64,000 nt of DNA from an uncultured Planctomycetales bacterium. Its GTDB lineage: Bacteria; Omnitrophota; Gorgyraeia; Gygaellales; Profunditerraquicolaceae. Shown piece after piece: positions 1 to 64,000 of this stretch; position 1 is the first letter of the stretch; the number at the start of each line of letters is the position of its first letter. The position numbers and the translations under genes are program-made. The stretch spans positions 195,693 to 259,692 of the forward strand of contig CAZRVK010000003.1 in NCBI GenBank assembly GCA_964603585.1, read 5' to 3'. Below the pieces are notes generated by a model, which did no database searches, was not told the origin of the DNA, and saw only the letters and a list, made by a program, of their open reading frames with translations.

Positions 1-525
1 TTGAAAGCCTATATTGATAAAGATACGAAATTTTATATTAATGAGACCGGTAAGTTCGTAGTCGGCGGCCCGCAGTCTGATACCGGCATGACCGGAAGAA
101 AGATCGTTGTAGATACTTATGGCGGGGCAGCTGCTCCTGGAGGCGGGGCATTCTCTGGCAAAGACCCTACCAAGGTTGACAGGTCTGCAGCATATATGGG
201 CAGATATATCGCTAAAAATATCGTTGCGGCAGGATTGGCGGATAAGTGCATGATCCATATCGCTTATGTTATTGGTAAGCCTGAACCTTTGGCCATTATG
301 GTAGAAACTTATGGAACAGGCAAAATATCCGAGAGTGCCTTTGATAAGCTCATACGTGCTAATTTTGACCTTACCCCGCAGGGAATGATCAAAGAACTGG
401 ATCTTTTGCGCCCGATATACAGATTGACCGCATGTTATGGGCACTTTGGCCGCACTGAACCGGAATTCAGCTGGGAGAGCATTAATAAGGCAGCGATCTT
501 AAAAAAGGCCGCGGCAAAATTATAA
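1..525 (+). CDS. metK: S-adenosylmethionine synthetase, C-terminal fragment (5' end outside window)
   Basis: Translation contains the conserved MetK C-terminal region ([37 protein letters not shown]...). Reading frame is open from base 1. Confidence 0.9.
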
Positions 526-622
526 GTTAATAATGTTTACCCTGTGACAGTGTTTAAGGAGATCTGCCGGCGGGCGGGGTTTTCTCCGGTTCACTCGCAT
601 CAGGGCAAAATGAGGAGTTTAA

Positions 623-1879
623 ATGGCTTACGATATAAAAGATATCAAACTTTCGGGAAAAGGCGCTTTACGGATCGAATGGGCAAGCAACAATATGCCG
701 GTTTTAAGTTTGATCTCCAGGAGGTTTATTAAAGAAAAACCTTTGAAAGGATTGAAAGTCGCCGCCTGTTTGCATGTTACCACCGAAACAGGGGTTTTGA
801 TGTCAGTGTTAAAGGCCGGAGGAGCCGAGATTTATCTATGTGCTTCGAATCCTTTATCTACACAAGATGATGTTGCCGCTTCATTAGTCAAAGATCTCAA
901 GATCTCGGTATTTGCGATAAAAGGGGAAGACACAAAAACTTATTATCAGCATATCCAGTCGGTGCTTGCGACCAAACCGGATATTACTATGGATGATGGC
1001 GCTGACCTGGTAAGTGCTATACATCAAAGTGATGCGTCAGTATATCCTAATATTATCGGAGGTACAGAAGAAACCACGACCGGGGTAATAAGGCTAAGAG
1101 CATTGTCGGCTCAAGGAAAACTACGTTATCCGATCATTGCGGTTAATGACGCACAAACCAAGCATCTTTTTGATAACCGTTATGGGACCGGTCAATCAAC
1201 GATCGATGGAGTGATCCGCGCTACTAACCAGTTGATTGCCGGGTCAAATTTTGTGGTTTGTGGTTATGGCTGGTGCGGTAAAGGGGTAGCGATGCGCGCT
1301 AAAGGTATGGGGGCAAAAGTGATTGTAGTGGAGGTTGATCCTTTGCGCGGTTTAGAGGCGACTATGGATGGTTTTCAGGTCATGCCTATAAGCGAGGCGG
1401 CAAAAGCCGGAAATATCTTTGTCACGGTTACCGGGGATATCAATGTGATCCGGGGTGAGCATTTTCAGGTAATGCAGAATGGAGCGATTGTTTGTAATTC
1501 CGGGCATTTTAATGCGGAAATAGAGATCAAGGCCTTGGAGAAACTAAGTAAATCAAAGAAACAGATCCGGGATTTTACCGATGAATATATCCTTAAAGAC
1601 GGACGCAAGATCTATCTTTTAGGAGAAGGCAGATTGATCAACTTGGCGGCAGCCGAAGGGCATCCGGCGCAGGTAATGGATATGTCTTTTGCCAATCAGG
1701 CGTTATCTGCCGAATATATGCGCAAGCTGCATAAAAGCCTGGAGAAGAAGGTGTATAGTGTTCCCGAGGATATTGACCGCAATATTGCACATTTGAAACT
1801 CAAGTCCATGGGGATAAAAATAGACGTTTTGACGGAGGAACAAAAGAAATACCTCGATAGCTGGGAGATGGGGACATAA
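623..1879 (+). CDS. ahcY: adenosylhomocysteinase
   Basis: 418 aa with NAD-binding GYGWCGKG and the [10 protein letters not shown] signature. Lies next to metK, consistent with the methyl cycle. Confidence 0.93.
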
Positions 1880-1899
1880 TACAAAAGGGAGGAGCGAAA

Positions 1900-4011
1900 A
1901 TGTTTCAGAAAATATTTCTGGCATCTGTTTTGGCTTTTGTATTTGCTTTTGTATCGCCTGCGATGATCATTGCCGGAGGCGTCTTTAAGGAACGCCTGCA
2001 GCAGAAGATCAATGCTCCTTCAAAGAACATCCAGTATAATAACGATGTGATCTCATCTTCGCAATGCGAATATAATTATCAGTCCCCCATGGAAGAACAA
2101 GAGGGTAACCGCGTTGGTGAAGATAAGAAATATGATGCCAGGAATGAGTCCAGGAGGGAAAGAAGAAAAGATCTTGATCAGATCTCTCCTCGGCCGGTCC
2201 TTTCGGCTTTTGCAGTCTATAAAACTGATTATAAGGCGGAGATCGAAGAGGATGTGGTTACGGTTAAAGGCAATGTTTTGCTGGAAGTTTTTAATAAAGG
2301 CTGGACGCAAATACCTCTTATTAGAAGCGATGTCGGGCTGATCGATGTCAGTATCAACAGGGGTGCATCCTTTGTCACTATGCAGGCCGGAAAGTATTTT
2401 CTCATGATCGATAAACCTGGCAGGTATAATCTGGCGATCGAGTTCCTGATCAAGGCATCCCGGGAAAGAGAAAACGGTCCGGGTAATTTCAATTTTGAGA
2501 TCATTCCTGCGCCAATTTCCCAGTTTGAATTTACTATGCCGGAATCGGATGTCGAGATCTTTGTAGATCCGTCCATTAAGTTAGAGGTTTCCCGGGAGCC
2601 TAAGAAAACCGTTGCCTGGGCGGTAATGCCGAATACCTCGAATATCAATGTGCGTTGGTCCAAGGCGTTGCCAAAAGAAACCATTACCCCGGTTAAATTA
2701 GAGCCGAAGATCTACTTGGATACAGCTACTTACGCGACTATTGGTGAGGGGATAATCCGATGCCAGAGTACGCTGAATTATTCTGTTTTGCAATCGGAGG
2801 TTCCGAGTTTCAGGGTAGCCTTGCCTGATGATGTCAGTGTCCTGGATGTGCGAGGCGGTGATTTACGTGATTGGAAAGTATCTCATGACTCGGGAGTGCA
2901 GTACCTTGATGTTTATCTGAATTTCGGGGTAAAGGGTAATTATACCTTGAATTTGAGTTATGAACGCACTATTGGCGATGGTTCTTTAGTCGCTCAAATC
3001 CCTTGGGTTAAAGGTGTGGGGGTAGAAAGAGAAAAGGGTTATTTTGGTTTAGCGGCCGCAACTAATGTAGAGTTGGCAGTCAATAAGGTTGACCATGTCA
3101 GTCCCATTGATGTTAAAGAATTGCCCCAGGCGATCTGGAGCAGTTCCTCGAATCCGATATTGCTGGCTTTTAAATATTTGAATCATCCGTTCAGTATCGA
3201 TATTGATGTGACCCGGCATGAAGAAGTGCCGGTTTTAGTCGCGGCAATCGATTCTGCGGATTATGTTACTTTACAGACTGATGAAGGCAAAAATCTTACC
3301 AAAGCGATCTTTCAGGTAAGGAATAATGTTAAGCAATTTATACATCTTGCTTTACCTAAAGATGCGGTTTTATGGAGCGCTTTTGTCGCCGGTAAACCAG
3401 TTAAACCGGCAAAAGATAAGAATGGTGCGGTGCTTATTCCGCTGGAGAAATCACAGTCCAGTGGAGAGAGTTTGACCCAATTCCCGGTAGAGGTGGTTTA
3501 TCTGGACAAGATCAACAAGTTCGGTTTTCTCGGGGCAGGGAAACTTGTTTTACCGAATACCGATATCCCGGTCAGTATCTTGAACTGGTCAATTTATTTT
3601 CCGGGGGATTTCGTTTATTTTAATTTTGGCGGTGATCTCAAAGAAGCAAAGTATACCGGCCATCGCCAGGGTTCCTTTGGCCGTATGGTTTCGATGAAAG
3701 CGGAGATGGCAGATAAGATGCTTTCTTCCAATTATCAGGTCATGCCGCAACAGAGCCTGGAACAGAGCTCTAATAATTTAAGAGGTGTCTTACCGATAAA
3801 GATTGATATTCCGACGGAAGGAAGGCTTTGCCGTTTTTCTAAGATGTTGGTTACGGAAAAAGAATCCCCATCTTTGAGCTTTAACTTTATCTATACCTTT
3901 AAGCAGGTGCATGGATTATTCAGGCTGGGATTGTTTATTCTGGTGTTATTTGCTGGCATCAGGATATTTTGGGGAATATTCAGGAAAAAGGATTCGGTCA
4001 GGAATTCTTAA
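1900..4011 (+). CDS. hypothetical exported/membrane-anchored protein (703 aa)
   Basis: AGGAG RBS upstream, N-terminal signal-like hydrophobic segment and a C-terminal hydrophobic helix. No motif I recognise. Confidence 0.55.
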   Translation: MFQKIFLASVLAFVFAFVSPAMIIAGGVFKERLQQKINAPSKNIQYNNDVISSSQCEYNYQSPMEEQEGNRVGEDKKYDARNESRRERRKDLDQISPRPVLSAFAVYKTDYKAEIEEDVVTVKGNVLLEVFNKGWTQIPLIRSDVGLIDVSINRGASFVTMQAGKYFLMIDKPGRYNLAIEFLIKASRERENGPGNFNFEIIPAPISQFEFTMPESDVEIFVDPSIKLEVSREPKKTVAWAVMPNTSNINVRWSKALPKETITPVKLEPKIYLDTATYATIGEGIIRCQSTLNYSVLQSEVPSFRVALPDDVSVLDVRGGDLRDWKVSHDSGVQYLDVYLNFGVKGNYTLNLSYERTIGDGSLVAQIPWVKGVGVEREKGYFGLAAATNVELAVNKVDHVSPIDVKELPQAIWSSSSNPILLAFKYLNHPFSIDIDVTRHEEVPVLVAAIDSADYVTLQTDEGKNLTKAIFQVRNNVKQFIHLALPKDAVLWSAFVAGKPVKPAKDKNGAVLIPLEKSQSSGESLTQFPVEVVYLDKINKFGFLGAGKLVLPNTDIPVSILNWSIYFPGDFVYFNFGGDLKEAKYTGHRQGSFGRMVSMKAEMADKMLSSNYQVMPQQSLEQSSNNLRGVLPIKIDIPTEGRLCRFSKMLVTEKESPSLSFNFIYTFKQVHGLFRLGLFILVLFAGIRIFWGIFRKKDSVRNS

Positions 4012-4055
4012 ACCTTTGCGGGCTGATCAGTCCTGCGCTAATAAGAGGTGTGCCT

Positions 4056-5015
4056 ATGAAAAGGATTGCGGTTTTGACTACCGGCGGTGACGCCCCTGGA
4101 ATGAATGCGGCGATAAGAGGGGTGGTACGTACTGCTTTAAGCCATAAAGTAGAAGTGATAGGCGTATCCCGCGGCTGGTGGGGATTGATCCATGATGAAA
4201 TGAAGCCTATGGACCATCGTTCAGTTTCCGGGATTATCAATGAGGGCGGCACAATCTTAAAAACTGCCCGCTGCGTGGAGTTTCAGACTAAGGAAGGGCA
4301 GGAGCGCGCATTCGCTAATATACAAAAAAGCGGCATTGAAGGCATGGTAGTGATCGGAGGTAACGGAAGTTTTCGTGCTGCACATGAATTCTATTTAAAA
4401 TATAAGGTCCCCAGCATCGGTGTGCCGGCATCCATTGACAATGATGTCAACGGTATAGATGTGACTATCGGCTCCGATACCGCAATTAATACCGCATTAG
4501 GGGCTATCGATAATATACGCGATACCGCTACTTCCATGGAGAGGGTTTTTGTGGTAGAGGTTATGGGAAGGGAGTGCGGGTATATTGCCTTGCAGGTCGC
4601 CCTTGGCGGAGGATGTGAAGATGCGATTATCCCAGAGCGGCCATTTAATCTGGAGGAGACCTGCCATAGTATTGTAAACGGTAATTTACGGGGTAAGATC
4701 AGCTGGATTATCGTAGTTGCAGAAGGCGCTGGGCATGCCGAGCATATTGCACAGCAAATAACGGCACTTACTACTTTAGAAACGCGTGCAGTAGTTTTGG
4801 GGCATGTACAGAGAGGTGGGCGTCCTACGGCGTTTAGCCGGACGGTCGCTTTAAATATCAGCCAGGCGGCGGTTGAGTATCTTTTGCGCGGTCAGGCCGA
4901 TAAGGCCGTAGGGTTATGCTGTGGCCAGATTATCGCTGTAGATTTTGAAAAGGCGATCATGAAAAAGGATTATCCTTTTGATAAGTTATTGGGTGCGATC
5001 AAAACATTGACTTAA
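4056..5015 (+). CDS. pfkA: ATP-dependent 6-phosphofructokinase
   Basis: MKRIAVLTTGGDAPGMNAAIRGVVR N-terminus. ATG at 4056 is preceded by an AAGAGG RBS. The track ORF starting at 3969 is an upstream in-frame extension. Confidence 0.9.
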   Translation: MKRIAVLTTGGDAPGMNAAIRGVVRTALSHKVEVIGVSRGWWGLIHDEMKPMDHRSVSGIINEGGTILKTARCVEFQTKEGQERAFANIQKSGIEGMVVIGGNGSFRAAHEFYLKYKVPSIGVPASIDNDVNGIDVTIGSDTAINTALGAIDNIRDTATSMERVFVVEVMGRECGYIALQVALGGGCEDAIIPERPFNLEETCHSIVNGNLRGKISWIIVVAEGAGHAEHIAQQITALTTLETRAVVLGHVQRGGRPTAFSRTVALNISQAAVEYLLRGQADKAVGLCCGQIIAVDFEKAIMKKDYPFDKLLGAIKTLT

Positions 5016-5057
5016 CAGGATCAATTTTAAAAAACAAATAAGGGAGGAGTTCTTAAA

Positions 5058-6383
5058 ATGGGAAGAAAACCGCAGGATATTGAGAAAATAATTCTTGAGT
5101 TGATCACAAGCGATGACCTGGCACTTAAACGGACATTGGCCAAGAAAATACAGGCCATGGCTTATAAGAAAGGTATTTATCCTTCAAGTATCCATGAGCT
5201 TTATATGGCGATGGGACAAGGGTTAGTCAGCGGGTTTACTGTTCCGGCGATCAATTTAAGAAGTATGACCTATGACCTGGCCCGGGCGATGTTTAGGGTA
5301 GGCAAAAGGAATAATACCAGTGCGTTCATTTTTGAAATCGCAAAATCCGAAATGGGATATACCGATCAAATACCGGTTGAGTATTCTTCGGTAATATTGG
5401 CAGCGGCGCTTAAAGAGGATTATAAGGGGCCGGTATTCATTCAGGCCGATCATACCCAGGTTAACGCAAAGAAATATGCTTCTGATCCAGAGAAAGAGCT
5501 GGATGCCTTGAAGGCTTTGATCAAAGATGCCGTGGATGCGGGTTTTTATAATATCGATATCGATTCTTCAACTCTTGTTGACCTGTCTAAAGAAGAAGTG
5601 AAGAAACAGCAGTTCAATAATTATGATGTCTGCGCTAAATTGACGCAATTTATCCGTCAGATCCAGCCTAAGGGGATTGAGGTATCCGTAGGGGGGGAGA
5701 TTGGGGAGGTGGGGCATCAGAATTCGACCCCGGAAGATTTCCGTTCCTTTATGGAGGGGTTCAAAGAAAAATTGCGTAAAGGAAGGGTTGGGATCAGCAA
5801 GATCAGTATCCAGACTGGGACTTCCCATGGAGGAGTAGTTTTACCGGATGGAAGTGTGGCCCAGGTTAAGCTGGATTTTGATACCTTGAAAGTGATTTCA
5901 GAGATCGCGCGCAAAGAATATGGTTTGGCTGGCGCGGTTCAGCATGGCGCATCGACTTTGCCGGATGAGGCTTTCCATAAATTCCCGGAGGCAACTACCG
6001 CAGAAGTCCATCTGGCGACAGGTTTTCAAAACATGATGTATGACAGTAAGCATTTCCCCCAGGACCTTAAGAACAAGATCTACGAGTGGTTAAAGGTGAA
6101 TGCTGCTTCAGAAAGAAAAGAGGGGGAGAGCGACGAGCAATTCTTTTATAAGGCGCGGAAAAAGGCTCTTGGCCCATTTAAAAAAGAGATCATGGGGTTG
6201 CCTTCTTCTGTGCGCGATGCGATTGCCGCAGAAATCGAGAATAAGTTCGAGTTCTTATTCAAACAATTGAATAATGTGAATAATAAAGATTCGGTGGATA
6301 AATATGTGACCTTGAAACGTGTGATTGTGCGTAAGCCTAAAGATGATTCTGGCGTTGTGCACGACGGAGAAGGCGCGGATTAG
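5058..6383 (+). CDS. class II (metal-dependent) fructose/ketose-bisphosphate aldolase family protein, long form
   Basis: 441 aa with an FTVPAINLR-type motif and an HGG-containing segment resembling class II aldolases. Sits directly downstream of pfkA. Family assignment is from motif memory, not a search. Confidence 0.55.
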   Translation: MGRKPQDIEKIILELITSDDLALKRTLAKKIQAMAYKKGIYPSSIHELYMAMGQGLVSGFTVPAINLRSMTYDLARAMFRVGKRNNTSAFIFEIAKSEMGYTDQIPVEYSSVILAAALKEDYKGPVFIQADHTQVNAKKYASDPEKELDALKALIKDAVDAGFYNIDIDSSTLVDLSKEEVKKQQFNNYDVCAKLTQFIRQIQPKGIEVSVGGEIGEVGHQNSTPEDFRSFMEGFKEKLRKGRVGISKISIQTGTSHGGVVLPDGSVAQVKLDFDTLKVISEIARKEYGLAGAVQHGASTLPDEAFHKFPEATTAEVHLATGFQNMMYDSKHFPQDLKNKIYEWLKVNAASERKEGESDEQFFYKARKKALGPFKKEIMGLPSSVRDAIAAEIENKFEFLFKQLNNVNNKDSVDKYVTLKRVIVRKPKDDSGVVHDGEGAD

Positions 6384-6393
6384 TCAATAGAGT

Positions 6394-6463
6394 GGGCTGA
6401 TGGCTCATTGCTCATAGCTCATATTAGTTAATAGTATCTCTTTTACTATGAGCCATGAGCTAA
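6394..6463. repeat. intergenic imperfect palindrome built from GCTCAT/ATGAGC units (element A)
   Basis: gctgatggctcattgctcatagctcat ... atgagccatgagcta. Shares the GCTGATGGCTCA core with element B at 9947-10014. Confidence 0.6.
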
Positions 6464-6484
6464 CGTGTTAATTAAGGAGATGAT

Positions 6485-8137
6485 ATGCGTTCTGATCAGA
6501 TCAAAAAAGGTGTAGAAAGAATTCCCCACCGGGCATTGTTGCATGCAACGGGTTTGGGCAGAAAAGACCTGGATAAACCTTTTATTGGGGTGGCGACTTC
6601 TTTTACTGATCTTATCCCGGGCCATGTGGGTATGCGTGACCTGGAAAGGTTTATCGAGCGTGGTATTTGTTCGGCCGGAGGGGTGCCGTTTTTCTTCGGG
6701 GTGCCGGGGATTTGCGACGGGATTGCGATGGGGCATTTAGGCATGTGCTATCCTATGGCTTTAAGGGAGATCGTGGCTGATACCGTAGAAACTGTTGTGC
6801 AAGCGCATCAGTTGGATGGTATAGTCTGCCTTACTAATTGCGATAAGATCACCCCGGGCATGCTTATGGCAGTAGCGCGGTTAAATATACCGGCGATCAT
6901 TGTGACCGCCGGCCCTATGATCTCCGGACATTTTAAGAAAAGGAAACTGGCCTTTGTGCATGATACTTATGAAGCTGTGGCTATGGCAAAAAAAGGCGAG
7001 ATTTCTTCGGCGGACCTTGTTTGCATCGAGCAGGAAGCTTGCCCTGGCGCCGGGTCATGCCAGGGATTATATACTGCCAATACAATGGCCTGCCTTACCG
7101 AGACTTTAGGTATGTCATTGACCGGATGCGGCACGGGACTGGCTAATTCTGCAAAAAAACGTCGGATTGCCCAGGCCAGCGGTGAACGGATCGTAGAATT
7201 AGTGCGCCGGGATATCAAGCCTTTAGATATAATTACCAAGAAATCCCTGGAAAACGCCATTGTGGTTGATATGGCTTTAGGCGGTTCCAGTAATACGGTT
7301 TTGCATCTTATGGCAATCGCACATGAAGCAGGTATTGATTTTGATCTAAAGACTTTTGATAAGGTGGGGTTAACTACTCCGCATATCACTTCTTTGGAAC
7401 CGGCCGGCACGCATTTTATGGAAGACCTTGAGTATGCCGGAGGGATACCTGCGGTGCTGAAACGGCTAAAGTCAAAGTTGAATGATAATATTACTGTAAG
7501 CGGAGATAGAATATTTTCTATAGCCGATAAAGCCGAGATTTATGATGAAGATGTGATCCGCCCATTTGAGAATGCTTACCATAAACAGGGAGGATTGGCG
7601 ATTTTATTTGGCAATCTTGCTCCAGATGGCGCGATCGTAAAACAGGCGGCGGTGAATCCTAAAATGATGAAGTTTACCGGCCGTGCAGTTGTTTTTAATC
7701 AGGAAGAAGAAGCGATGCAGGCAATCCTGAACGGTAAAATCAAAGGTGGGGAAGTGATCATTATCCGGTATGAAGGCCCGAGCGGCGGGCCGGGGATGCG
7801 CGAAATGTTAGCTCCTACCTCGGCGATAGTCGGGATGGGGCTTGCTGATTCCGTGGCGCTTATTACCGACGGTAGGTTCTCTGGAGGGACTAAAGGGCCA
7901 TGTATTGGGCATGTTTCCCCCGAAGCTACTAAAGGCGGACCGATCGCGGTCTTAAAGGATGGGGATACGATTACAATTGATATTGCCAAAAGAAAGATCG
8001 AAGTGGATCTGACGGCGGCAGAAATAAATAAAAGGTTTAAAACCTGGAAACCGATTGAGCCAAAGATCAAAAAGGGGTATTTAGCCAGGTATTCCAGGCT
8101 GGTTAGTTCGGCGGATAAAGGAGCAGTGCTAAGTTAA
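6485..8137 (+). CDS. ilvD: dihydroxy-acid dehydratase
   Basis: 550 aa with the CDGIAMGH motif and typical IlvD/EDD family N-terminus. Confidence 0.93.
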
Positions 8138-8150
8138 GCAGCTTTGGGTT

Positions 8151-8253
8151 GCAAAGTCACAAGTCGCAAAGTCACAATGTTATCTTGAAACATGAAACTT
8201 GAAACCCGTACATAGTTCCAGGTTTCAACCTTGTGACGTTGTGACATTGTGAC
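8151..8253. promoter_or_regulatory. large inverted repeat with heptamer-repeat arms (GTCACAA x3 / TTGTGAC x3) between ilvD and ilvB; possible attenuator, terminator or operator array
   Basis: Left arm gcaaagtcacaagtcgcaaagtcacaatg and right arm ttgtgacgttgtgacattgtgac are reverse complements. The ~50-nt centre carries GAAAC x3. Confidence 0.5.
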
Positions 8254-8279
8254 CCGGTAACTCTAACCTATATACTACG

Positions 8280-9944
8280 ATGAATGGCGCGCAAATATTA
8301 CTTGAAAGTTTAAAACGTGAAGGAGTGACAGTTTTATTCGGTTACCCCGGCGGGCAGGTTTTGCCTATTTTCGATAAGCTTTATGATTCAGATATAAAAC
8401 TCATTCTTCCCCGGCATGAACAGGGAGCGGTGCATGCCGCGGATGGATATGCCCGTGCAACCGGTAAGGTGGGGGTTTGCCTTGCAACCAGCGGCCCGGG
8501 CGCTACTAATTTAGTGACGGGTATAGCTAACGCTTATATGGACTCGATCCCTTTGGTAGCGGTCACCGGTCAAGTTAAGTCTTTCTTGATCGGTAATGAT
8601 GCGTTCCAGGAAGCAGATGTTACCGGGATCACACGCCCGATAACCAAACATAATTTCCTGGTTAAAGATGCAAAGGATCTTGCCCGGACTATTCGTGAGG
8701 CGTTTTATATCGCATCCAGCGGAAGGCCGGGACCGGTGGTGGTGGATATTCCAAGCGATATCCAGCTGCAGGAGACAGATTTTATCTGGCCGGATACCGT
8801 AGATATCCGCAGCTATAAACCTACGCTGTTTGGGCATCCTGGGCAGATCAAGAAAGCCGCAAAGTTGATCTCACAATCAAAGAAACCTATCCTTTATGTG
8901 GGAGGCGGGGTTATCACTTCCGGGGCGTATTTGGAGTTAAGGAAACTTGCGGAGAAGATCCAGGCTCCGGTAACAACCACTTTGATGGGGATGGGCGCTT
9001 TCCCGGATACGCATAAACTTTCTTTAGGGATGCTGGGGATGCATGGGACGGCTTATGCAAACCACGCTGTTACCGGCGCAGACCTTATCATTGCTATCGG
9101 CGCGCGTTTTGACGACCGGGTCACCGGCAGGCTTGATGCTTTTGCTCCGCTTTCAAAAGTCATTCATATTGATATCGATCCGGCCAGTATCAGCAAGAAC
9201 TTCCGCGTGGATGTGCCAATTGTCGGCGATGCAAAGAATATTCTGGGGGAATTGCTTGAGCAGCTCGAGAAAATCCCGGATACGTCGGAGTGGATCAAGG
9301 TCGTGGAAGACTTCAAGAAAAAGCATCCGATGAAGTATAAGAATGAAGGGAAGCTTAAACCGCAGTATATTATTGAACAGATAAATGATATTACTAAAGG
9401 CGATGCTATAATTGTCACTGAAGTAGGCCAGCATCAGATGTGGGCTGCGCAGTGGTATAAATATATCCATCCGCGTACATTTATTTCAAGCGGCGGGCTT
9501 GGCACTATGGGATTTGGTTTCCCGGCGGCAATGGGGGCTAAGGTGGGTTGCCCGGATAAAACAGTGTTTGATATCGCTGGTGACGGCTCGATCCAGATGA
9601 ATATCCAGGAATTGGCTACTTGCGTGTGCAATAAGATAAATGTTAAGGTGATGATTCTGAATAACGGTTATCTTGGTATGGTCAGGCAGTGGCAGGAGCT
9701 TTTTTATAAACGGCGCTATTCATATACTTGTATAACCGGCCCTGATTTCGTGAAACTCGCAGAAAGTTATGGGGCCGTGGGGATCCGCGTTACTAAAAAA
9801 GAGGAAGTAAGGCCGGCTATAGAGCGGGCGATCAAGACCGATAATACGGTTTTTGTTGATTTTGTGATCGAACAAGAGGAGAATGTTTTCCCGATGGTCC
9901 CTGCGGGGGAAGCGATCAACAAGATGATTGAGGGGTTGGCGTAA
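8280..9944 (+). CDS. ilvB: acetolactate synthase large subunit
   Basis: 554 aa TPP enzyme with GYPGG N-terminus and GGLGTMGFGFPAAMGA TPP-binding motif. Confidence 0.93.
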   Translation: MNGAQILLESLKREGVTVLFGYPGGQVLPIFDKLYDSDIKLILPRHEQGAVHAADGYARATGKVGVCLATSGPGATNLVTGIANAYMDSIPLVAVTGQVKSFLIGNDAFQEADVTGITRPITKHNFLVKDAKDLARTIREAFYIASSGRPGPVVVDIPSDIQLQETDFIWPDTVDIRSYKPTLFGHPGQIKKAAKLISQSKKPILYVGGGVITSGAYLELRKLAEKIQAPVTTTLMGMGAFPDTHKLSLGMLGMHGTAYANHAVTGADLIIAIGARFDDRVTGRLDAFAPLSKVIHIDIDPASISKNFRVDVPIVGDAKNILGELLEQLEKIPDTSEWIKVVEDFKKKHPMKYKNEGKLKPQYIIEQINDITKGDAIIVTEVGQHQMWAAQWYKYIHPRTFISSGGLGTMGFGFPAAMGAKVGCPDKTVFDIAGDGSIQMNIQELATCVCNKINVKVMILNNGYLGMVRQWQELFYKRRYSYTCITGPDFVKLAESYGAVGIRVTKKEEVRPAIERAIKTDNTVFVDFVIEQEENVFPMVPAGEAINKMIEGLA

Positions 9945-9946
9945 TT

Positions 9947-10014
9947 AGCTCATGGCTGATGGCTCATGGTAAAAGCAAAAGTAATTATGAGCAATGAGCC
10001 AAAAGCCATGAACC
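9947..10014. repeat. intergenic imperfect palindrome built from GCTCATG/CATGAGC units (element B)
   Basis: agctcatggctgatggctcatgg ... atgagcaatgagccaaaagccatgaacc. Paralogous to element A. Confidence 0.6.
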
Positions 10015-10035
10015 AAAACTACATAAAAGGATGAT

Positions 10036-10509
10036 ATGAAACATACGATATCGGTGCTAGTGGAGAACAAGTTTGGAGTGCTGGCAAGGGTAGCCGGATT
10101 ATTCAGCGCCCGGGGATATAATATTACATCTTTAGCGGTTAGCGAGACTTTGGATCCTTCGATATCTTATATGACCATTGTTGTGGATGCCAAAGATGAA
10201 AAGATACTCGAGCAGATCAAAAAGCAGTTAAATAAACTGATCGATGTTATTTCGGTAACTGATTTTACCAAGAAAACCCATGTGGAGCGTGAACTTGTCC
10301 TGGTTAAAGTTAAATGCCCGGTAAAAGATAAGGAGAAACTGGAAACCCTGGTAAATAAATATTGGGCCAAGAATATTCAGTATAAAGGAAATGTTGCGAT
10401 TATCGAGGCGATCGGAGAAGAAGATCAGATCTGTTTGCTTCTTGAAGGATTGGATAAGTTCGGAGTTCTGGAATTGATCCGGACCGGTAAGATAGTTATG
10501 GAACAATAA
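10036..10509 (+). CDS. ilvN: acetolactate synthase small (regulatory) subunit
   Basis: 157 aa with ACT-domain N-terminus [26 protein letters not shown]. Confidence 0.9.
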
Positions 10510-10528
10510 TCTTAAAAAGGAGAGGGAA

Positions 10529-11521
10529 ATGATAAAGGTTTACTATGATAAAGACGCTGATCTTAATCTGCTAAAAGGTAAAACCATCGCTATTATTGGA
10601 TACGGCATTCAAGGAAGAGGCCAATCGTTATGCCTAAGGGATTCCGGGTGCAACGTGGTTGTTTCGGAAATGCCAGGGACGGTTAATTATGAACAGGCCA
10701 AAAAAGACGGATTTACACCGGTAAGTGCTTCGGCAGCAGCACAACAAGCTGATATTATCCAAATACTTACTCAAGACCATGTGCAGGCTAAAGTTTATAA
10801 AGAGTCGATTGAGCCGCAGCTTAAAGCCGGAAAGGCGCTTTGTTTTTCCCATGGGTTCAATATTCACTTTAAACAGATCGTTCCTCCCAATGATGTAGAT
10901 GTATTTATGGTGGCACCAAAAGGCCCCGGGGCATTGGTAAGGAAGATGTATGAAGAAGGTAAAGGCGTGCCGTCTTTGGTTGCCGTTTATCATGATGCCA
11001 GCGGCAAGGCTTTGCAGACCGCTTTGGCTTATGCAAAGGGCTTAAAGGCTACTACCGCAGGTGTTATCGAAACTAATTTTAAAGAGGAAACTGAAACCGA
11101 CCTTTTTGGCGAACAGGCGGTGCTTTGCGGGGGGGTTAGTGAATTGATCCTTGCCGGATTCGATACTTTGGTTAGCGCTGGCTATCAGCCGGAGATCGCC
11201 TATTTTGAGGTTTTGCATGAATTAAAATTGATCACCGATCTTATCCAGGAAAGAGGTATCTCCGGAATGCGTCGAGGTGTTTCCAACACTGCCTGTTATG
11301 GCGATATTACCCGCGGCCCGCGCCTGATTACTGAAGAGACACGTAAGGAGATGGAGAAGATCTTGAAAGAGATCCAGTCCGGCCAGTTTGCTAAGGAGTG
11401 GATCCAGGAAAATGAAAAAGGACGCCCTAACTTTAACAGTTTATTAAAGAAGGGTGATGAGCATTTGATCGAGAAGGTGGGGAAGCAGTTGAGAGAGATG
11501 ATGCCTTGGATGAAAAAGTAG
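10529..11521 (+). CDS. ilvC: ketol-acid reductoisomerase
   Basis: 330 aa with the [10 protein letters not shown] Rossmann motif, class I KARI. Confidence 0.92.
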
Positions 11522-13047
11522 AGCTAAGAGTTAAGAATAAGATGGATAAACTTATAATTTTCGATACTACATTAAGAGATGGTGAGCAGGCGCCGGGAGC
11601 AAGTTTGAATCCGGCGGAAAAACTTGAGATCGCCCATGCCCTTTCCGATATGGGCGTGGATGTGATAGAGGCGGGTTTTCCTGTTTCCAGTAAAGGCGAC
11701 CTTGATTCCGTCCAGAAGATCTCCCGTGCGGTAAAAGGGCCGGTTATTTGCGCTCTTTCCCGGGCGATCAAAGCAGATATCGATGCTTCGGCGGAAGCGC
11801 TGAAATATGCCAGGCGCGGGCGTATCCATGTTTTCTTGGCGACTTCCAAGATCCATATGCAGTATAAACTTAAAAAGGCCGAAGAGGAGATATTGAAGCT
11901 GGCAGTGGAAAGTGTAAAATATGCCAGAAAGTTCTGTCCGGATGTAGAATTTTCTCCGGAGGATGCTTCGCGCAGTGAGCGGGATTTTATTTTCCGGGTG
12001 CTCGAGAGTGTGATCGATGCCGGGGCAACTACGGTAAATATCCCGGATACGGTTGGTTATACCCAGCCGGAAGAATATGGGCGGTTGATTAGTGCAATCA
12101 GGGAGAGGGTGCCTAATATCCAAAAAGCGGTGATTTCCACTCATTGCCACAATGATCTTGGTTTGGCGGTAGCTAATTCTTTGGAGGCGATCAAAAACGG
12201 GGCGCGCCAGGTGGAGTGTACAGTTAACGGTATCGGCGAACGTGCAGGGAATGCCTCGATGGAAGAGATCGTAATGAATATTATGACCCGGCAGGATGTT
12301 TTTAAGGGGGTACGGAGCAATATCGTTACAAACCATATTTATAAGGTTTCGCGCTTGGTGAGTAAACTCACCGGATTTGCGGTTGCTCCCAATAAGGCGA
12401 TCGTCGGTGGTAACGCGTTCCGTCATGAATCCGGGATCCATCAGGACGGGGTTTTGAAGGAGCGTTGTACTTATGAGATCATCCGGCCCGAGGATGTGGG
12501 GTTTACCGGCACCGGTATTGTTTTGGGTAAACATTCAGGACGGCATGCGTTAAATGACCGGCTTAAGGATTTGGGGTTTGTTTTGAGCCCTGATCAGCTG
12601 GATAAGATCAGCCAGAGGTTTAAGTCTTTGGCGGATAAGAAAAAACATATTTTTGATGATGACCTTGTCTCGATCGTAGAAGATGAGACCAAAGTGATCA
12701 AGGTTGTCTGGAAATTCGAGGGGTTTGAGGTTACCTCCGGCACATATACCAAGCCGGAGGCAAAAGTCAGCTTAAAATATAAAAACAAGGTTTATACTGC
12801 TAAATCTTCCGGTGATGGCCCGGTAGATGCCTGTTTTAAGGCAATTGATAAGATTACCGGGACTAAAGGTGAATTGCAGGATTATCGTATCGAAGCAGTT
12901 ACCGGCGGTAAAGACGCGCTTGGCGAGGTAGGCCTTAAGTTGAAGGCCCGCGGTAAATCCGTCGTTGCCCGCGCCTCCAGTACCGATATCATCGAGTCAT
13001 CTGTCAGGGCGTATATAAACGCACTCAATAAGATCGAGAGTTTATAG
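11506..13047 (+). CDS. leuA: 2-isopropylmalate synthase (alternative start at ATG 11542)
   Basis: LRDGEQ and HCHNDLG motifs plus a C-terminal LeuA dimerisation/regulatory domain. Confidence 0.9.
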
Positions 13048-13261
13048 GTATTGCCTGTATATAACTCGAACTGGCCATTATATACACGACATCGGGTCCT
13101 GCCTGCTGCGCCACCCCGCCGTGCTCACTAAGATTCCGCGCGGCAGGGGCCTCGGCTCCGCAGTCACCCGCTATTATAGTAAATATCCGAAGCTGTATAG
13201 TTACAGATAAGCTGGTGATTTTAACTCGAATTAGGCTGTGTGAGGTGTATTATTTAATACA

Positions 13262-14194
13262 ATGGATAAATTTTGTCAGCCGAAGATTTATGGTATTGTG
13301 GGGTATCCGGTTAAACACAGTCTCTCCCCATTAATGCAGGCGGCAGCATTCAGAGCATTAAATATCAAGGCGGAATATAGGCTTTTTGAAAAACCCCCTG
13401 AGCAATTAGATGGTTTTTTACTAAAAGAGATCTTCGAACAAAATGTTTCCGGCCTCAATATTACAATCCCCCATAAAGTTAAAGCCCTGCAAATCCTCGA
13501 GAGTAATCCTCAAATCTTGAACCAAGATTTTCCTTATGTTGAGAGGGATAATTTAATAAACACAGAAGTCCTTTATGCCAAGATGGCCGGAGCAGTTAAT
13601 ACAATTCAAGTGTTTTCTAATGGTAAAATCGCCTATTTGAATACCGATTTATTAGGATTTCAAAGATCTTTAGAAAAAGACTTGAGATTTACTAGCTCTG
13701 GCAAGAATGCTTTAGTCCTTGGCTGTGGTGGAGCTGGAAGAGCAGTCATTGTTGGCTTGTTTCTTGATGGAATTGAGACTATTTATATTACCGATGTTAA
13801 TAATGATGTATTATCCAACGCAAAAGATCATTTTTTAAAATTCCCTGATCTGAATAAAAAGCTTGTATTTATCTCAAATGAAAAAATACCAGAAATAATA
13901 GGAGGATGCCATTTGCTTGTGAATGCTTCTCCTATTGGGATGAGGGAAGAGACGGGTTGCCTTATTGACAGTAAATTATTGCGTAAAGACTTATTTGTCT
14001 ATGATGTTGTTTATAATCGCCAAACTAAATTAGTTAGTGATGCGCTAAAAAATGGCTGTAATGCAGTGGGTGGATTAGGAATGCTTTTGTATCAGGGGGT
14101 TTTATCCTTAGAGTATTGGCTTGATCAAAAACTAAGGCCGGAAGTTGTTGAGATTATGCGCAGCGTTTTAAGTGAAGGGATAAAAAAATCATGA
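13262..14194 (+). CDS. aroE: shikimate dehydrogenase
   Basis: N-terminal IYGIVGYPVKHSLSPLMQ and GCGGAGRAV Rossmann motif. Noticeably more AT-rich and uses AGA Arg codons compared with neighbours. Confidence 0.8.
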   Translation: MDKFCQPKIYGIVGYPVKHSLSPLMQAAAFRALNIKAEYRLFEKPPEQLDGFLLKEIFEQNVSGLNITIPHKVKALQILESNPQILNQDFPYVERDNLINTEVLYAKMAGAVNTIQVFSNGKIAYLNTDLLGFQRSLEKDLRFTSSGKNALVLGCGGAGRAVIVGLFLDGIETIYITDVNNDVLSNAKDHFLKFPDLNKKLVFISNEKIPEIIGGCHLLVNASPIGMREETGCLIDSKLLRKDLFVYDVVYNRQTKLVSDALKNGCNAVGGLGMLLYQGVLSLEYWLDQKLRPEVVEIMRSVLSEGIKKS

Positions 14195-14997
14195 CCGAGA
14201 AAATAATTGTATTCATCTTTGGTTCTTTAGTCGGAAGCTTTCTTAATGTTTGTATCCATCGTATGCCTTTGGGTGAGTCTATTGTCAAGCCTCGTTCGCA
14301 TTGCCCTAAATGCAATAAGATGATCCCCTGGGCAGATAATATACCTTTTTTAAGTTATATCATTTTGCGCGGGAAATGCCGTTATTGTAAAACCCCGATC
14401 AGTTTACGTTATTTTGTGGTTGAGCTCGTCACCGCCCTGGCATTCTTGGGGTGTTTTATGCTCTACGGCCTAAGCTTTAACTTTTTCTTTTATCTTGTTT
14501 TTATCTGCGGGTTGATTGTTGCTACCTTTGTTGATATCCGGCACCGGATTATCCCCGATGAGATTTCCGTCGGCGGGATGGTGGCCGGGTTCATTTTAAG
14601 TTCGGCAAGCGGTTTAAAAGCAGGGGATTTTAGTTTTCACCCCATGCTTAATTCTTTTTTAGGGATCATCGTCGGCGGGGGGATCATTTATCTTACCGGG
14701 TTGATTTTTGACGTGATCTATTTTAAATTATTGAAACGTCCTCCGATCCAGGGTGAGACAGAATCCATGGGAGGAGGGGATGTAAAATTAATGGCGATGA
14801 TCGGGGCGTTTTTAGGCTGGAAGTGCGCATTGGTTACATTTTTTATGGCTCCTTTCTTTGGTTCGGTAGTAGGGGTTGTGAACCTGGTAACTAAAAAAGA
14901 CCATACGATCCCTTATGGGCCTTTTCTATCGTTGGCAGCAATACTGTCGATCTTCTGGGCGGATAAGATCATCGGGTTTGTTATCCCCCGGTATTGA
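14191..14997 (+). CDS. pilD: prepilin peptidase (A24 family)
   Basis: Tetra-Cys motif CPKC...CRYC plus polytopic membrane core. Start overlaps the aroE stop by 4 nt (ATGA). Confidence 0.85.
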   Translation: MTEKIIVFIFGSLVGSFLNVCIHRMPLGESIVKPRSHCPKCNKMIPWADNIPFLSYIILRGKCRYCKTPISLRYFVVELVTALAFLGCFMLYGLSFNFFFYLVFICGLIVATFVDIRHRIIPDEISVGGMVAGFILSSASGLKAGDFSFHPMLNSFLGIIVGGGIIYLTGLIFDVIYFKLLKRPPIQGETESMGGGDVKLMAMIGAFLGWKCALVTFFMAPFFGSVVGVVNLVTKKDHTIPYGPFLSLAAILSIFWADKIIGFVIPRY

Positions 14998-15064
14998 TGA
15001 AAGTCATTATTGCCCTTGTTATATTTGTTCCTTTACGGGTAACGGATTAAAAAGCGAGGAGATT

Positions 15065-16894
15065 ATGACAGAAGCAAATCTTAGTGATTATCTGGTTAAC
15101 CCTACGTCCCGCCAGCGCTGGTCTAAAATCGGCATGCAAAAAAGATCCGGGGTTGTGGCGTCTTTATTTTCTCTTTATTCTTCTGACAGCCTGGGGATTG
15201 GTGATTTTTCCGACTTAAAACTTTTGGTGGATTGGGCGCAGTCAAGCGGGAATTCGATCATACAGCTTTTGCCTTTAAATGAAATGGGCGCGGGTTTTTG
15301 TCCTTATGATTCATTGAGTTCTTTTGCCTTGGAGCCTGCCTGTATATCATTCAGCCTGTTGCCAGAAGCAGATAAGAAGATCATTTCCGAGGATATCCTT
15401 GAGGTCAGGCAGTTATTCCCCGCAGGAAAACCGTATTTGGATTTTCGGATCAAAGAGGAGAAAATACACCTTTTATGGGAGGTATTCTCCAAAAGAAGGG
15501 CCTCCGCTGTTGGCGATCTATCGGATTTTAAGAAAGAAAACAGCTATTGGTTGCAGGATTTTGCGCTTTTTAAAGTGATTAAGCAAACGCAGAATGGGCT
15601 GCCTTGGTATGAGTGGGAGGAAAAACTAAAAAATCGGGATGCTTTTACCCTGGAAGGTTTTGCAAAATCCCATGCCGATGAGATCAATTTCCAGATCTGG
15701 ATGCAGTGGCTTATTTTCAAGCAGTTTAAGCAGGTAAAAGAATATGCGCATAAGAAAAAGGTTCTGATTAAAGGTGATTTGCCGATCTTGGTTTCTCGCG
15801 ATAGCGCGGATGTTTGGGCGCATCCGGAGTTTTTTAAACTGGATCTGGCCTCTGGTGCGCCTCCGGATATGTATTGTGCTAAAGGCCAGCGCTGGGGGAT
15901 GCCTACCTATCGATGGGATACTATAGCCTCTGATGATTACCGGTATTTGATCGCCAAACTTAAATACGCGGAACATTTCTATGACCTTTTAAGGATAGAC
16001 CATGTGGTAGGGTTGTTTAGGATCTGGAGTATTCCTTATAATGATCCAGAGGAGAATAAGGGGTTGAACGGTTTCTTTGACCCTAAAGAAGAATCGAAAT
16101 GGGGAGTGCAGGGGAAAAGTATTCTGACGGTGATGCAAAATAATACCAGGATGCTTTTGTGTGCGGAGGATCTCGGGGTGATCCCCCAGGTTTGTATCGA
16201 TACCCTTAAAGAGTTGGGGATTCCCGGCAACGATGTCAGCCGCTGGGTTAAAGACTGGAACAAACGCCATGATTTTCTTCTTCCGGATGAATACCGTTTG
16301 TTTTCTGTTACTATGCTTTCTACTCATGATACGACGAATTTCCCGGCTTGGTGGAAATATGAAGCCGGAACAATTGATGAAGCGCTTTTTATGCGTAAAT
16401 GCCATGACCGTGGGATAGATTATGCGGTTGTAAAAGACAGGCTTTTTGACAAGGCTCTTTCGCATTATGGGCGGCTGCGCTGGTTAAAATGCGTGGATTC
16501 AGCCGATAAACTGGTAGTGATCTTAGCTAAACCAAAAGAGCAGGTTGGGGATTTTATTGATTTGTATCTTAATACGTATCTGGAGAAGGAGAAACTTTGG
16601 AAGATCTTAGCTATGCCCGGGGCTTTAGAAGAGGATGCCAGCACAAAGTTGGTGGCAAAAGCCTTGAAGTTCACACTGGACAGCCATTCGGTATTTTGTA
16701 TCCAATCTATGATCGACTGGCTGTATCTGACAGATATATTTACCGGTGATCCCTACCCTTATCGGATCAATACTCCCGGCACGATCAGCGATAAAAACTG
16801 GAGTTTAACCATTCCTATTTCTTTGGAAGATCTCCTGAAGCATAAGGTTTGTGGCCAGATAAAGAAGATGGTGAAGGATTCGGGGAGAGCATAA
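15065..16894 (+). CDS. malQ: 4-alpha-glucanotransferase (amylomaltase, GH77)
   Basis: ATG 15065 preceded by a GAGGAG RBS. N-terminus MTEANLSDY...RWSKIGMQKRSGV and a GH77-like core. The track ORF from 14915 is an upstream extension overlapping pilD. Confidence 0.85.
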   Translation: MTEANLSDYLVNPTSRQRWSKIGMQKRSGVVASLFSLYSSDSLGIGDFSDLKLLVDWAQSSGNSIIQLLPLNEMGAGFCPYDSLSSFALEPACISFSLLPEADKKIISEDILEVRQLFPAGKPYLDFRIKEEKIHLLWEVFSKRRASAVGDLSDFKKENSYWLQDFALFKVIKQTQNGLPWYEWEEKLKNRDAFTLEGFAKSHADEINFQIWMQWLIFKQFKQVKEYAHKKKVLIKGDLPILVSRDSADVWAHPEFFKLDLASGAPPDMYCAKGQRWGMPTYRWDTIASDDYRYLIAKLKYAEHFYDLLRIDHVVGLFRIWSIPYNDPEENKGLNGFFDPKEESKWGVQGKSILTVMQNNTRMLLCAEDLGVIPQVCIDTLKELGIPGNDVSRWVKDWNKRHDFLLPDEYRLFSVTMLSTHDTTNFPAWWKYEAGTIDEALFMRKCHDRGIDYAVVKDRLFDKALSHYGRLRWLKCVDSADKLVVILAKPKEQVGDFIDLYLNTYLEKEKLWKILAMPGALEEDASTKLVAKALKFTLDSHSVFCIQSMIDWLYLTDIFTGDPYPYRINTPGTISDKNWSLTIPISLEDLLKHKVCGQIKKMVKDSGRA

Positions 16895-16934
16895 GTAAAC
16901 CTGCCGGGCTTTTCGCTCAATGGCCGACTGTCAT

Positions 16935-16974
16935 AGGCACTGTCCCGCAATAATTCTGCGGGACTAATGTGCCT
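16935..16974 (+). terminator. stem-loop downstream of malQ (no clear U-tract)
   Basis: aggcac tgtcccgca ataattc tgcgggac taat gtgcct forms an extended hairpin. Confidence 0.4.
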
Positions 16975-17026
16975 TCAGCAAAACCCACAAAATGTAAGTA
17001 TGATATAGTGTAAATGAGGGGTTAAT

Positions 17027-17746
17027 ATGGGAGTTATTGAAGGGGCGGAGTTTTATATCTCTAAGCGGGTCGGGAAAGCGATTATGGATTATAAGATGCT
17101 TTCCGATGGGGATAAGATATCGGTTGCGGTTTCCGGAGGCAAAGACAGCCTTACTTTGCTTAAAGTCCTGCTTGACCGGCAGAAGTTTGTGCCTATAAAA
17201 TATGAGATCATGGCCTTGCATGTGGATTTTGGCTATCCCCGCTCGTTTGCCCCTAAACTTGAGAAGTATTTTAAGGAGCTGGGGGTAAAATACCATATCG
17301 TTACCTCGGATGTTTTAAAAAAAACCCCGTCTAAGGATATCAATTGTTTCTGGTGCGCCTGGAGCAGGCGAAAGATATTGTTTGAAACCGCCTACCATTA
17401 TGGATTCAATAAGATCGCTTTTGGCCATCATATGGATGATATTATCGAGACGATCCTCTTAAACCTTTTTTTTCAAGGTGAGATCTCGGCTATGGCTGCA
17501 GTTCAGGAACTGTTTAAAGGCAAGATCGTGATCATCCGTCCGCTGGCTTATGTCGAAGAGTATTTAATTAAACGTTTTGCTAAATCCGAGAAATTGCCGG
17601 TCCTTGACTGTAAATGCCCGCATTCTGCGGTTTCTAACCGCGCGAAGATGGGGCGTATTATCGCAGACCTGAAAAAAACCTGCCCGGATGTAAAGAAGAA
17701 TATTTTTCGCAGCCTGAAGCGGATCAAGAAAGATTATTTACTTTAG
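17027..17746 (+). CDS. PP-loop ATPase, tRNA 2-thiocytidine synthase (TtcA)-like
   Basis: SGGKDS PP-loop motif with paired Cys motifs (CFWC, CKCP). 239 aa. Confidence 0.7.
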   Translation: MGVIEGAEFYISKRVGKAIMDYKMLSDGDKISVAVSGGKDSLTLLKVLLDRQKFVPIKYEIMALHVDFGYPRSFAPKLEKYFKELGVKYHIVTSDVLKKTPSKDINCFWCAWSRRKILFETAYHYGFNKIAFGHHMDDIIETILLNLFFQGEISAMAAVQELFKGKIVIIRPLAYVEEYLIKRFAKSEKLPVLDCKCPHSAVSNRAKMGRIIADLKKTCPDVKKNIFRSLKRIKKDYLL

Positions 17747-17805
17747 GACAAGCAGGGAGTATACTTATTGCAATTGGATGTAAGCTTTATGGCGAGGGGC
17801 CAAAG

Positions 17806-18738
17806 ATGATTTGGATCATAATTGGATTGTTTGCAGTTGTATCGTTAATTCTTATTCTTCTGGTGTTGAAGATCTCGACCCAGGTTAATGAGCGCCTTAA
17901 CCAGATGAACGCGTCCCTGCAGGAGGCGCACAAGATCATCGGGCAGAACCTGGGCTCGGCTGCCGATACCTTTGGTAACGTCAAAGAACAGCTGGGAAGG
18001 CTCCAGGAAACCAATAAACAGATATACGAGATCAGTAAGGATATTTCCAGCCTTCAGGAGCTGTTGCGCGCACCGAAATTCCGCGGGCAGATGGGGGAAA
18101 CATTCTTAGAGAATTTATTGTCCCAGGTTTTACCAAAAGAAAATTACCAGGTGCAGTACCGTTTTAAATCTACCGATACGGTAGATGCGGTAATTCGCCT
18201 TGGGGAACGCCTGGTCCCGGTCGATGCTAAATTCAGTCTGGAGAACTTTCAAAAAATGGTCGACTCTCTGGATGAGGGGGTAAAAAGCTCTTTTCGCAAG
18301 AAATTCATACAGGATATTAAGAACAGGGTGGATGAGATCGCCGCTAAATACATATTGCCTGGTGAAAATACCTATGATTTTGCTTTGATGTACATCCCGG
18401 CTGAAAATGTATATTATGAGGTTATCATTAAAGAGGATCTATCTCCGTATTTTGCCGCTAAAAAAGTCGTTCCGGTTTCTCCTAACACCTTTTATGCATA
18501 TTTACAGGTAATTTGCTTAGGGCTTAAAGGTATGAAGGTTGAAGAGAACGCAAAGCAGATCCTTAAGAATCTAAGCATGCTTTCCATCGAGGTTAATAAA
18601 TTTAAAGAGGATTTTGATGTCTTAGGCAACCATTTGGCAAACGCCCGCACTAAATACGATGATTCCTGTAAAAGGCTGGATAGATTTTCCGACCGGCTCA
18701 ATACCAGCCAGGATGCTAAACAGATCGAGTCATCATGA
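17806..18738 (+). CDS. rmuC: DNA recombination protein RmuC
   Basis: N-terminal TM helix, long coiled coil and an FRGQMGETFLENLL motif. Confidence 0.85.
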   Translation: MIWIIIGLFAVVSLILILLVLKISTQVNERLNQMNASLQEAHKIIGQNLGSAADTFGNVKEQLGRLQETNKQIYEISKDISSLQELLRAPKFRGQMGETFLENLLSQVLPKENYQVQYRFKSTDTVDAVIRLGERLVPVDAKFSLENFQKMVDSLDEGVKSSFRKKFIQDIKNRVDEIAAKYILPGENTYDFALMYIPAENVYYEVIIKEDLSPYFAAKKVVPVSPNTFYAYLQVICLGLKGMKVEENAKQILKNLSMLSIEVNKFKEDFDVLGNHLANARTKYDDSCKRLDRFSDRLNTSQDAKQIESS

Positions 18739-19442
18739 TTATTGCGCAATCCAATTTAGTCTCGGCGGTAAGCAAGCGTCCGCATAACATGTCTTTATCT
18801 TATGGAGACACCCGCGATTCTTTAACTAATCGCAAGGATTTTTTGGGCAGTTTAGGCATTGATCATAAAGACCTGGTTTGTGCCAGGCAAGTGCATGGTT
18901 CAGGCATAAAGTATGTTACTGCCCGCGATAAGGGCAAAGGGGCATTAACGGTTCAGGATGCCATTCCCGCAACCGATGGTTTGATTACAGACGTAAAAGG
19001 CCTGCCTCTTGCCATATTTACCGCAGACTGCCTTAGTGTTTTCCTGTATGATAAACTGCACCATGCGGTTGGCCTGGTTCATGCCGGATGGCGCGGTACA
19101 CGCGAGCATATTGTATCCAAGGCTTTAGTGGCGATGCAGGAGAATTTCGGGAGTATGCCAGAGGATTTGTATGCTGGATTCGGCCCATTACTGCGGGAGT
19201 GCTGTTACCAGGTTGGTGATGAATTTTCCGTTTATTTCCCTTTGGGGGTCAATTTAAAGGCAGAACGCCTTTATCTGGACTTGGCGGGGATAAACAAAAA
19301 AGAGCTTTTGGATTTTGGGATTTGCCAAGATAATATCTTGGATGCTTCTTCATGCACTTTTTGTTCTGGCGCGGAATATTTTTCTTGGCGCAAGGAATCT
19401 ACTGATGCCGGACGAATGATTTCAGTGATGATGCTTAAATGA
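18735..19442 (+). CDS. pgeF: YfiH/PgeF family (DUF152) purine nucleoside phosphorylase / peptidoglycan editing factor
   Basis: HAGWRGT motif at the typical position. 235 aa. Confidence 0.85.
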   Translation: MIIAQSNLVSAVSKRPHNMSLSYGDTRDSLTNRKDFLGSLGIDHKDLVCARQVHGSGIKYVTARDKGKGALTVQDAIPATDGLITDVKGLPLAIFTADCLSVFLYDKLHHAVGLVHAGWRGTREHIVSKALVAMQENFGSMPEDLYAGFGPLLRECCYQVGDEFSVYFPLGVNLKAERLYLDLAGINKKELLDFGICQDNILDASSCTFCSGAEYFSWRKESTDAGRMISVMMLK

Positions 19443-19461
19443 CCGGCGCGCCTGGCCGGCC

Positions 19462-19725
19462 TTGCTTGTTAAGAAAAGGAGCAGGATGAAGGAATTCTGC
19501 CTGGAATTCATTTTAAATAGTTATAATGCCACGGAGAAAACCATTCGTGCGTCTTTGAAGGGTTTTGCCTCCGGATTAGATGTGATTAAACAGGAAAACA
19601 TTCATAATGGTGCGCCTTATGATTTCAAGATCAATCTGCACAGCGATGACCCGACGATTATCTTTGATATCTGTTCGCAGTTGGGCAGGATTAAGTCGAT
19701 CAAGATAAATGAATCTGTGGATTAA
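19462..19725 (+). CDS. hypothetical protein (87 aa)
   Basis: ORF only. Possible internal start at MKEF... Confidence 0.4.
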   Translation: MLVKKRSRMKEFCLEFILNSYNATEKTIRASLKGFASGLDVIKQENIHNGAPYDFKINLHSDDPTIIFDICSQLGRIKSIKINESVD

Positions 19726-19778
19726 TGACTATATTCTTAAGGGGCTGCCATAAGGGTGAATAAAATACGGAGGGTAAA

Positions 19779-20258
19779 ATGCCTAAGGCCTTGATTGTTT
19801 ATTATTCGCGTACCGGCAACACCAGGAAAATGGCGGAGGATATTAGGGATACCTTGGTTAAAGAAGGCATGGTTTCGGTTTTAAAGGATGTTTCAGATGT
19901 TGCCTCCAGGGAATTGTTGGATTATGATGCGATAATCGTAGGCTCTCCTGTTTATTATGGAGGCATGGCTGCGCAGATAAAAAGCCTTTTTGATGATTCC
20001 GTAAGTTTTCATGGCAAACTTGATGGCAAGATCGGCGGGGCATTTTGTTCCAGCGCAAATATCGCCGGCGGGAACGAAACAACGATCTTAGATATCTTGA
20101 ACGCGATGCTTATTCATGGTATGATTGTGCAAGGGGATTTTCAGGGTGACCATTATGGCCCGGTATCGATCGGTGCCCCGGATGGGCGCGTAAACAAGGA
20201 ATGCTCGCGTTTTGGCCGGCGTCTCGCCATTTTAATGAAAAAGCTATGTACATCGTGA
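19779..20258 (+). CDS. flavodoxin-like protein
   Basis: ALIVYYSRTGNTRKMAE FMN-binding N-terminal signature. Confidence 0.65.
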   Translation: MPKALIVYYSRTGNTRKMAEDIRDTLVKEGMVSVLKDVSDVASRELLDYDAIIVGSPVYYGGMAAQIKSLFDDSVSFHGKLDGKIGGAFCSSANIAGGNETTILDILNAMLIHGMIVQGDFQGDHYGPVSIGAPDGRVNKECSRFGRRLAILMKKLCTS

Positions 20259-20566
20259 TTTTTATTACCGCCTCTAACAGAAAAGAGGCGGATCGTATCG
20301 GCAGGATGCTTTTAGAAGGGCATCTTGTGGCTTGTATTAATATAATTGATCCGGTTGCATCGATGTTCTGGTGGCAGGGCAGGATCGATAAAGCCCGGGA
20401 AGTATTACTGGTGGCAAAGTCTAAAAGAACAAAGTTTGCGGCGATAGTTAAAGCGGTTAAGGCCATACATAGTTACGAGGTCCCGGAAATCATCGCTATG
20501 CCGGTTATCGTCGGTGAAAAGAGATATCTGGAATGGATAAATGGATCTATCCGTAACTCCGCTTGA
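20246..20566 (+). CDS. cutA: divalent-cation tolerance protein CutA
   Basis: MYIVIFITASNRKEADRI...SYEVPEII is typical CutA1. The track ORF from 20201 is an upstream extension. Confidence 0.8.
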   Translation: MYIVIFITASNRKEADRIGRMLLEGHLVACINIIDPVASMFWWQGRIDKAREVLLVAKSKRTKFAAIVKAVKAIHSYEVPEIIAMPVIVGEKRYLEWINGSIRNSA

Positions 20567-21215
20567 TTATCTTAAGGCATTTTTAGGGGGGGTAGGGGTC
20601 AGCTTTACCCCCTGCGTATATCCGCTTATCCCTGTAATTATCGGTTTTATTGGCGTTCGCTCATCGGGGTCAAAGGTTAAAGGTTTTATCCTTAGCCTGG
20701 TTTATGTTAGCGGCCTTGCCGTAACTTATGCTATATTGGGCATTATCGCTTCTTTGACAGGGACATTTTTTGGCAAGATAAATACGAGCCCGGCTACTTA
20801 CATTACCGTCGGGGCGGTGATTATCATTTTTGGTTTTTCCATGTTAGATATCTTTCGATTCCCGGTTCCGAAAACAGCTAAATTGACGCTTTTTCAAGAA
20901 CACGCGTATCTTTCGACTTTTTTCCTGGGGGTAAGCACAGGGCTTGTGGCCTCCCCATGCCTTACCCCTGTTTTAGGCTCAATATTGGTTTATCTGGCTG
21001 CCACTAAGAATGTATTCTATGGCGCGTCAATGTTATTTGTTTTTGCTTATGGTATGGGATTTGTACTTATATTGGCCGGTACATTTAGCGCGGTATTAAC
21101 CAATCTTCCCAGGTCTGGGAAGTGGCTGGCGTATGTCAAGAAGACCTGTGCCTTATTACTCTTGGGAATGGGTTTGTATTTTGTATTTGCCGGCATAAAG
21201 GAGATTATGATATGA
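20541..21215 (+). CDS. ccdA: cytochrome c-type biogenesis / thiol-disulfide transporter CcdA (DsbD family)
   Basis: Polytopic membrane protein with two conserved Cys (FTPCVYP, SPCLTP). Confidence 0.8.
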   Translation: MDLSVTPLDYLKAFLGGVGVSFTPCVYPLIPVIIGFIGVRSSGSKVKGFILSLVYVSGLAVTYAILGIIASLTGTFFGKINTSPATYITVGAVIIIFGFSMLDIFRFPVPKTAKLTLFQEHAYLSTFFLGVSTGLVASPCLTPVLGSILVYLAATKNVFYGASMLFVFAYGMGFVLILAGTFSAVLTNLPRSGKWLAYVKKTCALLLLGMGLYFVFAGIKEIMI

Positions 21216-21685
21216 GATATCCATGCAGGTTTAAGATATTCGTTCTGGCTTTGTTTTTTATGTTTTTAAGCGGCATTGTTTTTGCAAATAATGCCCCGGA
21301 TTTTACTTTGCAATCCATCGGGAAAGAATCAGTCTCCTTGAGCAATTATAAAGGCAATAATCCGGTATTATTATTGTTTTGGACCACCTGGTGCCCGTAT
21401 TGCCGTGACCAGTTAATGGCCGCAAACCGGAAATACCCTGAATTAAAGAAAGCCGGTGTTGAGTTATTAGCGATAAATGTGGCAGAATCTGTTGGGAAAG
21501 TGGACAAGTTCGTGCGGTTAAGGAATTTGAATTATCCGGTGGTCTTGGATAATAATTCTTCGGTTTCGGAGGCATATTCAGTTATGGGGGTGCCGTTCTA
21601 TGTGTTGATCGATAAAGAAGGGAAGATCCTCTTTAAGGGCAACGGTTTCCCTGAACAAGAGATCAATTCTTTGATCGCAAAATAA
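21212..21685 (+). CDS. TlpA/ResA-like thiol-disulfide oxidoreductase (thioredoxin fold)
   Basis: Signal peptide then WCPYC active site. Start overlaps the ccdA stop. Confidence 0.8.
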   Translation: MRYPCRFKIFVLALFFMFLSGIVFANNAPDFTLQSIGKESVSLSNYKGNNPVLLLFWTTWCPYCRDQLMAANRKYPELKKAGVELLAINVAESVGKVDKFVRLRNLNYPVVLDNNSSVSEAYSVMGVPFYVLIDKEGKILFKGNGFPEQEINSLIAK

Positions 21686-21720
21686 TGGTTTTTCCGGTAT
21701 TTGACCGAGGCGAAAAATAA

Positions 21721-22368
21721 TTGGCGGGAAGAGGTTATAAGGTGGATCAACGGGTAGAAAGGCTCATTGATAACTGGAGTAAACGCAATATTACAGGTAT
21801 TTACTGCGATACTAAAGAGCTTGCGGCGGATAAATTGGCCGCGATGATACCGGTTTCTGGTAGTGTGGGGTTTTCCGGATCTTTGACCTTGGACCGGCTG
21901 CAAGTGGTTAAGCGCCTTCAAGACAGAGGTAATAAGCTTTTTAACCAGTATCAAATCGGGATTAGCCGCCAGGAAAGTCTTGATTTAAGAAAACAGTCTA
22001 CGATGGCCGATTATTATCTGGCCAGCGCCAATGCCATTGCTGAAACCGGAGAGCTGGTTTTTCTTAGCGCCTACGGTAATCGCAGCGCTGGGATTGCTAA
22101 TGCGACAAATGTGATCCTGGTTTGCGGGACGAATAAGATAGTCCCTAATTTAAATGCGGCTTTAAAACGGGCCAGGGAGTATGCTACCCCGCGTAATTGC
22201 GAGCGCCTTAACTGGAATAGCGCCTGCCTTAAAGACGGTATCTGCCGTAGCGCTGATTGCCTGTTTCCGGAATATAAGCGCATGTGCTGCCAGGTTTTGA
22301 TTATCGAGGCTGAAGTTGTAGAGGGTAGGCTCAAGGTGATTTTAGTCCCCGAAAATTTGGGATTTTAA
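21721..22368 (+). CDS. LUD-domain (LutC/YkgG-like) protein
   Basis: The NVILVCGTNKIVPNL segment resembles LutC-family proteins. Assignment tentative. Confidence 0.45.
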   Translation: MAGRGYKVDQRVERLIDNWSKRNITGIYCDTKELAADKLAAMIPVSGSVGFSGSLTLDRLQVVKRLQDRGNKLFNQYQIGISRQESLDLRKQSTMADYYLASANAIAETGELVFLSAYGNRSAGIANATNVILVCGTNKIVPNLNAALKRAREYATPRNCERLNWNSACLKDGICRSADCLFPEYKRMCCQVLIIEAEVVEGRLKVILVPENLGF

Positions 22369-22383
22369 CGAAAGGAAAGAACA

Positions 22384-22680
22384 ATGTTTGATAAAATGAA
22401 ACAATTGATGGAGATGCAAAAGAAGGTTCAGGAGATGAAACGCGATTTGGATAATACTACCTTTGAGGTTACAAGCGCTGATAATACGGTGAAGGTTATT
22501 ATGAATGGGTCGCAGGAGGTGAAAGAGGTGGTTATTCAGAAAGAACTTCAGGGTTTAGAAAAAGCGAACCTGGAAAGGGCGGTAAAAGAGGTTTATAACA
22601 AAGCAATAAAGCGTTCACATGACATTGCTGCGCAGAAAATGAAGAACATACCCGGTTTTAATATCCCGGGCTTAACCTGA
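22384..22680 (+). CDS. ybaB: nucleoid-associated protein YbaB/EbfC
   Basis: 98 aa, MFDKMKQLMEMQKKVQEMKRDL is the classic YbaB N-terminus. Confidence 0.9.
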   Translation: MFDKMKQLMEMQKKVQEMKRDLDNTTFEVTSADNTVKVIMNGSQEVKEVVIQKELQGLEKANLERAVKEVYNKAIKRSHDIAAQKMKNIPGFNIPGLT

Positions 22681-22695
22681 TCTATTGACAAAAAC

Positions 22696-23163
22696 ATGTT
22701 CTCAAAAGAGCTTAAACAATTACTTTCGAAACGGGAATTTATCAGCGTTGCTACCTGTGATGCCGCAGGCCAGCCCAATGCTGCGCCAAAATTCTTCTTA
22801 AAGATCGAAGATAATCACATCTATCTGATCGATTATGCCATGGGCAGGACCTGGCATAATTTAAAGGCTAACCCTCGGATCTCTATGTCTTTTATGGATA
22901 CGGAAAGCCTGATCGGTTATCAAATCAACGGCGTTGCGGAGATAATTGATAAAGGTCTGGAGTTTGAGGAGATTTTAAAGCAATTATTGGCAAAACAAGT
23001 CAGCCTTTCCACAAAAAGGGTGATTGAAGGGATATCTACCGGGAAAAAACATACTAATTTTGAAGTAGAGATCACTGAAAAATTCGTGATTTTAAAGATA
23101 AAAGCAGCGGAGATAGTAGAGATTGGCCCGCGAGGCGAGATTAAGAGAGAGAAGACATTATGA
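22696..23163 (+). CDS. pyridoxamine 5'-phosphate oxidase-like FMN-binding split-barrel protein (tentative)
   Basis: 155 aa with weak pattern similarity only. Confidence 0.35.
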   Translation: MFSKELKQLLSKREFISVATCDAAGQPNAAPKFFLKIEDNHIYLIDYAMGRTWHNLKANPRISMSFMDTESLIGYQINGVAEIIDKGLEFEEILKQLLAKQVSLSTKRVIEGISTGKKHTNFEVEITEKFVILKIKAAEIVEIGPRGEIKREKTL

Positions 23164-24194
23164 TCATAAAAGGCCTGGCTACAGGTATTGGTAGCCTGCC
23201 GTATAAGGATTATTCAGAAGCTTTGGATCTGGTGTTTGAATATTGCCCCCAGGTCCCTTTTTGGCCGCAATTGCCTAAAAAAGATGTGCGGGAAGGGATG
23301 ATGGCGCAATTTAGCGAAAATCTGCCCTGTTTAAAGGTTTCCGGTGATGGCCTGTATTTTGACGGCCGCGCTCAAGATTCGGAGTTGGAAAGATTTTATG
23401 AGCAGATAATCTCTAATAATATAGAACATTTTAAGATCGGTAGGGATTTTGCTGTGGGGTTGCACGGGTTTTACCAGAGGCTGGAAAAGGTGGGAGTAAA
23501 AGATGTCCAGTTCATCAAATGCCATGTTGTCGGGCCCTTTACTTTTGCTGCTGGGATAAATGATGCCCAGGGGGTGGCGTTACTGCACGATCCAATGTTC
23601 ATGCAGGTTATTTTAAAAGGGTTGGCGATGAAGGCGCTTTGGCAGGTAAATTTCTTCCGTAAATTCGCTAAACCGGTCATTGTTTTTATTGATGAGCCGT
23701 ATTTGGGATGTTTTGGTTCGGCTTATACTGCTTTGAATAAGGATGATGTAATTAAGGGGCTATGCGAGTTTACCGATAGCCTTAGGTCTGATGATGTTAC
23801 GGTAGGAGTACATTGCTGCGGAAATACCGATTGGTCGATTTTTACCGCTACCAAAGGGATTGGAATCATCAATTTTGATGCGTTTAATTTCCTGGATAAG
23901 GTTGTGCTTTATGCTGATGAGCTTAAGGGTTTCTTGGCCCGGGGGGGTGTTCTTGGCTGGGGGATTGTTCCAACCCAGGAATTTAACTTTAAAACTACTC
24001 CGGATGCTTTAATGGATAAGCTTCTCAAGGGTATAGATGTTTTAGTTAAGAAAGGTATAGATAGGGGCATGCTTTTAAACCAACTGCTGCTTACTCCCGC
24101 ATGCGGTTTAGGTTCTTTGGATACAAAGTATGCCGAAGGAATACTTCAGCTGCTTTCTAAGACCTCACAGGCGGTAAAAAACCTCTTAACCTAA
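23160..24194 (+). CDS. UroD/MetE-superfamily protein (cobalamin-independent methionine synthase-like)
   Basis: 344 aa. N-terminal GLATGIGSLPYKD resembles short archaeal-type MetE. Tentative. Confidence 0.4.
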   Translation: MIIKGLATGIGSLPYKDYSEALDLVFEYCPQVPFWPQLPKKDVREGMMAQFSENLPCLKVSGDGLYFDGRAQDSELERFYEQIISNNIEHFKIGRDFAVGLHGFYQRLEKVGVKDVQFIKCHVVGPFTFAAGINDAQGVALLHDPMFMQVILKGLAMKALWQVNFFRKFAKPVIVFIDEPYLGCFGSAYTALNKDDVIKGLCEFTDSLRSDDVTVGVHCCGNTDWSIFTATKGIGIINFDAFNFLDKVVLYADELKGFLARGGVLGWGIVPTQEFNFKTTPDALMDKLLKGIDVLVKKGIDRGMLLNQLLLTPACGLGSLDTKYAEGILQLLSKTSQAVKNLLT

Positions 24195-24325
24195 AATTTG
24201 CATTAGAGAAATATATCTGTAAAGTTAGTAGTAAGAAAAAGGTGAAATGCAAATTTTACCGATGGCCGCCTTTGGCGGGGTTAGCCCCGCTATCCGCAAT
24301 TGTTGCGGCGTAGCGGCTCGAAGGG

Positions 24326-24349
24326 CAGATTTTGCTTTTGCAAAATCTG
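24326..24349. promoter_or_regulatory. perfect 10-bp-arm palindrome CAGATTTTGC-N4-GCAAAATCTG upstream of the por operon (candidate operator)
   Basis: Read directly from the sequence. Lies ~15 bp upstream of a sigma70-like promoter. Confidence 0.5.
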
Positions 24350-24365
24350 GGCTAAAATAAAACAT

Positions 24366-24394
24366 TTGACAAAATAGGATAAAAATAGTAATAT
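24366..24394 (+). promoter_or_regulatory. sigma70-like promoter (TTGACA-17-TAATAT) for the por operon
   Basis: ttgaca aaataggataaaaatag taatat, about 40 nt upstream of porG. Confidence 0.5.
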
Positions 24395-24434
24395 AGGGCT
24401 GTTTTTCATTAGCCTAATAATTAAGGAGTAACCG

Positions 24435-24977
24435 ATGAAAGAGATCCGTATTCACGCCCGTGCCGGGCAGGGCGCTATTACCACTGCTTCTTTATTGGGG
24501 TATGCCTATTTTTTAAAAGGGATGTATCCTTCTGCATTCCCTCATTTTGGTGCGGCCAGGATGGGTGCGCCAATGAACGCCTTTGTGCGCGTAGATTCGA
24601 AACCTGTGCGCTTAAGGAGCCAGATTTATGAGCCGGATTACCTGCTGATCATGGATTCTACATTAATGCGTGGTTTTAACTGTTTTTCCGGGTTAAAGGA
24701 TAAAGGGATCGCGATAATTAATGATAAAGAAACGGCGGAAATGCCTAAAGTTAAGCCGCAACAGAAGGTTTTTGTTGTTCCCGCTAATGATATTGCGATG
24801 AAGACTATCGGCAGGCCCTTAGGCAACACTGCGTTATTAGGGGCTTTTTGTGCGGTTAGCGGTGAGCTCAAAATGGATGATTTGTTGGAAGCGGTCAAAA
24901 AGCGGTTCTCTGGCCGTGCCCAGGAAAGTAATCTTGAAGCAGTAAAGCAGGGGTTTGAGTATATAAAAAACAGGTGA
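24435..24977 (+). CDS. porG: 2-oxoacid(pyruvate):ferredoxin oxidoreductase gamma subunit
   Basis: N-terminus RIHARAGQGAITTASLL. Confidence 0.85.
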   Translation: MKEIRIHARAGQGAITTASLLGYAYFLKGMYPSAFPHFGAARMGAPMNAFVRVDSKPVRLRSQIYEPDYLLIMDSTLMRGFNCFSGLKDKGIAIINDKETAEMPKVKPQQKVFVVPANDIAMKTIGRPLGNTALLGAFCAVSGELKMDDLLEAVKKRFSGRAQESNLEAVKQGFEYIKNR

Positions 24978-25008
24978 TCTGTAAGGTGTTTTCTAAAGGA
25001 GAATATAG

Positions 25009-25293
25009 ATGTTTGGTCCATTAATCGTAAAGCCGGGTAGTAGCCGTAACAATAAGACTGGTTCCTGGCGTGTTGAGGTAAGGCCGAAGTTTTTGCAAAA
25101 AGATTGTATCGCCTGTAAAATGTGCCTGGCGATTTGCCCGGAGGCATGCATTAGCGGGGTTGAAAAGAATACTTATATTTGCGATTATGCTTATTGTAAA
25201 GGTTGTGGCAACTGTGCGGCGATTTGCCCCAAAAAAGATATTGAGATGATCAAGGAAGAATCTCTGGACGCCGGAAACCCTAAGGCAAAATAA
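25009..25293 (+). CDS. porD: 2-oxoacid:ferredoxin oxidoreductase delta subunit (2x[4Fe-4S] ferredoxin)
   Basis: Two CxxCxxCxxxCP motifs. Confidence 0.85.
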   Translation: MFGPLIVKPGSSRNNKTGSWRVEVRPKFLQKDCIACKMCLAICPEACISGVEKNTYICDYAYCKGCGNCAAICPKKDIEMIKEESLDAGNPKAK

Positions 25294-25309
25294 TAAAGGA
25301 ATAATAAAG

Positions 25310-26491
25310 ATGAAGGAATTCTTAGAAGGATCTCATGCAGTAGCAGAAGCGATAAAGTTATGCAAGCCTGGGGTAATTTCGGCTTATCCGATAACACCCC
25401 AGACACATATTGTTGAAGATTTAGCGCAGATGGTAGCAGATGGTGCAATAAACGCACAGTTTGTCAATGTGGAAAGCGAGCATTCTGCCGCTTCTACTGT
25501 TTTAGGAGGTTCAGCGGCAGGGGTGAGGACATATACCGCAACCAGTTCTCAAGGGCTGTTTTATATGGCAGAGGTGGTTTTTAATATCGCCGGGATGCGT
25601 CTGCCGGTGGTGATGACTGATGCTAACCGCGCCATATCTGCTCCGATAAATATCTGGAATGACCATCAGGACACTATTTCCTTGCGTGATTCCGGATGGA
25701 TCCAGCTTTATGCCGAAGATATTCAGGAAGCCGTAGATTTACATTTCATGGCGTATCGTATTGCAGAAGATAAAAGTATGATGCTGCCGGTTATGGTGTG
25801 CATGGACGGTTTTACTCTTACCCATGGGATCGAGACCGTGGATTTGCCTTCCCAGGAGCAGGTAGATAAATTCCTGCCTACCTACAAACCACTTTATAAA
25901 CTGGATGTGAATAATCCTATGACTCTTGGTCCATTAGTCGACCCGGATGGGTATATGGAGGCGAGATTTGCCTTGCAGAAAACGCATGAAGATGCATTGA
26001 AATTTATCCCGCAGATAATGGCGGAGTTTTCTAAAGAGTTTGGGCGTAACTATGCAGGTTTAGTCGAGGGGTATCAATTAGATGACGCTGAACGGGTGAT
26101 CGTTGCCATGGGATCGGTTTGCGGGACGATCAAAGATGTGATCGATGAATTACGCCTTAAGGGTAAAAAGGTTGGGCTGCTTAAGATTGTCAGTTACCGG
26201 CCCCTGCCGGTACAGGCGATTTATGATGCATTAAAAAATGTTCCTAAAGTAGCGGTTTTAGACCGGGCGGTGTCTTTGGGTTCATTTGCTCCGGTATTTT
26301 CAGAGATAAAAGCGGTGTTTTTCGGCAAAAAGAAGTCGCCTAAAGTTATCAGTAGTTTTATCGTAGGTTTAGGCGGCAGGGATATTACGAAAGATTCGAT
26401 CAAAGAAATTTACAGGATGCTGACCACAAAAGAAGTGCAGGGTGAGTTCATCGATTTAAAACCCGAGCTCCTGAAGGAGAAGTATGAATAA
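25310..26491 (+). CDS. porA: 2-oxoacid:ferredoxin oxidoreductase alpha subunit
   Basis: 393 aa POR/KOR alpha-subunit core. Confidence 0.85.
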   Translation: MKEFLEGSHAVAEAIKLCKPGVISAYPITPQTHIVEDLAQMVADGAINAQFVNVESEHSAASTVLGGSAAGVRTYTATSSQGLFYMAEVVFNIAGMRLPVVMTDANRAISAPINIWNDHQDTISLRDSGWIQLYAEDIQEAVDLHFMAYRIAEDKSMMLPVMVCMDGFTLTHGIETVDLPSQEQVDKFLPTYKPLYKLDVNNPMTLGPLVDPDGYMEARFALQKTHEDALKFIPQIMAEFSKEFGRNYAGLVEGYQLDDAERVIVAMGSVCGTIKDVIDELRLKGKKVGLLKIVSYRPLPVQAIYDALKNVPKVAVLDRAVSLGSFAPVFSEIKAVFFGKKKSPKVISSFIVGLGGRDITKDSIKEIYRMLTTKEVQGEFIDLKPELLKEKYE

Positions 26492-27359
26492 TCATCTATT
26501 TTCAGCAGGGCATACTGCCTGTTCAGGTTGCGGTCAGTCGTTGGCTGCCCGCCTGGTAATTGATGCCGCAGGCAAGAATACAATGGTGGTAAATAATACA
26601 GGGTGTCTGGAAGTATTTTCTACGAAGTATCCAGAATCAGCCTGGGAGATACCTTGGGTGCATTCTTTGTTCGAGAATGCCGCCGCAGTAGCTTCTGGGG
26701 TTGAATCTGCCCTGAAATATTTAGGCACAAAAGATTCCATTAATGTCATTGCTCAAGGCGGTGACGGTTCAACTGCGGATATTGGTTTGCAGGCGCTTTC
26801 CGGGATGTTGGAACGCGGGCATGACATATTATATGTTTGTTATGATAATGAAGCTTATATGAATACCGGGGTGCAAAGAAGCGGGTTGACACCTTTTGAG
26901 ACGAATACTACTACCAGCCCGGCGGGTTTAAAATCTGTAGGCAATATGCGGCCGAAGAAACCTATGCCGGAGATCGCCATGGCTCACGGTATACCTTATG
27001 TGGCAACTGCTTCGGTTGGTTTTCCTCAAGATCTGCAACGAAAGGTTAAAAAGGCTTTGAGCATCAAAGGCCCTAAATATATGCAAATCCATGTGCCTTG
27101 CCCATTAGGCTGGAGGCATCCTTCTGCAATGACATTCGATGTCGCCAAATTAGCCGTGGAATGCGGGTTATATCCTTTAATAGAATACGAATCATCTAAA
27201 TTAAGCGCCGTCCGGCAGATACAGCCTAAACCGGTAGAAGAGTATTTGAAGGCGCAGGGCAGGTTTAAACATCTTTTGAATAATCCGGAGGCAATAAAGC
27301 AAATCCAGGATATTGCAGACAGCAATATCTTAAAATATAATCTGAAAGTGCAGGGTTAA
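26484..27359 (+). CDS. porB: 2-oxoacid:ferredoxin oxidoreductase beta subunit (TPP-binding)
   Basis: CSGCGQ N-terminus with GDG TPP motif. Overlaps the porA stop. Confidence 0.85.
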   Translation: MNNHLFSAGHTACSGCGQSLAARLVIDAAGKNTMVVNNTGCLEVFSTKYPESAWEIPWVHSLFENAAAVASGVESALKYLGTKDSINVIAQGGDGSTADIGLQALSGMLERGHDILYVCYDNEAYMNTGVQRSGLTPFETNTTTSPAGLKSVGNMRPKKPMPEIAMAHGIPYVATASVGFPQDLQRKVKKALSIKGPKYMQIHVPCPLGWRHPSAMTFDVAKLAVECGLYPLIEYESSKLSAVRQIQPKPVEEYLKAQGRFKHLLNNPEAIKQIQDIADSNILKYNLKVQG

Positions 27360-27433
27360 GCGGTTTTGGAAGAGATAAGTTTGTAAGCGGTATAGCCTGC
27401 TTATAACTTATAATGGGTTAATCGGAGGTGTTT

Positions 27434-27913
27434 ATGGGAAAACAAGCAAGAGCAATCGTGGATTTGAGTCTCAAAGAGTTAGTGCATGACTTGAATAAAG
27501 CTTATGCGGATGAATGGCTGGCATTTTATCTGTATTGGTATATGGCACAGATGGTTTCCGGCAGGGCGTATGAGGATATTGCAGAATTCCTGAATAAGAT
27601 CGCTAAGGATGAGCTTGAGCATGCAACAGAAATCGCTGATTTAATTGTAAAATTAGGCGGGGCGCCGATCGCTAATCCTATGGACCTGGAAAAGAACGCC
27701 AATGCGCCTTATTTAATGCCTCCTAAGAACTCCGCAGACATTAATAGGATTATCCGTATTGTTACCGAAGCAGAAGCAGGGGCAATTGAGGTTTATAATA
27801 AGATCGCCAAGAAAACCTTTGGAAAAGATAATGTTACATATCAGTTAGTTACGCATATTCTGTCTGAAGAGGTAACGCACGAGGAGATGTTTGAGAATTT
27901 GTTAGAACGATAG
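27434..27913 (+). CDS. ferritin-like diiron protein (bacterioferritin/Dps family)
   Basis: Four-helix ferritin signatures with E...ELEH and EEVTHEE iron ligands. Confidence 0.6.
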   Translation: MGKQARAIVDLSLKELVHDLNKAYADEWLAFYLYWYMAQMVSGRAYEDIAEFLNKIAKDELEHATEIADLIVKLGGAPIANPMDLEKNANAPYLMPPKNSADINRIIRIVTEAEAGAIEVYNKIAKKTFGKDNVTYQLVTHILSEEVTHEEMFENLLER

Positions 27914-27939
27914 TTTTTTAAACCGAAAGGGTAATTAAG

Positions 27940-28122
27940 ATGGCAAAGGTAACAGTAGATGCAGCAACATGCGTAGGTTGTGGTTTATGTGAACAGTTAT
28001 GCCCGGATGTATTTCAAGTACAGGGTGATGGCCTTGCCCATGTAAAAGCCGATAGCAGTGCTACTTGTAATCTTAAAGAAGTCGCGGATCAATGTCCGGT
28101 AAGTGCAATTAAAATAAGCTGA
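27940..28122 (+). CDS. small [4Fe-4S]/[3Fe-4S] ferredoxin
   Basis: CVGCGLCEQLCP ... CP motif. 60 aa. Confidence 0.8.
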   Translation: MAKVTVDAATCVGCGLCEQLCPDVFQVQGDGLAHVKADSSATCNLKEVADQCPVSAIKIS

Positions 28123-28147
28123 ATCAATTGATTTTCAGTTGGAGTAT

Positions 28148-28196
28148 AAACGACCCTCTTATCAAGCTCTGAATTGGTAAGAGGGTCGTTTCTTTG
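28148..28196. terminator. bidirectional rho-independent terminator between the ferredoxin (+) and gspK-like (-) genes
   Basis: AAACGACCCTCTTA ... TAAGAGGGTCGTTT 14-bp stem with A/T runs on both sides. Confidence 0.8.
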
Positions 28197-28200
28197 TAAA

Positions 28201-31194
28201 TCACGAGTCAGGAAGGAAATCTGTATTAGGTATCTCGATCCATGAACCTACCGCAGTAGCCATGGGGTTCCCGCTTCCAGTTGAGCCGCTGGTGGCGAAA
28301 TTGGTTTCATAGGCATAATTATATTTAGGGTATAAGTAATATCCTTGTGAAGTGCCTGTCGGATAATTATAAGGGGAATAGTGAGGTAAATACCCGTGGG
28401 CATAATAGCCGTAATGGTAATAACCATAGGTATCATAGCCGGGTTCGGCGGCATATGTCCAAATGTTATCTTTGTTCTTGATCGAATAAGATAGAGGGAC
28501 CCATCCGCGGTAAATATCCTCCAGTTGGATAAAAGCGCCTGTTATGTTACGGGTTTTCTGCTGGCCATCTTGGGATATCCATCGTTCCAGCGTGTATCCA
28601 CGTGGATCATAAGGGGTGACTACCGCGGTGTTATAGATCACATCATGATCAACCCGGTTAGGCTGGGTTGATTCGGTGGCCAGATCATAATTTGTTTCTC
28701 CCGCATTTAAAAGGGCGCTTTGGCATGCGCCTGCTTCCGGATAAAGTTCGGGATTAAAGATCTGTTTTATATTATCCACCGTCCAAGAGCTGGGTAGAGT
28801 AATGTTGTATTTAGTCAAGAAATTCTTGACTGTCTGGGGTAAACTATCGCTTGAAGGGGTAATGCCTTTTTGGGTCAGATAAGTATCGAGGAAATACTGG
28901 CTTTTTAGTGAATGAGGATAGGAATTTTCTCCGACTTTCCAGTAGTTGTATGAAGAGATTTCCGCCAGATTATTGATACTGTTTATGTAATCCTCGAAAT
29001 TATCCGATACGGTATAGATCATTCTTTGCGAGCTGATCAGGGCGGCATTCCTCCACTGGTACTCTGAATCTGATCCTCCATGTGCTTGTTTGTAGCTTGT
29101 ATAGGCTTCGGTCTCTTTATCCCGGGAATAATCCAGGTTAAAACTGCCTTGGACATAAATATTGTGCGGGGTTACTACAGTTAATCCATTCTCCGGCAGT
29201 ATCCCGGCATTTTTTACCCTGACCGAGAAATCCCCTTGATAAATGTCATTGCTATCGGGATTTTCGATATAAATTACTCCGTTGAATTCCTGGCCATTGT
29301 CTTCAAGATAGGTTCTTAGTTTTTCCACATCGATATCGATCACTTTAGTCTTGCGCGCGTACTTCATATTATTCACATCGTTAAAGCGAGGGGAACTCCA
29401 ATAATATTCAGAAACCCCGGGTTGGCGCAATGGATTGAAGAATTCTGTAAAAGTTACTGCTCCGCAGGCTGTTAATTCTTCGGGGATATTCCAATCCCAA
29501 TAAGGAGGGACGTTGTTATAGGCCTCTGACAGCGCGTCGTTTACCCGCATATCAAATTCATTGAATAAGTCATCGGATATTTCTCCTGCTTCGTAGCGGT
29601 AATACATCTGGTCCCATATTTCACCCACACTATTTATGGTAAAGTTTATGGTTTCTCCATTGGAGAGGGTGATGGAATATGGTGTATTGGCCCATGCGGT
29701 ATATTCGGCAGTTTGGCCTTTGGTAAGTAGAATACCGCCCTCTTCGGATTTTTTCTTGTAATTACTTTCTAACTTCAGGGGGACCATATATGTGCCGCCG
29801 TTAGAACCGTCTTTTAGTATATCGGATAAAGGCATGGTTTGGGTTTGATTCGTGTCGGTTTGTGTGATCGATACCTGTTTGTCCTGCAGCCACGTGTTCC
29901 ATTCAGAGGATTGTTCCTTGGTGTTGAAGTATTTTACATCGATTATATCGCTTCCGGTGCGGTCATTACCGTAGACTAAATCGTCCCACCATTCGTGGTT
30001 TACATCAGACGGGGCATCCGCGATCCAGTTGCCGGTATCATTCAGGTTATACCAGGCACGGATGAATCTTTTGGCTAAATTACCGGTGGTGGCTGTATTT
30101 GCATCGGTGAATCCGTTGGTTTGTTTCCATGCCTCCCAGTTAAAAGCGCTGGGATCGGAAATAAAAGTATCATATTCGGCCTGGCTTAAAAGATAAGTTT
30201 TCTGTGTGCCTGCGCTGGGATTGCCCTGGCTAAACGCCTTTCCGGCCAGATCGCTGTTGGTTATTCTTACCGAAACAGTTTTTTCCTTAGAATCCTTTTC
30301 CCCGCTGTATTTATCCCACTGCCAGGTCCTGTCCAGTTCAGACGGTAACATTCCCGTGCCCCAATTTGTGCCCTCGAACTTTGCATTGGTCCCCCAGTTG
30401 AATTTACTGATAATCCCATAGCGAAAGTCAGAAGGGAAGGAAAAATCGAATGGGGGGGCGGTGTTTTGGATCATAGGGATCACGCCATCGATAGCAGTGG
30501 TCCCGTAATTCTTATCATAATAATATGGCGAGGTGTATTGGGAATTGTAGATCTGGAAATATCCGTTGTTTGCCGCGTTTGCCGTGCTTAATTCAAGCAG
30601 GTTCTTGAACACAGGGCTGCCCTTAAAGGTGATTGCTCCGTTTACATGTATTTTCCCATATCCTGATCCATCGAAAGTAGCTGTATCAAAAGTAGTGCTA
30701 TTAGGAAAGAAATAAAAATATTCAAAAAGAGAGTTTTTGCTTATCCGTAATTCAAGCGTGCGCGATATCCTTCCGGTGGGGGATTTACCCTGGGAGTGTA
30801 TTATTATAACCCCTGTTTCATTGCCTCCTGAATCGATCTCCGGGAATACTACGACATTGAAATGGTGTCCGCTAACGGAATATATCCCGGAGCTGTTTAT
30901 ACTGCCTCCCATTTGTACCTGGTAAGTGCTTGATGTTACAGGGTTAAGTGACAGCGGGTTGCCGCTCCAGTCATGAGTCAGCCATTTGTAGTCACTTAAC
31001 GATAGTTCGCCGTAGGCATAATTTATCCCTTCCTCCGCATGGTAGAAAGCATCTATTGAATCCTTTTCTGCCTGGGAGTTTTTGTATTCTGAAAACAGGC
31101 GGATGAATAAGGCGGAGGCGATCATGCTTAAAAAAAGCATTACCGTTATGGAAACCAGTAGTGCTACTCCTTTGGTGTTTTTTAGTTTGTTCAT
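28201..31194 (-). CDS. giant GspK/PilX-like minor pseudopilin (997 aa) with Tyr/Gly-rich C-terminus
   Basis: N-terminus KGVALLVSITVMLFLSMIASALF matches the GspK/PilX N-terminal helix. Last gene of an I-J-K-like operon. C-terminus is YGYYHYGYYAHGYLPHYSPYNYP. Confidence 0.55.
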   Translation of the reverse strand: MNKLKNTKGVALLVSITVMLFLSMIASALFIRLFSEYKNSQAEKDSIDAFYHAEEGINYAYGELSLSDYKWLTHDWSGNPLSLNPVTSSTYQVQMGGSINSSGIYSVSGHHFNVVVFPEIDSGGNETGVIIIHSQGKSPTGRISRTLELRISKNSLFEYFYFFPNSTTFDTATFDGSGYGKIHVNGAITFKGSPVFKNLLELSTANAANNGYFQIYNSQYTSPYYYDKNYGTTAIDGVIPMIQNTAPPFDFSFPSDFRYGIISKFNWGTNAKFEGTNWGTGMLPSELDRTWQWDKYSGEKDSKEKTVSVRITNSDLAGKAFSQGNPSAGTQKTYLLSQAEYDTFISDPSAFNWEAWKQTNGFTDANTATTGNLAKRFIRAWYNLNDTGNWIADAPSDVNHEWWDDLVYGNDRTGSDIIDVKYFNTKEQSSEWNTWLQDKQVSITQTDTNQTQTMPLSDILKDGSNGGTYMVPLKLESNYKKKSEEGGILLTKGQTAEYTAWANTPYSITLSNGETINFTINSVGEIWDQMYYRYEAGEISDDLFNEFDMRVNDALSEAYNNVPPYWDWNIPEELTACGAVTFTEFFNPLRQPGVSEYYWSSPRFNDVNNMKYARKTKVIDIDVEKLRTYLEDNGQEFNGVIYIENPDSNDIYQGDFSVRVKNAGILPENGLTVVTPHNIYVQGSFNLDYSRDKETEAYTSYKQAHGGSDSEYQWRNAALISSQRMIYTVSDNFEDYINSINNLAEISSYNYWKVGENSYPHSLKSQYFLDTYLTQKGITPSSDSLPQTVKNFLTKYNITLPSSWTVDNIKQIFNPELYPEAGACQSALLNAGETNYDLATESTQPNRVDHDVIYNTAVVTPYDPRGYTLERWISQDGQQKTRNITGAFIQLEDIYRGWVPLSYSIKNKDNIWTYAAEPGYDTYGYYHYGYYAHGYLPHYSPYNYPTGTSQGYYLYPKYNYAYETNFATSGSTGSGNPMATAVGSWIEIPNTDFLPDS

Positions 31195-31203
31195 TTTAGC
31201 CTC

Positions 31204-31809
31204 TCAATTCCTTAGCCATACCCTTGATTTTAATACGGAACTCATGTTACTCCCTTTATTTGGGTTATTCCCGGTAATGATGATTTGTATGGAATTAGGG
31301 CTGTAAGTCAAGTTCGGCACCCCGGAGAACTCCACACATTTTATATTATTAGCTAATATCCTTTGTGAAAGCATTATTTTATCTGGGCCTAAGACCTTCC
31401 TAACCAATTGCCCGGTCGTCTTGCCCTCTGGAACGATTACTTCATAGGATATCCACTGGTTTTGTGCCAGGTCTGATCCCCAGATCAAACTGCCGGTAGT
31501 ATTTAACTGGACTTTTTGCCCGGAATAAAATGGCCGCTGAAAACGTATTCTTGAACCGGAGTAAGCGCGGATACCGGAATCATCCAGGATCTCGATATGT
31601 GCGGAGTTGCTAAGGCGTATCTCCTGTACCATGCGTTGCAACGCGGTCCTTGCTCCTTCTTGACTTTTGGTTTTAGCTTCTCCTATTTCCCATGAGGACA
31701 TCCCGATGCTGAAAATAGTGAATACCGCTCCTATTACGATAGCAAATATACTTACCGATACCATCGCTTCGATCAAGGTAAAACCTCTTTTTGGCCAGGT
31801 TTTTCTCAT
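31204..31809 (-). CDS. GspJ/PilW-like minor pseudopilin (prepilin N-terminal methylation domain)
   Basis: KRGFTLIEAMVSVSIFAIV class III signal peptide. 201 aa. Confidence 0.7.
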   Translation of the reverse strand: MRKTWPKRGFTLIEAMVSVSIFAIVIGAVFTIFSIGMSSWEIGEAKTKSQEGARTALQRMVQEIRLSNSAHIEILDDSGIRAYSGSRIRFQRPFYSGQKVQLNTTGSLIWGSDLAQNQWISYEVIVPEGKTTGQLVRKVLGPDKIMLSQRILANNIKCVEFSGVPNLTYSPNSIQIIITGNNPNKGSNMSSVLKSRVWLRN

Positions 31810-31812
31810 TTT

Positions 31813-32307
31813 TTAGTCCATGTTTACGATATCAGTTTGTATGAACGCCGGAGATTCCAGTTCGCCACTCGAATTGACCGTTTCCCCGGTATCGCTTATT
31901 CCATTTAAATTTAGATCCGTGCCTATTATGCGGTTGTTTGTATCTCTCCAGCAAACCAGTGTTCTTATCCGGTATATTTTAATAGGCCCAGTAATTTGTT
32001 TTACATAAGATACCCCTTTAAAATTGGAAAGTAAGGCGCCGTTGTCCGCGTAAACATTAAAACTCCGGTTATTATATTGTATAAGCTGATCGAAGGATAT
32101 CTTTTGTGTGTCATCAGTGGGGTGGGTATGCGATTTGATACGTTCCATTTGATCCTGGCAGGCGTTTATGGCTATGCCGAAATTATGGGTTCCACCGATC
32201 CCTTTAAGGTATTGGGAAACAAATGATATTGTTCCCGCAAAAGAGGTAGTGATCAGTGCCGTGGCGATCATGACCTCGATTAAGGTTATTCCTTTTTCTT
32301 TTTTCAT
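31813..32307 (-). CDS. GspI/PilV-like minor pseudopilin (start probably at M11, 32307; track ORF extends to 32337)
   Basis: KGITLIEVMIATALI prepilin motif with AGAAGGGA RBS before ATG 32307. ATG 32337 lies inside a terminator-like U-run. Confidence 0.65.
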   Translation of the reverse strand: MKKEKGITLIEVMIATALITTSFAGTISFVSQYLKGIGGTHNFGIAINACQDQMERIKSHTHPTDDTQKISFDQLIQYNNRSFNVYADNGALLSNFKGVSYVKQITGPIKIYRIRTLVCWRDTNNRIIGTDLNLNGISDTGETVNSSGELESPAFIQTDIVNMD

Positions 32308-32325
32308 TAATCCCTTCTTTCCATT

Positions 32326-32356
32326 AAAAAGCCCCATTCCTTATAAGGAGTGGGGC
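32326..32356 (-). terminator. intrinsic-terminator-like hairpin + U-run (in minus orientation) immediately upstream of the pseudopilin operon
   Basis: Minus strand reads GCCCCACUCCUUAUAAGGAAUGGGGC followed by UUUUUA. A second hairpin lies at 32363-32388 (AAACCCATA...TATGGGTTT). Confidence 0.5.
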
Positions 32357-32638
32357 AATAATAAAACCCATACTGATCTCTATGGGTTTAAGCTTAAAAG
32401 GGTATCTGATGTTCGGCAACTGGCTGCCATGACTAAATGTGTTTTTTAGCCTTAGGCCCTTTAGCTTTGCGTCCTATCCTTTAGGATAGTTTGCCCCAGC
32501 CATTTCTGGCGGCCCGTTCCTTGTTTAAAGGAACGGGTTTATCATGAATTGATATATATTTACAAATAAAGTATAACATATTGTAAATTCGTTTCAATGA
32601 CTATCGTTTAGGCTAAACCCCGGAGGAACAAAAAGTAT

Positions 32639-32648
32639 GGGGGGGGGG
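32639..32648. repeat. G10 homopolymer tract (C10 on minus strand) in the ppiD-like/pseudopilin intergenic region
   Basis: gtatgggggggggggaatatc read from the sequence. Unusual for this ~40% GC window. Confidence 0.8.
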
Positions 32649-32705
32649 AATATCGCAAATAATTATGTGTCAATATGTTGTGTAACGGTTATTATAAATA
32701 TAAGG

Positions 32706-34127
32706 TTATCGCGGAGTTAGCGCATAGGGCCTGGCGTTTTTTTGTAATTCATCGATTAACTTGAGGAATTTCTCTTTTTTCTTTTGGGATAGCAGTTTAT
32801 CGGTAAATTCTTCTTTTTCGGCTTGAAATTTCTTGTCATCAAAAGGTGTGATCGATTTTAATTTAATAATGTAAAGCCCCGCGGGCATTTCTATAATATC
32901 ACTGTGTTTATCTTTTTCCAGGCCATGAGCAACCAGCCAGAATTTATCTGAAGCCCCGATCCCTTCAATATAGCTGGAATATTTGAACATACCGGTTGAG
33001 CCGGCCTTTAATTCATATTCTTTTGCGGCTTTTTCAAAGGTTGTCAGGTTCTTAAAGCATTGATCCATTTTCTCCCGCGCTAAGGTTTTTGATTTTGTGG
33101 CCAAAAAAGCTTCTTTTACCCTTTCCTTGACAGAGGTGAATTCTGGGATATAAGGCTCTTTTCTTTCTTTGACGCGCAAGATGTAATATGCGTTGTCCAT
33201 ACGCAAGGGGGGAAGGTACTGGCCTGTTTTTAATCCGGTAAGCATATTTAATACCGGGGTTGCCCATCCGATCCCCGGGATCGGCCCGGTTTCCGGGAAA
33301 AAACCTGTTTCTTTGATGGCTAAGGAGTTTTCTTTGGCTACCTCTGTAAAAGGGGATTTTTTGTTCAGTTTGGCGTATATTTTATTTATTTTATCTTTGG
33401 CGGATTTTTCGTCTTTATCCGGTAAAACAAATTCTACGTATTCCAAATTGAAAGAAAGAGGAAGCCTGAACTGCAGAGTGTTCTTAAGGAAATAATCATT
33501 GATCTGGTCATCATTTACGGAAATGGTCTTTGAAATATCGCTGTAGATAGCGGCGATATAATCGATGCTTAATTCCTGGGTGCTTTCTTTATATTTTTCT
33601 TCGACTTCTTTATCGGTTGTTTTTATATCACGGGTCACGTCCTTATAAAGCTTGGCAATGAGGAGGTTCTGGCGGGTTTCTTCTTCAAATACCCTTGGTT
33701 GGGTATGGAAGACGAAGTTGACCATCTGGTTGTATATACGGTTATCAAAAACCCCTTTATTTGCAAAAAATGGGTAACTTTCGATCTGCGTAATCACCTC
33801 TTTATCGGTTACGCTTAAACGGCGCTTTTTTGCTTCAGCAAGCAATACCAGCCTTTCCCAGGCCTGTGCCTCCAGCCCAAGAGATTTCTCGATCTCATAG
33901 AAGTTCTCGCCGAACTGCATCAAACCCTGGTTCTTTACTGCGTTCAAGGAGTCACGGAACTCTATCGGGGTGATCCTTTTCCCGGAGATAACCCCGGTTA
34001 TTTGGACCGTTTTTTTATCTCCGATCATGCTTGCCGAGCCCCAAAGGACAAAGGCAGGCAAAACTAATATTGCTAAGACGATCCAGATCTTTTTGGCTGT
34101 TTTTTTATTGCGTAATTTGTTTAGCAT
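32706..34127 (-). CDS. periplasmic chaperone / peptidyl-prolyl isomerase of the PpiD/SurA family (tentative)
   Basis: N-terminal membrane anchor plus SurA_N-like region. 473 aa. Family-level call only. Confidence 0.5.
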   Translation of the reverse strand: MLNKLRNKKTAKKIWIVLAILVLPAFVLWGSASMIGDKKTVQITGVISGKRITPIEFRDSLNAVKNQGLMQFGENFYEIEKSLGLEAQAWERLVLLAEAKKRRLSVTDKEVITQIESYPFFANKGVFDNRIYNQMVNFVFHTQPRVFEEETRQNLLIAKLYKDVTRDIKTTDKEVEEKYKESTQELSIDYIAAIYSDISKTISVNDDQINDYFLKNTLQFRLPLSFNLEYVEFVLPDKDEKSAKDKINKIYAKLNKKSPFTEVAKENSLAIKETGFFPETGPIPGIGWATPVLNMLTGLKTGQYLPPLRMDNAYYILRVKERKEPYIPEFTSVKERVKEAFLATKSKTLAREKMDQCFKNLTTFEKAAKEYELKAGSTGMFKYSSYIEGIGASDKFWLVAHGLEKDKHSDIIEMPAGLYIIKLKSITPFDDKKFQAEKEEFTDKLLSQKKKEKFLKLIDELQKNARPYALTPR

Positions 34128-34431
34128 CGAAAGTCTCCTTATGGAATAAGTTAGAATTACCGGTTATAGACTTCCATTATAGTCAAAAACCCAGATATTA
34201 CAAACAAAAATACGGGGTTGGTATTGATTTATTGCAGGGGATGGTCGCGACCATCCCCTACAGATGCGATGGTTTTCTTCGTAGGAATACCGAAAGACAC
34301 GGATTGCGGGAGAAGTTAGAATATCAGGTTTTGTTGATATTTTCGCTTTACAAACCAATATTACCCCTGTATAATTATTTCCTGCGTTAAACATAAAAGG
34401 CTATCTTGATCAGTAAAGGCATCGCAAGAAT

Positions 34432-35316
34432 ATGAAGAAAAAGGTATTAAAATTAGGTTTACCTAAAGGGAGCTTGCAGGAATCTACCTTTAAGATGTTC
34501 AAAAAGGCGGGATTCAATATCTCGTTATCCTCATCGCGGTCGTATTTTCCCGCGATAGATGACCCGGAGATAGAACCGGTTTTGTTGCGTGCCCAGGAAA
34601 TGTCGCGTTATGTCGCTGATGGCGCTTTGGATTGCGGGATTACCGGCAATGACTGGATATTAGAAAATGGGTCTTCTGTCGTCAGGGTAACGGATTTGAT
34701 TTATGCCAAACAAGGCTTGAATAAGGTCCGGTGGGTCTTAGCAGTCCCGCAGGACTCCGGATTTAAGTCTATCAAGGACCTTCAAGGCAAAAGGATTGCC
34801 ACGGAGTTGGTAAATGTCACTAAAAATTATTTTAAGAAACATAAGGTGAATGTGGATGTAGAATTCAGCTGGGGTGCGACAGAGGTAAAAGTCAGCTCTG
34901 GACTCGTAGATGCGATTGTGGAGTTGACGGAGACCGGCAGCAGCCTTAGGGCGAACAGACTGGTAGAAATTGGCACGCTCTGTGAATCCACGACTCAATT
35001 TATTGCTAATAAGGCTTCTTATAAGGACAGCTGGAAGAAGAATAAAATGGAAGAGATCGCGGTTTTATTGAAAGGTGCGATTGAGGCAGAGGTAAAAGTC
35101 GGGTTAAAGATGAATGTCAGGAAAGCCGACCTTAACCGTGTGCTTGCCTGTTTACCGGCGTTAAAAAAACCCACGATTTCCGGGCTTTCCCAGGATGGTT
35201 GGTTTGCCTTAGAGACGATCATTGATGAGAAGGTAGTTCGTTTGTTAATCCCGGCGTTAAAGAAGGCCGGGGCTGAAGGAATAATTGAATATCCGTTGAA
35301 CAAAGTTATTTATTAA
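34432..35316 (+). CDS. hisG: ATP phosphoribosyltransferase, long form
   Basis: [15 protein letters not shown]-terminus with a C-terminal regulatory domain. 294 aa. Confidence 0.9.
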
Positions 35317-35389
35317 AGACTACACAGTTTGGTATATATGCATTTTTTTATGAACTGTGAATTTCCATCGTTACTAAAGGAGTCATAAT

Positions 35390-35491
35390 ATGCCTTGTGG
35401 CAAAAAAAGAAAAAGACAGAAGATCAGGACGCATAAACGCAAGAAAATGCGTCGTCGCCTTCGTCATATAAAGAAGAGAGCCTGGGCCTAA
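35390..35491 (+). CDS. 33-aa highly basic peptide, ribosomal protein bS22-like (not in ORF track)
   Basis: ATG 35390 is preceded by AAAGGAG 7 nt upstream. MPCGKKRKRQKIRTHKRKKMRRRLRHIKKRAWA has ~60% Lys/Arg and resembles the bS22/AURKAIP1-like family. Confidence 0.45.
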   Translation: MPCGKKRKRQKIRTHKRKKMRRRLRHIKKRAWA

Positions 35492-35516
35492 TCAGCTTAC
35501 CATAAAGTAAAGCGTA

Positions 35517-36503
35517 ATGAATAAGCTTAATAAATTCCCTCTTAAGGGAGTGGTTATGTGCCTTGGGCTATCTCTTTTGATTGTGGCTGATAGCCTGGCT
35601 TTTGATAAAAAGGCCTCAAATGTATTGAGCCATTATATTATGGCTTCAATGTATGACCGGCTTGGGCAGATAGATTTAGCGGTTGGTGAATATAAACAGG
35701 CATTAAAACTTGATTTTGATAATCAGGTACTTCATTTAAACCTTGCCTCTCTTTATATAAGAAAAAATGAGCTTAACGCTGCAGTAAACGAGCTTAGCCA
35801 GGCGATCCATCTTGATCCTGAATCAGTAGAGCCGCATGCGATCTTGGGCCTGGTGTATTCTTTTCAGGAAAAACCTGATGCCGCCAGCCGTGAATATGAA
35901 ACCGCCCTGCAAAATGCTTCAAAGATCGATCCCAAGAACGTAGAGATCTATAAAGGTCTGGGGCTTATCTATCTGCGGCAAAAGAAAATGAGCGCTGCGG
36001 AAAATGCTTACCGGCTGGCTTTGGAGATCTCACCCAATGACCCGGATTCGCATTTTTATCTGGGCAGTATCCATTATGAACAAAAGAAAACTGCCCTTGC
36101 CGAACGTGAATTAAAACTGGCGATCGAGTTAAATCCCGATTATCATGAGGCATTGAATTATTTGGGGTATATTTATGTCGAAGAGAACCGTAATCTGGCA
36201 CAAGCGGAGAAGATGATCCGCCGGGCTTTGGAGTTAGAGCCGGAGAACGGGGCTTATCTTGACAGTTTAGGATGGTTTTATTATAAGAAAGGCCAGATCA
36301 AGGAATCAAAGGAATATCTTGAAAGAGCGATTCAGTTCTTAGATGACCCGGTGATCTATGACCATTTAGGTGATGTTTACTTGAGGTTTGGTGATCCACA
36401 GCAGGCAAAGATCAATTGGCAAAAATCATTGGATCTTGATAAAGAACAAAAAAACGTCAAGGACAAGATCGAAGAACTGGATAAAATCAAGGCGGCAAAA
36501 TAA
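35517..36503 (+). CDS. TPR-repeat protein with signal peptide
   Basis: Multiple 34-residue TPR units (AxxxYxxAL...P patterns). Confidence 0.8.
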   Translation: MNKLNKFPLKGVVMCLGLSLLIVADSLAFDKKASNVLSHYIMASMYDRLGQIDLAVGEYKQALKLDFDNQVLHLNLASLYIRKNELNAAVNELSQAIHLDPESVEPHAILGLVYSFQEKPDAASREYETALQNASKIDPKNVEIYKGLGLIYLRQKKMSAAENAYRLALEISPNDPDSHFYLGSIHYEQKKTALAERELKLAIELNPDYHEALNYLGYIYVEENRNLAQAEKMIRRALELEPENGAYLDSLGWFYYKKGQIKESKEYLERAIQFLDDPVIYDHLGDVYLRFGDPQQAKINWQKSLDLDKEQKNVKDKIEELDKIKAAK

Positions 36504-36543
36504 AAGGTGTTTATCCTCTTTAAGTTTAATATCCTTAATCAAA

Positions 36544-37365
36544 ATGCAATATAGCGATCAACAAATAAAAGAATTAGAATCTAAAGCAAAACAGATCCGG
36601 CGGGATATAGTCGCAATGATCGCTTCTGCTGGTTCGGGGCATCCCGGCGGGAGCCTTTCTGCTACGGACCTGATCACGGCTTTATTCTTTGCGGAATTGC
36701 GGATCAATCCCCAGGAGCCTTCTTGGCCTGACCGGGACCGGTTTCATATGTCAAAAGGCCATTGTTGCCCTTTGTGGTATTCGGTATTATCGGAAAGAGG
36801 GTATTTTCCTAAAGAAAAGTTGATGACTTTAAGGCGTTTGGGATCAATGTTACAGGGCCATCCCGACAGGAGGACTCCCGGAGTTGAAGTGGCTTCGGGT
36901 TCTCTGGGGCAGGGCCTTTCTATTGCCTTAGGGATAAGCCTTGCCTTACGGCTGGATAAAAAAGATTCCCGTGTTTATGTGTTGATGGGTGACGGTGAAG
37001 TCCAGGAGGGCAATATCTGGGAGGCGGCTATGGCCTGTGCCCATTATAAGTGCGATAATTTGTGTGCCATACTGGATTATAACGGTTTTCAGATCGACGG
37101 CCGGACATGTGCGGTAATGAATCTTGAGCCGATGGCGGCAAAATGGCAGGCATTTGGCTGGCACACCATCGAGATAGATGGGCATAATATGCGTGAGATC
37201 TTATCAGCCTATGACCAGGCCAAGTCAATAAAGGCCAAGCCCAGTATTATCATTGCCCGGACCACAAAAGGAAAAGGTGTTTCTTTCATGGAAAATGTCT
37301 GTGAATTTCATGGCCGCGCGCCGTCAAAAGAAGAAGCGCAAAAGGCTTTGAAAGAACTGGAATAA
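36544..37365 (+). CDS. transketolase, N-terminal (TPP-binding) subunit of a split transketolase
   Basis: SGHPGGSLSATD motif and GDGEVQEGNIWEA. ATG at 36544. The track ORF from 36388 is an upstream extension. Confidence 0.88.
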   Translation: MQYSDQQIKELESKAKQIRRDIVAMIASAGSGHPGGSLSATDLITALFFAELRINPQEPSWPDRDRFHMSKGHCCPLWYSVLSERGYFPKEKLMTLRRLGSMLQGHPDRRTPGVEVASGSLGQGLSIALGISLALRLDKKDSRVYVLMGDGEVQEGNIWEAAMACAHYKCDNLCAILDYNGFQIDGRTCAVMNLEPMAAKWQAFGWHTIEIDGHNMREILSAYDQAKSIKAKPSIIIARTTKGKGVSFMENVCEFHGRAPSKEEAQKALKELE

Positions 37366-37370
37366 TCAAT

Positions 37371-38297
37371 ATGGAACAATTATATCAACGCGATGTATAC
37401 GGCCAGACGCTGGTTGAATTAGGCAGAGCCAATAAAGATATTGTGGTTTTGGATGCAGACCTGTCAAGCTCTACGCGCACCGGGTTGTTCGCTAAGGAGT
37501 TTCCCGACAGGTTTTTTAATTTTGGCGTAGCAGAGCAGAACATGATGGCTACTGCCGCAGGTTTTGCCAGTTGCGGCAAGACAGTTTTTCTTTCTACATT
37601 TGCCATATTTGCTACTGGACGTGCCTGGGATCAGGTGCGCAATACTGTCAGCTATAATAATTTCAATGTTAAGATCGTGGCGACCCATGCCGGTGTTAGT
37701 GTTGGCCCGGATGGTTCAAGCCATCAGGCATTGGAAGATATTGCCTTGATGCGCGTGATACCGAATATGAAAGTATTGGTTCCTGCCGATGGCCCGCAAA
37801 CCCGCGAAGCGGTGAAAGCCGCTTTAAATACTAAAGGCCCTTTTTATGTGCGCTTAGGCCGGTCAAAAGTTCCTACGTTGGATAATTTGGGGGAATTTAA
37901 ATTAGGCAAGGCGCAGATCTTGACCCAGGGCAATGATATTACGATCATCGCTTGCGGCATTCTTCTTGAGCAGGCGATTTTGGCCGCCAAGAGCTTATTG
38001 GAAAAAGGTATTCGATCCAGAGTAATTAATATTCATACTATTAAGCCTTTGGATGAAGAGGCGGTTTTGGCTGCGGCTAGAGAGACTAAAGGGATAGTAG
38101 TTTGCGAAGAGCATTCCGTTATTGGCGGGCTTGCTTCCAGTGTGGATGAGGTTGTAGCGGAAAATTCCCCGGTCAAAGTAGTGCGTGTGGGAATAAAGAA
38201 CAGGTATGGTCAGTCCGGGGAACCAGCGGAGTTATTTAAAGAATATAACCTTACCAGTTTGGATATAGAAAAAGCGGTTTTGCGCATCCTTTCCTAA
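37371..38297 (+). CDS. transketolase, C-terminal (pyrimidine-binding) subunit
   Basis: FNFGVAEQNMMATAAGFA and THAGVSVGPDGSSHQALEDIALMR motifs. Confidence 0.88.
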   Translation: MEQLYQRDVYGQTLVELGRANKDIVVLDADLSSSTRTGLFAKEFPDRFFNFGVAEQNMMATAAGFASCGKTVFLSTFAIFATGRAWDQVRNTVSYNNFNVKIVATHAGVSVGPDGSSHQALEDIALMRVIPNMKVLVPADGPQTREAVKAALNTKGPFYVRLGRSKVPTLDNLGEFKLGKAQILTQGNDITIIACGILLEQAILAAKSLLEKGIRSRVINIHTIKPLDEEAVLAAARETKGIVVCEEHSVIGGLASSVDEVVAENSPVKVVRVGIKNRYGQSGEPAELFKEYNLTSLDIEKAVLRILS

Positions 38298-39182
38298 GTG
38301 AATAAAGTAGTAATCCAATCCTACGCGAAAGTAAATCTTTATCTTAAACTTCTCAATAAGCGAAAAGACAATTATCATAACCTCAAGACCATTTTTGAAA
38401 GGATCAGTCTTTGTGACAGGATCATTCTGACCAGGAGAAAAGATCTGCAGATTAAGGTTATTTCAGGGTCACCGGATATCCCAAAGGACTCTTCCAATTT
38501 AGTTTTTAAAAGCGCTAAATTACTGCAGGATGAATTACGCCTTGACCAGGGCGTAAATATCAGGATCATTAAACATATCCCGGTAGGAGGGGGATTGGGT
38601 GGTGGTTCTAGTAATGCCGCCAGTGTGTTGCTGGGATTGAATAAGCTCTGGGGTTTGAATTTGACCCAGAAACGTTTGGCCGGTTTTGCCGCTAAAATCG
38701 GCAGTGATGCGGCATTTTTCATTTATAATACCCCATTTGCATTAGGTACCTGCAGGGGGGAGAAAATAACGCCGATAAGGCCGCTTTCTCGTAAACGTTT
38801 TTGGCATGTTCTGGCGGTTTGCAAAACGCAGGTATCTACGCCTCTTATATATGCGGCCTGGGATAGGTTGCGTGCCGGAAAGCCCAGGTTGACAACGGCT
38901 AAATCTAATGCTAAACTACTAATTTCGGCATTAAAGAAAAGCGATATTGGCCTGATCCAAAAAGGGTTATTCAATGATTTAGAGCCGGTTACCTTTGGTT
39001 TGTATCCAGAGGTGTTTCAGGTTAAGGAGAGCTTTTATAATTTAGGGGTCAAACCGGTTTTGATGTCCGGAAGCGGAGCGGCTGTGTTTGCAATAACTTC
39101 ATCCCGGTTTCAGGCGGTTTCTTTGTGTAAGGAACTGAAAAGGCGTAAGGGATTGCGGGTTTTTATCGCTCGGACGGTTTGA
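38298..39182 (+). CDS. ispE: 4-diphosphocytidyl-2-C-methyl-D-erythritol kinase
   Basis: GTG start. AKVNLYLKLL and GGGLGGGSSNAA GHMP-kinase motifs. Confidence 0.85.
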   Translation: MNKVVIQSYAKVNLYLKLLNKRKDNYHNLKTIFERISLCDRIILTRRKDLQIKVISGSPDIPKDSSNLVFKSAKLLQDELRLDQGVNIRIIKHIPVGGGLGGGSSNAASVLLGLNKLWGLNLTQKRLAGFAAKIGSDAAFFIYNTPFALGTCRGEKITPIRPLSRKRFWHVLAVCKTQVSTPLIYAAWDRLRAGKPRLTTAKSNAKLLISALKKSDIGLIQKGLFNDLEPVTFGLYPEVFQVKESFYNLGVKPVLMSGSGAAVFAITSSRFQAVSLCKELKRRKGLRVFIARTV

Positions 39183-39346
39183 TATATCAAGTAGCTCATA
39201 ATGATCTTATGGTATTTTGGGATGCCGTCTTCCGCCCATGATCTTACGTGTAGGTGGAATCCCGTATCGGGTAGTTAACGGGTAATTGCGGGACAATGGT
39301 AGAATAGGTGGTTTTAACGCTCTGTGACTAAGAAATAATGAATTAT

Positions 39347-39417
39347 TGGGACGTCGTCCAATGGTAGGACTCGAGAATTTGGATCTCGCTATTGTGGTTC
39401 GACTCCACACGTCCCAG
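39347..39417 (+). tRNA. tRNA-Gln (anticodon UUG)
   Basis: Manual fold: U1:A72 7-bp acceptor, GTCC/GGAC D-stem, CGAGA-AUUUGGA-UCUCG anticodon arm, TGTGG-TTCGACT-CCACA T-arm, discriminator G73. U1:A72 with G73 is typical of bacterial tRNA-Gln. Confidence 0.85.
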
Positions 39418-39448
39418 ATTATTTATTAAATTCAAGGTGAGGGAGATT

Positions 39449-40711
39449 ATGCAGAAAAAACTGGCGATTGTGGTCCTGGCAGCAGGAAAGAGTACCCGGA
39501 TGAAGTCAGAGGTACCTAAGGCATGCCATTTGTTGTGCCGTAGGCCAATGCTTAGCTATGTTTTAGACCTGGCAAGAAGTTTGCGTCCAGAACGCACTAT
39601 TGTTGTTACCGGATATAAGCGGCAGGAAGTAGAAGCGCTTATCCCCCGGGGGATAAAAACCGTTCAGCAGGATAAACTTTTAGGGACCGCGGATGCGGTG
39701 CGCCGGGCATTGCCGCAATTGGTTCGGTTCAACGGGACAGTACTTATCCTTTACGCGGATATACCTCTTTTAAAGAAAGAGACTCTCCAGAAACTTATCA
39801 AACATCACAGCCAAAACAATTTATCTGCTACGGTGCTTTCTGCAATTATGAAGAGGCCGACTGGTTATGGGCGGATTGTCAGGGATGAATATGAGAGTGT
39901 TTCCGGGATCATTGAAGATAAGGATGCCAATGACCTGCAAAAGGCGATCAAGGAGATAAATACCGGGATAATTTGTTTTGATAGCCGGAAGTTATCTTAT
40001 GCCTTGGCCCGGATTAAACCCAATAACCGGCAGAAAGAGTTCTATTTGACGGATGCCATCGGTATTTTATATAAAAATGGCGGATCGATCGATAGTGTCA
40101 GAGCAGAAAACGCGGATGAAGTCCTGGGGGTTAATTCTTGTGTAGAATTAGCTCAAGCTAATGCGGTGATGCAGGCGCGGATAAATGAAGAATTCATGAA
40201 AAAAGGGGTGAACATTGTTTCTCCGAAAGATACTTTCATTAGTTTTGGCACAAAAATCGGGCAAGATACCACTATTTATCCCTTTACAGTAATCGAAAAA
40301 GATGTTAAAATAGGCAAATATTGTTCAATAGGACCTTTTGCCCACCTTAGAGACGGTGCAGTAGTTGGGAATGGTGTCTGTGTGGGCAATTTTATTGAGA
40401 TTGTCCGCTCAAAAATCGGTGAAAAGACCTTTCTGAAACATTTTAGTTATATAGGTGATACCCGCATAGGTAAATCTGTCAATATCGGCGCCGGTACCGT
40501 TGTCGCTAATTTTGATGGAAAGGATAAACATACGACGACTATAAAGGATAATGCCTTTATTGGTTCGGATAGCGTTTTAATTTCTCCTGTAAAAATCGGC
40601 AGGTCCGCTAAAACCGGGGCAGGCTCGGTTGTATTGAAGGATACATCAGTTCCTGACTATGGAGTAGTAGTGGGTGTGCCGGCAAAACTTAAAGGTGTAA
40701 AAAATGGATAA
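39449..40711 (+). CDS. glmU: bifunctional GlcNAc-1-P uridyltransferase / GlcN-1-P acetyltransferase
   Basis: LAAGKSTRM nucleotidyltransferase motif with a C-terminal hexapeptide-repeat domain. ATG 39449 follows a GGTGAGGGAG RBS. The track ORF start (39392) would overlap the tRNA-Gln. Confidence 0.9.
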   Translation: MQKKLAIVVLAAGKSTRMKSEVPKACHLLCRRPMLSYVLDLARSLRPERTIVVTGYKRQEVEALIPRGIKTVQQDKLLGTADAVRRALPQLVRFNGTVLILYADIPLLKKETLQKLIKHHSQNNLSATVLSAIMKRPTGYGRIVRDEYESVSGIIEDKDANDLQKAIKEINTGIICFDSRKLSYALARIKPNNRQKEFYLTDAIGILYKNGGSIDSVRAENADEVLGVNSCVELAQANAVMQARINEEFMKKGVNIVSPKDTFISFGTKIGQDTTIYPFTVIEKDVKIGKYCSIGPFAHLRDGAVVGNGVCVGNFIEIVRSKIGEKTFLKHFSYIGDTRIGKSVNIGAGTVVANFDGKDKHTTTIKDNAFIGSDSVLISPVKIGRSAKTGAGSVVLKDTSVPDYGVVVGVPAKLKGVKNG

Positions 40712-41648
40712 ATTAGCGATTCTGACTGGTAATGCTAACCCGGAACTGGCGTTTAGTATCTGTAAGTATCTGAAAGTGAAATTATCAGATGCCATGGTGA
40801 CCAAGTTCAGTGAAGGTGAGATAAGGGTAAAGATAAATGAGAATGTCCGAGGCAAGGACGTATTTGTAGTGCAGTCTACCTGTCCGCCGTCCAATGATAA
40901 CCTGATGGAACTTTTGATCATGATCGATGCCTTAAAGAGGGCTTCTGCTAACCGGATCACTGCGGTGATGCCATTTTTTGGATATGCACGGCAGGACCGT
41001 AAGGATCAGCCTCGGGTACCCATTACTGCCAAATTAGTAGCTAATCTTTTGACTACTGCCGGAGCCAACCGTGTGTTGACTATGGATCTGCACGCCGGGC
41101 AAATACAGGGTTTTTTTGATATTCCGGTGGATCATCTTTTTGCCATTGGGGTGTTTATAGATTATTTTTCAAAGATGGATATTCCAAGCAAGGATCTGGT
41201 TATAGTGTCTCCGGATGTCGGCAGTATTAAAATGGCCCGGAGTTATGCAAAGAGGCTTTCTGCCGGCCTTGCGATCATCGACAAGAGGCGGGATTCTCCG
41301 GAAAAGACCGAGGTGATGCATATCCTGGGCGAGGTGGAGAACAAACACGCTATTATCGCCGATGACCTTATCTCTACAGGCAGTTCATTGATTGAAGCCG
41401 TGGATGCTTTAAAGAAGTTCGGCGCAAAGTCCATCCATGCGGCAATTACTCATGGGGTGCTTTCCGGCCCGGCAGTAGAGCGTTTGAACAAATGTAAGGA
41501 TTTAAAGGAACTCTTAATTACAGACAGTATCCCTTTAGACGAATCTAAGCAAAATCCACGGATAAAGGTTTTAAGTGTATCAAATCTTTTAGGCGAGGCG
41601 ATAAAGAGGATTCATCAGGAAGAGTCAGTGAGTTGTTTGTTTGATTAA
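40704..41648 (+). CDS. prs: ribose-phosphate pyrophosphokinase
   Basis: Classic Prs motifs (VVQSTCPPSNDNLMELLIMIDA, DLHA) and PRPP-binding loop. Confidence 0.93.
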   Translation: MDKLAILTGNANPELAFSICKYLKVKLSDAMVTKFSEGEIRVKINENVRGKDVFVVQSTCPPSNDNLMELLIMIDALKRASANRITAVMPFFGYARQDRKDQPRVPITAKLVANLLTTAGANRVLTMDLHAGQIQGFFDIPVDHLFAIGVFIDYFSKMDIPSKDLVIVSPDVGSIKMARSYAKRLSAGLAIIDKRRDSPEKTEVMHILGEVENKHAIIADDLISTGSSLIEAVDALKKFGAKSIHAAITHGVLSGPAVERLNKCKDLKELLITDSIPLDESKQNPRIKVLSVSNLLGEAIKRIHQEESVSCLFD

Positions 41649-41675
41649 ACGTTTGATCGAAAGGAAAAAAATAAA

Positions 41676-42353
41676 ATGGATGAAATATTCTTGGATGTAG
41701 AAATAAGAGAAGGTAAAGGCCGGGGTAAGGCAAATGATCTAAGGGATGAGGGTTTTGTACCCGCGGTGGTTTATGGCGAAGGTAAAGCCGCCCAGCCGGT
41801 CAAGGTGTCGCATAAACAGTTGTTTCAGCTGTTGCACCAGCATCGTCTGGAGAATGTGGTCATTAATTTAAGGTTTAAAGATGCTAAATCTAAAAAAGAC
41901 CGTCCCAGCCTTATCAAGGAGATCCAGTATCATCCGGTCAAAGGCGATATTATCCATGTTGATTTCAATGAGGTATCTTTGACAAAGGTTTTAAAGGTGA
42001 ATGTGCCGGTTGCCGCTAAAGGTGATGCTGCCGGGGTTAAACAGGATGGCGGGGTGCTTGAGCATATCCTTTGGGAGATTGAGGTGGAATGTTTGCCTAC
42101 AGATATCCCTAAATCAATTGAAGTTGATGTTTCAGCCTTAAAGATAGGGGATTCGATACATGTCAAGGATTTGGTTGTTCCTGCGAATATCAAGATCGTT
42201 ACTCCCGTGGATGCGCTTGTCTTAAGCGTGGCCGCTCCGATCCAGGAAGAGGTTGCACCTGTTGAAGGCGAAGAGGCAAAGCAGGAGCCCGAGGTAATCA
42301 AAGAGAAGAAAGAAGTTCCTGCTGAAGGCGCAGAGGAAAAAGATAAGAAATAA
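41676..42353 (+). CDS. rplY: 50S ribosomal protein L25 / general stress protein Ctc
   Basis: L25/Ctc fold with an acidic/lysine-rich C-terminal tail. 225 aa. Confidence 0.85.
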   Translation: MDEIFLDVEIREGKGRGKANDLRDEGFVPAVVYGEGKAAQPVKVSHKQLFQLLHQHRLENVVINLRFKDAKSKKDRPSLIKEIQYHPVKGDIIHVDFNEVSLTKVLKVNVPVAAKGDAAGVKQDGGVLEHILWEIEVECLPTDIPKSIEVDVSALKIGDSIHVKDLVVPANIKIVTPVDALVLSVAAPIQEEVAPVEGEEAKQEPEVIKEKKEVPAEGAEEKDKK

Positions 42354-42358
42354 TCTTT

Positions 42359-42943
42359 ATGAAACTTATTGTTGGTTTAGGTAATCCCGGACAGGCTTAT
42401 GCCGGCACAAGGCATAATGCTGGTTTTACCGTGGTAAAGTATTTAGCGAAAATTCATAAGGTTGAATTTAAGAGTGATCGCGGTACGCAGGCTTTAAGTG
42501 CCAAGGTGCGGATAAGCGGCGAAGGCGTTATTTTAGCGATGCCGTTGACTTTTATGAATTTATCCGGGGTAGCGGTCAAGCTTTTATTAACTAAATATAA
42601 AATAGATTTAGATGACCTTTTGGTGGTTTGTGATGATTTAGATCTTGACCTGGGCAGGTTAAAGATCAGGCCTTTTGGTTCAAGTGGAGGCCAAAGGGGT
42701 ATAAAGTCTATAATTGATTCTTTAGGAAGCGAAAATTTTGCGCGTTTGCGTATAGGTATTGGCAGGCCTCTTGGCCGGGACGCCACCAGCCATGTGCTGG
42801 GTAATTTTAATAAGGTGGAAAAAGAGGACATTAAAGAAGCCTTGGCTTCGGCAGTTGATTGTTGTCATCTTTGGGTGTCTGCCGGGACAGCCGAATGCAT
42901 GAATGGTTTTAATCAGAAGAATAACAAAGTAAAAACGGTTTAG
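42359..42943 (+). CDS. pth: peptidyl-tRNA hydrolase
   Basis: LIVGLGNPG...YAGTRHNAGF signature. Confidence 0.92.
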   Translation: MKLIVGLGNPGQAYAGTRHNAGFTVVKYLAKIHKVEFKSDRGTQALSAKVRISGEGVILAMPLTFMNLSGVAVKLLLTKYKIDLDDLLVVCDDLDLDLGRLKIRPFGSSGGQRGIKSIIDSLGSENFARLRIGIGRPLGRDATSHVLGNFNKVEKEDIKEALASAVDCCHLWVSAGTAECMNGFNQKNNKVKTV

Positions 42944-42967
42944 AAGACAAATGAAAGGATTTTAAAG

Positions 42968-43255
42968 ATGATGAATAAGTACGAAGCAATGGTTATTATT
43001 AAATCGGATCTCTCCGAAGATGATAAAAAAGCCATTTTAAGCCAAACCGGCGAGGTAATCAATAAGAATGGCGGGCATGTTTTAACTACTAATATCTGGG
43101 CAGAAAAGAAAAAACTTTATTTCAGTATTAAGAAACATGCTGAAGGCACATATGTCCTGGTGACCTTTGAAGCTGATCCCCAGGCGATTGTTAAGATCCG
43201 TCACGCGTATAATTTAAACGAGTTTATTCTGCGCGTCCTTATTACACGGTTATAA
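42968..43255 (+). CDS. rpsF: 30S ribosomal protein S6
   Basis: YEAMVII...SDLSEDD N-terminus. Part of an rpsF-ssb-rpsR-rplI cluster. Confidence 0.85.
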   Translation: MMNKYEAMVIIKSDLSEDDKKAILSQTGEVINKNGGHVLTTNIWAEKKKLYFSIKKHAEGTYVLVTFEADPQAIVKIRHAYNLNEFILRVLITRL

Positions 43256-43370
43256 TAAGCATTCCAGGGGGGCCCTGGGATATGTTCTCTGCACACAGTA
43301 TGAATTGATAAAAAAGGTTTTTGCGCGCATGGCGGGCAGCGGTTATTTCTAAGAATGAGGAGAAGAGCTA

Positions 43371-43802
43371 ATGGCAAGTTTGAATAAAGTATTTCTGATC
43401 GGTAATTTGACCCGTGACCCGGAACTGCGTTATACCCCTCAAGGGACAGCGGTGGCTAATGTTGGATTGGCAATCAGCCGTAAATTCCGCGATAAAAATC
43501 AGGAATGGAAAGAGGATGTTTGCTTTATTACTGTGGTTGTCTGGGATAAGCAGGCAGAGGCTTGTAACCAGTATTTACGCAAGGGAAGCCCTGTATTTGT
43601 CGAGGGAGGACTGCAGTTCCGTTCCTGGGAGGATAAGACCGGGCAAAAGCGCAATGTCATTGAGGTCCGTGCAGAAAGAGTGCAATTTTTGAATAAGGCT
43701 CCGGCTAAGGGTTCGGAACCAGAGCCGATCGAATCACAGGGCGTGTCAACTACGGAAAATTCATGGTTAGAAGAAAGCGAGGATAATTTAAATGAGAGAT
43801 AA
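43371..43802 (+). CDS. ssb: single-stranded DNA-binding protein
   Basis: MASLNKVFLIGNLTRDPELRYTPQG OB-fold start with an acidic C-terminal tail. Confidence 0.9.
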   Translation: MASLNKVFLIGNLTRDPELRYTPQGTAVANVGLAISRKFRDKNQEWKEDVCFITVVVWDKQAEACNQYLRKGSPVFVEGGLQFRSWEDKTGQKRNVIEVRAERVQFLNKAPAKGSEPEPIESQGVSTTENSWLEESEDNLNER

Positions 43803-44064
43803 ACCGGGATTAAGGAAGATAGATAAAACAAAGGAAAAAAAAGGCAAAGGTTTTCCGGTAAGGAAGCGTTTTTGCCGGCTTTGTGTGGAAAAAGTCAAGG
43901 CAATAGATTATAAAGATGTAAGAAGGCTGGAAACATTTATCAAAGAAAGAGGCAAGATCTCCTCGACCCGGGGGACTGGTAATTGTGCCCGGCACCAGAG
44001 GATGATAACAGAGGCGATTAAGCGCGCACGCTATATTTCTCTTTTGCCTTATGTCCGCGCATAA
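43792..44064 (+). CDS. rpsR: 30S ribosomal protein S18
   Basis: ISSTRGTGNCARHQRMITEAIKRARYISLLPY. Confidence 0.9.
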   Translation: MRDKPGLRKIDKTKEKKGKGFPVRKRFCRLCVEKVKAIDYKDVRRLETFIKERGKISSTRGTGNCARHQRMITEAIKRARYISLLPYVRA

Positions 44065-44079
44065 TTTTAGGAGGCACTA

Positions 44080-44523
44080 ATGGAAGTTATACTCATTAAA
44101 GATGTTGATAGAATAGGTGCTGCCGGGCAGTTGATAAAAGCTAAAGACGGTTTTGCCCGTAATTTCTTGATTCCTAATGGGCTGGCGGTGCCGGTAAATG
44201 CCGCTAACTTGAAGAAATTAGAGCAGGAAAAACAGCGTAAATCCCTGGAACTGGAAAAATCGCGTAAAGAAGCAGTTGTTTTGCAGGAAAAACTTGCGGC
44301 CTTGTCTTTAACTATCCCTGTGTTAACCCAGGAAGATGAAAAACTCTACGGCAGTATAACTGCTGTTGAGCTTTCCGCCGCTTTGAAAGAAGAAGGTATT
44401 GATATCGATAAGCATAAGATCCTGTTGGATACTCCGATCAGATCTTTGGGGATATTTGAAGTGCCGGTAAATCTTCATCCGGAGGTTAAAGCTAAGATCA
44501 AGGTTTGGATCGTCAAGAAATAA
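44080..44523 (+). CDS. rplI: 50S ribosomal protein L9
   Basis: MEVILIKDVDRIGAAGQLIKAKDGFARNFLIP. Confidence 0.9.
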   Translation: MEVILIKDVDRIGAAGQLIKAKDGFARNFLIPNGLAVPVNAANLKKLEQEKQRKSLELEKSRKEAVVLQEKLAALSLTIPVLTQEDEKLYGSITAVELSAALKEEGIDIDKHKILLDTPIRSLGIFEVPVNLHPEVKAKIKVWIVKK

Positions 44524-44567
44524 AACAGGTTTTTCCGTTTTAGGCCGGTGGCCTTAAAAAAAAATGG

Positions 44568-45917
44568 TTGCCGCATAATCTTATGTCAGAACTGACTCTC
44601 GATAAACTCCAACCTCAAAATCTGGAAGCCGAAATGGCAGTCCTTGGGTCTATGCTTATAGACGAAGAGGCGATTTCGGTAGCAATGGAGACGTTAGAGG
44701 AGAATTCTTTCTACAAGGATACTCACAAAAGGATCTTTGAGGCGATCCGGGACCTTTTCAACTCAAATAAAGCTGTTGACCTGATCACCCTTACCGATGA
44801 ATTAAAACGCAAGGCGATGCTTGAAGAGGTGGGAGGGATGACTTTCTTGACATCGCTTGCCAACTCTGTTCCTACCGCGGCCAATATCAGCCATTATGTC
44901 AGTATCGTAAAAGAAAAGAGTATTTTAAGGACGCTGATTAACAATGCTACGCGTATCGTTTCGCTTTGTTATGAAAGCGATGGCAAAATAGATGATGTCG
45001 TGGATCAGGCGGAACGGCTGGTATTTGAAGTAAGCGACCGCAAGCATCAAGGCAGTTATATACACCTTAAGGAGATCATCAAGGATAGTATTGAAACGAT
45101 TGACCGTCTTTATCAAAATAAAGCGCATGTAACCGGGATACCTACCGGTTATATCGATTTTGATCTAAAGACCGCAGGTTTACAGCCTTCCGATTTGATC
45201 ATTGTGGCCGGCAGGCCTTCTATGGGAAAAAGTGCTTTTGCTTTAGGAATGGCAGAGTATGCCGGAGTGATGGAGAAAGTGCCGGTAGCGGTATTCAGCC
45301 TGGAAATGTCTAAGGAACAACTGGTACAGAGGATGTTGTGTTCTCATGCGAAAGTTGATGCGCATAAGGTGCGTACAGGTTACCTTGCCACCTCTGATTG
45401 GCCCAGGCTTACTGCGGCAGCCGGGAAACTTTCCGAGTCACCGATCTTTATTGATGATACCCCTGCGATCTCGGTTATGGAGCTTCGGGCAAAGGCCCGG
45501 CGGTTGAAATCGCATCATGATATAAAGCTGATCATCCTTGATTATTTACAGTTAATGCGCGGGTCTATGGGGATTGAAAGCCGTCAACAGGAGATCTCGG
45601 AGATATCCCGGTCCTTAAAGGCATTGGCCCGTGAGTTAAGAGTGCCGGTGGTCGCCATCAGCCAGCTTTCCCGGGCAGTGGAGTCAAGGAATGATCATCG
45701 TCCGCAGTTGTCTGACCTTAGAGAGTCTGGGGCGATCGAGCAGGATGCCGATGTGGTAGTATTGATATTAAGGGAAGAATATTATAATCCTACTCCGGAT
45801 AATCAGGGGGTAGCAGAGATCATTATTGCCAAACAGCGTAATGGCCCGGTAGGCACCGTAAAAGCGGCTTTCCTGAAAGAATACACAAGGTTTGAGAATA
45901 TGGCTCGGGTGGAATAA
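44568..45917 (+). CDS. dnaB: replicative DNA helicase
   Basis: PQNLEAEMAVLGSMLID N-terminus with Walker A GRPSMGKSAF and DnaB motifs. No intein. Confidence 0.95.
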   Translation: MPHNLMSELTLDKLQPQNLEAEMAVLGSMLIDEEAISVAMETLEENSFYKDTHKRIFEAIRDLFNSNKAVDLITLTDELKRKAMLEEVGGMTFLTSLANSVPTAANISHYVSIVKEKSILRTLINNATRIVSLCYESDGKIDDVVDQAERLVFEVSDRKHQGSYIHLKEIIKDSIETIDRLYQNKAHVTGIPTGYIDFDLKTAGLQPSDLIIVAGRPSMGKSAFALGMAEYAGVMEKVPVAVFSLEMSKEQLVQRMLCSHAKVDAHKVRTGYLATSDWPRLTAAAGKLSESPIFIDDTPAISVMELRAKARRLKSHHDIKLIILDYLQLMRGSMGIESRQQEISEISRSLKALARELRVPVVAISQLSRAVESRNDHRPQLSDLRESGAIEQDADVVVLILREEYYNPTPDNQGVAEIIIAKQRNGPVGTVKAAFLKEYTRFENMARVE

Positions 45918-45949
45918 ATAGCAGTTTATTCTTAGCCAATGGAGGGAAT

Positions 45950-46780
45950 ATGTCGAAGAAAGCGTTGACTTTACTGGAGATCATGGTGGTAGTGGTAGTA
46001 GTAGGTATTATCGCAAGCCTGGGGGTTCCAGTCTATAATAATATCCAGGAAGAAGCTATGGCAAAGATAGATCGTACGAACCTTTTTGTCATAAAAAGCG
46101 CTTTGGATATTTATATGATGGAACATGACGGCCTTCCCGGTAATTTATCCCAGATCCCGCAAAAATATTTCGATAATGCCTATGCCGTTATTATGGATTC
46201 TACTGATGGCTGGAAGATAAGATTAGCGCAGTTTATACTGGATCAAACCGATAAAAAACTGGCATATGCCTTTGATTTTCCCAGGGATCATCACCGCGGC
46301 GGCCGGTCTCCGACGCAGCCGGGCAATCCTCCGGCAGCTCCTGTTTCTCCGCCAGCGACCACTCCGGGTGTTCCCCCGGCAGCTACCCCTGTTGTTGCAC
46401 CCCCTGCTCCGGGAGGAGTTCCGGCAGACCAGTTCTTAGCGGATGAAGTGGTAAAGGGTGATAAGACAGTGCTTACTGACCCGGCGCGAAAACATCAAAA
46501 TCCGGGCTCAACATTTGTTTCTTACGGCCTGAATGCCGGCTTAAGAGGGATCAGCAGAAAAGATTATTACGATGATACTTTGTATCCTCCTAATAGCATT
46601 ATCATTGCAAATTGCAATAGTTCTTTATTCAACGGCGCAAACTTTGCCTTTAGGCACAAAAGGCACAGGGCCTTTCAGTCCGCAGTATCTTATGCGCAAT
46701 ATATTACTAAAGATTCCATAGTGCATTCGATCGATACATTAGGGCGGATCAAGGATTACCCCAAGGCCTGGGGCAGGTGA
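45950..46780 (+). CDS. GspG-like (major pseudopilin-type) prepilin-domain protein with Pro-rich C-terminal extension
   Basis: KALTLLEIMVVVVVVGII class III signal-like helix with Ala, not Gly, at the -1 position. A GspG-like KSALDIYMMEHDGLPGNL motif. Pro/Ala/Thr-rich tract PTQPGNPPAAPVSPPATTPGVPPAATPVVAPPAPGGVP. Confidence 0.6.
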   Translation: MSKKALTLLEIMVVVVVVGIIASLGVPVYNNIQEEAMAKIDRTNLFVIKSALDIYMMEHDGLPGNLSQIPQKYFDNAYAVIMDSTDGWKIRLAQFILDQTDKKLAYAFDFPRDHHRGGRSPTQPGNPPAAPVSPPATTPGVPPAATPVVAPPAPGGVPADQFLADEVVKGDKTVLTDPARKHQNPGSTFVSYGLNAGLRGISRKDYYDDTLYPPNSIIIANCNSSLFNGANFAFRHKRHRAFQSAVSYAQYITKDSIVHSIDTLGRIKDYPKAWGR

Positions 46781-46817
46781 TATTTGCTCAAAGGGTATTA
46801 CTAAGCAAAAGCCTTAA

Positions 46818-49127
46818 TTGAAGAATATAAGAGAGCATATTAAGTTCGGTGTTTTGGCGGTTGGGGCTTTTTTTGCCGCATATTTGCTGTTATTATCTTT
46901 CCCGGCGTTTTCTTCTCATCTCAATGATTTTTCTTACCGTTACGTATATTCCTTTTCATCTAAAGCAAAGCATAAGCCTGCCCGGATAATTGGTATCGAG
47001 GTCGATAACTATTCCCTGGAGAAGATATCTCAACGGTATCCTTTTAAGAGAGAGGTTTATGCCCGCCTTTTGCATTTCCTAAACAGCCAGAAGGTCAATA
47101 CCGTGGGGTTTGATTTTATCTTTTCAGGGGAGTCGGAGGATACTGCCGATGATATCCTGTTCGAAGAGGCGCTGAAAACAAGTTCCTGCAGGGTGATCCT
47201 GGCATATCGCATTAACCCGGAGAATTACCTGCCCAGTTTACCTTTTGCGGCATTTAAGAAGGCAAGTTATGGATTGGGGTTAATAAATACGCCTGCAGAT
47301 CAAGATAACCTTATGCGGCGTGTGCGGGCATATGTGGAATTGCCTGACGGGGTGCATTACTCCTTTGCGGTTATGGTCTCTTCGGCATTCTTAAACAGGA
47401 ATGCACAGGAGTTGGTTAGTGAATTGCCTCTTTTGAAAGACAAGACCTTTTTGGTGAATTTTCTTATCAAGCCAAAGGATATCATTCGCGTTAGTATGTA
47501 TGATGTCCTGGAGAACCCGGAAAAGTTAAAGAAAACCCATGGTAATGGTTTCTGGAATGATTCTATTGTGGTGGTTTATCCTGCGGCCGAGATCCTTCAT
47601 GACAGCACGGCAACTCCCTTAGGGATCATCTCTGGAGGTATTTTGCATGTGAATGGCATAAATACGATCCTTATTCAAAGGCCGATACGGCAAGTAAATT
47701 ATCTGCTTTTGCCGTTTTTTGCCTTATCCTGCCTGGTTGTATTATACCTGTTAAGGCATTTGGAATTTATTTACGGCATGTTGTTTACTTTGGGGCTGGT
47801 TTTCCTCCAGTTTTGGTGTTTGGTCATCCTGCATCTTAAAGGGATGGTATTTGACTATTCTTTTCTGGTCATGTTTAATCTGGTGTTTTTTATAGCCGGC
47901 AGTTTTTATAAATACATTAGTTTTCTGGCCCAGTTCTTCCGGATCCGGATAAAGGCTACGATGGATCCGTTACGCAATGTTTTTACTTTGCGGTATTTTT
48001 ATTTCCGGATGGAGTTGGCCCTCAAGCAAATATATTTTTCTAAGAACCTGTTTCTGGTGTTCATTCGGCTGGATTCCTTTAAATTCGCTACCTCCGGCAT
48101 GGATTTAGACCGCCTCAAAATAGTCTGGGAAAGGATACACCAGGTAATAAATTTGCGGAATAGTTTCTGGTCCACTTATTCTTCCGAAGAGCTGATCGGT
48201 TGCCTGGTAAGTTCCCCGGATAAAATAAAAGCCCTGGTTGTGGCTTTAAGGAATAATTTAGGGTATGTTTTACAGGAGCAGTCAGTTAAGGCGGAGATCA
48301 AACTGGGTTTTTTACGTTTCCATAAGGCGTATCCGGTAAGAGAATTGCTTTTTGTTTTATCCGAAGAGATGAAAAAAAAGGGGGAGGAGCTGGTTAATTT
48401 CCGGGATGCGGATATGGAATATCTTTTACATTCCTCTTATCCTAAGGTTAAAGAAACAGATAAGATTTTGGAGAGCCTTGAAGAGGATATTGAGGAGAAG
48501 AACCGTCAGCTGTTGGTTTTAATCGAGAATTTGAATTTAGAGCATACTAAAACAAAAGAGGCATTTTTGGGGATCATCGCATCTTTAGCCAAAGCGCTTG
48601 AAGCACGCGACCCTTACACCGAAGGCCATTCGCAGAGAGTGACTAACTATGCCTTGCTCATGGCGGATAAACTGGGCTGGCAGGATGAATTAAAAGAAAA
48701 GCTTAATAGTGCGGCGCTTTTGCATGACCTGGGAAAAATCGGCATCCCAGACAGTATTTTGCATAAAAAAGGCATACTTACGGATGAGGAATATGACTTC
48801 ATCAAGAAGCATGAGGTGATCTCCATAAAAATACTTGAGCCGCTTAAGGAGATCAAAGATATTTTGCCATGGATTATGCACCATCATGAGAAATGGGATG
48901 GCTCGGGGTATCCGCACGGTTTGGGGGGCAACAGTATCCCCTTAGGCGCGCAAATTATAGCTTTAGCAGACACTTTTGACGCTATTACAACCGGGAGGGA
49001 TTATAAAAAGGCCCTTTCTGTAGAAGATGCCTTAAATGAAATCATCAAGTTCAAAGGTTCGCAGTTCAATCCCCAGCTGGTGGATATTTTTGTAGAGGCG
49101 ATGAGAGCAAACCATCCGCAAAAATAA
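46818..49127 (+). CDS. membrane sensor with periplasmic CHASE2-like domain and C-terminal HD-GYP phosphodiesterase domain
   Basis: C-terminus HDLGKIGIP ... HHEKWDGSGYPHGL (HD-GYP). N-terminal region is CHASE2-like and is followed by several TM helices. Confidence 0.7.
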   Translation: MKNIREHIKFGVLAVGAFFAAYLLLLSFPAFSSHLNDFSYRYVYSFSSKAKHKPARIIGIEVDNYSLEKISQRYPFKREVYARLLHFLNSQKVNTVGFDFIFSGESEDTADDILFEEALKTSSCRVILAYRINPENYLPSLPFAAFKKASYGLGLINTPADQDNLMRRVRAYVELPDGVHYSFAVMVSSAFLNRNAQELVSELPLLKDKTFLVNFLIKPKDIIRVSMYDVLENPEKLKKTHGNGFWNDSIVVVYPAAEILHDSTATPLGIISGGILHVNGINTILIQRPIRQVNYLLLPFFALSCLVVLYLLRHLEFIYGMLFTLGLVFLQFWCLVILHLKGMVFDYSFLVMFNLVFFIAGSFYKYISFLAQFFRIRIKATMDPLRNVFTLRYFYFRMELALKQIYFSKNLFLVFIRLDSFKFATSGMDLDRLKIVWERIHQVINLRNSFWSTYSSEELIGCLVSSPDKIKALVVALRNNLGYVLQEQSVKAEIKLGFLRFHKAYPVRELLFVLSEEMKKKGEELVNFRDADMEYLLHSSYPKVKETDKILESLEEDIEEKNRQLLVLIENLNLEHTKTKEAFLGIIASLAKALEARDPYTEGHSQRVTNYALLMADKLGWQDELKEKLNSAALLHDLGKIGIPDSILHKKGILTDEEYDFIKKHEVISIKILEPLKEIKDILPWIMHHHEKWDGSGYPHGLGGNSIPLGAQIIALADTFDAITTGRDYKKALSVEDALNEIIKFKGSQFNPQLVDIFVEAMRANHPQK

Positions 49128-49190
49128 TTTGCATTCCCAAGTGATTATGATATACTAAAACAATATTAATTTTATATAATTCTCGCAAAA

Positions 49191-51602
49191 ATGCATAAAA
49201 AAATACTGGTTGTTTTATTCTTGCTTTGTACTTTAGGCTATTCGCCAATATTTGCCCAGGAAACTGAAGAATCCAACGTGCCCGATGAGGCTTTAACATC
49301 AGTTGCTTCGGAGGTTCCCGCGCCAGATGCAGAAGGAATCAAGCCTTTGGCGAATTCCGGCAGCACTTCCTCTTTATTGGTTACTGCGATAGAGATCAAG
49401 GATAATAAATCTATCAGTACCAATACCATTATCTCAAAGATGAAAACTAAAATCGGTGCTCCTTATCAGGATACCGTCATAAGCGATGATTTGAAAAGGC
49501 TCTACCTGTTGGGTTTCTTTAGTGATATAAAGATTGATACCGAAAGTTATAAAAATGGCTTGAAAGTCATTGTTAGAGTTAAGGAACGGCCGATCATTGA
49601 TAAAATAACCTTCTCTGGGATTATCAGTATCACTCAAAAAGAAGAGAAGATCAAGGGGGCATTGAAATCCAAGGAAACGCAGTATTTGGATTATCCTAAC
49701 TTGGCTGAAGATGTGCGTACATTGCAGAAGATGTATGAAAAGATCGGGTTTAATCAAGCACAGATCACTTATACAGTTGATATCAATGAACAAACAAATC
49801 ACGCTACGGTACAATTTAATATCGTAGAAAGCAAAAAGGTGAGGATAAAAGATATAATCATTACCGGCAATAAAGCTTTTTCGAAGCAAAAGATACTAAG
49901 GTTATTAAAAACTAAACGGGCATGGTTCTTTAATGCCGGTATTTTAAAGGATGATGTAATCAAAGAGGATATTGAACGCATAAAATCATTTTATAGCCGT
50001 GAAGGATTTAGTGATGTGGTGGTGGAGTATCAGGTTAATTCCGATCCGGAAAAGTTATTTTTACTGATCGTCAGCATCGATATCCAGGAAGGCAACAGGT
50101 ATTTAGTAGGCAACCTGCTTATAAACGGCAATAAGGATATCCCGGAAAAGCTGATTTTGGCAAGATTAAAGGATTGCCTGCCTGGAAAAACATTCAGCCA
50201 GGATGCGTTGAAGAAAGATATTGCTAATATTCAAGGCTTATATTTTGACCGTGGATATATTTCGGTGCAGGTCCAGGAATCAACCTTTCTAAATCCGGAT
50301 ACTAACCGTATAGATGTAGTCTATAATATTGTTGAAAACCAGGTGGCTTATGTCGATAAGATTAAAGTTAGAGGCAATGTAAAAACCAAGGATATAGTTA
50401 TCCGCAGGGAGTTAAGGATCCGTCCAGGGGATAAGTTTGACGGAGATAAGCTTAAAAGAAGCAAGGAACGCCTGCAGAATTTGGGTTTCTTCGAGGATGT
50501 AAGTTATGATACCGAGGATACCCAGGAGCCCGATAAAAAAGACTTGGTTGTGGATATCAAGGAATCGAAAACCGGGGCTTTCAGTTTTGGCGGCGGATAT
50601 AGTACGGTTGACCAATTGGTGGGGTTTGTCGAGGTCGAACAGAAGAATTTCGACTGGAAGAATTTTCCTTATTTTACCGGTGCCGGGCAGAACCTGAAAT
50701 TCCGGGCATCCTTTGGCTCGGTAAGCGATAGTTTCGATCTAAGTTTTACCGAACCGTGGGTTTTTGATTTTCCGGTTTCTTTTGGTTTTGACGGTTATAA
50801 ACGGACCCATGACCGGGATGCTGATTTAGGATATGGTTACAGCGAAACCGTGGTTGGCGGCGATCTGCGCCTGGGGAAGGAATTTTCTGAATACATAAGA
50901 GGGGATCTTGTTTACCGCCTGGATCAGATAAAGATCGGCGACCCCGATACCAATGCCAGTCAGGAATTATTAAAAGAGGTTGGAAAGAATGTCATCAGCA
51001 GTACGCAGTTTGGGCTGACTTATGACAGCAGGGACAATGTCTTTGACCCGACAAGAGGTAATGTATTCAGCGGTTCTACCGAGTTAGCCGGAGGTCCGTT
51101 CAGCGGAGACAAGAATTATTTTAAGTTTGTAGGCAGGGCTTCGCATTATATCGGATTATTCCGGGGTTCGACCCTTGAGTTCCGCGGCAGGATGGGGTTA
51201 GGGACTGCTTATGGGAATTCAGATACTATCCCGATATATGAAAGATTTTTTGCCGGCGGCGGTAGCACTGTCAGAGGGTATCGTGAACGTAAAATCGGCC
51301 CATATGATCCGATAACCAAGGATCCATTAGGCGGGGATTCATTATTTATCGGGAATGTAGAATATCTGTATCCCATTTTAAGTTTTATGAAAATCGCAGC
51401 ATTTTACGATGTCGGTAATGTTTGGGAGAAAATAGGTGATTTTGGCACGGGGAATTTAAAATCCGGGCTTGGCCTTGGTTTGAGGATGAAAACCCCGATC
51501 GGCCCGATCATGCTCGATTATGGTATCCCTCTGAATAAGGAGTCCGGAGAAGATAGTAAAAGTGACGGCCGTTTCCATTTTAGCGTAAGCCACGGTTTCT
51601 AA
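49191..51602 (+). CDS. bamA: outer membrane protein assembly factor BamA (Omp85)
   Basis: Signal peptide, repeated POTRA-like units, C-terminal beta-barrel ending HGF. 803 aa. Confidence 0.85.
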   Translation: MHKKILVVLFLLCTLGYSPIFAQETEESNVPDEALTSVASEVPAPDAEGIKPLANSGSTSSLLVTAIEIKDNKSISTNTIISKMKTKIGAPYQDTVISDDLKRLYLLGFFSDIKIDTESYKNGLKVIVRVKERPIIDKITFSGIISITQKEEKIKGALKSKETQYLDYPNLAEDVRTLQKMYEKIGFNQAQITYTVDINEQTNHATVQFNIVESKKVRIKDIIITGNKAFSKQKILRLLKTKRAWFFNAGILKDDVIKEDIERIKSFYSREGFSDVVVEYQVNSDPEKLFLLIVSIDIQEGNRYLVGNLLINGNKDIPEKLILARLKDCLPGKTFSQDALKKDIANIQGLYFDRGYISVQVQESTFLNPDTNRIDVVYNIVENQVAYVDKIKVRGNVKTKDIVIRRELRIRPGDKFDGDKLKRSKERLQNLGFFEDVSYDTEDTQEPDKKDLVVDIKESKTGAFSFGGGYSTVDQLVGFVEVEQKNFDWKNFPYFTGAGQNLKFRASFGSVSDSFDLSFTEPWVFDFPVSFGFDGYKRTHDRDADLGYGYSETVVGGDLRLGKEFSEYIRGDLVYRLDQIKIGDPDTNASQELLKEVGKNVISSTQFGLTYDSRDNVFDPTRGNVFSGSTELAGGPFSGDKNYFKFVGRASHYIGLFRGSTLEFRGRMGLGTAYGNSDTIPIYERFFAGGGSTVRGYRERKIGPYDPITKDPLGGDSLFIGNVEYLYPILSFMKIAAFYDVGNVWEKIGDFGTGNLKSGLGLGLRMKTPIGPIMLDYGIPLNKESGEDSKSDGRFHFSVSHGF

Positions 51603-51660
51603 ACTCGGTAAATCCTGTGGTATAATCAATAAAAAAACAAAAACGAAAGGAGAACCAGAA

Positions 51661-52158
51661 ATGAAAAAGTTTGCATTGGTAATGGTGTTTGTTCTTGGTG
51701 TTTGTGTCGCGAGTGCATTTGCCGCAGATAAATTTGGTTATGTCAGCATGGAAAAGATCGCTGATAAATACAGTAAGGCTATAGAATATTCCAAGATCCT
51801 GGATGATAAAGAGGCAGGATATACTGCCGAGATTGATAAGAAAAAGGATGAGCTTAAAGCTGCTCAAGATAAATTGAATTTATTGAGCGATAAGGAAAAA
51901 GAAGCGAAAACCGCTGAATTTGAAGCGAAGTTCAAGAGTTTTCAGGATTTTGTCCGCGCAAAGCAGTCTGACCTGCGTAAAGAAGGCGTTGATAAAACTG
52001 TCGAAATATCAAAGGATATAAAGAACGCCATAACTACTTATGCAGAAAAAGAAGGGTTTACTTTGGTCTTTGATGCCGCGGCATTGGCATATCAATCAAA
52101 GTCCATGGACATTACGGACAATATAATCGAGATCTTGAATAAGAACGCAAAGAAATAA
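51661..52158 (+). CDS. skp: periplasmic chaperone Skp/OmpH
   Basis: 165 aa with signal peptide and coiled-coil K/E-rich body, downstream of bamA. Confidence 0.8.
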   Translation: MKKFALVMVFVLGVCVASAFAADKFGYVSMEKIADKYSKAIEYSKILDDKEAGYTAEIDKKKDELKAAQDKLNLLSDKEKEAKTAEFEAKFKSFQDFVRAKQSDLRKEGVDKTVEISKDIKNAITTYAEKEGFTLVFDAAALAYQSKSMDITDNIIEILNKNAKK

Positions 52159-52179
52159 CCTGTTTAAAGGCCGAAATTA

Positions 52180-53220
52180 ATGCGGAAGACTTTAAAGGAA
52201 ATAGCCTTACTTATAGAAGGAGAGGTTGTCGGCGACGACAGTATCGTGATTACCGGAGCCTCGGGGATAAGAGAGGCTCAATCCGGGGATATTACATTCC
52301 TGGCAAATCCCAAATACATGGGTTTTATAGATAAGACCAAGGCTTCGGCGATAATTGTTTCGCCGGAGGTCGAGTCTAATATAAAACCTGTTATTCGCAC
52401 TAAAGATCCTTCTTTAGCTTTCGCGAAAATCGTCTCTTTGATTTCGGCTGTTGAAATCAGGCATCCTAAAGGGATACATCCCACCGCTATAATAGGCAAG
52501 GATGTTTTTCTCGGTAAGGATGTCGGGATAGGGCCTTATGCAGTTGTTGAGGATAATGCTTCCTTAGGCGACCACACGGTTATTTATTCCGGCTGTTATA
52601 TTGGATGCGGCGCAAAGATCGGAGCGCATGTTGTTATTTACCCGAACGTTTCTATTCGTGAATCGATATTGATCGGTAACCGGGTGATTATCCACAGCGG
52701 GACGGTCATTGGTTCTGACGGGTTCGGGTTTGTTAATATAAACGGGGTGCATCAAAAGATTCCTCAATTAGGAACGGTGGTAATTGAGGATGACGTAGAG
52801 ATCGGTTCGAATGTAAGTATCGACCGGGCAAGGTTTGATAAGACTGTTATTGGCCGCGGGACTAAGATAGATAATCTTGTGCAGATCGCGCATAATGTTG
52901 TCATTGGCCAGAATTCGATCATTGTTTCTCAAGCCGGTATCTCCGGCAGCACCCAGATCGGCCATGGGGTAACCTTAGCCGGACAGGCGGGATTAGTCGG
53001 GCATATCACTGTAGGCGATGGCGCGGTAGTTGCTGCGCAGGCCGGGGTGACTAAATCGGTCCCTGCCCGGACGATGGTGTCGGGTTATCCGGCTAAACCG
53101 CATGAGGTTGCGCGTAAGGTAAATGCCTGTGTGCAAAATCTGCCGAAGTTATATGAAACCATTGCACAGTTAAGAAAGAAAGTGGAAGACCTGGAAAAGA
53201 AAGTATCAAACCATGGATAA
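52180..53220 (+). CDS. lpxD: UDP-3-O-acylglucosamine N-acyltransferase
   Basis: N-terminal LpxD domain with left-handed beta-helix hexapeptide repeats. 346 aa. Confidence 0.9.
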
Positions 53221-54532
53221 CCAAAGGACTATAGCAAAAGCGATTGATCTTAAAGGTATTGGATTGCATACCGGCAACAAAGTGCACATGCGCCTTTTGC
53301 CGGCAAATGCAGATACCGGGATAAACTTTATCCGGGTGGATCTATCTCCGCGCCCGAAGATCAAGGCAGTTATGGCAAATGCGATCTCGCATGCACATAG
53401 TCCAAGACGCACCTCGATCGGTATGGGGGATGTCCAGATCCATACAATTGAGCATTTGATGTCGGCGTTATTGGGGTTAGGGATAGATAATATCGAGATC
53501 GAGATGGATAACAATGAAGTTGCCGGTATGGATGGCAGTAGTTTAAGCTTTGTCGATGCGTTAATAGATGCGGGCATTATCGAGCAGGATAAACCCAGGG
53601 AATATTATGTTATCCGCGACCCGGTGGTGGTAGAGGAGAACGGATGTTCTATTATCGCTTTGCCCGGGCCTGATTTTAAGATCTCCTATACCCTACAATA
53701 CAGAAATTCTTTTTTAGGGACCCAGTTCATGGAGGTGGTGGTTTCTCCGGAATCCTTCAGGAATGAGATTTGTCCGGCACGGACTTTTTGCCTTGAAGAG
53801 GAAGCCCAGGAATTACAGCGCAATGGCGTAGGTTTGGGCGCAAATTATGATAATACCCTGGTAGTAGGAAAATCCGGAGTGGTCAAGAATAAGTTGAGGT
53901 ATGACAACGAATTTGTCCGGCATAAGATGCTGGATCTTTTGGGGGATATAAGCCTTTTAGGAATGCCGATTAAAGGGCATCTTGTTGCTATCCGCAGCGG
54001 GCATTCCATGAATTTAAAACTGGCAAGAAAGATCTTGCAGCAAAAAGAGCGGTTGTTTTTGGGCGGGATCAGTATAAGTCATTGCCCTCAAGAAGGGGAA
54101 TCTTTAGAGGCGCAGGATATTATGAAGATATTGCCGCATCGCGACCCTTTTTTGTTTGTTGACCGGGTAATAAGGCTGGAAAGAGGCAAACATGCGGTAG
54201 GCATTAAGAATGTAACGGTAAATGACTATTTCTTTAAAGGCCATTTTCCCGGCCGTCCGGTAATGCCCGGGGTTTTAATGGTAGAGGCCATGGCTCAAGT
54301 AGGCGGGGTAATGATGCTTGCCAATGAAGAGAATAAAGGAAAACTGGCTTTTTTCTTGGCGATTAACAATGTCAAATTCCGCAAGACCGTTGTTCCGGGG
54401 GACCAGTTGATCTTTGATGTAGTTGCCGGAAAATTAAAATCAAAGACCGGACAGGTGCATGGAAAAGCATTTGTTGACGGTAAAGTAGTAGCCGAGGCAG
54501 ACCTTATGTTTGCCATAGTTGAGTCAAAATAA
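53213..54532 (+). CDS. lpxC/fabZ: bifunctional UDP-3-O-acyl-GlcNAc deacetylase / 3-hydroxyacyl-ACP dehydratase (LpxC-FabZ fusion)
   Basis: N-terminal half has LpxC motifs ([15 protein letters not shown]). C-terminal 150 aa is FabZ ([11 protein letters not shown]...[12 protein letters not shown]). Confidence 0.9.
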
Positions 54533-54545
54533 ACCGGGATATAAA

Positions 54546-55337
54546 ATGAAAATACATCCTACAGCGATCATTTCTAAGAAAGCAAAGTTGTCCAATGAGA
54601 TCGAAGTCGGGCCTTACTCTGTTATTACGGATAATGTGACTATCGGTGAAGGCGTAAAAATCGGCTCTCACTGCCTGATCGACGGCAATACTACGATAGG
54701 CAAAGGATGTGAATTCTTTACCGGGACGGTTATTGGCAGCCAGCCACAGGACCTTAAGTATAAAGGTGAAAACAGCACGCTTGAAATAGGCGATTATAAT
54801 ATCGTCAGGGAATATTGTACTTTTAACCCCGGTACCGGTGAGAACGGGAAAACGATCGTTGGCAATAACAATCTTTTTATGGCTTATTCCCATGTTGCTC
54901 ATGATTGCCGTCTGGGGAACAATTGTGTCTTGGCGAACAATGGTACTTTAGCCGGGCATGTGACTATTGAGGATATGGCGGTTGTGGGAGGGTTAGTTGC
55001 CATACATCAGTTCGTTACGGTAGGAAGGTTGTCTATTATCGGCGGATGTTCTAAGGTGGTTCAGGATATCCCTCCGTTTTCTACTTGTGACGGGCATCCG
55101 GCAGAGGTGTTTGGCCTTAACTTGGTAGGATTACGCCGCCATAATATAAATAGAGAATCAATAAAGCGGCTCACCCATGCTTTTAAGGTGTTGTTTAATT
55201 CCGGACTTTTAATGAAACATGCGGTGGAAATTATCGAAAAAGAGATGCCTCCGGTAAATGAAGTAACCTATCTCGTAAATTTTATCAAGAAATCCCAAAG
55301 AGGTATCAGCCATTCCTGCCGCGCATCTGCAAAATAG
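54546..55337 (+). CDS. lpxA: acyl-ACP--UDP-GlcNAc O-acyltransferase
   Basis: MKIHPTAIIS start with hexapeptide repeats and an LpxA C-terminal helical domain. ATG at 54546. The track ORF from 54519 overlaps the lpxC/fabZ end. Confidence 0.9.
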   Translation: MKIHPTAIISKKAKLSNEIEVGPYSVITDNVTIGEGVKIGSHCLIDGNTTIGKGCEFFTGTVIGSQPQDLKYKGENSTLEIGDYNIVREYCTFNPGTGENGKTIVGNNNLFMAYSHVAHDCRLGNNCVLANNGTLAGHVTIEDMAVVGGLVAIHQFVTVGRLSIIGGCSKVVQDIPPFSTCDGHPAEVFGLNLVGLRRHNINRESIKRLTHAFKVLFNSGLLMKHAVEIIEKEMPPVNEVTYLVNFIKKSQRGISHSCRASAK

Positions 55338-55395
55338 GCCAAACTTTCGTAAGCGCCGGTAGTGTTTTATTTCTAAAAGAAAATAAATTCTTAAT

Positions 55396-56196
55396 ATGAA
55401 AAAGATTGGATTAATTGCTGGTAACAGGAAATTCCCGCTTATTTTTGCGCAAGCCGCACGTAAAAGGAATTATTCCGTAGTTGCGGTAGCGATCAAGGGG
55501 GATACTGCCCGCAGGTTAAATAAACTGGTGGATAAGATACACTGGTTATCCCTTAGCGAGTTTTCCCGGATCTTCGAGATCTTTAGGTCAGAGGGGATAA
55601 CTGACGTGGTAATGGCTGGCCAGATCAGCCCTTGGCGGTTATTTAGTAAGGAAGTGGGCCGTGATCCGGAACTAAGGAATATCCTTTCGAATATAAAGGA
55701 CAAAAAGGCGGATACGATCTTTGGGTCAATAGCAGAAAGGTTAAAGGAATCTGGCCTGAAATTAGTGGACTCTACATTATTTTTAGAGGATTACTTGCCG
55801 AAAAAAGGGGTTTTGACCAGGAATGAACCGGATTTTTCTGGTTGGGATGATGTATATTTTGGTCTGGATCTGGCTAAAGAAATAGCCCGCCTGGATATTG
55901 GCCAGACAGTGGCGGTAAAAGATAAGGCGATTGTAGCGGTAGAAGCTTTAGAAGGTACGGACCGCTTGATTCGGCGCGCCGGAGCTATCGTCCGGGGGGT
56001 TGCAATAGTTAAAGTCAGTAAGCCTAAGCAGGACATGAGGTTTGATATTCCGGTAATCGGCTTGAATACTGTAAAGAATCTTATTCGGGCAAAAGGCGCA
56101 TGCCTGGCTTTTGAGGCAGGAAAGACACTTTTTATCGATAAAAAAGAAAGCCTGCAACTTGCGAATAAAAAGGGCGTGTCTATCGTTGCAATATAA
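55396..56196 (+). CDS. lpxI: UDP-2,3-diacylglucosamine pyrophosphatase LpxI (DUF1009) - tentative
   Basis: KIGLIAGNRKFPLIFAQAA N-terminus and ~266 aa size fit LpxI. Adjacent to lpxA. Confidence 0.6.
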   Translation: MKKIGLIAGNRKFPLIFAQAARKRNYSVVAVAIKGDTARRLNKLVDKIHWLSLSEFSRIFEIFRSEGITDVVMAGQISPWRLFSKEVGRDPELRNILSNIKDKKADTIFGSIAERLKESGLKLVDSTLFLEDYLPKKGVLTRNEPDFSGWDDVYFGLDLAKEIARLDIGQTVAVKDKAIVAVEALEGTDRLIRRAGAIVRGVAIVKVSKPKQDMRFDIPVIGLNTVKNLIRAKGACLAFEAGKTLFIDKKESLQLANKKGVSIVAI

Positions 56197-56266
56197 CGGG
56201 TTATGCATAAAAAGGCTTGACAGTACTGTATTTGTTAGGTATAACAATAGCACAAGAAAAAGGAGG

Positions 56267-56569
56267 ATGGAGATGGCAAGGATGAGTAGTGCTAAGACAA
56301 GTGCAGGTAAAGCAAGTGCAACTCAATTCAAGTTCTATGCGCCTAATGCAAAGAAGGTAAGCTTGGCGGGTAGTTTCAATAACTGGAATACCAAGGAATT
56401 TTGTGCTAAAAAGGATACAAAAGGCAATTGGGTAGTTAAGATGAGTTTAAAGCCCGGCCGGTATGAATACAAGTTCTTTGTTGACGGTGCCTGGATCAAT
56501 GACCCAAATTGTACGGATTGCGTAAGCAATTCTTTCGGTAGTTCTAATTCGGTTTTAAACATAAAATAA
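56267..56569 (+). CDS. stand-alone CBM48 / early-set glycogen-binding domain protein (~100 aa)
   Basis: ATG 56267 after an AAAAGGAGG RBS. FKFYAPNAKKVSLAGSFNNWN...GRYEYKFFVDGAWINDP is the CBM48/AMPK-beta GBD pattern. The track ORF from 56111 is an extension. Confidence 0.5.
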   Translation: MEMARMSSAKTSAGKASATQFKFYAPNAKKVSLAGSFNNWNTKEFCAKKDTKGNWVVKMSLKPGRYEYKFFVDGAWINDPNCTDCVSNSFGSSNSVLNIK

Positions 56570-56658
56570 AGAATAAGTTTCCCCACCTTCTCTTAGAATA
56601 TTCGATTTTAAGGTAGTTAGCCTATAAGCTAATATCTATAAGAAGGTGGGTTTTTTAT

Positions 56659-57378
56659 ATGCGCTATATATTCGGTCCTTTAAAGTCCAGAAGACTGGGA
56701 AATTCTTTAGGTATTAACCTTACTCCTTATAAGGTTTGTACATTCGATTGTATTTACTGCCAGTTAGGCAAAACCACCCAAAAAACACAGACACGCCGGG
56801 AATATTTCCCCGCCTCGGAGATCTTAGAGGAGATAAGGAACTGGTTTCAGCATAATCCTGATCAGGCGAGTACCCTGCAATATATTACATTTTCCGGTTC
56901 AGGCGAGCCGACCCTCAATGTTAGGATCGGAGAGCTGATTTCCGGAATAAGAAAGATCACTAATGTGCCGGTTGCAGTGATAACCAATGCTTCGTTGTTA
57001 AATGATCCCTTGGTGCGTAGTGCCTTATTGACGGCGGATTTGATCATACCTTCTTTAGATGCAGTAGTCCCCGAGGTTTTCCAGGAGATAGACCAGCCGC
57101 AAGAGGGAGTAAGAATAGAAGATATCATTAACGGTTTGATCAGTTTCCGCAAGGAGTTCAGAGGCCAGATCTGGCTGGAAGTGATGCTGGTAAGCGGGAT
57201 AAATGATGACCTGCGTTATATTAAGAAGCTCAAAGAGGTAATAGACCAGATTGATCCGGACAAGATCCAGATCAATTCTCCTGTGCGGGTCGGCACCGAG
57301 GCGGGTATTTCTTCTCCGGATAGGCAAAAACTTGAGAAGATAAAAGAGATCCTCGGGGAAAACTGTGAGATCGTTTGA
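56659..57378 (+). CDS. radical SAM protein (core domain only, no SPASM extension)
   Basis: CTFDCIYC CxxxCxxC cluster motif near the N-terminus. 239 aa. Confidence 0.75.
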   Translation: MRYIFGPLKSRRLGNSLGINLTPYKVCTFDCIYCQLGKTTQKTQTRREYFPASEILEEIRNWFQHNPDQASTLQYITFSGSGEPTLNVRIGELISGIRKITNVPVAVITNASLLNDPLVRSALLTADLIIPSLDAVVPEVFQEIDQPQEGVRIEDIINGLISFRKEFRGQIWLEVMLVSGINDDLRYIKKLKEVIDQIDPDKIQINSPVRVGTEAGISSPDRQKLEKIKEILGENCEIV

Positions 57379-57381
57379 ATT

Positions 57382-57454
57382 GCGCTCGTAGCTCAATGGA
57401 TAGAGCGCTAGCCTTCGGAGCTAGGCGTTGCGAGTTCGACTCTCGCCGAGCGCG
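57382..57454 (+). tRNA. tRNA-Arg (anticodon UCG)
   Basis: Manual fold: GCGCUCG/CGAGCGC acceptor, GCUC/GAGC D-stem, GCUAG-CUUCGGA-CUAGC anticodon arm, GCGAG-UUCGACU-CUCGC T-arm, discriminator G. Starts 4 nt after the radical SAM stop. Confidence 0.9.
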
Positions 57455-57478
57455 TGTTCATTAAGAGTTAATTCGCGT

Positions 57479-58495
57479 CTATTTGATCAGGGTTTTGTAC
57501 TCTTTTAAGTATTCGGTAGGTTCTATAGTTTTAGGAACAAACAGCAGTTTTATCTCCGAAAGATATTCCCCTTTATCCAATTTCATTACCGGCATCCCTG
57601 CTCCCAGCGTAGTATCTTTAATGATCGTTACTATTCTGCCTCCTGATAAGTTCTCGGCTGCATCAAAGAAAATACAGCTGTTCGGGATATCCCTGCGGTT
57701 AAAGCCTAAACTGGCATATCTCTGCCATGAGGGGGAGTAAACCATTATCGCTTCATCTGTCGCCTGTGGGATAATCACCCAGAAGTCTTTAAACTTTTCA
57801 GATTCTTTTAGTGTGGTAAAAGGGGGCTTTTCATCGTGGGCGGATTCGATGAATAGGATCTTTTGTCCGGGGGTTTTATACATAAAGCGGAGATTACTCC
57901 ATGTTTTTGGCGTAATTTCGGTCAGATCCGGTTCAGTCCCAAACAATAGTTTTCCGAAAGGGGAAAAGCCAAATTGCTGGAAAAACCCCACATGGGTATA
58001 AATATCATCTTTGAGGTTTTGTCTGGCAAGGATATCTACGCGTTTGGTATATTTATAAACCACTACATTGACTTTAGCAGAAAATACATCTTTGGATAAT
58101 GGTTTTGCGGCCCTATCAGGGTATCGATAGGTAATTTGTGATTCCGGAAAATCCAATTCTACTATTACTCGGTCATTTAAATCCTTAATTCTTTTCGTGA
58201 CCCCTTTATTCAGGTACATCGAATAACTGTTATCTAATCCGTCGGGTATATTATTGCCGTCAAAGGAATTATTCCCGAAATTAAAACAGGAAGCGATTTT
58301 TATGGAGTTACCTGAATCATCCTGAATAGAGATCCTGCCTCCGGTGAATTCGGTTTTCCAAATATTCACTTTGAGGTTACCGGTATCTACGAACACCTCG
58401 GCAGAAGTCTCCATGATCTCGGTTTTAGCGGCATAGGCTATTGAGGCGGCTGTAAATAGGAATATCCAGGCTATAATGCAGTATTTTTTTCGCAT
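57479..58495 (-). CDS. hypothetical secreted protein (338 aa)
   Basis: Signal peptide MRKKYCIIAWIFLFTAASIAYA. No recognised domain. Confidence 0.5.
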   Translation of the reverse strand: MRKKYCIIAWIFLFTAASIAYAAKTEIMETSAEVFVDTGNLKVNIWKTEFTGGRISIQDDSGNSIKIASCFNFGNNSFDGNNIPDGLDNSYSMYLNKGVTKRIKDLNDRVIVELDFPESQITYRYPDRAAKPLSKDVFSAKVNVVVYKYTKRVDILARQNLKDDIYTHVGFFQQFGFSPFGKLLFGTEPDLTEITPKTWSNLRFMYKTPGQKILFIESAHDEKPPFTTLKESEKFKDFWVIIPQATDEAIMVYSPSWQRYASLGFNRRDIPNSCIFFDAAENLSGGRIVTIIKDTTLGAGMPVMKLDKGEYLSEIKLLFVPKTIEPTEYLKEYKTLIK

Positions 58496-58667
58496 ACTTT
58501 GGATATTAGCAGATAATTGATAAGATTAAAAGTAAAAAATCACCGGCAAGCCGCCTTATTTTTTGGTTTACATCAGTATAGTTAGTGATATAATCAACAT
58601 AAGATTGGGAATTAGCATGATTTGCTTTGCCTTGCAGCTAAAACAGATAAAAAGGAGGCCTGGTAAT

Positions 58668-59111
58668 ATGAAAAAAGCGGTTTTGTTTTTTAGTTTATTT
58701 TTGTTTGTTTTAGTAGCTTTGGTGGATGTAAATGCTCAAGAATCCAAGCCGCCGGAGCCCGCTGATAATAGCCGTCAGGCGCTCATCGATACCCGGGATA
58801 TGCGCTATGAAAAAAGCCCGATCAATAAATTAGGCCGCGGACTGATCAATACCGTAACCTGTTTGATCGAGACTCCTGCGGGTGTTTACCGGGTAAGCAG
58901 TACTAAGGGAGCGATTGTCGGATGGACCCTTGGTTTGGCCGAAGGGCTGTTTACTTCACTTTTGCGGGGAGCCAGCGGTATTTTTGATGTAGTTACATGT
59001 ATTGTGCCACCGTACAATAAGCCTCTGATGCAGCCGGAGTATGCGATAGATAGTTTTGAAGAAAGCTACCGGGATTTAGGCGAGGCAGAGATGAAGATCC
59101 CTGACCTATAA
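58668..59111 (+). CDS. hypothetical secreted protein (147 aa); possibly exosortase-system-associated TIGR04073-like
   Basis: ATG 58668 after an AAAAGGAGG RBS, then a signal peptide. KLGRGLINTVT...IVPPYNKP resembles TIGR04073 from memory (low certainty). Confidence 0.4.
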   Translation: MKKAVLFFSLFLFVLVALVDVNAQESKPPEPADNSRQALIDTRDMRYEKSPINKLGRGLINTVTCLIETPAGVYRVSSTKGAIVGWTLGLAEGLFTSLLRGASGIFDVVTCIVPPYNKPLMQPEYAIDSFEESYRDLGEAEMKIPDL

Positions 59112-59125
59112 AGTATAATTGTTGA

Positions 59126-59160
59126 AAAGGGCTGAACTTAACGGTTCAGCCCTTTTTTAT
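59126..59160 (+). terminator. rho-independent terminator
   Basis: AAGGGCTGAAC-ttaac-GGTTCAGCCCTT followed by TTTTTAT. Confidence 0.8.
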
Positions 59161-59178
59161 TTAAGGATAAGATTGTGA

Positions 59179-59559
59179 TCAAGAATCCTTGATCATTGAA
59201 TAATATATGGTTATTACCACGATAATGAATATTGCTACGCAATGCAATATATCCGCATAAGTAGTTGCCGAGCCTTCTATTCCTACCTGTAATTTGGCAT
59301 CGAATCCCGAAGATAATACCAGGATGGTTGATGTGATTAGACAGTAGGAAAACGATTTTTTAAATCCCCAGAATTTTGTAAGGACAATAAATGTTAGCAG
59401 GATAAAAAAATCAAATACCGGATTATCGAATGAGAAGTGCAAGGCTTTTAACTGGCGGATATAGGGCTGTAGGGATTCGATAAAAGCGGACATCTTTTCT
59501 TTATCGGAGAAGATGCTGAACTTTTCTTGTATGTAGGAGATTACCCCTTCCAAGGACAT
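59179..59559 (-). CDS. hypothetical membrane protein (126 aa)
   Basis: Three predicted hydrophobic helices. Overlaps the upstream gene start by 1 nt. Confidence 0.45.
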   Translation of the reverse strand: MSLEGVISYIQEKFSIFSDKEKMSAFIESLQPYIRQLKALHFSFDNPVFDFFILLTFIVLTKFWGFKKSFSYCLITSTILVLSSGFDAKLQVGIEGSATTYADILHCVAIFIIVVITIYYSMIKDS

Positions 59560-60491
59560 TATTTTATCCTTTCAAGAACAGTATAAATGATCCCGCTGGC
59601 TATCTCTGGTTTGGGAAGTAAATATTTCCTGGCGGAAACAGAAAGATTCACTTTATTTTGCTTCTTTTGCACCTTTAAAGTTACTTGTGCTCCGTTTACC
59701 TCGCCAGTGATCAGTCCTTGGGATTTGTTGAAGTTAACGATTTTACCCATTTTTTGTACGGTTTCCCGGCTTATTTCATAGACCTGTTCGAGCTCCGAGG
59801 AGAAATCATATTCTGCGCTGTCTTTTGAAGTAAAAGTCGCAATAACTGCCACCGGTAAAATAGCCATTCCGGCTAAGGCAGAAACGCCGTAAATAGCCGC
59901 CCCCTGTATGCCTGCCGCTTTCATTGGCTCTGACAGGATCAAGGCGGTCAGCTGTTGAGCGCTGGTGATATTCTCATATTGCCGTTGTATTTTTAGATTA
60001 TAGGCATATACTGCGGGATTACTGCCAGCCGTATAATCTTTCAGGACGACCTGTCCGATATCCAGTTTCAATGAGTCTATCAGCAGGGGGATTTCCTCTG
60101 TTGGCTTATCGTTAGCCGGTTTTTTAACGATTTTTAAGGAATCAACATTCAATTCTCCCTTGCTGTTTTTTACCAGGACGACATCTTTTAATACGATATC
60201 GACTTTAGTCAGGTGCATTTTCTTTCTTAAAATGTTCCCGAGGTTATAATCCACATGGATTTTCGGTAGATCAAGGAGGACGCCTTTGGGGAAACTTTTC
60301 GGGTTATATATTTTAAGGCCGGAGATCCGGATTGCATGTTTTAAGATCCCAAAAGAGAAGCTATCGATATGAACCGGGGCTCCGACTACATGGGAAGCCG
60401 TGATAGTTACTGTTGATTTAATGATGGGGTCTTTTAGCAGGATGGCGCCAAAAACAAGTATTACTGTTAAGGCAAAGACCATTTTTTTCAT
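59559..60491 (-). CDS. hypothetical secreted protein (310 aa)
   Basis: Signal peptide MKKMVFALTVILVFGAILL. No recognised domain. Confidence 0.5.
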   Translation of the reverse strand: MKKMVFALTVILVFGAILLKDPIIKSTVTITASHVVGAPVHIDSFSFGILKHAIRISGLKIYNPKSFPKGVLLDLPKIHVDYNLGNILRKKMHLTKVDIVLKDVVLVKNSKGELNVDSLKIVKKPANDKPTEEIPLLIDSLKLDIGQVVLKDYTAGSNPAVYAYNLKIQRQYENITSAQQLTALILSEPMKAAGIQGAAIYGVSALAGMAILPVAVIATFTSKDSAEYDFSSELEQVYEISRETVQKMGKIVNFNKSQGLITGEVNGAQVTLKVQKKQNKVNLSVSARKYLLPKPEIASGIIYTVLERIK

Positions 60492-60672
60492 TTTCCTGCT
60501 CCTTTCTAAGAATACGCCTTAAAGACATTATACCGCTGATAGTTTAAATAGCAATAATTTAGCTTACTATAATTTCTGACAGGGACGATAGTGGAATAAA
60601 GTCAGAAAAAAACAGAATCACCCCATTTACATTTATAGTCCCGAATATTATTATAATAAAGTAATAAAGGGT

Positions 60673-60695
60673 AATAAAGGGGACGTTTCTATTTT
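60673..60695 (+). repeat. conserved 23-bp cassette motif, copy 1 (AATAAAGGGGACGTTTCTATTTT), preceded by a partial copy at 60663-60671
   Basis: Exact match to the family consensus. Confidence 0.8.
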
Positions 60696-60793
60696 TTTGT
60701 TGCTGGGATAGAGTATTAGATATAGCACTTATAATTTGCTATTTAGGATCGGTAGTTAGTATGTTATTTAGCCTGTTGAATACTAAATGATGT

Positions 60794-61036
60794 TTGAAAG
60801 TGGAGGTGGATGTGACGAAAGGAATAAAGTCATTTTTGAAGAAAAAGGATGGCAATAGGCAGAAAAGACAATGGAGCGATCCCATACTGATAAGGTTAGT
60901 GCAATTGAAGCATGATGAACTGATACTTGCTGGATGCAAGTATGACGCTTTGTGGGTGGATCCATCTACAAGCAACCCGGGTTGTATGATTGGCGGAATA
61001 TGCGGTTCTCCTTGCAGCACTCTTTCGGCTTCATAA
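60794..61036 (+). CDS. Cys-rich peptide family member P1 (start uncertain: TTG 60794 or GTG 60812)
   Basis: ...RQWSDPILIRLVQLKHDELILAGCKY...GCMIGGICGSPCSTLSAS shares the W-x-x-P-x-LI-x-LV, CK and terminal SAS pattern with P2-P7. Confidence 0.45.
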   Translation: MKVEVDVTKGIKSFLKKKDGNRQKRQWSDPILIRLVQLKHDELILAGCKYDALWVDPSTSNPGCMIGGICGSPCSTLSAS

Positions 61037-61147
61037 ACAGAGAACGAGGTGGCAATTATATCCTGGGGGCAGGCATTTTCAGCCCAGATTTCTTATTTAT
61101 TTCTAAATGTTTTGACAAGGTATCTTTATAAAGTATAATAATTGTTA

Positions 61148-61170
61148 AATAAAGGGGACGTTTCTATTTT
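61148..61170 (+). repeat. conserved 23-bp cassette motif, copy 2
   Basis: Exact AATAAAGGGGACGTTTCTATTTT, 47 nt upstream of the PepSY-like gene. Confidence 0.8.
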
Positions 61171-61216
61171 CTTATCCAAATTTAGCTGATTTTAATTTAT
61201 AACAAAGGAGGAGAGG

Positions 61217-61570
61217 ATGAGGTATTTAGCAGTAACAGGCGTGATCGCGGCCTTTTTATTCTCAATGGTATCTTTTGGGTATGCCCAGGATAAGAGTAAG
61301 GACGAAGTTATTTCTATCGCTATGGAAGCTTTAAAAGGGCAGAATATCCAATTAGAAGATGTGAGTGTTATTTATGATGAAGGCGGCAAGCTTTGGAATG
61401 AAAAAGTCGGTTATTTAGCAGAGGAAGATAAATCGCCAAACCATGGTATTTTAAGAAAAGGATTCTTGAAAAATTATAAAATAGTCTTATTCGATTTTAA
61501 AGAGCCGCTCCCGGATATTTGGGTATTTATCGATAAAGATACCGGAGAAGTCCTGGAAGTCTATAGGTAA
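61217..61570 (+). CDS. secreted PepSY-like small protein (117 aa)
   Basis: GGAGGAG RBS and signal peptide. Two motifs resembling PepSY (VISIAMEALKGQNIQLEDVSVIYDEGG ... FIDKDTGEVLEV). Confidence 0.45.
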   Translation: MRYLAVTGVIAAFLFSMVSFGYAQDKSKDEVISIAMEALKGQNIQLEDVSVIYDEGGKLWNEKVGYLAEEDKSPNHGILRKGFLKNYKIVLFDFKEPLPDIWVFIDKDTGEVLEVYR

Positions 61571-61591
61571 TAAAGGGTGGCGTTCCTGTTC
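61569..61591 (+). repeat. degenerate copy of cassette motif (AATAAAGGGTGGCGTTCCTGTT), copy 3
   Basis: 14/23 positions conserved. Overlaps the PepSY stop and precedes P2. Confidence 0.5.
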
Positions 61592-61621
61592 CTTTAAAAC
61601 AGGGAAGGGCCTGTGAAGATT

Positions 61622-61810
61622 ATGGGCTATAAGATAAGAAAACAGTGGAAGCAGCCTAATTTTATAGTATTAGTACGAATAAAAAAGCAGGAGGCAGTTC
61701 TTGCGGTCTGCAAGCTTTATTCGAACAGTGATGGTCCGGAGAACGTTTCATTTTCTGGATGTGGAGAGGCTAACCCATTTGATTTTTGCTATGATGACGC
61801 CCTGTCATGA
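61622..61810 (+). CDS. Cys-rich peptide family member P2 (alt. GTG start 61613)
   Basis: MGYKIRKQWKQPNFIVLVRIKKQEAVLAVCKLYSNSDGPENVSFSGCGEANPFDFCYDDALS. Confidence 0.6.
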   Translation: MGYKIRKQWKQPNFIVLVRIKKQEAVLAVCKLYSNSDGPENVSFSGCGEANPFDFCYDDALS

Positions 61811-61876
61811 CCAGTGATAATTATCGTTTATTTTTGCATACATATGGACGGGATGTTTCGAGTAAAAAGGCAGGGC

Positions 61877-61899
61877 AATAAAGGGGACGTTTCTATTTT
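61877..61899 (+). repeat. conserved 23-bp cassette motif, copy 4
   Basis: Exact consensus. Ends 7 nt before ATG 61906. Confidence 0.8.
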
Positions 61900-61905
61900 T
61901 TAGAG

Positions 61906-62112
61906 ATGGAATATGGCATGAATTATAAAATAAAAAAGAGCTGGAAGCAGCCTGCGCTGATACGGTTGGTAAGAGAAAGTAAGGAGGAGCGGGTACTTGT
62001 AACCTGCAAACTAGGAGTTGGTGTTGCAGTAGTTGGTCCTGATGTGTTGTTTGATTCGTGTATGCTGGGTGCAGAGTGTGATTTTAATTGTGACTCGTTT
62101 GCGGCATCTTAG
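61906..62112 (+). CDS. Cys-rich peptide family member P3 (alt. start ATG 61918 giving MNYKIKK...)
   Basis: M(EYG)MNYKIKKSWKQPALIRLVRESKEERVLVTCKLGVGVAVVGPDVLFDSCMLGAECDFNCDSFAAS. Confidence 0.6.
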   Translation: MEYGMNYKIKKSWKQPALIRLVRESKEERVLVTCKLGVGVAVVGPDVLFDSCMLGAECDFNCDSFAAS

Positions 62113-62154
62113 GGAGAAATGAACCAGAACTTAGGAACTTGAGTTTACCGTGTA

Positions 62155-62220
62155 GCAATAAAGGGGACGTTTCTATTTTCTTAGCGATCAATAAAGGGGA
62201 CGTTTCTATTTTCTTAGCGA
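62155..62220 (+). repeat. tandem duplication of a 33-bp unit carrying the cassette motif (copies 5 and 6 at 62157-62179 and 62190-62212)
   Basis: caataaaggggacgtttctattttcttagcgat appears twice consecutively. Confidence 0.85.
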
Positions 62221-62232
62221 TGAAAATACGAT

Positions 62233-62427
62233 ATGGATTATAAAATAAAAAAACACTGGAAGCAGCCGCACTTTATCGTGCTGATAAAGAATAAATTTGA
62301 GGAAAGGGTCCTTGTAGTTTGCAAGGTTAATCCTGGAGGCATAAGTAGCCCTGATGCTACGTTAAGTGAATGCAACCTTGATATAGATGGTTGTAACCCT
62401 GTTTGTTCAGTTATATCTGCGTCATGA
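62233..62427 (+). CDS. Cys-rich peptide family member P4
   Basis: MDYKIKKHWKQPHFIVLIKNKFEERVLVVCKVNPGGISSPDATLSECNLDIDGCNPVCSVISAS. Confidence 0.65.
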   Translation: MDYKIKKHWKQPHFIVLIKNKFEERVLVVCKVNPGGISSPDATLSECNLDIDGCNPVCSVISAS

Positions 62428-62446
62428 TTTCAGTAATAAAGGGGAT

Positions 62447-62469
62447 AATAAAGGGTACGTTTCTATTTT
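62447..62469 (+). repeat. cassette motif copy 7 (AATAAAGGGTACGTTTCTATTTT), with partial copy at 62435-62444
   Basis: One mismatch to consensus. Followed by cttagcgatg as in the tandem copies. Confidence 0.8.
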
Positions 62470-62489
62470 CTTAGCGATGAAAACACAAT

Positions 62490-62678
62490 ATGGATTATAA
62501 AATAAAAAAACACTGGAAGCAGCCGCATTTTATTATATTAGTTAGGAAATATAGGCCAGAGAGGGTGCTAGTAATTTGCAAGACGAAAAGTACGGGGCAG
62601 TATCCGGGAGTGGTGGAGGATTCATGCCAATCTTTGGATGTTTCCTGCGATAACTGTGAGATAACAGGATCTTCTTAG
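62490..62678 (+). CDS. Cys-rich peptide family member P5
   Basis: MDYKIKKHWKQPHFIILVRKYRPERVLVICKTKSTGQYPGVVEDSCQSLDVSCDNCEITGSS. Confidence 0.65.
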   Translation: MDYKIKKHWKQPHFIILVRKYRPERVLVICKTKSTGQYPGVVEDSCQSLDVSCDNCEITGSS

Positions 62679-62688
62679 TCTATCAAGT

Positions 62689-62711
62689 AATAAAGGGAAC
62701 GTTTCTATTTT
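62689..62711 (+). repeat. cassette motif copy 8 (AATAAAGGGAACGTTTCTATTTT)
   Basis: One G->A change relative to consensus. Confidence 0.8.
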
Positions 62712-62762
62712 TAGCCACACTTAGTTTTTCTCTCTTAGGATTAAATTACGATTAAACTAAAT

Positions 62763-62933
62763 ATGAATCATAAACTAAAGAAGCAGTGGAAGCAGCCTGC
62801 GCTGGTAAGGTTGGTAAGAGGAGATAGTAAAGAGATGGCACTATCGGGGTGTAAATCTGTTGACTTGACTGGGCCGATTAATTTCGCTCACGCCTGCGAA
62901 TGTCTGCTTTGTTCCGAATCAGTTATCTCATAA
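62763..62933 (+). CDS. Cys-rich peptide family member P6 (56 aa; below ORF-track threshold)
   Basis: MNHKLKKQWKQPALVRLVRGDSKEMALSGCKSVDLTGPINFAHACECLLCSESVIS, translated by hand from ATG 62763 to TAA 62931-62933. Confidence 0.55.
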   Translation: MNHKLKKQWKQPALVRLVRGDSKEMALSGCKSVDLTGPINFAHACECLLCSESVIS

Positions 62934-62954
62934 CTCTTAGCTTTGGAATAAAGG

Positions 62955-62977
62955 AATAAAGGGAACGTTTCTATTTT
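62955..62977 (+). repeat. cassette motif copy 9 (AATAAAGGGAACGTTTCTATTTT), with partial copy at 62947-62954
   Basis: Precedes the Cys-rich 65-aa gene by 77 nt. Confidence 0.8.
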
Positions 62978-63053
62978 TTTTAGCCGTAATATTAGGTGGT
63001 AGTTGAGTTTTTTAGCAGATGTCTGGCGAAATCAGGGGGAAGAGGAAGTAATA

Positions 63054-63251
63054 ATGGATTGCTCTAACAAGAGAATAAATAATTCGATCTGTAATTGCAG
63101 TTATCCGGGATGCCCCAGGCATGGTATTTGTTGCGAGTGCCTTACTTATCATCGGTCGAACAACGAATTGCCAGCATGCTATTTTGATAAAGAGTCCGAG
63201 CGGACCTATGACCGGTCTGTAGGATATTTTATAAAAACCAAGCTGCCTTAG
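63054..63251 (+). CDS. small Cys-rich protein (65 aa) distinct from the P family: C-x-C-x4-C-x4-CC-x-C, YHR motif
   Basis: ATG 63054 after a GGGGGAAGAGGAAG RBS. MDCSNKRINNSICNCSYPGCPRHGICCECLTYHRSNNELPACYFDKESERTYDRSVGYFIKTKLP. The track ORF from TTG 63003 is an extension. Confidence 0.5.
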   Translation: MDCSNKRINNSICNCSYPGCPRHGICCECLTYHRSNNELPACYFDKESERTYDRSVGYFIKTKLP

Positions 63252-63407
63252 AAAAGAACAAAAGAAGAACAAGACGTGTTGTATAACATGAATCTTATCA
63301 AATAGTTAGGAAACAAATATTTGGCAGTCTATCGTTATAATTGTTTTGTAACTGTTGGGAATAAAAGAGATATGCAACATGTCTTACGCCTTTTACGCCA
63401 TTAGATT

Positions 63408-63611
63408 ATGAACAAGTTATATGTGGATCATAAACTAAATAAGCCGTGGAAGCAGCCTGCTCTAATAAGGTTGGTAAGACATGTTGTGCAAGAGAGAGTG
63501 CTTGTGGTGTGTAAAGGTGTTGGGCCGGTGTTAAGTAGTGGCCCGAACAGCTCTTTTGAAGGATGCGATAATGCATGTGAAGGGCCGTGCAACACTATGG
63601 CTGTCTCTTGA
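63408..63611 (+). CDS. Cys-rich peptide family member P7
   Basis: MNKLYVDHKLNKPWKQPALIRLVRHVVQERVLVVCKGVGPVLSSGPNSSFEGCDNACEGPCNTMAVS. Confidence 0.6.
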   Translation: MNKLYVDHKLNKPWKQPALIRLVRHVVQERVLVVCKGVGPVLSSGPNSSFEGCDNACEGPCNTMAVS

Positions 63612-63646
63612 TCTTTAGTTCGTGTTCTTTTGAGATTAGATTCTTT

Positions 63647-63669
63647 GATAAAGGGACCGGTTATATTTT
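63647..63669 (+). repeat. degenerate cassette motif copy (GATAAAGGGACCGGTTATATTTT)
   Basis: 16/23 conserved. Followed 44 nt later by a 24-aa ORF (63713-63787, MVFSSKAALEGKSFLYSVNKICYY) that does not belong to the family. Confidence 0.45.
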
Positions 63670-63832
63670 TTACGTGATATTAGAGGTTAGTCACTTTTGG
63701 GATAGGTTTTTAATGGTTTTCAGCTCTAAAGCTGCCTTAGAAGGTAAATCTTTCCTTTACAGCGTCAATAAAATCTGCTATTATTAACTTTCCCTTTTTA
63801 CGATATTAAGCTATAATTGTAATAGTATTTTC

Positions 63833-63875
63833 GGGCCATTAGCTCAATTGGCAGAGCAGGACACTCTTAATGTTC
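63833..63875 (+). pseudogene. 5' fragment of a tRNA-Lys(CUU)-like gene (acceptor 5' strand, D-arm, anticodon arm; no T-arm or 3' acceptor within window)
   Basis: GGGCCAT TA GCTC AATTGGCA GAGC A GGACA CTCTTAA TGTTC, then unrelated sequence. No ATGGCCC 3' acceptor complement before the window end at 64000. Confidence 0.45.
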
Positions 63876-64000
63876 CATATCCCGCCACTATACCGTTGTA
63901 AATAATAGACTTACGATTTAAAGTGTGAATAAAATTGTGAATAGAATCAGAAATGCAGTTTATCTACGGATCCTTTTAAGTGGTCTTTAGATAGGTGAGA

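What the first reader, a model, noticed from the sequence alone, without database searches (positions are those of the whole stretch)
28201..32307. GspI-GspJ-GspK-like minor pseudopilin operon whose GspK/PilX-like member is a 997-aa giant with a Tyr/Gly-rich C-terminal tail
Three minus-strand genes carry class III (prepilin) N-termini in the canonical I-J-K order. They are G|ITLIEVMIA (174 aa), G|FTLIEAMV (201 aa), and a PilX/GspK-type N-terminus KGVALLVSITVMLFLSMIASALF on a 997-aa protein. Canonical GspK/PilX proteins are about 150-350 aa. This one has about 700 extra residues of unknown fold. It ends in the low-complexity Tyr-rich segment YGYYHYGYYAHGYLPHYSPYNYPTGTSQGYYLYPKYNYAY. That suggests a pilus-tip adhesin or surface-display module. 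The prepilin peptidase (14191-14997) and a GspG-like major subunit (45950-46780) are encoded elsewhere in the window. No secretin, ATPase or platform gene is nearby.
Basis: partly seen in the sequence, partly recalled or inferred. Interest (0 to 1): 0.6.

Follow-up and report, generated by a model that had tools for sequence, protein, structure and literature searches.

The report
Riboswitch-controlled pilus-tip operon with giant cap

Summary
Three tightly coupled minus-strand genes encode two prepilins with Glu5 (164/174 aa and 201 aa) and a 997-aa protein. An independent assembly and full-length homologues show that the 997-aa ORF is not a chimera.

The giant's N-terminus is homologous to PilX_N. 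The family keeps Gly at -1 and never has Glu at +5, which marks the capping GspK/PilX/ComGG class. No GspI, GspJ, GspK or PilX model reaches its cut-off, and the machinery type (T4P or T2SS) is not settled.

The giant belongs to an unannotated family of about 800 representatives. Every member that carries a source name is from Omnitrophota. The pilin-pilin-giant cassette recurs in 10 distinct loci besides the window. Paralogues within one genome are about 90% identical except for a hypervariable patch near residues 500-600.

A confident AlphaFold model (pLDDT 86) shows a pilin-like head plus a body of about 820 aa. Foldseek finds no significant match in the PDB.

New here is a full-length c-di-GMP-I riboswitch (72.6 bits) with a promoter and an expression platform directly upstream. 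It is absent from the relatives examined.

The closest precedents are Thermus ComZ and cyanobacterial PilX/HpsA. I rate it a new variant of a known kind, of moderate interest.

The parts
32570..32597 (-). Promoter-like site (TTGAAA, 16 nt, TG-TATACT) upstream of the riboswitch
   Evidence: 10 of 12 consensus matches with an extended -10 TG. This is a consensus match only. The number of such sites in the region does not exceed the shuffled expectation.
32412..32505 (-). c-di-GMP-I (GEMM-I) riboswitch aptamer in the 5' leader of the operon
   Evidence: RF01051, 72.6 bits against a gathering score of 35, E 2.6e-12 for the whole window, covering model positions 1-87 of 87. The same element is on the independent contig L006.
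32390..32409 (-). Switching segment. Its CCCUUUU (32396-32402) can pair either with the 5' strand of aptamer helix P1b or with the Shine-Dalgarno sequence.
   Evidence: ViennaRNA gives two near-isoenergetic folds, -67.2 kcal/mol (aptamer-like fold, SD paired) and -66.8 kcal/mol (aptamer disrupted, SD free). The regulatory role is inferred.
32364..32389 (-). Leader hairpin 1 (AAACCCAUA...UAUGGGUUU followed by a U-rich tail)
   Evidence: terminator-like scan. It forms in all computed folds.
32326..32356 (-). Leader hairpin 2, terminator-like (GCCCCA-UCCU / AGGA-UGGGGC followed by UUUUU). It covers the upstream in-frame ATG at 32337.
   Evidence: Searches give the pair list 32356-32351 with 32331-32336 and 32349-32346 with 32338-32341. 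The U-run 32326-32330 is read from the sequence.
32312..32318 (-). Shine-Dalgarno sequence (AGAAGGG) for the ATG at 32307
   Evidence: Read from the sequence. The probability of being unpaired falls to 0-0.23 when the switching segment is forced to pair downstream.
31813..32307 (-). Minor pilin 1 (164 aa from ATG 32307; leader MKKEKG|ITLIE with Glu5). It carries an EF-hand-like loop, DLNLNGISDTGE.
   Evidence: N_methyl 25.4 bits; best named hit gspI, 22 bits, below the 44.35 cut-off; alignment A4 of 10 orthologues.
31204..31809 (-). Minor pilin 2 (201 aa; leader MRKTWPKRG|FTLIE with Glu5)
   Evidence: N_methyl 29.8 bits; gspJ 19 bits, below the 64.85 cut-off; Verru_Chthon cassette protein C 25.4 bits; alignment A5.
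28201..31194 (-). Giant PilX/GspK-class cap protein (997 aa)
30730..31194 (-). Residues 1-155 of the giant: class III-like leader (KG|VALLV, no Glu5), a 62-residue alpha-1 helix and a beta-sheet head, together a pilin-like domain
   Evidence: AF2 secondary structure: helix 5-66 and strands between 74 and 155. The top Foldseek PDB hits are pilins, but they are weak: Thermus PilA2 at E 0.22, ComZ at 0.32, S. sanguinis PilA at 0.94. hhalign to a PilX_N protein.
29395..29712 (-). Residues about 495-600 of the giant, equivalent to the hypervariable patch seen between paralogues within one genome
   Evidence: the L001 paralogues are 88-98% identical in many 40-aa windows but 15-18% identical at about 514-594. 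The L002 pair is 8-12% identical at 548-627. Indel-rich columns in alignment A1.
28309..28428 (-). Tyr/Gly-rich segment (residues 923-962)
   Evidence: 18 Tyr in 60 residues; pLDDT below 50 only at residues 935-952; enrichment specific to this clade.
28150..28189 (.). 12-bp hairpin between the convergent giant and ferredoxin genes, a likely bidirectional terminator
   Evidence: Sequence read (ACGACCCTCTTA...TAAGAGGGTCGT). The scan tool did not call it because the loop is 16 nt. This assignment is inferred.
32706..34127 (-). PpiD/SurA-like membrane-anchored PPIase, the conserved co-oriented upstream neighbour of the cassette
   Evidence: SurA_N_3 9.2e-24, Rotamase_2 4e-17. It sits 23-80 nt upstream of pilin 1 in L001, L008, L010 and L011. 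Compare the Rotamase_2 PPIase reported next to Omnitrophota secretion loci.
14191..14997 (+). Prepilin peptidase (A24), the presumed processing enzyme, encoded 13 kb away

Best explanation
The locus is a single transcription unit: promoter, c-di-GMP-I riboswitch, minor pilin 1, minor pilin 2, giant PilX/GspK-class pilin, terminator.

The three proteins most likely form the tip (priming) complex of a type IV pilus-like filament. The two Glu5-bearing pilins would stack beneath the giant. The giant lacks Glu5 and so can only sit at the distal end. Its body of about 820 residues would then sit on the filament tip as a plug and adhesin, as proposed for Thermus ComZ and cyanobacterial PilX/HpsA. A patch near residues 500-600 that is hypervariable between paralogues is the likely ligand-facing surface. 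The A24 peptidase elsewhere in the window would cleave after the conserved Gly.

In this lineage only, expression responds to c-di-GMP through the leader RNA. The computed alternative pairings suggest that ligand binding frees an anti-SD segment that then blocks the ribosome-binding site, which would make it an OFF switch.

Shown: the genes, the class III N-termini, the PilX_N homology, the absence of Glu5, the cassette conservation, the riboswitch identity and the mosaic variability. Inferred: tip location, adhesin role, T4P rather than T2SS, and the direction of the switch.
For: - Gene structure and coupling.
- N_methyl above threshold in both small pilins.
- The family N-terminal consensus KG-hydrophobic...AFY.AE.GI.YAY.
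- Gly at -1 in 93 of 99 family sequences and Glu at +5 in 0 of 104.
- hhalign at 94% probability to a protein carrying Pfam PilX_N.
- Weak but consistent hits of family members to PilX_N, ComGG, GspK and HpsA.
- The cassette of two Glu5 pilins plus the giant recurs in 10 distinct loci besides the window, in either gene order.
- One family member lies beside PilM_2 and a secretin.
- The AF2 model (pLDDT 86, pTM 0.82) has an alpha-1 helix and a beta-sheet head, and its best PDB matches are pilins, including ComZ.
- Paralogues show a mosaic pattern with a hypervariable patch.
- Precedents for a bulky GspK-like tip pilin: PMC6561018 and bioRxiv 10.64898/2026.02.12.705559.
- The riboswitch scores 72.6 bits over the full-length model, and the leader has bistable folds.
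- A prepilin peptidase and an HD_5 (HD-GYP-type) protein are in the window.
Against: - The window protein itself matches no Pfam, NCBIfam or PDB sequence model.
- All Foldseek matches are non-significant (best E 0.22). A ComZ-like beta-solenoid is therefore not demonstrated.
- I could not inspect model coordinates, so I cannot say whether the body is inserted within the pilin fold or appended to it.
- The window holds no major pilin, ATPase, platform or secretin gene.
- A fourth (GspH/FimU-type) adaptor pilin is missing from the cassette.
- The riboswitch is absent from all 11 other relatives' loci scanned, so it is not an intrinsic part of the system.
- The terminator-like leader hairpin forms in both computed states, so the switching logic is unresolved. 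Class I riboswitches are known to act in either direction (PMC6366702).
Confidence: 0.6

Rival explanations
1. It is a true type II secretion pseudopilus tip (GspI-GspJ-GspK). It would act as the piston head of a T2SS that secretes folded proteins.
For: - The best named NCBIfam hits run in the order gspI, gspJ, GspK.
- JGI labels a homologue 'type II secretory pathway pseudopilin'.
- Omnitrophota loci with gspD/E/F-like genes, a Rotamase_2 PPIase and class III signal-peptide genes have been described.
- The ComZ pilin domain is closest to GspK.
Against: - All Gsp model scores are far below their cut-offs and cover mainly the N-terminal helix: 22 against 44.35, 19 against 64.85, and E 0.022 in 2 of 50 members.
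- There is no Pfam T2SSK, T2SSI or T2SSJ hit.
- There is no GspH or GspG partner and no T2SS gene in the window.
- A cap of about 1000 aa is hard to reconcile with a periplasmic pseudopilus.
- The one family member found next to machinery genes sits by PilM_2 and a secretin.
Confidence: 0.15
2. The giant is not a filament subunit. It would be a signal-anchored or secreted surface protein, for example a cell-wall-binding or cell-wall-degrading effector, that merely shares a pilin-like anchor. The two pilins would form a short pseudopilus that exports or presents it.
For: - The body has no fold match and is much larger than any characterised tip pilin.
- Some family members carry dockerin domains (3 of 50).
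- Very large Omnitrophota proteins are proposed to be extracellular effectors delivered by T2SS/T4P-like systems.
- The conserved PpiD-like chaperone next door suggests a demanding periplasmic folding step.
Against: - The conserved Gly at -1, the PilX_N homology, the alpha-1 helix plus beta-sheet head, and the strict pairing with two Glu5 pilins are what a tip complex predicts.
- No catalytic domain is detected in any library.
Confidence: 0.18
3. The 997-aa ORF is an artefact: an assembly chimera or a frameshift fusion of two genes.
For: None found.
Against: - An identical 997-aa protein lies on an independently assembled contig.
- Full-length collinear homologues of 947-1057 aa occur at the same syntenic site in several genomes.
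- The AF2 model is confident across the whole chain.
Confidence: 0.01
4. The riboswitch match is a decayed or non-functional relic and the operon is expressed constitutively or under other control. Alternatively, the riboswitch is an ON switch that induces the tip complex at high c-di-GMP.
For: - The riboswitch is absent from all relatives examined.
- The P1a loop is UAAA rather than the consensus GAAA.
- The terminator-like hairpin forms in both computed states.
- In C. difficile, c-di-GMP induces type IV pili, and class I switches can act in either direction.
Against: - The score is 72.6 bits, twice the gathering score, with all uppercase consensus blocks retained and the full model covered.
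- A purpose-built complementary segment links the aptamer to the Shine-Dalgarno sequence.
Confidence: 0.3

Closest known systems
ComZ with PilA2 of Thermus thermophilus (competence pilus tip; PDB 6QVI and 6QVF; PMC6561018)
   Same: Both have a pilin-like N-terminal domain of the GspK type fused to a very large extra domain that can only fit at the filament tip. Both are encoded beside small minor pilins. ComZ and PilA2 are the top, though non-significant, Foldseek matches.
   Different: ComZ is about 550 aa with a triangular beta-solenoid of about 380 residues. This protein is 997 aa with a mixed alpha/beta body of about 820 residues that Foldseek does not match to ComZ (TM about 0.14). There is no evidence here for DNA binding or competence. 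ComZ is not riboswitch-controlled.
Cyanobacterial PilX / HpsA-like 'PilX_EPS' minor pilins (NCBIfam NF038301; bioRxiv 10.64898/2026.02.12.705559)
   Same: These are PilX-class subunits lacking Glu5 with a bulky inserted domain, proposed to plug the tip in organisms without PilY1. They co-occur with PilV/PilW-type partners. Two of 50 family members hit the HpsA model weakly.
   Different: The window protein does not hit the HpsA model. It comes from a different phylum (Omnitrophota). The cassette has only two partner pilins. The body fold is not shown to be a solenoid.
GspI-GspJ-GspK pseudopilus tip of the T2SS (PDB 3CI0) and PilV-PilW-PilX of T4aP
   Same: The gene order small-medium-large matches, with two Glu5 subunits and a cap lacking Glu5. 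The N-terminal helix is homologous to PilX_N.
   Different: GspK is about 325 aa with an alpha-helical insert, and PilX is about 160-200 aa. No Gsp or Pil family model is met. No GspH/FimU adaptor is present.
PilY1/PilC tip adhesins of proteobacterial T4aP
   Same: They are of similar size (about 1000 aa) and are encoded in the minor pilin operon. The proposed role as tip plug and adhesin is the same. A Ca-binding-type loop is present in the complex, here in pilin 1.
   Different: PilY1 is not a pilin. It has a Sec signal peptide and a C-terminal beta-propeller. No PilY1/Neisseria_PilC domain was detected here.
c-di-GMP riboswitch control of type IV pilus genes (C. difficile Cdi-2-4 upstream of pilA1; PMC6366702)
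   Same: A c-di-GMP-sensing leader RNA lies directly upstream of a pilin gene.
   Different: The C. difficile element is class II, an ON switch, and controls the major pilin. The element here is class I, sits before the tip-complex genes, is in a diderm candidate phylum, and its direction is predicted (not shown) to be OFF.

Membership tests
Type IV pilin / pseudopilin superfamily (class III signal; Pfam PF07963 N_methyl) | A short basic leader ending in Gly, then a hydrophobic helix with Glu at +5 | tested here: met
   Pilin 1 scores 25.4 bits and pilin 2 scores 29.8 bits against a gathering score of 21.2. The motifs G|ITLIE and G|FTLIE are read.
PilX_N (Pfam PF14341) / GspK-class capping pilin | The N-terminal domain matches the PilX_N model | tested here: inconclusive
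   The window protein has no Pfam hit at E up to 1. Two of 50 family members hit PilX_N (best 2.5e-4). The family profile aligns residues 3-64 to the PilX_N segment of P0154 at 94% probability, E 1.2e-7.
PilX_N (Pfam PF14341) / GspK-class capping pilin | Gly at -1 is retained but Glu5 is absent | tested here: met
   Gly in 93 of 99 sequences and Glu at +5 in 0 of 104 in alignment A2.
T2SS GspK (Pfam T2SSK; NCBIfam NF037980) | The globular domain matches the GspK model | tested here: not met
   There is no hit for the window protein. Only 2 of 50 family members hit, at E 0.022.
T2SS GspI (TIGR01707) and GspJ (TIGR01711) | The score reaches the equivalog cut-off | tested here: not met
   gspI scores 22 against 44.35, and gspJ scores 19 against 64.85 and covers only HMM positions 1-57. 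Profiles A4 and A5 match only N-terminal helices in the PDB.
ComZ / cyanobacterial PilX type (pilin fold with an inserted beta-solenoid) | A beta-solenoid is inserted between the penultimate and last strands of the pilin sheet | tested here: inconclusive
HpsA (NCBIfam NF038301) | Match to the HpsA model | tested here: not met
   The window protein has no hit. Two of 50 family members hit, with a best E of 1.6e-3.
PilY1/PilC tip adhesin | A C-terminal PilY1/Neisseria_PilC beta-propeller domain | tested here: not met
   No Pfam family at E up to 1.
Verru_Chthon cassette (TIGR02596, TIGR02598, TIGR02599, TIGR02600) | Proteins reach the subfamily cut-offs | tested here: not met
   Pilin 2 scores 25.4 bits against 256.5 for cassette protein C, over the N-terminal 57 residues only.
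c-di-GMP-I riboswitch (Rfam RF01051) | The covariance-model score is above the gathering threshold over the full aptamer | tested here: met
   72.6 bits against 35, model positions 1-87 of 87, E 2.6e-12.
c-di-GMP-I riboswitch (Rfam RF01051) | Binds c-di-GMP and changes expression of the downstream gene | not testable with these tools
   Only thermodynamic folding was possible.
Type IV pilus tip complex (functional membership) | Assembled by a T4P machine and located at the filament tip | not testable with these tools
   There are no machinery genes in the window. The only indirect evidence is one family member next to PilM_2 and a secretin and the literature.

The most novel reading that the evidence does not exclude
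The giant PilX-class proteins would be interchangeable host- or prey-recognition heads on the type IV pili of ultra-small, host-dependent Omnitrophota. Each would carry a new fold of about 820 residues with a recombining hypervariable patch. Genomes holding several cassettes could then switch tip specificity. In this lineage the choice would be gated directly by c-di-GMP through a class I riboswitch, making a second-messenger-controlled 'tip swap' that governs attachment to hosts.
Probability: 0.2. Interest if true: 0.75.

Novelty: new variant of a known kind. Interest (0 to 1): 0.5.

Why it matters
Omnitrophota are abundant, uncultured, mostly ultra-small bacteria thought to live as predators or parasites. 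How they recognise partners is unknown.

This locus defines a large family with no annotation: about 800 representatives at 50% identity, and every member that carries a source name is labelled 'hypothetical protein' from Omnitrophota. The family extends the ComZ/HpsA idea of a bulky PilX/GspK-type subunit replacing PilY1 as the pilus tip plug and adhesin. It extends that idea to a new phylum and apparently to a different body fold.

The hypervariable patch gives a concrete candidate binding surface. The riboswitch gives a directly testable regulatory input. It may be an uncommon case of a c-di-GMP riboswitch placed before tip-complex genes rather than a major pilin gene, but I did not survey this systematically. 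It also fits earlier hints that c-di-GMP governs Omnitrophota surface machinery.

Tried and rejected
- Pfam, NCBIfam and PHROGs scans of the giant gave nothing.
- Profile searches of PDB sequences with A1 and A3 gave nothing beyond an N-terminal helix match to Geobacter PilA-N.
- The first AF2 run on a 5-sequence alignment was useless (pLDDT 42). It succeeded only with 50 family members.
- Foldseek against the PDB and BFVD gave no significant hits.
- The word-indexed homologue search with the 104-sequence profile returned only 4 proteins. With the pilin 2 profile it returned only unannotated Omnitrophota proteins, so it gave no help on GspJ against PilW.
- The search for related loci failed with A3 (too diverse). 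With A1 it found only 2 genome loci.
- Rfam scans of the relatives' loci (12 loci in all; L006 repeats the window's own sequence) found no riboswitch in the other 11. I therefore dropped the idea that the riboswitch is a conserved part of the cassette.
- The 'enforce aptamer' constraint in ViennaRNA did not change the fold. The ON/OFF call therefore rests on two alternative minimum-energy structures, not on a proper ligand-bound model.
- I considered and rejected a chimera or frameshift, a PilY1 homologue, a Verru_Chthon cassette member, and GspG identity for 45950-46780.

Full report
OBSERVATION. The minus strand carries three ORFs exactly as described: 28201-31194 (997 aa), 31204-31809 (201 aa) and 31813-32337 (174 aa). 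Every quoted peptide string is present. The genes are separated by 3 nt and 9 nt, and a GAGG lies before the giant's ATG, so they form one translationally coupled operon. Both small proteins pass Pfam N_methyl (29.8 and 25.4 bits against a gathering score of 21.2). They read G|FTLIE and G|ITLIE, which are class III signals with Glu5.

The upstream ATG at 32337 lies in the 3' arm of a terminator-like hairpin and has no spaced Shine-Dalgarno sequence, whereas AGAAGGG precedes 32307. An independent gene call also gives 164 aa.

The chimera or frameshift refutation test fails. An identical 997-aa protein is encoded on an independent Logan contig. Homologues of 36-54% identity align over the full length.

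SURROUNDINGS. Family scans of nearly all ORFs of at least 120 aa show housekeeping genes of a diderm: BamA, Skp, LpxD, LpxC-FabZ, LpxA and LpxI. They also show a genuine A24 prepilin peptidase at 14191-14997. There is no secretin, ATPase or platform gene.

The supposed GspG-like gene at 45950-46780 has only a sub-threshold N_methyl match (17.8 bits), Ala at -1 and a Pro-rich linker. It is pilin-like but is not shown to be a major subunit.

The organism belongs to Omnitrophota. Close homologues come from 'Candidatus Omnitrophica' MAGs, and the window is syntenic with them over more than 20 kb.

THE GIANT AND ITS FAMILY. The word-indexed search found only 5 relatives. An exhaustive HMMER search with their alignment found 795 cluster representatives at E up to 1e-3 and 153 at E up to 1e-10. 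Most are 700-1100 aa, and the first 250 or so residues are the most conserved. Every member that carries a name is 'hypothetical protein [Candidatus Omnitrophica/Omnitrophota]'.

The N-termini share the consensus n-K-K-G-(V/I/F)-x-L-I, then a hydrophobic stretch, then AFY.AE.GI.YAY.E...W.TH. In a 104-sequence alignment, Gly occupies -1 in 93 of 99 sequences, Lys occupies -2 in 73, and Glu never occupies +5. Established pilin biology says that loss of Glu5 marks the distal capping subunit (GspK, PilX, ComGG). The preprint read restates this.

The window protein itself matches no Pfam, NCBIfam or PHROGs model. Two of 50 family members hit PilX_N, two hit ComGG, two hit GspK and two hit HpsA, all weakly. 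The family profile reaches P0154, a protein NCBI names 'PilX N-terminal domain-containing pilus assembly protein', which passes Pfam PilX_N (33 bits against 25.5). hhalign aligns window residues 3-64 to that segment at 94% probability, E 1.2e-7. I take the N-terminal domain to be a PilX_N homologue. Membership of GspK proper is not met.

STRUCTURE. AlphaFold failed with 5 sequences (pLDDT 42). With 50 family members it gave a confident model (pLDDT 86, pTM 0.82).
- Residues 5-66 form one long helix.
- Residues 74-155 form a beta-sheet. Together with the helix this is a pilin-like lollipop.
- The remaining 820 or so residues mix runs of short regular strands (159-215, 616-730, 852-915) with helical subdomains (313-612, 733-840).
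- The chain ends in a conserved strand (978-988, motif SW.EI).
- Only residues 935-952 inside the Tyr-rich segment are disordered.

The Tyr-rich segment is partly conserved among close homologues. Its enrichment is specific to this clade: 19% Tyr in the last 100 residues against a family median of 7%. The whole family is Tyr-rich at about 6.7%.

CASSETTE CONSERVATION. Two Glu5 pilins plus a PilX_N-like giant recur in 10 distinct loci besides the window (L006 repeats the window's own sequence and is not counted).
- At the same chromosomal site, the order is PpiD-like PPIase, pilin, pilin, giant, converging on ferredoxin, rubrerythrin and POR. This is seen in L001, L008, L010 and L011, and partly in L005, L006 and L007.
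- Elsewhere the order is giant, pilin, pilin, next to a two-component system (L013, and L002 in the other order), or without one (L014).
- One member lies beside PilM_2 and a secretin (L015).
- L001 holds three giants and two pilin pairs in tandem. L002 holds two giants.

Paralogues within a genome are mosaics. The L001 995-aa and 960-aa proteins are 88-98% identical in many 40-residue windows, but only 15-18% identical at about 514-594, 28% at 790-829 and 35% at 317-355. The L002 pair drops to 8-12% at 548-627. Such a localised hypervariable patch, equivalent to window residues about 495-600, is what one expects of a ligand-facing surface under diversification.

The two small pilins could not be typed. 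gspI and gspJ are the best named hits, but they score far below the cut-offs and align mostly over the N-terminal helix. Orthologue profiles hit only pilin N-terminal helices in the PDB. The homologue search returned only unannotated proteins.

Pilin 1 carries a near-canonical EF-hand loop, DLNLNGISDTGE, conserved as D.NLNG.LDSGED in close orthologues.

THE RIBOSWITCH. The 368-nt spacer upstream of pilin 1 contains a full-length c-di-GMP-I aptamer at 32412-32505 on the operon strand. It scores 72.6 bits against a gathering score of 35, E 2.6e-12, and covers model positions 1-87 of 87.
- A promoter-like site with an extended -10 lies at 32597-32570.
- Two hairpins follow the aptamer. The first is at 32389-32364. 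The second is stronger, at 32356-32331, and is followed by UUUUU.
- Folding gives two near-isoenergetic states. In one (-66.8 kcal/mol), a segment at 32390-32409 pairs with the 5' strand of aptamer helix P1b, which breaks the aptamer and leaves the SD free. In the other (-67.2 kcal/mol), an aptamer-like fold forms and the segment's CCCUUUU pairs with the SD AGAAGGG.
- Ligand binding should favour the second state, so I predict an OFF switch. Confidence is low. The terminator-like hairpin forms in both states, and class I switches act in both directions (PMC6366702).
- The element is absent from the 11 other relatives' loci scanned. Where the site is syntenic, the PPIase-pilin spacer there is only 23-80 nt. 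It is a lineage-specific regulatory insertion, whereas other lineages place a two-component system next to the cassette.
- A CHASE2 plus HD_5 (HD-GYP-type) protein in the window shows that c-di-GMP signalling is present.
- Links between c-di-GMP and Omnitrophota surface systems (PilZ, GGDEF), a Rotamase_2 PPIase and small class III-signal genes next to T2SS/T4P-like loci have been reported.

INTERPRETATION. The best reading is a tip (priming) complex of a T4P-like filament. Its Glu5-less cap carries a very large tip-exposed body, functionally like ComZ with PilA2 in Thermus and the solenoid-bearing PilX/HpsA of cyanobacteria, which are proposed to replace PilY1 as the tip plug. T4aP genes are almost universal in Omnitrophota, which favours T4P over T2SS, but the window cannot settle this.

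The rivals are a genuine T2SS GspIJK tip, and a pilin-anchored surface effector that is exported rather than polymerised. Artefact is excluded.

VERDICT. The kind, a bulky PilX/GspK-type tip pilin, is known. This is a new, unannotated family from Omnitrophota with an unmatched body fold, a hypervariable patch and, here, c-di-GMP-I riboswitch control. I rate it a new variant of a known kind, interest about 0.5.

Noticed in passing
window 61600-63650 (+), with repeats across 60650-63680: No ORF of 150 aa or more exists in 60500-64000. Instead there is a tandem array of at least six paralogous small genes (56-68 aa). They share the N-terminus M.YKIKK.WKQP.(F/L)I.LVR...ERVLV.CK and have variable Cys-rich C-termini, which looks like a RiPP precursor family. 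A conserved 33-nt box, AATAAAGGGGACGTTTCTATTTTCTT, recurs through the array in 9 copies. A radical SAM gene lies at 56659-57378.
   Followed up: partly
window 32639-32648: A homopolymer of 10 G (10 C on the operon strand) lies about 40 nt upstream of the promoter-like -35 of the pilin operon. The independent Logan contig L006 ends about at this tract. It could be a slippage-prone tract or just an assembly break point.
   Followed up: no
window 45950-49127 (+): A 276-aa pilin-like protein (KKA|LTLLEIMVVV, Ala at -1, Pro-rich linker, N_methyl below threshold) is followed directly by a CHASE2 plus HD_5 (HD-GYP-type, probable c-di-GMP phosphodiesterase) membrane sensor. A similar KKALTLLE pilin-like gene precedes a 900-aa pilin-like protein with only a faint precomputed Pfam Beta_helix hit in L002.
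   Followed up: partly
window 31813-32307 (pilin 1), residues about 130-141 of the 164-aa form: An EF-hand-like calcium-binding loop, DLNLNGISDTGE, is conserved as D.NLNG.LDSGED in close orthologues. It is missing from one L001 paralogue and from the distant L013 and L014 orthologues. It recalls the Ca sites of PilY1 and GspK.
   Followed up: no
window 32706-34127 (-), and L001, L008, L010, L011: A PpiD/SurA-like membrane-anchored PPIase (Rotamase_2) is the invariant co-oriented upstream neighbour of the cassette, 23-80 nt away in relatives. This matches the 'conserved Rotamase_2 PPIase' reported beside Omnitrophota secretion loci. It may be a dedicated folding chaperone.
   Followed up: partly
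L002 3494-4534 (-): The ORF of an OmpR-type response regulator runs on into a PilX_N-like segment (GMALLMVLLTTILITGL...FYLADAGIKRAM) of about 120 aa. This is either a fusion or two genes merged by the ORF listing. It sits in a second pilin cluster next to the giant cassette.
   Followed up: no
window 32512-32540 (-): A 10-bp GC-rich hairpin (CCCGUUCCUU-UAAAC-AAGGAACGGG) lies between the predicted transcription start and the aptamer. It has no U-tail and its role is unknown.
   Followed up: no
Family members in alignment A3: Three of 50 giant-family members carry a Dockerin_1 domain (best E 9.5e-5), which suggests Ca-dependent docking modules on some tip proteins.
   Followed up: no

Follow-up and report, generated by a model that had tools for sequence, protein, structure and literature searches.

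Genes and features at the right end of the window

The DNA analysed here (the window) is a 64,000-nucleotide stretch from an uncultured member of the Omnitrophota. Towards its right end lies a conserved block of genes in the order BamA-OmpH-LpxD-LpxC/FabZ-LpxA-LpxI-CBM48-radical SAM. The last of these, a conserved 239-aa radical-SAM gene (56659-57378), is followed directly at its 3' end by tRNA-Arg(TCG). From this tRNA gene to the window edge, the following features were observed.

57381-57455, plus strand: intact tRNA-Arg(TCG) (ARAGORN), left edge of a variable slot
57479-58495, minus strand: 338-aa protein with a hydrophobic, signal-like N-terminus (ORF list; GC3 0.437, inside the core range)
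58668-59111, plus strand: 147-aa TIGR04073-family (exosortase-system-associated) protein (NCBIfam TIGR04073, 68.8 bits, cut-off 50)
59179-59559, minus strand: 126-aa hydrophobic protein, probably membrane-bound (ORF list)
59559-60491, minus strand: 310-aa DUF748/AsmA-like envelope protein (Pfam DUF748, 51.1 bits, cut-off 50; AsmA weak)
60673-63611, plus strand: array of seven paralogous peptide genes of ~60 aa (about 56-74 aa) with interleaved genes (alignment of paralogues)
60812-61036, 61613-61810, 61918-62112, 62233-62427, 62490-62678, 62763-62933 and 63423-63611, plus strand: the peptide gene copies
61217-61570, plus strand: PepSY-like 117-aa gene, interleaved in the array
63054-63251, plus strand: DUF6485 gene, interleaved in the array
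63810-63817, plus strand: GCTATAAT, a -10-like box lying 15 nt before the tRNA-Lys fragment (sequence)
63833-63875, plus strand: 5' fragment of tRNA-Lys(CTT), comprising the acceptor 5' strand, D-arm and anticodon stem-loop (identity to the intact gene of relatives)
63924-63947, no strand assigned: tandem 12-nt repeat TGTGAATAAAAT / TGTGAATAGAAT
63947-64000, minus strand: last 17 codons and stop of a probable tyrosine recombinase (integrase) gene, ending in SHLSKDHLKGSVDKLHF (six-frame translation)

The tRNA-Arg gene matched the Rfam tRNA family at 57382-57454 with 67.1 bits, in agreement with the position given in an earlier first-pass annotation made from the sequence. That annotation had described everything upstream as housekeeping genes on the plus strand; the housekeeping character stands, while the genes at 28201-34127 are encoded on the minus strand. 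Its account of mixed-strand secreted or membrane genes giving way to a peptide array matches the ORFs of the segment. Pfam was run on these ORFs and on ten larger upstream ORFs of the window, and neither Pfam nor NCBIfam gave an integrase or transposase domain for the ORFs of the segment. The 338-aa and 126-aa proteins matched no Pfam or NCBIfam family, and the former had no relative in viral contigs. Likewise, no relative of the DUF748/AsmA-like protein was found in JGI metagenome contigs. The TIGR04073-family gene, also called on Logan contig L001, is followed by a terminator-like hairpin at approximately 59125-59160.

Each peptide of the array joins a conserved N-terminal region (KKxWKQPxLIxLVR...ERVLVxCK) to a hypervariable, Cys-rich C-terminal region. 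No curated family was matched by the peptides, whose own family comprises 2360 clusters at 50% identity. Upstream of the genes, a 23-nt motif, AATAAAGGGGACGTTTCTATTTT, is present in eight copies (60673-62977); it is confined to the array within the 64 kb, and 0 copies would be expected by chance. An integron-like cassette array was considered and rejected, the motif being a direct repeat and not palindromic, where attC sites would be imperfect inverted repeats, and IntI being absent from the segment. With its seven tandem paralogues of conserved N-terminal and hypervariable C-terminal sequence, the array resembles those of RiPP precursors with RRE-type (lasso-like xxPxL) leaders, and the peptides are faintly similar to lasso leader models. 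It differs in that the window holds no maturase, RRE protein, protease or exporter. This likeness concerns the cargo of the slot and is separate from the tRNA feature described below.

A hypervariable slot between two ancestrally neighbouring tRNA genes

The gene order radical-SAM, tRNA-Arg(TCG), interval, intact tRNA-Lys(CTT) is common to four other Omnitrophota lineages, and tRNA-Arg(TCG) follows the radical-SAM gene in L003, L005, L086/87, L089 and L091-96. Genes upstream of the slot are collinear with those of the relatives over more than 10 kb. The downstream block conserved in the relatives is archease-RtcB-SerRS-tRNA-Ser, with archease-RtcB found downstream of tRNA-Lys in L005, L086 and L091. 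The interval from tRNA-Arg to tRNA-Lys measured as follows.

L003: 4899 nt
L005: 1589 nt
L086/87: 2014 nt
L091-96: 283 nt
Window genome: 6377 nt (57456-63832)

Among the five lineages compared, no homology apart from the tRNA was detected between any two intervals, including that of the window, and the segment content is unique to the window genome; these relatives are distant (their radical-SAM proteins are 54-68% identical to that of the window), and the variable content is partly an effect of long divergence. Since the gene order is shared by four lineages and the intervals are non-homologous, we conclude that tRNA-Arg(TCG) and tRNA-Lys(CTT) are ancestral neighbours flanking a hypervariable slot, and not the ends of one island. 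In the window genome this slot is filled by 57456-63832, a lineage-specific set of envelope or secreted proteins together with the RiPP-like peptide array. The suspicion of a rearrangement or insertion hotspot, first raised from the sequence along with a proposal to compare synteny, is borne out: interval content differs wholly in all five lineages between collinear flanks, and relatives lack a conserved counterpart of the segment.

A tRNA-Lys gene broken at the anticodon stem-loop

Nucleotides 63833-63873 match nt 1-41 of tRNA-Lys(CTT), intact in L005 and L086, at 41 of 41 positions, and those of the intact L003 gene at 40 of 41, an identity far above chance. The two positions that follow (42-43) read TC where the relatives have CA, and still pair with G28/G27. 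The break is located between nt 41 and 42, in the 3' arm of the anticodon stem just past the loop, and the substituted 3' arm TGTTC retains pairing with GGACA. The fold originally proposed for this fragment, of tRNA positions 1-43 with a CUU anticodon and lacking a T-arm and 3' acceptor strand, is therefore correct. No copy of the tRNA-Lys 3' half was found anywhere in the window at up to six mismatches, and the fragment is not followed by a T-arm or 3' acceptor strand. ARAGORN and Rfam identified no complete or intron-containing tRNA-Lys in the window: ARAGORN called no tRNA at the fragment, and its Rfam tRNA score of 24.9 bits falls below the gathering score of 29. The Rfam alignment pairs GGGCCAU with AUAUCCC (5 of 7 pairs), followed by GCCA. 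A T-armless tRNA-like RNA was also considered and rejected, as the predicted fold is not adopted by the 56-nt RNA and its energy is no better than that of shuffled sequences (z = -0.68).

Upstream of the fragment, GCTATAAT is comparable to the TATAAT boxes that precede the intact tRNA-Lys of L003 (GGTATAAT) and L091 (TGCTATAAT), and is probably the native tRNA promoter, kept with the fragment. In its plus-strand tDNA 5' end, its preservation of the tRNA's own orientation and its native-like upstream context, the fragment has the configuration of a displaced 5' tDNA piece. Of the crossover sublocations distinguished for tDNA islands (anticodon loop, T loop and T/acceptor junction; PMC4383910), the first would apply here, the identity stopping just 3' of the anticodon loop.

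On the other side of the break, a minus-strand frame enters from the window edge and reaches its stop 73 nt past the break. Its tail, SHLSKDHLKGSVDKLHF, was scored with a PSSM made from the tails of 59 independent viral tyrosine recombinases (Xer-like), covering the region after the catalytic tyrosine. The score of 13.9 bits (p = 8.5e-6 per position; ~1.9e-4 when corrected for 22 testable positions) corresponds to the 29th percentile of true recombinase tails. Of 1.54 million null 17-mers, just 13 reached this value, the tail under study and a true Xer of L006 among them. The tail is similar to those of solved XerD/XerA structures, with mismatches at position +1 (S versus T/A in the references) and at the last residue (F versus P), both of which score negatively. 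The catalytic Tyr would be encoded by the codon immediately past the window edge. Because the PSSM derives from Xer-like recombinases, the gene could encode a Xer-type recombinase and not an element integrase; it could also be a decayed remnant. The earlier statement that the window contains no integrase is nearly true, save that the last 54 nt (minus strand) resemble the end of a recombinase gene. Situated between the break and the stop of this frame, the repeats TGTGAATAAAAT / TGTGAATAGAAT are candidates for the arm-type sites that bind integrase in a P' arm. Neither the junction nor the P' arm had a match in IMG/VR or JGI contigs.

Proposed site-specific recombination at tRNA-Lys and the alternatives

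We favour, with a probability of roughly 0.6, a reading in which tRNA-Lys, at the edge of a hypervariable slot between ancestral tRNAs, was split by site-specific recombination with an element that lies downstream. Recombination would have divided the gene at the anticodon stem-loop, leaving 63833-63875 as the native promoter-proximal 5' piece, in which the native 5' stem arm and loop would be joined to a foreign 3' stem arm. This displaced 5' tDNA piece would form the B-O-C' core of attL, to be followed by a short P' arm with its tandem 12-nt repeats and then by a tyrosine integrase gene, read towards the core and represented by its 3' end. Given the lambda attL-int-like order of core, P' arm and integrase gene end, we infer that an integrase-bearing element, whose size is likewise a matter of inference, lies downstream of the fragment, past position 64000. 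To our knowledge, no integrative element has been characterised in the Omnitrophota, the host here being uncultured. One option offered by the first-pass annotation, an intervening element with its other junction beyond the window, becomes the best reading of the truncated tRNA-Lys. The broken tRNA-Lys points to an element on the far side of the fragment, away from the segment 57455-63832.

The attL-int region of phage lambda consists of a host arm, the core, a P' arm with tandem short repeats, and int with its 3' end towards the core. The layout proposed for the window has the same order, and in both the int stop codon falls within ~100 bp of the core. Lambda, however, uses no tRNA gene, and the window repeats are candidate arm-type sites judged from their sequence.

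Among the tDNA islands catalogued by Islander (PMC4383910), anticodon-centred attP sites occur in 2083 of 3919, and a displaced 5' fragment is found upstream of the island in 159 of 3919. The window shares several properties with the latter group: a tRNA split at the anticodon stem-loop, a perfect-identity fragment at the junction, a tyrosine-recombinase-like gene end adjoining that junction, and a 5' fragment upstream of an element that would lie downstream. It differs in being known from its left junction and 17 recombinase codons. The 5'-fragment configuration is a minority, at ~4% of Islander islands, and this counts against the favoured reading. A likeness also exists to the tycheposon-fed, tRNA-linked islands of Prochlorococcus (bioRxiv 10.1101/2020.12.28.424599), which similarly combine a conserved tRNA-side position, lineage-specific cargo of varying size and a partial tRNA. 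In contrast to those islands, the filling of the window slot contains no integrase, replication module or repeated partial tRNAs, and our comparison spans distant lineages, not strains of one species.

The slot filling may itself have a related origin, a tentative suggestion that extends the favoured reading and does not exclude it: the segment would represent decayed leftovers of earlier integrations of the same kind, the interval growing by accretion upstream of a regenerated tRNA-Lys. Precedents are found in the geometry of 5'-fragment islands, in which the intact tDNA lies downstream of the island DNA (PMC4383910), and in the Prochlorococcus tRNA-linked islands, where successive integrations push older elements inward (bioRxiv 10.1101/2020.12.28.424599). 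Interval length and content differ in every lineage, and in L005 the 5' end of tRNA-Lys is duplicated over 14 nt, 63 nt ahead of the intact gene. However, the window contains no further tRNA-Lys 5' fragment, no integrase remnants were found in the segment or in the intervals of the relatives, and the fragment at 63833 has an apparently native promoter.

We regard it as rather unlikely that tRNA-Lys is simply a pseudogene, cut by deletion, inversion or a non-restoring insertion (IS/transposon), beside which the recombinase-like tail is unrelated or coincidental. tRNA-Lys(UUU) is in principle able to read AAG; the absence of the 3' half from the window and of a stable tRNA-like RNA fold from the fragment would also fit. 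Such a history accounts poorly for the perfect conservation of 41 nt, for a break that coincides exactly with the edge of the anticodon stem-loop and keeps its pairing, and for a recombinase tail only 73 nt away (corrected p ~2e-4). Moreover, the tRNA is kept in all four relatives, and AAG makes up 42% of Lys codons in core genes.

An assembly artefact, whereby the MAG contig jumps at a shared tRNA-Lys into another molecule (an excised or episomal attP, or another strain), is also unlikely. An independent Logan contig of the same strain ends at 62173, short of the junction, which it leaves uncovered. In such communities, different species have identical tRNA sequences (L005, L086 and the window have 41-48 nt in common), and several relatives' contigs break at these tRNAs: L003 ends 3 nt past tRNA-Lys, and L085, L088 and L090 end ~30-56 nt past the radical-SAM gene, where tRNA-Arg sits in the window and other relatives. 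A k-mer jump would nevertheless still need a real molecule in which the tRNA-Lys anticodon arm is followed by TCCATATCC and the integrase end, so an element targeting tRNA-Lys would exist either way.

It is quite improbable that 57455-63832 is a classical genomic island, inserted at tRNA-Arg or between the tRNAs and since deprived of its integrase, although an island bounded by both tRNAs had been the initial proposal. The segment does have a lower GC content (0.393 versus 0.44), a tetranucleotide correlation with the core of 0.884 (core minimum 0.914) and an AAG share of 0.21 versus 0.42 in its four larger genes; none of the relatives has its content, and a tRNA adjoins it. When GC and codon usage were profiled along the segment, as had been suggested, the compositional outlier proved to stem only from the array half, rich in repeats and intergenic DNA. 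The first half is normal in tetranucleotide usage, and every segment gene has a GC3 (0.35-0.47) within the core range (0.32-0.52). Furthermore, the edges do not belong to the same tDNA: tRNA-Arg(TCG) forms the left one, and the right one is a piece of its ancestral neighbour, tRNA-Lys(CTT). Neither blastn-short nor a repeat search revealed a tRNA-Arg fragment or a direct repeat of the tRNA-Arg 3' end in the window, the segment contains no tyrosine integrase gene, and no viral relatives were found. On the favoured reading, the segment 57456-63832 is not a discrete integrase-delimited island.

Finally, it is barely conceivable that an intron interrupts tRNA-Lys, or that the gene is split (as in the Nanoarchaeum type) with its halves joined as RNA, for example by the RtcB ligase: the 5' half and promoter-like box are perfectly preserved and archease-RtcB lies directly 3' of tRNA-Lys in relatives, but the break (41/42) falls in the anticodon stem whereas bacterial tRNA group I introns sit in the anticodon loop, no group I or II intron signal was detected by Rfam at E up to 10 (63780-64000, with 127 nt past the break, a length in which a weak 5' portion could go undetected), the 64 kb contain no 3' half, and the recombinase tail explains the break better.

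A hypervariable slot beside tRNA genes, with a mobile element probably starting at one of them, is an ordinary type of genome plasticity, and the displaced 5' tDNA piece is a known sort of feature. Since core genes use AAG for 42% of their Lys codons and all four relatives retain tRNA-Lys(CTT), the genome should have a functional copy of this tRNA somewhere else. Going by the minority of tDNA islands in which a 5' fragment is displaced, the far end of the element, beside archease-RtcB, would be expected to hold an intact tRNA-Lys(CTT) rebuilt from an element-borne 5' half.

The variable interval between tRNA-Arg and tRNA-Lys

Relatives of the window were fetched from genome and metagenome collections, using as the anchor the 239-aa radical-SAM gene (56659-57378) that ends three bases before tRNA-Arg. 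Among the matches listed, the closest were 80-83% identical and lay on short contigs. Four further lineages had in common the order radical SAM, tRNA-Arg(TCG), interval and intact tRNA-Lys(CTT), and the upstream block BamA-OmpH-LpxD-LpxC/FabZ-LpxA-LpxI-CBM48-radical SAM was collinear in all lineages compared. Archease-RtcB lies 3' of tRNA-Lys(CTT) in the relatives' loci L086 (12812-14804), L091 (11080-13030) and L005 (12387-16766), with a two-gene insertion separating them in L005. In L086/L087 and L091-L096, archease-RtcB is succeeded by SerRS and a series of tRNA-Ser genes; in L005 the tRNA-Ser run is placed further downstream. The adjacent genes place the window in Omnitrophota.

Interval between tRNA-Arg and tRNA-Lys, with identity of the radical-SAM protein to that of the window
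Window: interval 6377 nt
L003: interval 4899 nt; identity 60%
L086/L087: interval 2014 nt; identity 68%
L005: interval 1589 nt; identity 54%
L091-L096 (six contigs, one species): interval 283 nt; identity 64%

Translated comparison of the five lineages, window included, revealed no similarity between any two intervals, and those of the relatives bore no resemblance to the window segment except for the tRNA itself. With variable intervals lying between stable flanking blocks, the slot is a true hotspot of gene turnover. A first-pass annotation had suspected a rearrangement hotspot at this tRNA pair and had proposed a synteny comparison; the suspicion is borne out, in that content differs between collinear flanks and that of the segment is not shared with the four related lineages. 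On the evidence of this common order, tRNA-Arg and tRNA-Lys are ancestral neighbours flanking a variable slot and, by its position, the tRNA-Lys fragment in the window is in the exact place of the orthologous gene, rather than at the distal end of a tRNA-Arg insertion. A hypervariable slot flanked by tRNAs is an already familiar pattern.

Contents of the window segment (57456-63832)
338-aa protein without a family, with a hydrophobic signal-like N-terminus
TIGR04073-family protein
126-aa hydrophobic protein
DUF748/AsmA-like protein
Seven paralogous peptide genes in an array, with a PepSY-like and a DUF6485 gene interspersed

ORF and family scans thereby confirmed the earlier description of secreted or membrane genes followed by a peptide array.

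Several further loci were noted during these comparisons. The pairing of tRNA-Lys with archease-RtcB (an RNA-repair and tRNA-splicing ligase pair) constitutes a conserved tRNA/RNA-ligase neighbourhood in Omnitrophota, and among the RtcB proteins of Omnitrophota, over 120 share at least 80% identity with that of L005. In L086, a 259-aa ORF (18514-19293) with a weak LAGLIDADG_3 match is flanked by a TadA-like deaminase gene and tRNA-Ser(GCT), and may be a free-standing homing endonuclease within the tRNA cluster. The radical-SAM gene is kept beside tRNA-Arg across Omnitrophota; the matches listed extend to Thermodesulfobacteriota, Aminicenantes and archaea, where relatives are 40-55% identical. 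In JGI the protein is labelled 'wyosine [tRNA(Phe)-imidazoG37] synthetase', while NCBIfam gives only sub-threshold viperin, MoaA and TYW1 matches. L003 and L005, collinear elsewhere, lack about 3.4 kb of the window (45914-49380) that encodes a 276-aa protein without a family and a signalling protein of CHASE2/HD-GYP type (769 aa); a similar CHASE2-HD gene is found immediately upstream of BamA in another relative's locus, L089.

The truncated tRNA-Lys and the adjoining recombinase-like frame

Features surrounding the break in tRNA-Lys
57381-57455: intact tRNA-Arg(TCG)
63810-63817: promoter-like box GCTATAAT
63833-63875: tRNA-Lys(CTT) fragment
63924-63947: two tandem 12-nt repeats, TGTGAATAAAAT and TGTGAATAGAAT, of pattern TGTGAATA(A/G)AAT
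63947-64000, minus strand: last 17 codons and stop of a recombinase-like frame

ARAGORN called two tRNAs in the window, including the intact tRNA-Arg(TCG) (67.1 bits with Rfam), and none at 63833, where the Rfam tRNA model reached 24.9 bits, below its gathering score of 29. Positions 63833-63873 are nevertheless identical at 41/41 bases to the start of the intact tRNA-Lys(CTT) of two relatives, and at 40/41 to that of a third, which rules out a chance likeness to a tRNA. Identity ends at tRNA position 41/42, within the anticodon stem on its 3' side. There the window continues with TC and the relatives with CA; as TC is able to pair with G28 and G27, the fragment has a complete anticodon stem-loop. 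The truncated tRNA-Lys(CUU)-like sequence with a full anticodon arm that had been recognised earlier is thus genuine. No copy of the 3' half was found across the 64 kb with up to 6 mismatches permitted. The 127 nt 3' of the break are AT-rich (GC 0.34), without a match among JGI contigs, in IMG/VR or in phage records; a junction 45-mer was likewise not found among JGI metagenome contigs. The Rfam alignment hinted at a T-armless cloverleaf, in which AUAUCCC pairs with the 5' acceptor strand and is followed by GCCA. A T-armless tRNA with an encoded CCA was, however, rejected: the RNA does not fold in this way, nor is its energy better than that of shuffles.

The sole long open frame coming in from the right edge of the window lies on the minus strand and reads SHLSKDHLKGSVDKLHF before its stop (plus-strand positions 63947-63949). 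This tail resembles the sequence after the catalytic tyrosine in tyrosine recombinases, as in XerD (Y-THVATERLRQLHQQHHPRA), archaeal XerA (Y-TKVSTKHLKEAVKKA) and a viral recombinase (Y-THMSKEHLINTHHKFHPRG). To avoid tuning on the window, a 17-position matrix was built from the 59 distinct post-tyrosine tails among 80 tyrosine-recombinase loci from IMG/VR; the null consisted of every stop-free 17-mer obtained by translating the window and all chromosomal loci in six frames. The window tail scored 13.9 bits, which is the 29th percentile when true tails are scored leave-one-out. Of 1.54 million null windows, 13 scored as high, a count that takes in the tail itself and a genuine Xer gene of locus L006 (p = 8.5e-6 per position; approximately 1.9e-4 corrected for 22 testable positions in the 127 nt). 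If the recombinase reading is right, the tyrosine codon would be the first codon past the window.

The 17-aa tail, too short a query for such searches, returned no match in phage records, PDB or PHROGs, and six ORF versions near the window end gave no exact-protein match. BLAST against phage records matched only other tRNAs, and IMG/VR held no match to the junction, P' arm, tRNA half or integrase-tail DNA. A phage or prophage origin was rejected, there being no junction match in IMG/VR and no viral relatives there of the segment proteins or peptides. A JGI scan anchored on protein found no relative.

The lambda attL site runs from host arm through core and P' arm to int. In the window, the promoter-like box precedes tRNA positions 1-38, which are native, and these are followed by the substituted 3' stem arm, a 48 nt spacer, the tandem repeats and the 3' end of the recombinase-like gene, directed towards the tRNA. 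By analogy, the layout of the junction is that of a lambda-like attL site. The anticodon stem arms would represent inverted core-type sites and the 7-nt anticodon loop the overlap region within which crossover would occur, and the tandem 12-nt repeats would be part of the P' arm.

Among the 3919 islands of the Islander catalogue, anticodon-centred att sites are the commonest class (2083), and 159 islands show a displaced 5' fragment upstream of the island with a regenerated tRNA at its far end (PMC4383910). The window junction matches this minority configuration. That match and the attL-like arrangement point to an element that would lie to the right of the tRNA-Lys fragment, beyond 64000, rather than in the segment originally flagged. 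An intervening element with its other junction outside the window had been offered as one option by the first-pass annotation, and it is this option that the break point, attL-like layout and recombinase-like tail uphold. A regenerated tRNA-Lys(CTT) would be expected at the far end of the element on the plus strand, reading GGGCCATTAGCTCAATTGGCAGAGCAGGACACTCTTAATGT and continuing into CAAGGTCG...ATGGCCCA. A working tRNA-Lys(CTT) is presumably kept somewhere, since four lineages keep the gene at this locus and AAG accounts for 42% of core lysine codons; the regenerated gene would supply it. The break point, orthologue identity, substituted-arm pairing, recombinase-like tail and synteny are all directly observed. 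The feature most likely belongs to the class of tyrosine-integrase elements targeting tRNA genes, in its less common 5'-fragment form, of which the junction and 17 tail codons are visible.

Alternative origins of the junction and the interval

A tentative extension of the integration model, which we regard as possible, is that the cargo of the slot was left by earlier integrations of the same type. It is suggested by L005, where 14 nt of the tRNA-Lys 5' end are repeated, 63 nt upstream of the gene itself; the window has no second tRNA-Lys fragment. Rather more speculative is a family of Omnitrophota elements with an integrase that would recombine at the tRNA-Lys(CTT) anticodon loop. Such elements would carry the 5' tRNA half, not the usual 3' half, and each integration would leave DNA upstream of the regenerated tRNA-Lys, such that the interval would grow and turn over by accretion; the envelope genes and the large, uncharacterised RiPP-like peptide array (57.5-63.6 kb) would be cargo from earlier rounds. 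The L005 duplicate (12324-12337; tRNA at 12387) is exact (GGGCCATTAGCTCA) and forms the 5' strand of a hairpin, paired at 10 of 11 bp with TGAACTAATGG; it may be the scar of an earlier recombination 5' of tRNA-Lys.

Truncation of tRNA-Lys by an unrelated deletion, inversion or IS is unlikely, as this leaves both the break position and the recombinase tail unaccounted for. Slightly less likely again is an assembly jump at shared tRNA sequence, which still needs a real molecule joining the tRNA-Lys anticodon arm to an integrase end, for example an excised element. SRA runs SRR15237810 and SRR15237811 contain the same strain, and an independent Logan assembly of SRR15237810 agrees with the window at 100% identity over 51217-62173. 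This confirms the window assembly as far as the middle of the peptide array but does not extend to the tRNA-Lys junction. Logan contigs of this strain end at 62173-62185, inside a perfect 33-nt tandem duplication (62156-62221) that includes a 23-nt motif. Further repeats of at least 31 nt occur at 62232-62270 and 62489-62527, which may account for the absence of the remaining array from assemblies made with k=31. Among the relatives, L003 stops 3 nt after tRNA-Lys (at 15772), and the Logan contigs L085, L088 and L090 stop 29-56 nt past the radical-SAM stop, which is the position of tRNA-Arg. These breaks are consistent with strain-variable DNA or shared k-mers.

The possibility that 57455-63832 is a classical island, having entered at tRNA-Arg and bounded by the two tRNAs, is improbable. 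Family scans identified no integrase or transposase domain in any segment ORF, no repeat of the tRNA-Arg 3' end was found, and the right-hand 'boundary' is part of another tRNA, tRNA-Lys. Segment GC is 0.393 versus 0.44 in the core, and its tetranucleotide correlation with the core (0.884) falls below the minimum of 0.914 for core windows of equal length. It is the array half (0.794), made up mainly of repeats, intergenic DNA and short ORFs, that lowers the correlation; the first half, where the four larger genes lie, has a normal value (0.906). GC3 of every segment gene is within the core range. In the four larger genes (57479-60491), AAG makes up 21% of lysine codons compared with 42% in the core, GC3 being normal. 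Composition gives a weak signal. We conclude that 57456-63832 is a lineage-specific filling of the slot; the tRNA 'boundaries' of this 6.4-kb segment are no ground for annotating it as an island. Of the earlier interpretation, two parts stand, the hotspot and the option of an element past the window end, while the tRNA-bounded island does not.

An intron or split tRNA-Lys is scarcely credible, its sole attraction being that RtcB and archease adjoin tRNA-Lys in relatives, and the intron form was rejected as Rfam scans, a permissive one among them, gave no group I or II signal in the 127 nt that follow the break.

The peptide array and the wider meaning of the junction

The seven array peptides (60812-63611) belong to a family of 2360 clusters at 50% identity (profile search, E <= 1e-3), nearly all of 55-75 aa. 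Two alignments (A1 and A2) gave the pattern KKxWxxPxLIVLVRxxxEExVLxxCK...GP...C...C..C....S, in which W, P, E, L, CK and two further Cys are invariant and the C-terminal Ser nearly so. The family is absent from Pfam and NCBIfam, where lasso-peptide leader models matched faintly (E about 0.07), and the window contains no peptide maturase. The radical-SAM gene beside tRNA-Arg was rejected for this role because all relatives without the peptides keep it at the same place. Eight copies of the 23-nt motif AATAAAGGGGACGTTTCTATTTT, each with 0-1 mismatch, lie at 60673-62977, and none is found in the remainder of the 64 kb or at the loci of the relatives; degenerate copies occur at about 61568 and 63647. 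A shared promoter or operator is suggested by the position of the motif upstream of 4/7 peptide genes as well as of two unrelated genes, the PepSY-like and the DUF6485 one. In three of the peptide genes the start codon comes 18-20 nt past the motif, with no Shine-Dalgarno sequence. As a seven-gene array from a large family without a curated model, these peptides offer a separate lead for RiPP discovery, probably a more rewarding one than the tRNA feature.

The tRNA-Lys fragment itself should be annotated as an att remnant and not as a pseudo-tRNA of unknown origin. From a limited search of the literature, we know of no mapped mobile element in Omnitrophota, an uncultured phylum. If confirmed, the junction would explain the frequent assembly breaks at this tRNA pair and would provide a concrete integrative element of the Omnitrophota, with the tRNA-Lys(CTT) anticodon arm as its att site in the minority 5'-fragment configuration.

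Follow-up and report, generated by a model that had tools for sequence, protein, structure and literature searches.

An array of exactly seven paralogous open reading frames (P1–P7, 56–74 aa), all on the + strand, lies at 60.8–63.6 kb of the window, i.e., the whole 64,000-nucleotide stretch of DNA analysed here. The seven small ORFs reported by the first-pass annotation are all present, and a family profile run against the six-frame translation of the 64-kb window retrieves the same seven (E 3e-16 to 6e-22) and no eighth member (next-best match E 0.56). The features of the locus are:

60673..62977, + strand: span of a 23-nt element of the form AATAAAGGG[GA/AA/TA]CGTTTCTATTTT, with copies starting at 60673, 61148, 61877, 62157, 62190, 62447, 62689 and 62955, and degenerate copies near 61569 and 63647
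60815..61036, + strand: P1, family member, 73–74 aa, with the most divergent leader of the array (WSDP)
61217..61570, + strand: PepSY-like gene, 117 aa, N-terminus signal-peptide-like, interspersed and non-family
61613..61810, + strand: P2, family member, 62–65 aa, two core Cys only, 65-aa database call P0002
61918..62112, + strand: P3, family member, 64 aa, identical to P0001
62233..62427, + strand: P4, family member, 64 aa
62490..62678, + strand: P5, family member, 62 aa
62763..62933, + strand: P6, family member, 56 aa, with the shortest core of the array (C-x-C-x2-C-x5-S)
63054..63251, + strand: DUF6485 gene, small, Cys-rich, interspersed and non-family
63423..63611, + strand: P7, family member, 62 aa from GTG 63423 (67 aa if from ATG 63408)

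The earlier coordinates are correct as to the presence of the seven genes but need revision at the starts of P1 and P7, and P2 has an alternative start. P1 likely begins at GTG 60815, which has GGAGG 6 nt upstream and is where the 74-aa database call P0003 begins; P7 likely begins at GTG 63423, a start that matches the family N-terminus in the alignment; and P2 likely begins at either GTG 61613 or ATG 61622. TTG 60794 is an alternative start of P1. P4 and P5 are ~95% identical over the upstream region and the first 15 codons, after which they diverge suddenly. With regard to the two interspersed genes, the PepSY match of the 117-aa product is weak (E 7.8e-4, under cutoff), and the gene at 63054..63251 matches PF20095 (DUF6485) at E 5.8e-7 and 30.4 bits (cutoff 24); no homologue of the former was found near family peptides at other loci, and the latter shows no association with the family elsewhere.

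The 23-nt element, AATAAAGGGGACGTTTCTATTTT, occurs eight times at ≤1 mismatch, all within 60673–62977, against a chance expectation of 0. One copy lies 3' of each peptide gene and of the PepSY-like gene, and the stop codon of the latter lies where a degenerate copy begins. The element also stands 3' of unrelated genes in metagenome contigs, often as an inverted pair that gives a long hairpin. It is a REP-like, lineage-wide element and not a peptide-specific regulator, and the "shared cis-element" formerly listed as a trait of the peptide genes is accordingly withdrawn.

A conserved leader and a fixed cysteine scaffold

Alignment of P1–P7 bears out the proposed split between a conserved N-terminal and a divergent C-terminal part, the mean pairwise identity being 54% over a 27-aa leader block and 26% over the cores. 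The invariant residues are W, P, L, E, L, C-K, P, C, C and the terminal S. In the leader block, synonymous sites are saturated (pS 0.73) and non-synonymous sites constrained (pN 0.30); P1–P7 are therefore real, old coding genes under selection, and they are probably functional. The leader is likeliest to run roughly K-K-x-W-x-x-P-x-L-I-x-L-V-R-x4-E-x-V-L-x2 and is most likely of the type bound by a small PqqD-type recognition protein (RRE).

The predicted core scaffold comprises C-K, about ten residues with a Pro, usually three Cys, and a last Cys-x5-Ser/Thr. The pattern C-x(1-6)-C-x(2-3)-C-x5-S is present in six of the seven window peptides, P2 being without the middle Cys, and all seven close with the last Cys, five further residues and a terminal Ser/Thr. 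The earlier description of the tails thus holds in part. They do diverge, but around a fixed Cys scaffold and C-terminal Ser, so that "hypervariable" cannot mean freely variable; three core Cys, within the claimed range of three to four per tail, occur in six peptides but P2 has two; and the endings A-S and S-S are found in four (AS in three, SS in one), but the others end in LS, IS and VS, with only the final Ser invariant. The Gly-Pro of the linker, ascribed to every member, is not invariant, Pro being the sole invariant linker residue.

A widespread family beside radical-SAM enzymes

No Pfam or NCBIfam model matches the window peptides. A full HMMER search with a profile built from these peptides retrieves 2,524 representative proteins at E ≤ 1e-3; 67 of these still pass at E ≤ 1e-10. 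Three core Cys are present in 78% of 306 family members, the last Cys is followed by exactly six residues in 271 of the 301 members having a core Cys, and the C-terminal residue is S or T in 290 of 306. The consensus KKxWxxPxLIVLVRx4ExVLxxCK...C..C..Cx5S defines a large, so far unnamed family of predicted precursors.

Gene neighbourhoods were compared at 109 genome loci with 155 family peptides, from bacteria and archaea of many phyla, including Desulfobacterota, Chlorobiaceae and methanogens. Radical-SAM (rSAM)/SPASM enzymes adjoin the peptides in 55 of the 109 loci, often two or three per locus, and a third rSAM enzyme is common in the cassettes. A ScmC/HPr-kinase-like domain is present in 35 loci, often fused to one rSAM enzyme of the cassette, and further recurrent neighbours are an S24/S26-type peptidase (29 loci), PqqD (17), an ABC exporter (17) and an NTP_transf_5 nucleotidyltransferase (15). 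The window peptides are 40–50% identical to members inside such clusters, e.g., L020 (Desulfosarcina variabilis), L085 and L035. Complete clusters are also found on a metagenome contig that shares the lineage-specific 23-nt repeat of the window (L191) and on a related Omnitrophota contig (L197).

These neighbours strengthen the first-pass reading of the array as multi-copy RiPP precursors, together with its suggestion that the leader resembles those bound by the RRE/PqqD-like domains of radical-SAM maturases, since PqqD and rSAM/SPASM genes adjoin homologues elsewhere. Because family members lie beside radical-SAM tailoring enzymes in other microbes, the array is most likely a natural-product precursor library, with the modifying enzymes encoded at another place. 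The family is, in addition, multi-copy and variable rather than single-copy and uniform (up to 13 copies per genome, and 26% identity among the cores of the array). About half of the family loci are remote from maturases, and genomes with precursors scattered over maturase-bearing and maturase-free loci are common in the family; one MAG carries 13 peptides over six loci with rSAM genes at only two.

A non-secreted role, either as substrate of a peptide-derived cofactor (PqqA or mycofactocin type) or as Cys4 metal-binding regulators, has some appeal, as the four conserved Cys (C-K plus three) could hold a metal and the rSAM enzymes score comparably against the mycofactocin and PqqE maturase models. 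Cofactor precursors, however, are single-copy and conserved, unlike the copy number and core divergence seen here, and the cassettes hold a leader-type peptidase and an ABC exporter; we consider such a role very improbable.

Relation to known systems

Named maturase and precursor families are matched only far below the curated cutoffs. The closest parallel in composition is SynChlorMet (SCM), a bioinformatic cassette known as curated models alone (ScmA TIGR04252, ScmC TIGR04249, ScmD TIGR04248, ScmE TIGR04250, ScmF TIGR04251 and Pfam PF27840 ScmC). The components correspond, with two radical-SAM/SPASM enzymes, a ScmC (HprK-like) protein and a PqqD-type protein accompanying a short precursor. 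For the family-associated rSAM enzymes, the ScmE and ScmF models rank among the better-scoring ones, and the phylogenetic spread (Desulfobacterota, Chlorobiaceae, methanogens) is similar. However, the counterparts score well under cutoff (ScmC 47.6 of 125 bits, ScmE/F 74–89 of 400, ScmD 25.5 of 100) and none is in the window; the ScmA model TIGR04252 matches no window peptide and one of 122 family peptides (E 0.004); and the family cassettes differ in their frequent ScmC–rSAM fusion, third rSAM, S24/S26 peptidase and NTP_transf_5 protein. We therefore reject membership of the ScmA family.

Sactipeptides and ranthipeptides share with the family Cys-rich cores and rSAM/SPASM maturases with an RRE (AlbA, StsB, PapB type), and StsB is the top match of one neighbouring enzyme. 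The enzymes beside homologues are nevertheless far below the respective cutoffs (StsB 99.6 of 625 bits, PapB 55 of 340, AlbA 53 of 850), by which a known thioether-forming rSAM/SPASM family is rejected as the maturase; further differences are the fixed C-x5-Ser end, the kinase-like domain and clusters with as many as three rSAM enzymes.

Like the phosphorylated lasso peptides paeninodin (PadeA/PadeK) and pseudomycoidin (PsmA/PsmK/PsmN), the family combines a K-K-x-W-x-x-P-x-[LI] leader and an invariant C-terminal Ser with an HprK-family kinase, an uncharacterised nucleotidyltransferase, PqqD/RRE and an ABC exporter. Lasso leaders are weakly matched (PadeA by 18 of 122 members, rhodolasso by 13 of 122), the best score against the PadeA model NF033524 being ~13 bits (cutoff 27) with matches limited to the first 9–11 leader positions. 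The recurrent neighbours at the 109 loci include neither a lasso cyclase (Asn-synthetase-like) nor a B2 protease, and the tailoring enzymes here are radical-SAM/SPASM proteins and the core is Cys-rich; assignment to lasso peptides of the paeninodin type is rejected on the model score and the missing cyclase and protease.

The prochlorosin parallel drawn earlier applies to genome logic, i.e., many precursors that share a conserved leader, differ in their cores and in part lie at a distance from the one enzyme locus (ProcM in the prochlorosin case). It does not extend to the leader, which is unrelated, as no NHLP/Nif11 leader (NCBIfam, Pfam) was found in the window peptides; nor is there a LanM-like gene in the window, and the predicted chemistry differs.

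In lasso precursors the C-terminal Ser is phosphorylated by HprK-type kinases, and a nucleotidyltransferase then modifies the phosphate (PMC6993621). The kinase-like domain of the family cassettes matches the NCBIfam models ScmC (10/10), HprK_rel_B (10/10) and HPr(Ser) kinase (9/10), all sub-cutoff, with ScmC the best match; the precomputed label in a newer Pfam release is PF27840 ScmC. Its AlphaFold model shows a kinase-like fold, the top 50 PDB matches all being PEPCK or HPr kinase/phosphatase (E 3e-6 to 1.7e-4).

The putative maturation cassette

In accordance with the first-pass annotation, which had seen no modifying-enzyme gene, a homologue search of the 64-kb window finds no rSAM/SPASM, PqqD, ScmC-like or other maturase gene, and the 5.3 kb upstream in the same organism also contains none. 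The placement of peptides beside rSAM/SPASM, PqqD, peptidase and ScmC-like genes, found in 55 of 109 loci elsewhere, is thus not seen here, and among the 120 best-scoring homologues of the rSAM–ScmC protein from L191, not one lies on the known contigs of this genome. The cassette may be adjacent to the array, distant or absent.

Were it adjacent, the array would begin an ordinary contiguous cluster processed in cis, with rSAM, PqqD, peptidase and ABC genes just past 64000. Only ~390 bp follow P7 in the window, peptides lie immediately 5' of the enzymes in many loci, and arrays of 5–9 precursors beside rSAM genes have precedent (L032, L051, L081). These ~390 bp, however, contain a tRNA-like fragment, and no large ORF begins in them. 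Array-bearing clusters usually keep their enzymes no more than a few hundred bases away from a peptide gene. We regard this arrangement of the window as unlikely.

Were the cassette lost or never present, the peptides would be orphans that act unmodified, e.g., as small disulfide- or metal-binding peptides, or else decaying relics. About 65 kb was searched without a maturase; the cassette of a relative adjoins metK/ahcY, and other genes occupy that position here, which is compatible with loss; and P2 has one Cys fewer and P1 a divergent leader. Against this reading, all seven reading frames are intact and retain every family-invariant residue despite saturated synonymous sites, and constraint on an RRE-type leader and a C-x5-S tail would be sensible only with recognition and tailoring machinery present. 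The array peptides are also without a signal peptide, and the two sequencing runs behind the window also yielded a second locus with two more family members (L005/L006). Orphan status appears to us quite improbable.

A proposed pathway in trans

We consider it probable that P1–P7 are remote, tandemly duplicated and diverged RiPP precursors, processed in trans by a cassette elsewhere in what is probably an Omnitrophota genome. The observations behind this reading are family membership, selection on the leader, gene neighbourhoods elsewhere and the kinase-like fold, from which we infer the chemical steps and the presence of a cassette in this genome. PqqD would dock the precursor leader, and the radical-SAM/SPASM enzymes would cross-link the core Cys, with thioether bonds in the style of sactipeptides and ranthipeptides as the likeliest chemistry. 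The kinase-like domain would phosphorylate the invariant C-terminal Ser/Thr, like the HprK-type kinases of paeninodin and pseudomycoidin, and the nucleotidyltransferase may decorate the resulting phosphate. The S24/S26-type serine peptidase would then cleave off the leader and the ABC transporter export the mature product. Since the searchable literature holds no characterised member of the peptide family or of its enzymes, the type of cross-link and the phosphorylation are drawn by analogy. If this pathway is correct, a single enzyme set acting in trans on many precursors would thus yield several products, in a prochlorosin-like manner.

Seven probable precursor genes in the array

The array contains seven small ORFs on the + strand, which the ORF list of the window confirms at the coordinates assigned to them by the first-pass annotation:

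P1, 60794–61036, + strand, family peptide gene, likely start GTG at 60815
P2, 61622–61810, + strand, family peptide gene, likely start GTG at 61613 or ATG at 61622
P3, 61906/61918–62112, + strand, family peptide gene
P4, 62233–62427, + strand, family peptide gene
P5, 62490–62678, + strand, family peptide gene
P6, 62763–62933, + strand, family peptide gene
P7, 63408–63611, + strand, family peptide gene, likely start GTG at 63423

A profile of the family, run against the six-frame translation of all 64 kb, retrieves exactly these seven (E values of 3e-16 to 6e-22), with no eighth match at E <0.5. The residues invariant across the aligned P1–P7 are W, P, L, E, L, C-K, P, two Cys and the terminal Ser. 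The proposed division into a conserved N-terminal half (the leader) and a diverging tail (the core) is reflected in the mean pairwise identities, 54% for the 27-residue N-terminal block versus 26% for the tails. Two details of the first description were too broad: of the A-S or S-S endings, the final Ser alone is invariant, and of the G-P linker ascribed to every member, only the Pro. Within the 27-residue block, synonymous sites have reached saturation (pS 0.73), whereas non-synonymous change is restrained (pN 0.30); rather than chance ORFs, P1–P7 are therefore old genes maintained by purifying selection.

P4 and P5 are mosaic relative to each other (62190–62533): they match at ~95% identity from a 23-nt element through codon 15, beyond which their cores abruptly become almost as dissimilar as random sequence. 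This pattern suggests a recent duplication or gene conversion restricted to the 5′ part. A perfect 33-nt tandem duplication, comprising the element and its flank, is located at 62157–62221. Both public short-read assemblies of the organism (L003 and L004) end exactly at this duplication, right after P3, so the array is fragile to assemble. P4–P7 are absent from a 15-billion-protein collection, P7 having been tried with two alternative starts.

A secreted PepSY-like gene (61217–61570) and a small Cys-rich DUF6485 gene (63054–63251), the product of which is likewise absent from the protein collection, are interleaved with the precursor genes. Neither is retained as part of the system, as no homologues of either occur near family peptides elsewhere. 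Just past the array, a tRNA-like fragment (63833–63884) corresponds to a tRNA 5′ half whose anticodon loop reads CTT (Lys); it scores 24.9 bits in Rfam against a gathering score of 29, is not called by ARAGORN, and could be the mark of an old integration or rearrangement site.

A large peptide family with a fixed Cys scaffold

The Pfam and NCBIfam scans of P1–P7 that the first-pass annotation had suggested returned nothing meaningful and matched no known domain family to the conserved block, and precomputed annotation with a newer Pfam release gives no match for the window peptides. A word-indexed homology search found six proteins only, three of which are the window's own (P0003, P0002 and P0001, the database calls for P1, P2 and P3). 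HMMER, run exhaustively against 1.84 billion representatives, yielded 2,524 proteins at E<=1e-3, almost all of them 55–80 aa long, which gives a precursor family of ~2,500 clusters at 50% identity with the consensus xKKxWxxPxLIVLVRxxxEExVLxxCKxxxxxxGPxxxxxxCxxxxxxCxxCxxxxxS. The searchable literature, queried by system, taxa, motif and gene names, contains no description of the family or of its enzymes.

Tail statistics were taken from 306 members with a recognisable leader. Three Cys follow C-K in 78% of them, the C-terminal residue is Ser or Thr in 290, and exactly six residues lie beyond the last Cys in 271 of the 301 members with a core Cys; all seven window peptides obey the Cys-x5-Ser/Thr C-terminus. 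The tail is therefore not freely variable, contrary to the hypervariable C-termini of the earlier description; it is a fixed Cys scaffold closed by a strict Cys-x5-Ser/Thr end. In addition, two lasso leader models weakly resemble the family leader (18 and 13 of 122 members, respectively), which fits recognition of the leader by a PqqD-type RRE.

Neighbourhoods of the family in other genomes

A search of related loci by close alignment of the window peptides gave none. A degenerate DNA pattern, written by hand to match the leader, picked out 109 loci in species-representative genomes; these loci encode 155 family peptides in total and come from Desulfobacterota, Omnitrophota, Aminicenantes, Chloroflexota, Acidobacteriota, Actinomycetota, Chlorobiaceae, Methanothrix and Methanomicrobiales. 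The genomes include one cultured strain, Desulfosarcina variabilis str. Montpellier (L020), which carries a compact cluster. Clustering of the neighbouring ORFs gave six recurrent families, named by Pfam and NCBIfam; the other genes recurring nearby serve housekeeping or regulation and are unrelated.

Table. Recurrent enzyme and transport genes near family peptides (loci of 109)
Radical-SAM/SPASM enzymes: 55 (104 proteins, often two or three per locus)
S24/S26-type serine peptidase: 29
ABC exporter: 17
PqqD: 17
NTP_transf_5 nucleotidyltransferase: 15
SAM methyltransferase: 5

The genes recur in order, for example PqqD, peptidase, radical-SAM (rSAM) enzyme, peptide and ABC exporter in D. variabilis, and neither a lasso cyclase nor a B2 protease is among the recurrent neighbours of the 109 loci. 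The window peptides are 40–50% identical to members inside such enzyme clusters. The reading of the array as a multi-copy RiPP precursor family is thus strengthened by homologues that adjoin rSAM/SPASM, PqqD, peptidase and ABC genes in other genomes. None of the neighbouring rSAM enzymes reaches the cutoff of a curated maturase family; partial similarity is highest to StsB, NirJ2, AhbD, ScmE/F and the mycofactocin maturase.

The closest known system is the SynChlorMet cassette, which is itself found as curated models only, not as a characterised pathway. ScmA, ScmC, ScmD, ScmE and ScmF all have counterparts in the family or its cassette. However, each counterpart scores far under its curated cutoff, and the cassette carries extra parts, namely a third rSAM enzyme, the S24/S26 peptidase and NTP_transf_5. 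Counterparts for every Scm part, all of them below cutoff, argue that the system around the peptide family is a sister of the SynChlorMet cassette with added parts; its wider class would be that of the rSAM/SPASM RiPPs with SCM-like cassettes.

A kinase-like domain and the C-terminal serine

In the rSAM enzymes of ~650 aa, the C-terminus is extended by a domain containing a conserved GHSEAGKS P-loop, and the same domain also occurs stand-alone as a ~300-aa protein; altogether, 35 of the 109 loci encode this ScmC/HprK-like domain. All ten tested copies match NCBIfam ScmC (best 47.6 bits versus a cutoff of 125) and HprK-related kinase B, and nine match HPr(Ser) kinase/phosphatase; in a newer Pfam release the domain is annotated as PF27840 'ScmC'. 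An AlphaFold model has a mean pLDDT of 72, with values of 80–94 across most of the P-loop half, and the 50 PDB structures that it matches best all belong to PEP carboxykinase or HPr kinase/phosphatase, the two families to which this kinase fold is common.

In the lasso precursors paeninodin and pseudomycoidin, the C-terminal Ser is phosphorylated by HprK-family kinases, and an uncharacterised nucleotidyltransferase then puts a hexose on that phosphate (PMC6993621). The combination of an invariant C-terminal Ser/Thr, a kinase-like domain and a nucleotidyltransferase suggests, by analogy, that the family peptides may be modified C-terminally in the same manner as these lasso precursors. In the pathway that we propose, the leader would be recognised by the PqqD-type RRE, the peptide would be cross-linked by up to three rSAM/SPASM enzymes, and the HprK-like domain, fused to an rSAM enzyme, would phosphorylate the invariant C-terminal Ser, which may be further decorated.

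Location of the proposed maturation enzymes

The 64-kb window contains no homologues of the cassette proteins. Its sole CxxxCxxC protein is a 239-aa rSAM enzyme (56659–57378), so the earlier observation that the window holds no SPASM-type maturase gene stands after both searches. The 239-aa protein was considered as a maturase and rejected: its match to the maturase cluster is weak and generic, and it reaches no curated family cutoff and matches no peptide-maturase model. Its gene follows lpxD-lpxC/fabZ-lpxA-lpxI-CBM48 both in the window and in a relative (L198) that has no peptide array at that position. The protein is probably unrelated to the peptides.

The named relatives of the window's LpxC-FabZ are Candidatus Omnitrophica (66–69% identity). 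The relative with the lpx-linked rSAM gene, a related Omnitrophota contig (Ga0129287_10000038; L197, 2134–12391), has a complete cassette directly upstream of metK-ahcY-pfk-fba, consisting of an uncalled precursor, rSAM-ScmC, rSAM, PqqD, a 326-aa protein, rSAM and ABC. We note that this three-rSAM cassette pairs SAM-consuming enzymes with the genes for SAM synthetase and AdoHcy hydrolase. The window (1–6041) is syntenic with this relative from metK onward, apart from an extra 703-aa ORF (1900–4011) between ahcY and pfk. As the window begins inside metK, the cassette might have preceded coordinate 1; the same organism's contig upstream of the window (L199) shows NTP_transferase, PtsI, HPr and CofD there instead. 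On the other side, the window extends only ~390 bp 3′ of P7. For an rSAM-ScmC of the genome's own, none of the best 120 of 1,415 homologues lies on its known contigs of 280,782 bp and 117,360 bp.

A metagenome contig with the window's lineage-specific 23-nt repeat (L191) carries a full cassette. A second locus from the two sequencing runs of the window organism, SRR15237810 and SRR15237811 (L005; L006 543–1719, Logan SRR15237810_410610), which may not belong to the same genome, encodes two more family members, an uncalled 62-aa ORF and P0006. No maturase enzymes lie within 3.6 kb of these two peptides, and the 23-nt element is absent from the locus. Behind the peptides come small secreted proteins rich in Cys; one has 103 aa, and the other, of 75 aa, contains repeated C-x-C and CC motifs.

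Precursors spread across loci with and without enzymes are common among genomes carrying the family; one genome has 13 peptides in six loci, with rSAM genes at only two. The most economical reading is that the array consists of remote precursors served in trans by putative enzymes encoded in the same genome. As the window supplies nothing but precursors, the enzymology is drawn from other genomes and from analogy.

A 23-nt repeat behind the peptide genes

The 23-nt motif AATAAAGGGNNCGTTTCTATTTT occurs in eight copies in the window (60673–62977), where none is expected by chance. All copies are inside the array, one behind every peptide gene and the PepSY-like gene. It had been taken for a shared cis-element of the peptide genes; the repeat instead proves to be lineage-wide and 3′ of unrelated genes. 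The exact motif is found in 81 metagenome stretches (loci L116–L195), only one of which has a family peptide, and the genes preceding it are of all kinds. It follows the stop of a same-strand gene in 37 versus 7 cases (median 25 nt, sometimes overlapping TAA), and the discriminating arrangements, 11 convergent versus 1 divergent, favour a 3′ element over a promoter. A role as peptide promoter or operator is rejected on these counts, and a sigma-54-like reading by eye fails on the missing −12 GC. An intrinsic terminator in the window is likewise rejected: single copies there fold no better than shuffled sequence, whereas the inverted pairs frequent elsewhere form perfect 25–30 bp hairpins (−33 to −42 kcal/mol). 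The repeat, which marks gene 3′ ends across the whole lineage, thus behaves like a REP/REPIN-like extragenic repeat or a bidirectional terminator. As the ~95% identical block of P4 and P5 starts at the element, the repeat may have moved with, or been used by, tandem duplication or gene conversion in the array.

Discussion

The RiPP interpretation of the array is supported, and the array is tied to a specific, widespread and uncharacterised rSAM cassette. We tentatively propose, at somewhat short of even confidence for the reading as a whole, an undescribed RiPP class, spread widely among uncultured anaerobes (Omnitrophota, Desulfobacterota, Chloroflexota, Aminicenantes, Methanothrix and others), for which the window would provide a seven-precursor library; up to three rSAM/SPASM enzymes would cross-link the peptides, and the rSAM-fused HprK-like domain would phosphorylate, with further decoration possible, the invariant C-terminal Ser. 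To our knowledge, no characterised RiPP has been reported to combine these rSAM/SPASM enzymes with an HprK-like domain.

The main interest lies in the size of a family uncharted in Pfam, NCBIfam and the searchable literature, in the unusual enzyme combination and in the strict C-terminal motif. Up to three rSAM/SPASM enzymes together with an HPr-kinase-like domain and a nucleotidyltransferase point to chemistry not yet met together in one peptide, and the Cys-x5-Ser C-terminus predicts the site of modification. The compact cluster of the cultured D. variabilis offers a route to expression. The Omnitrophota are ultra-small bacteria, uncultured and in many cases predatory or parasitic, and an exported, diversified peptide library would be relevant to their interaction with hosts or prey.
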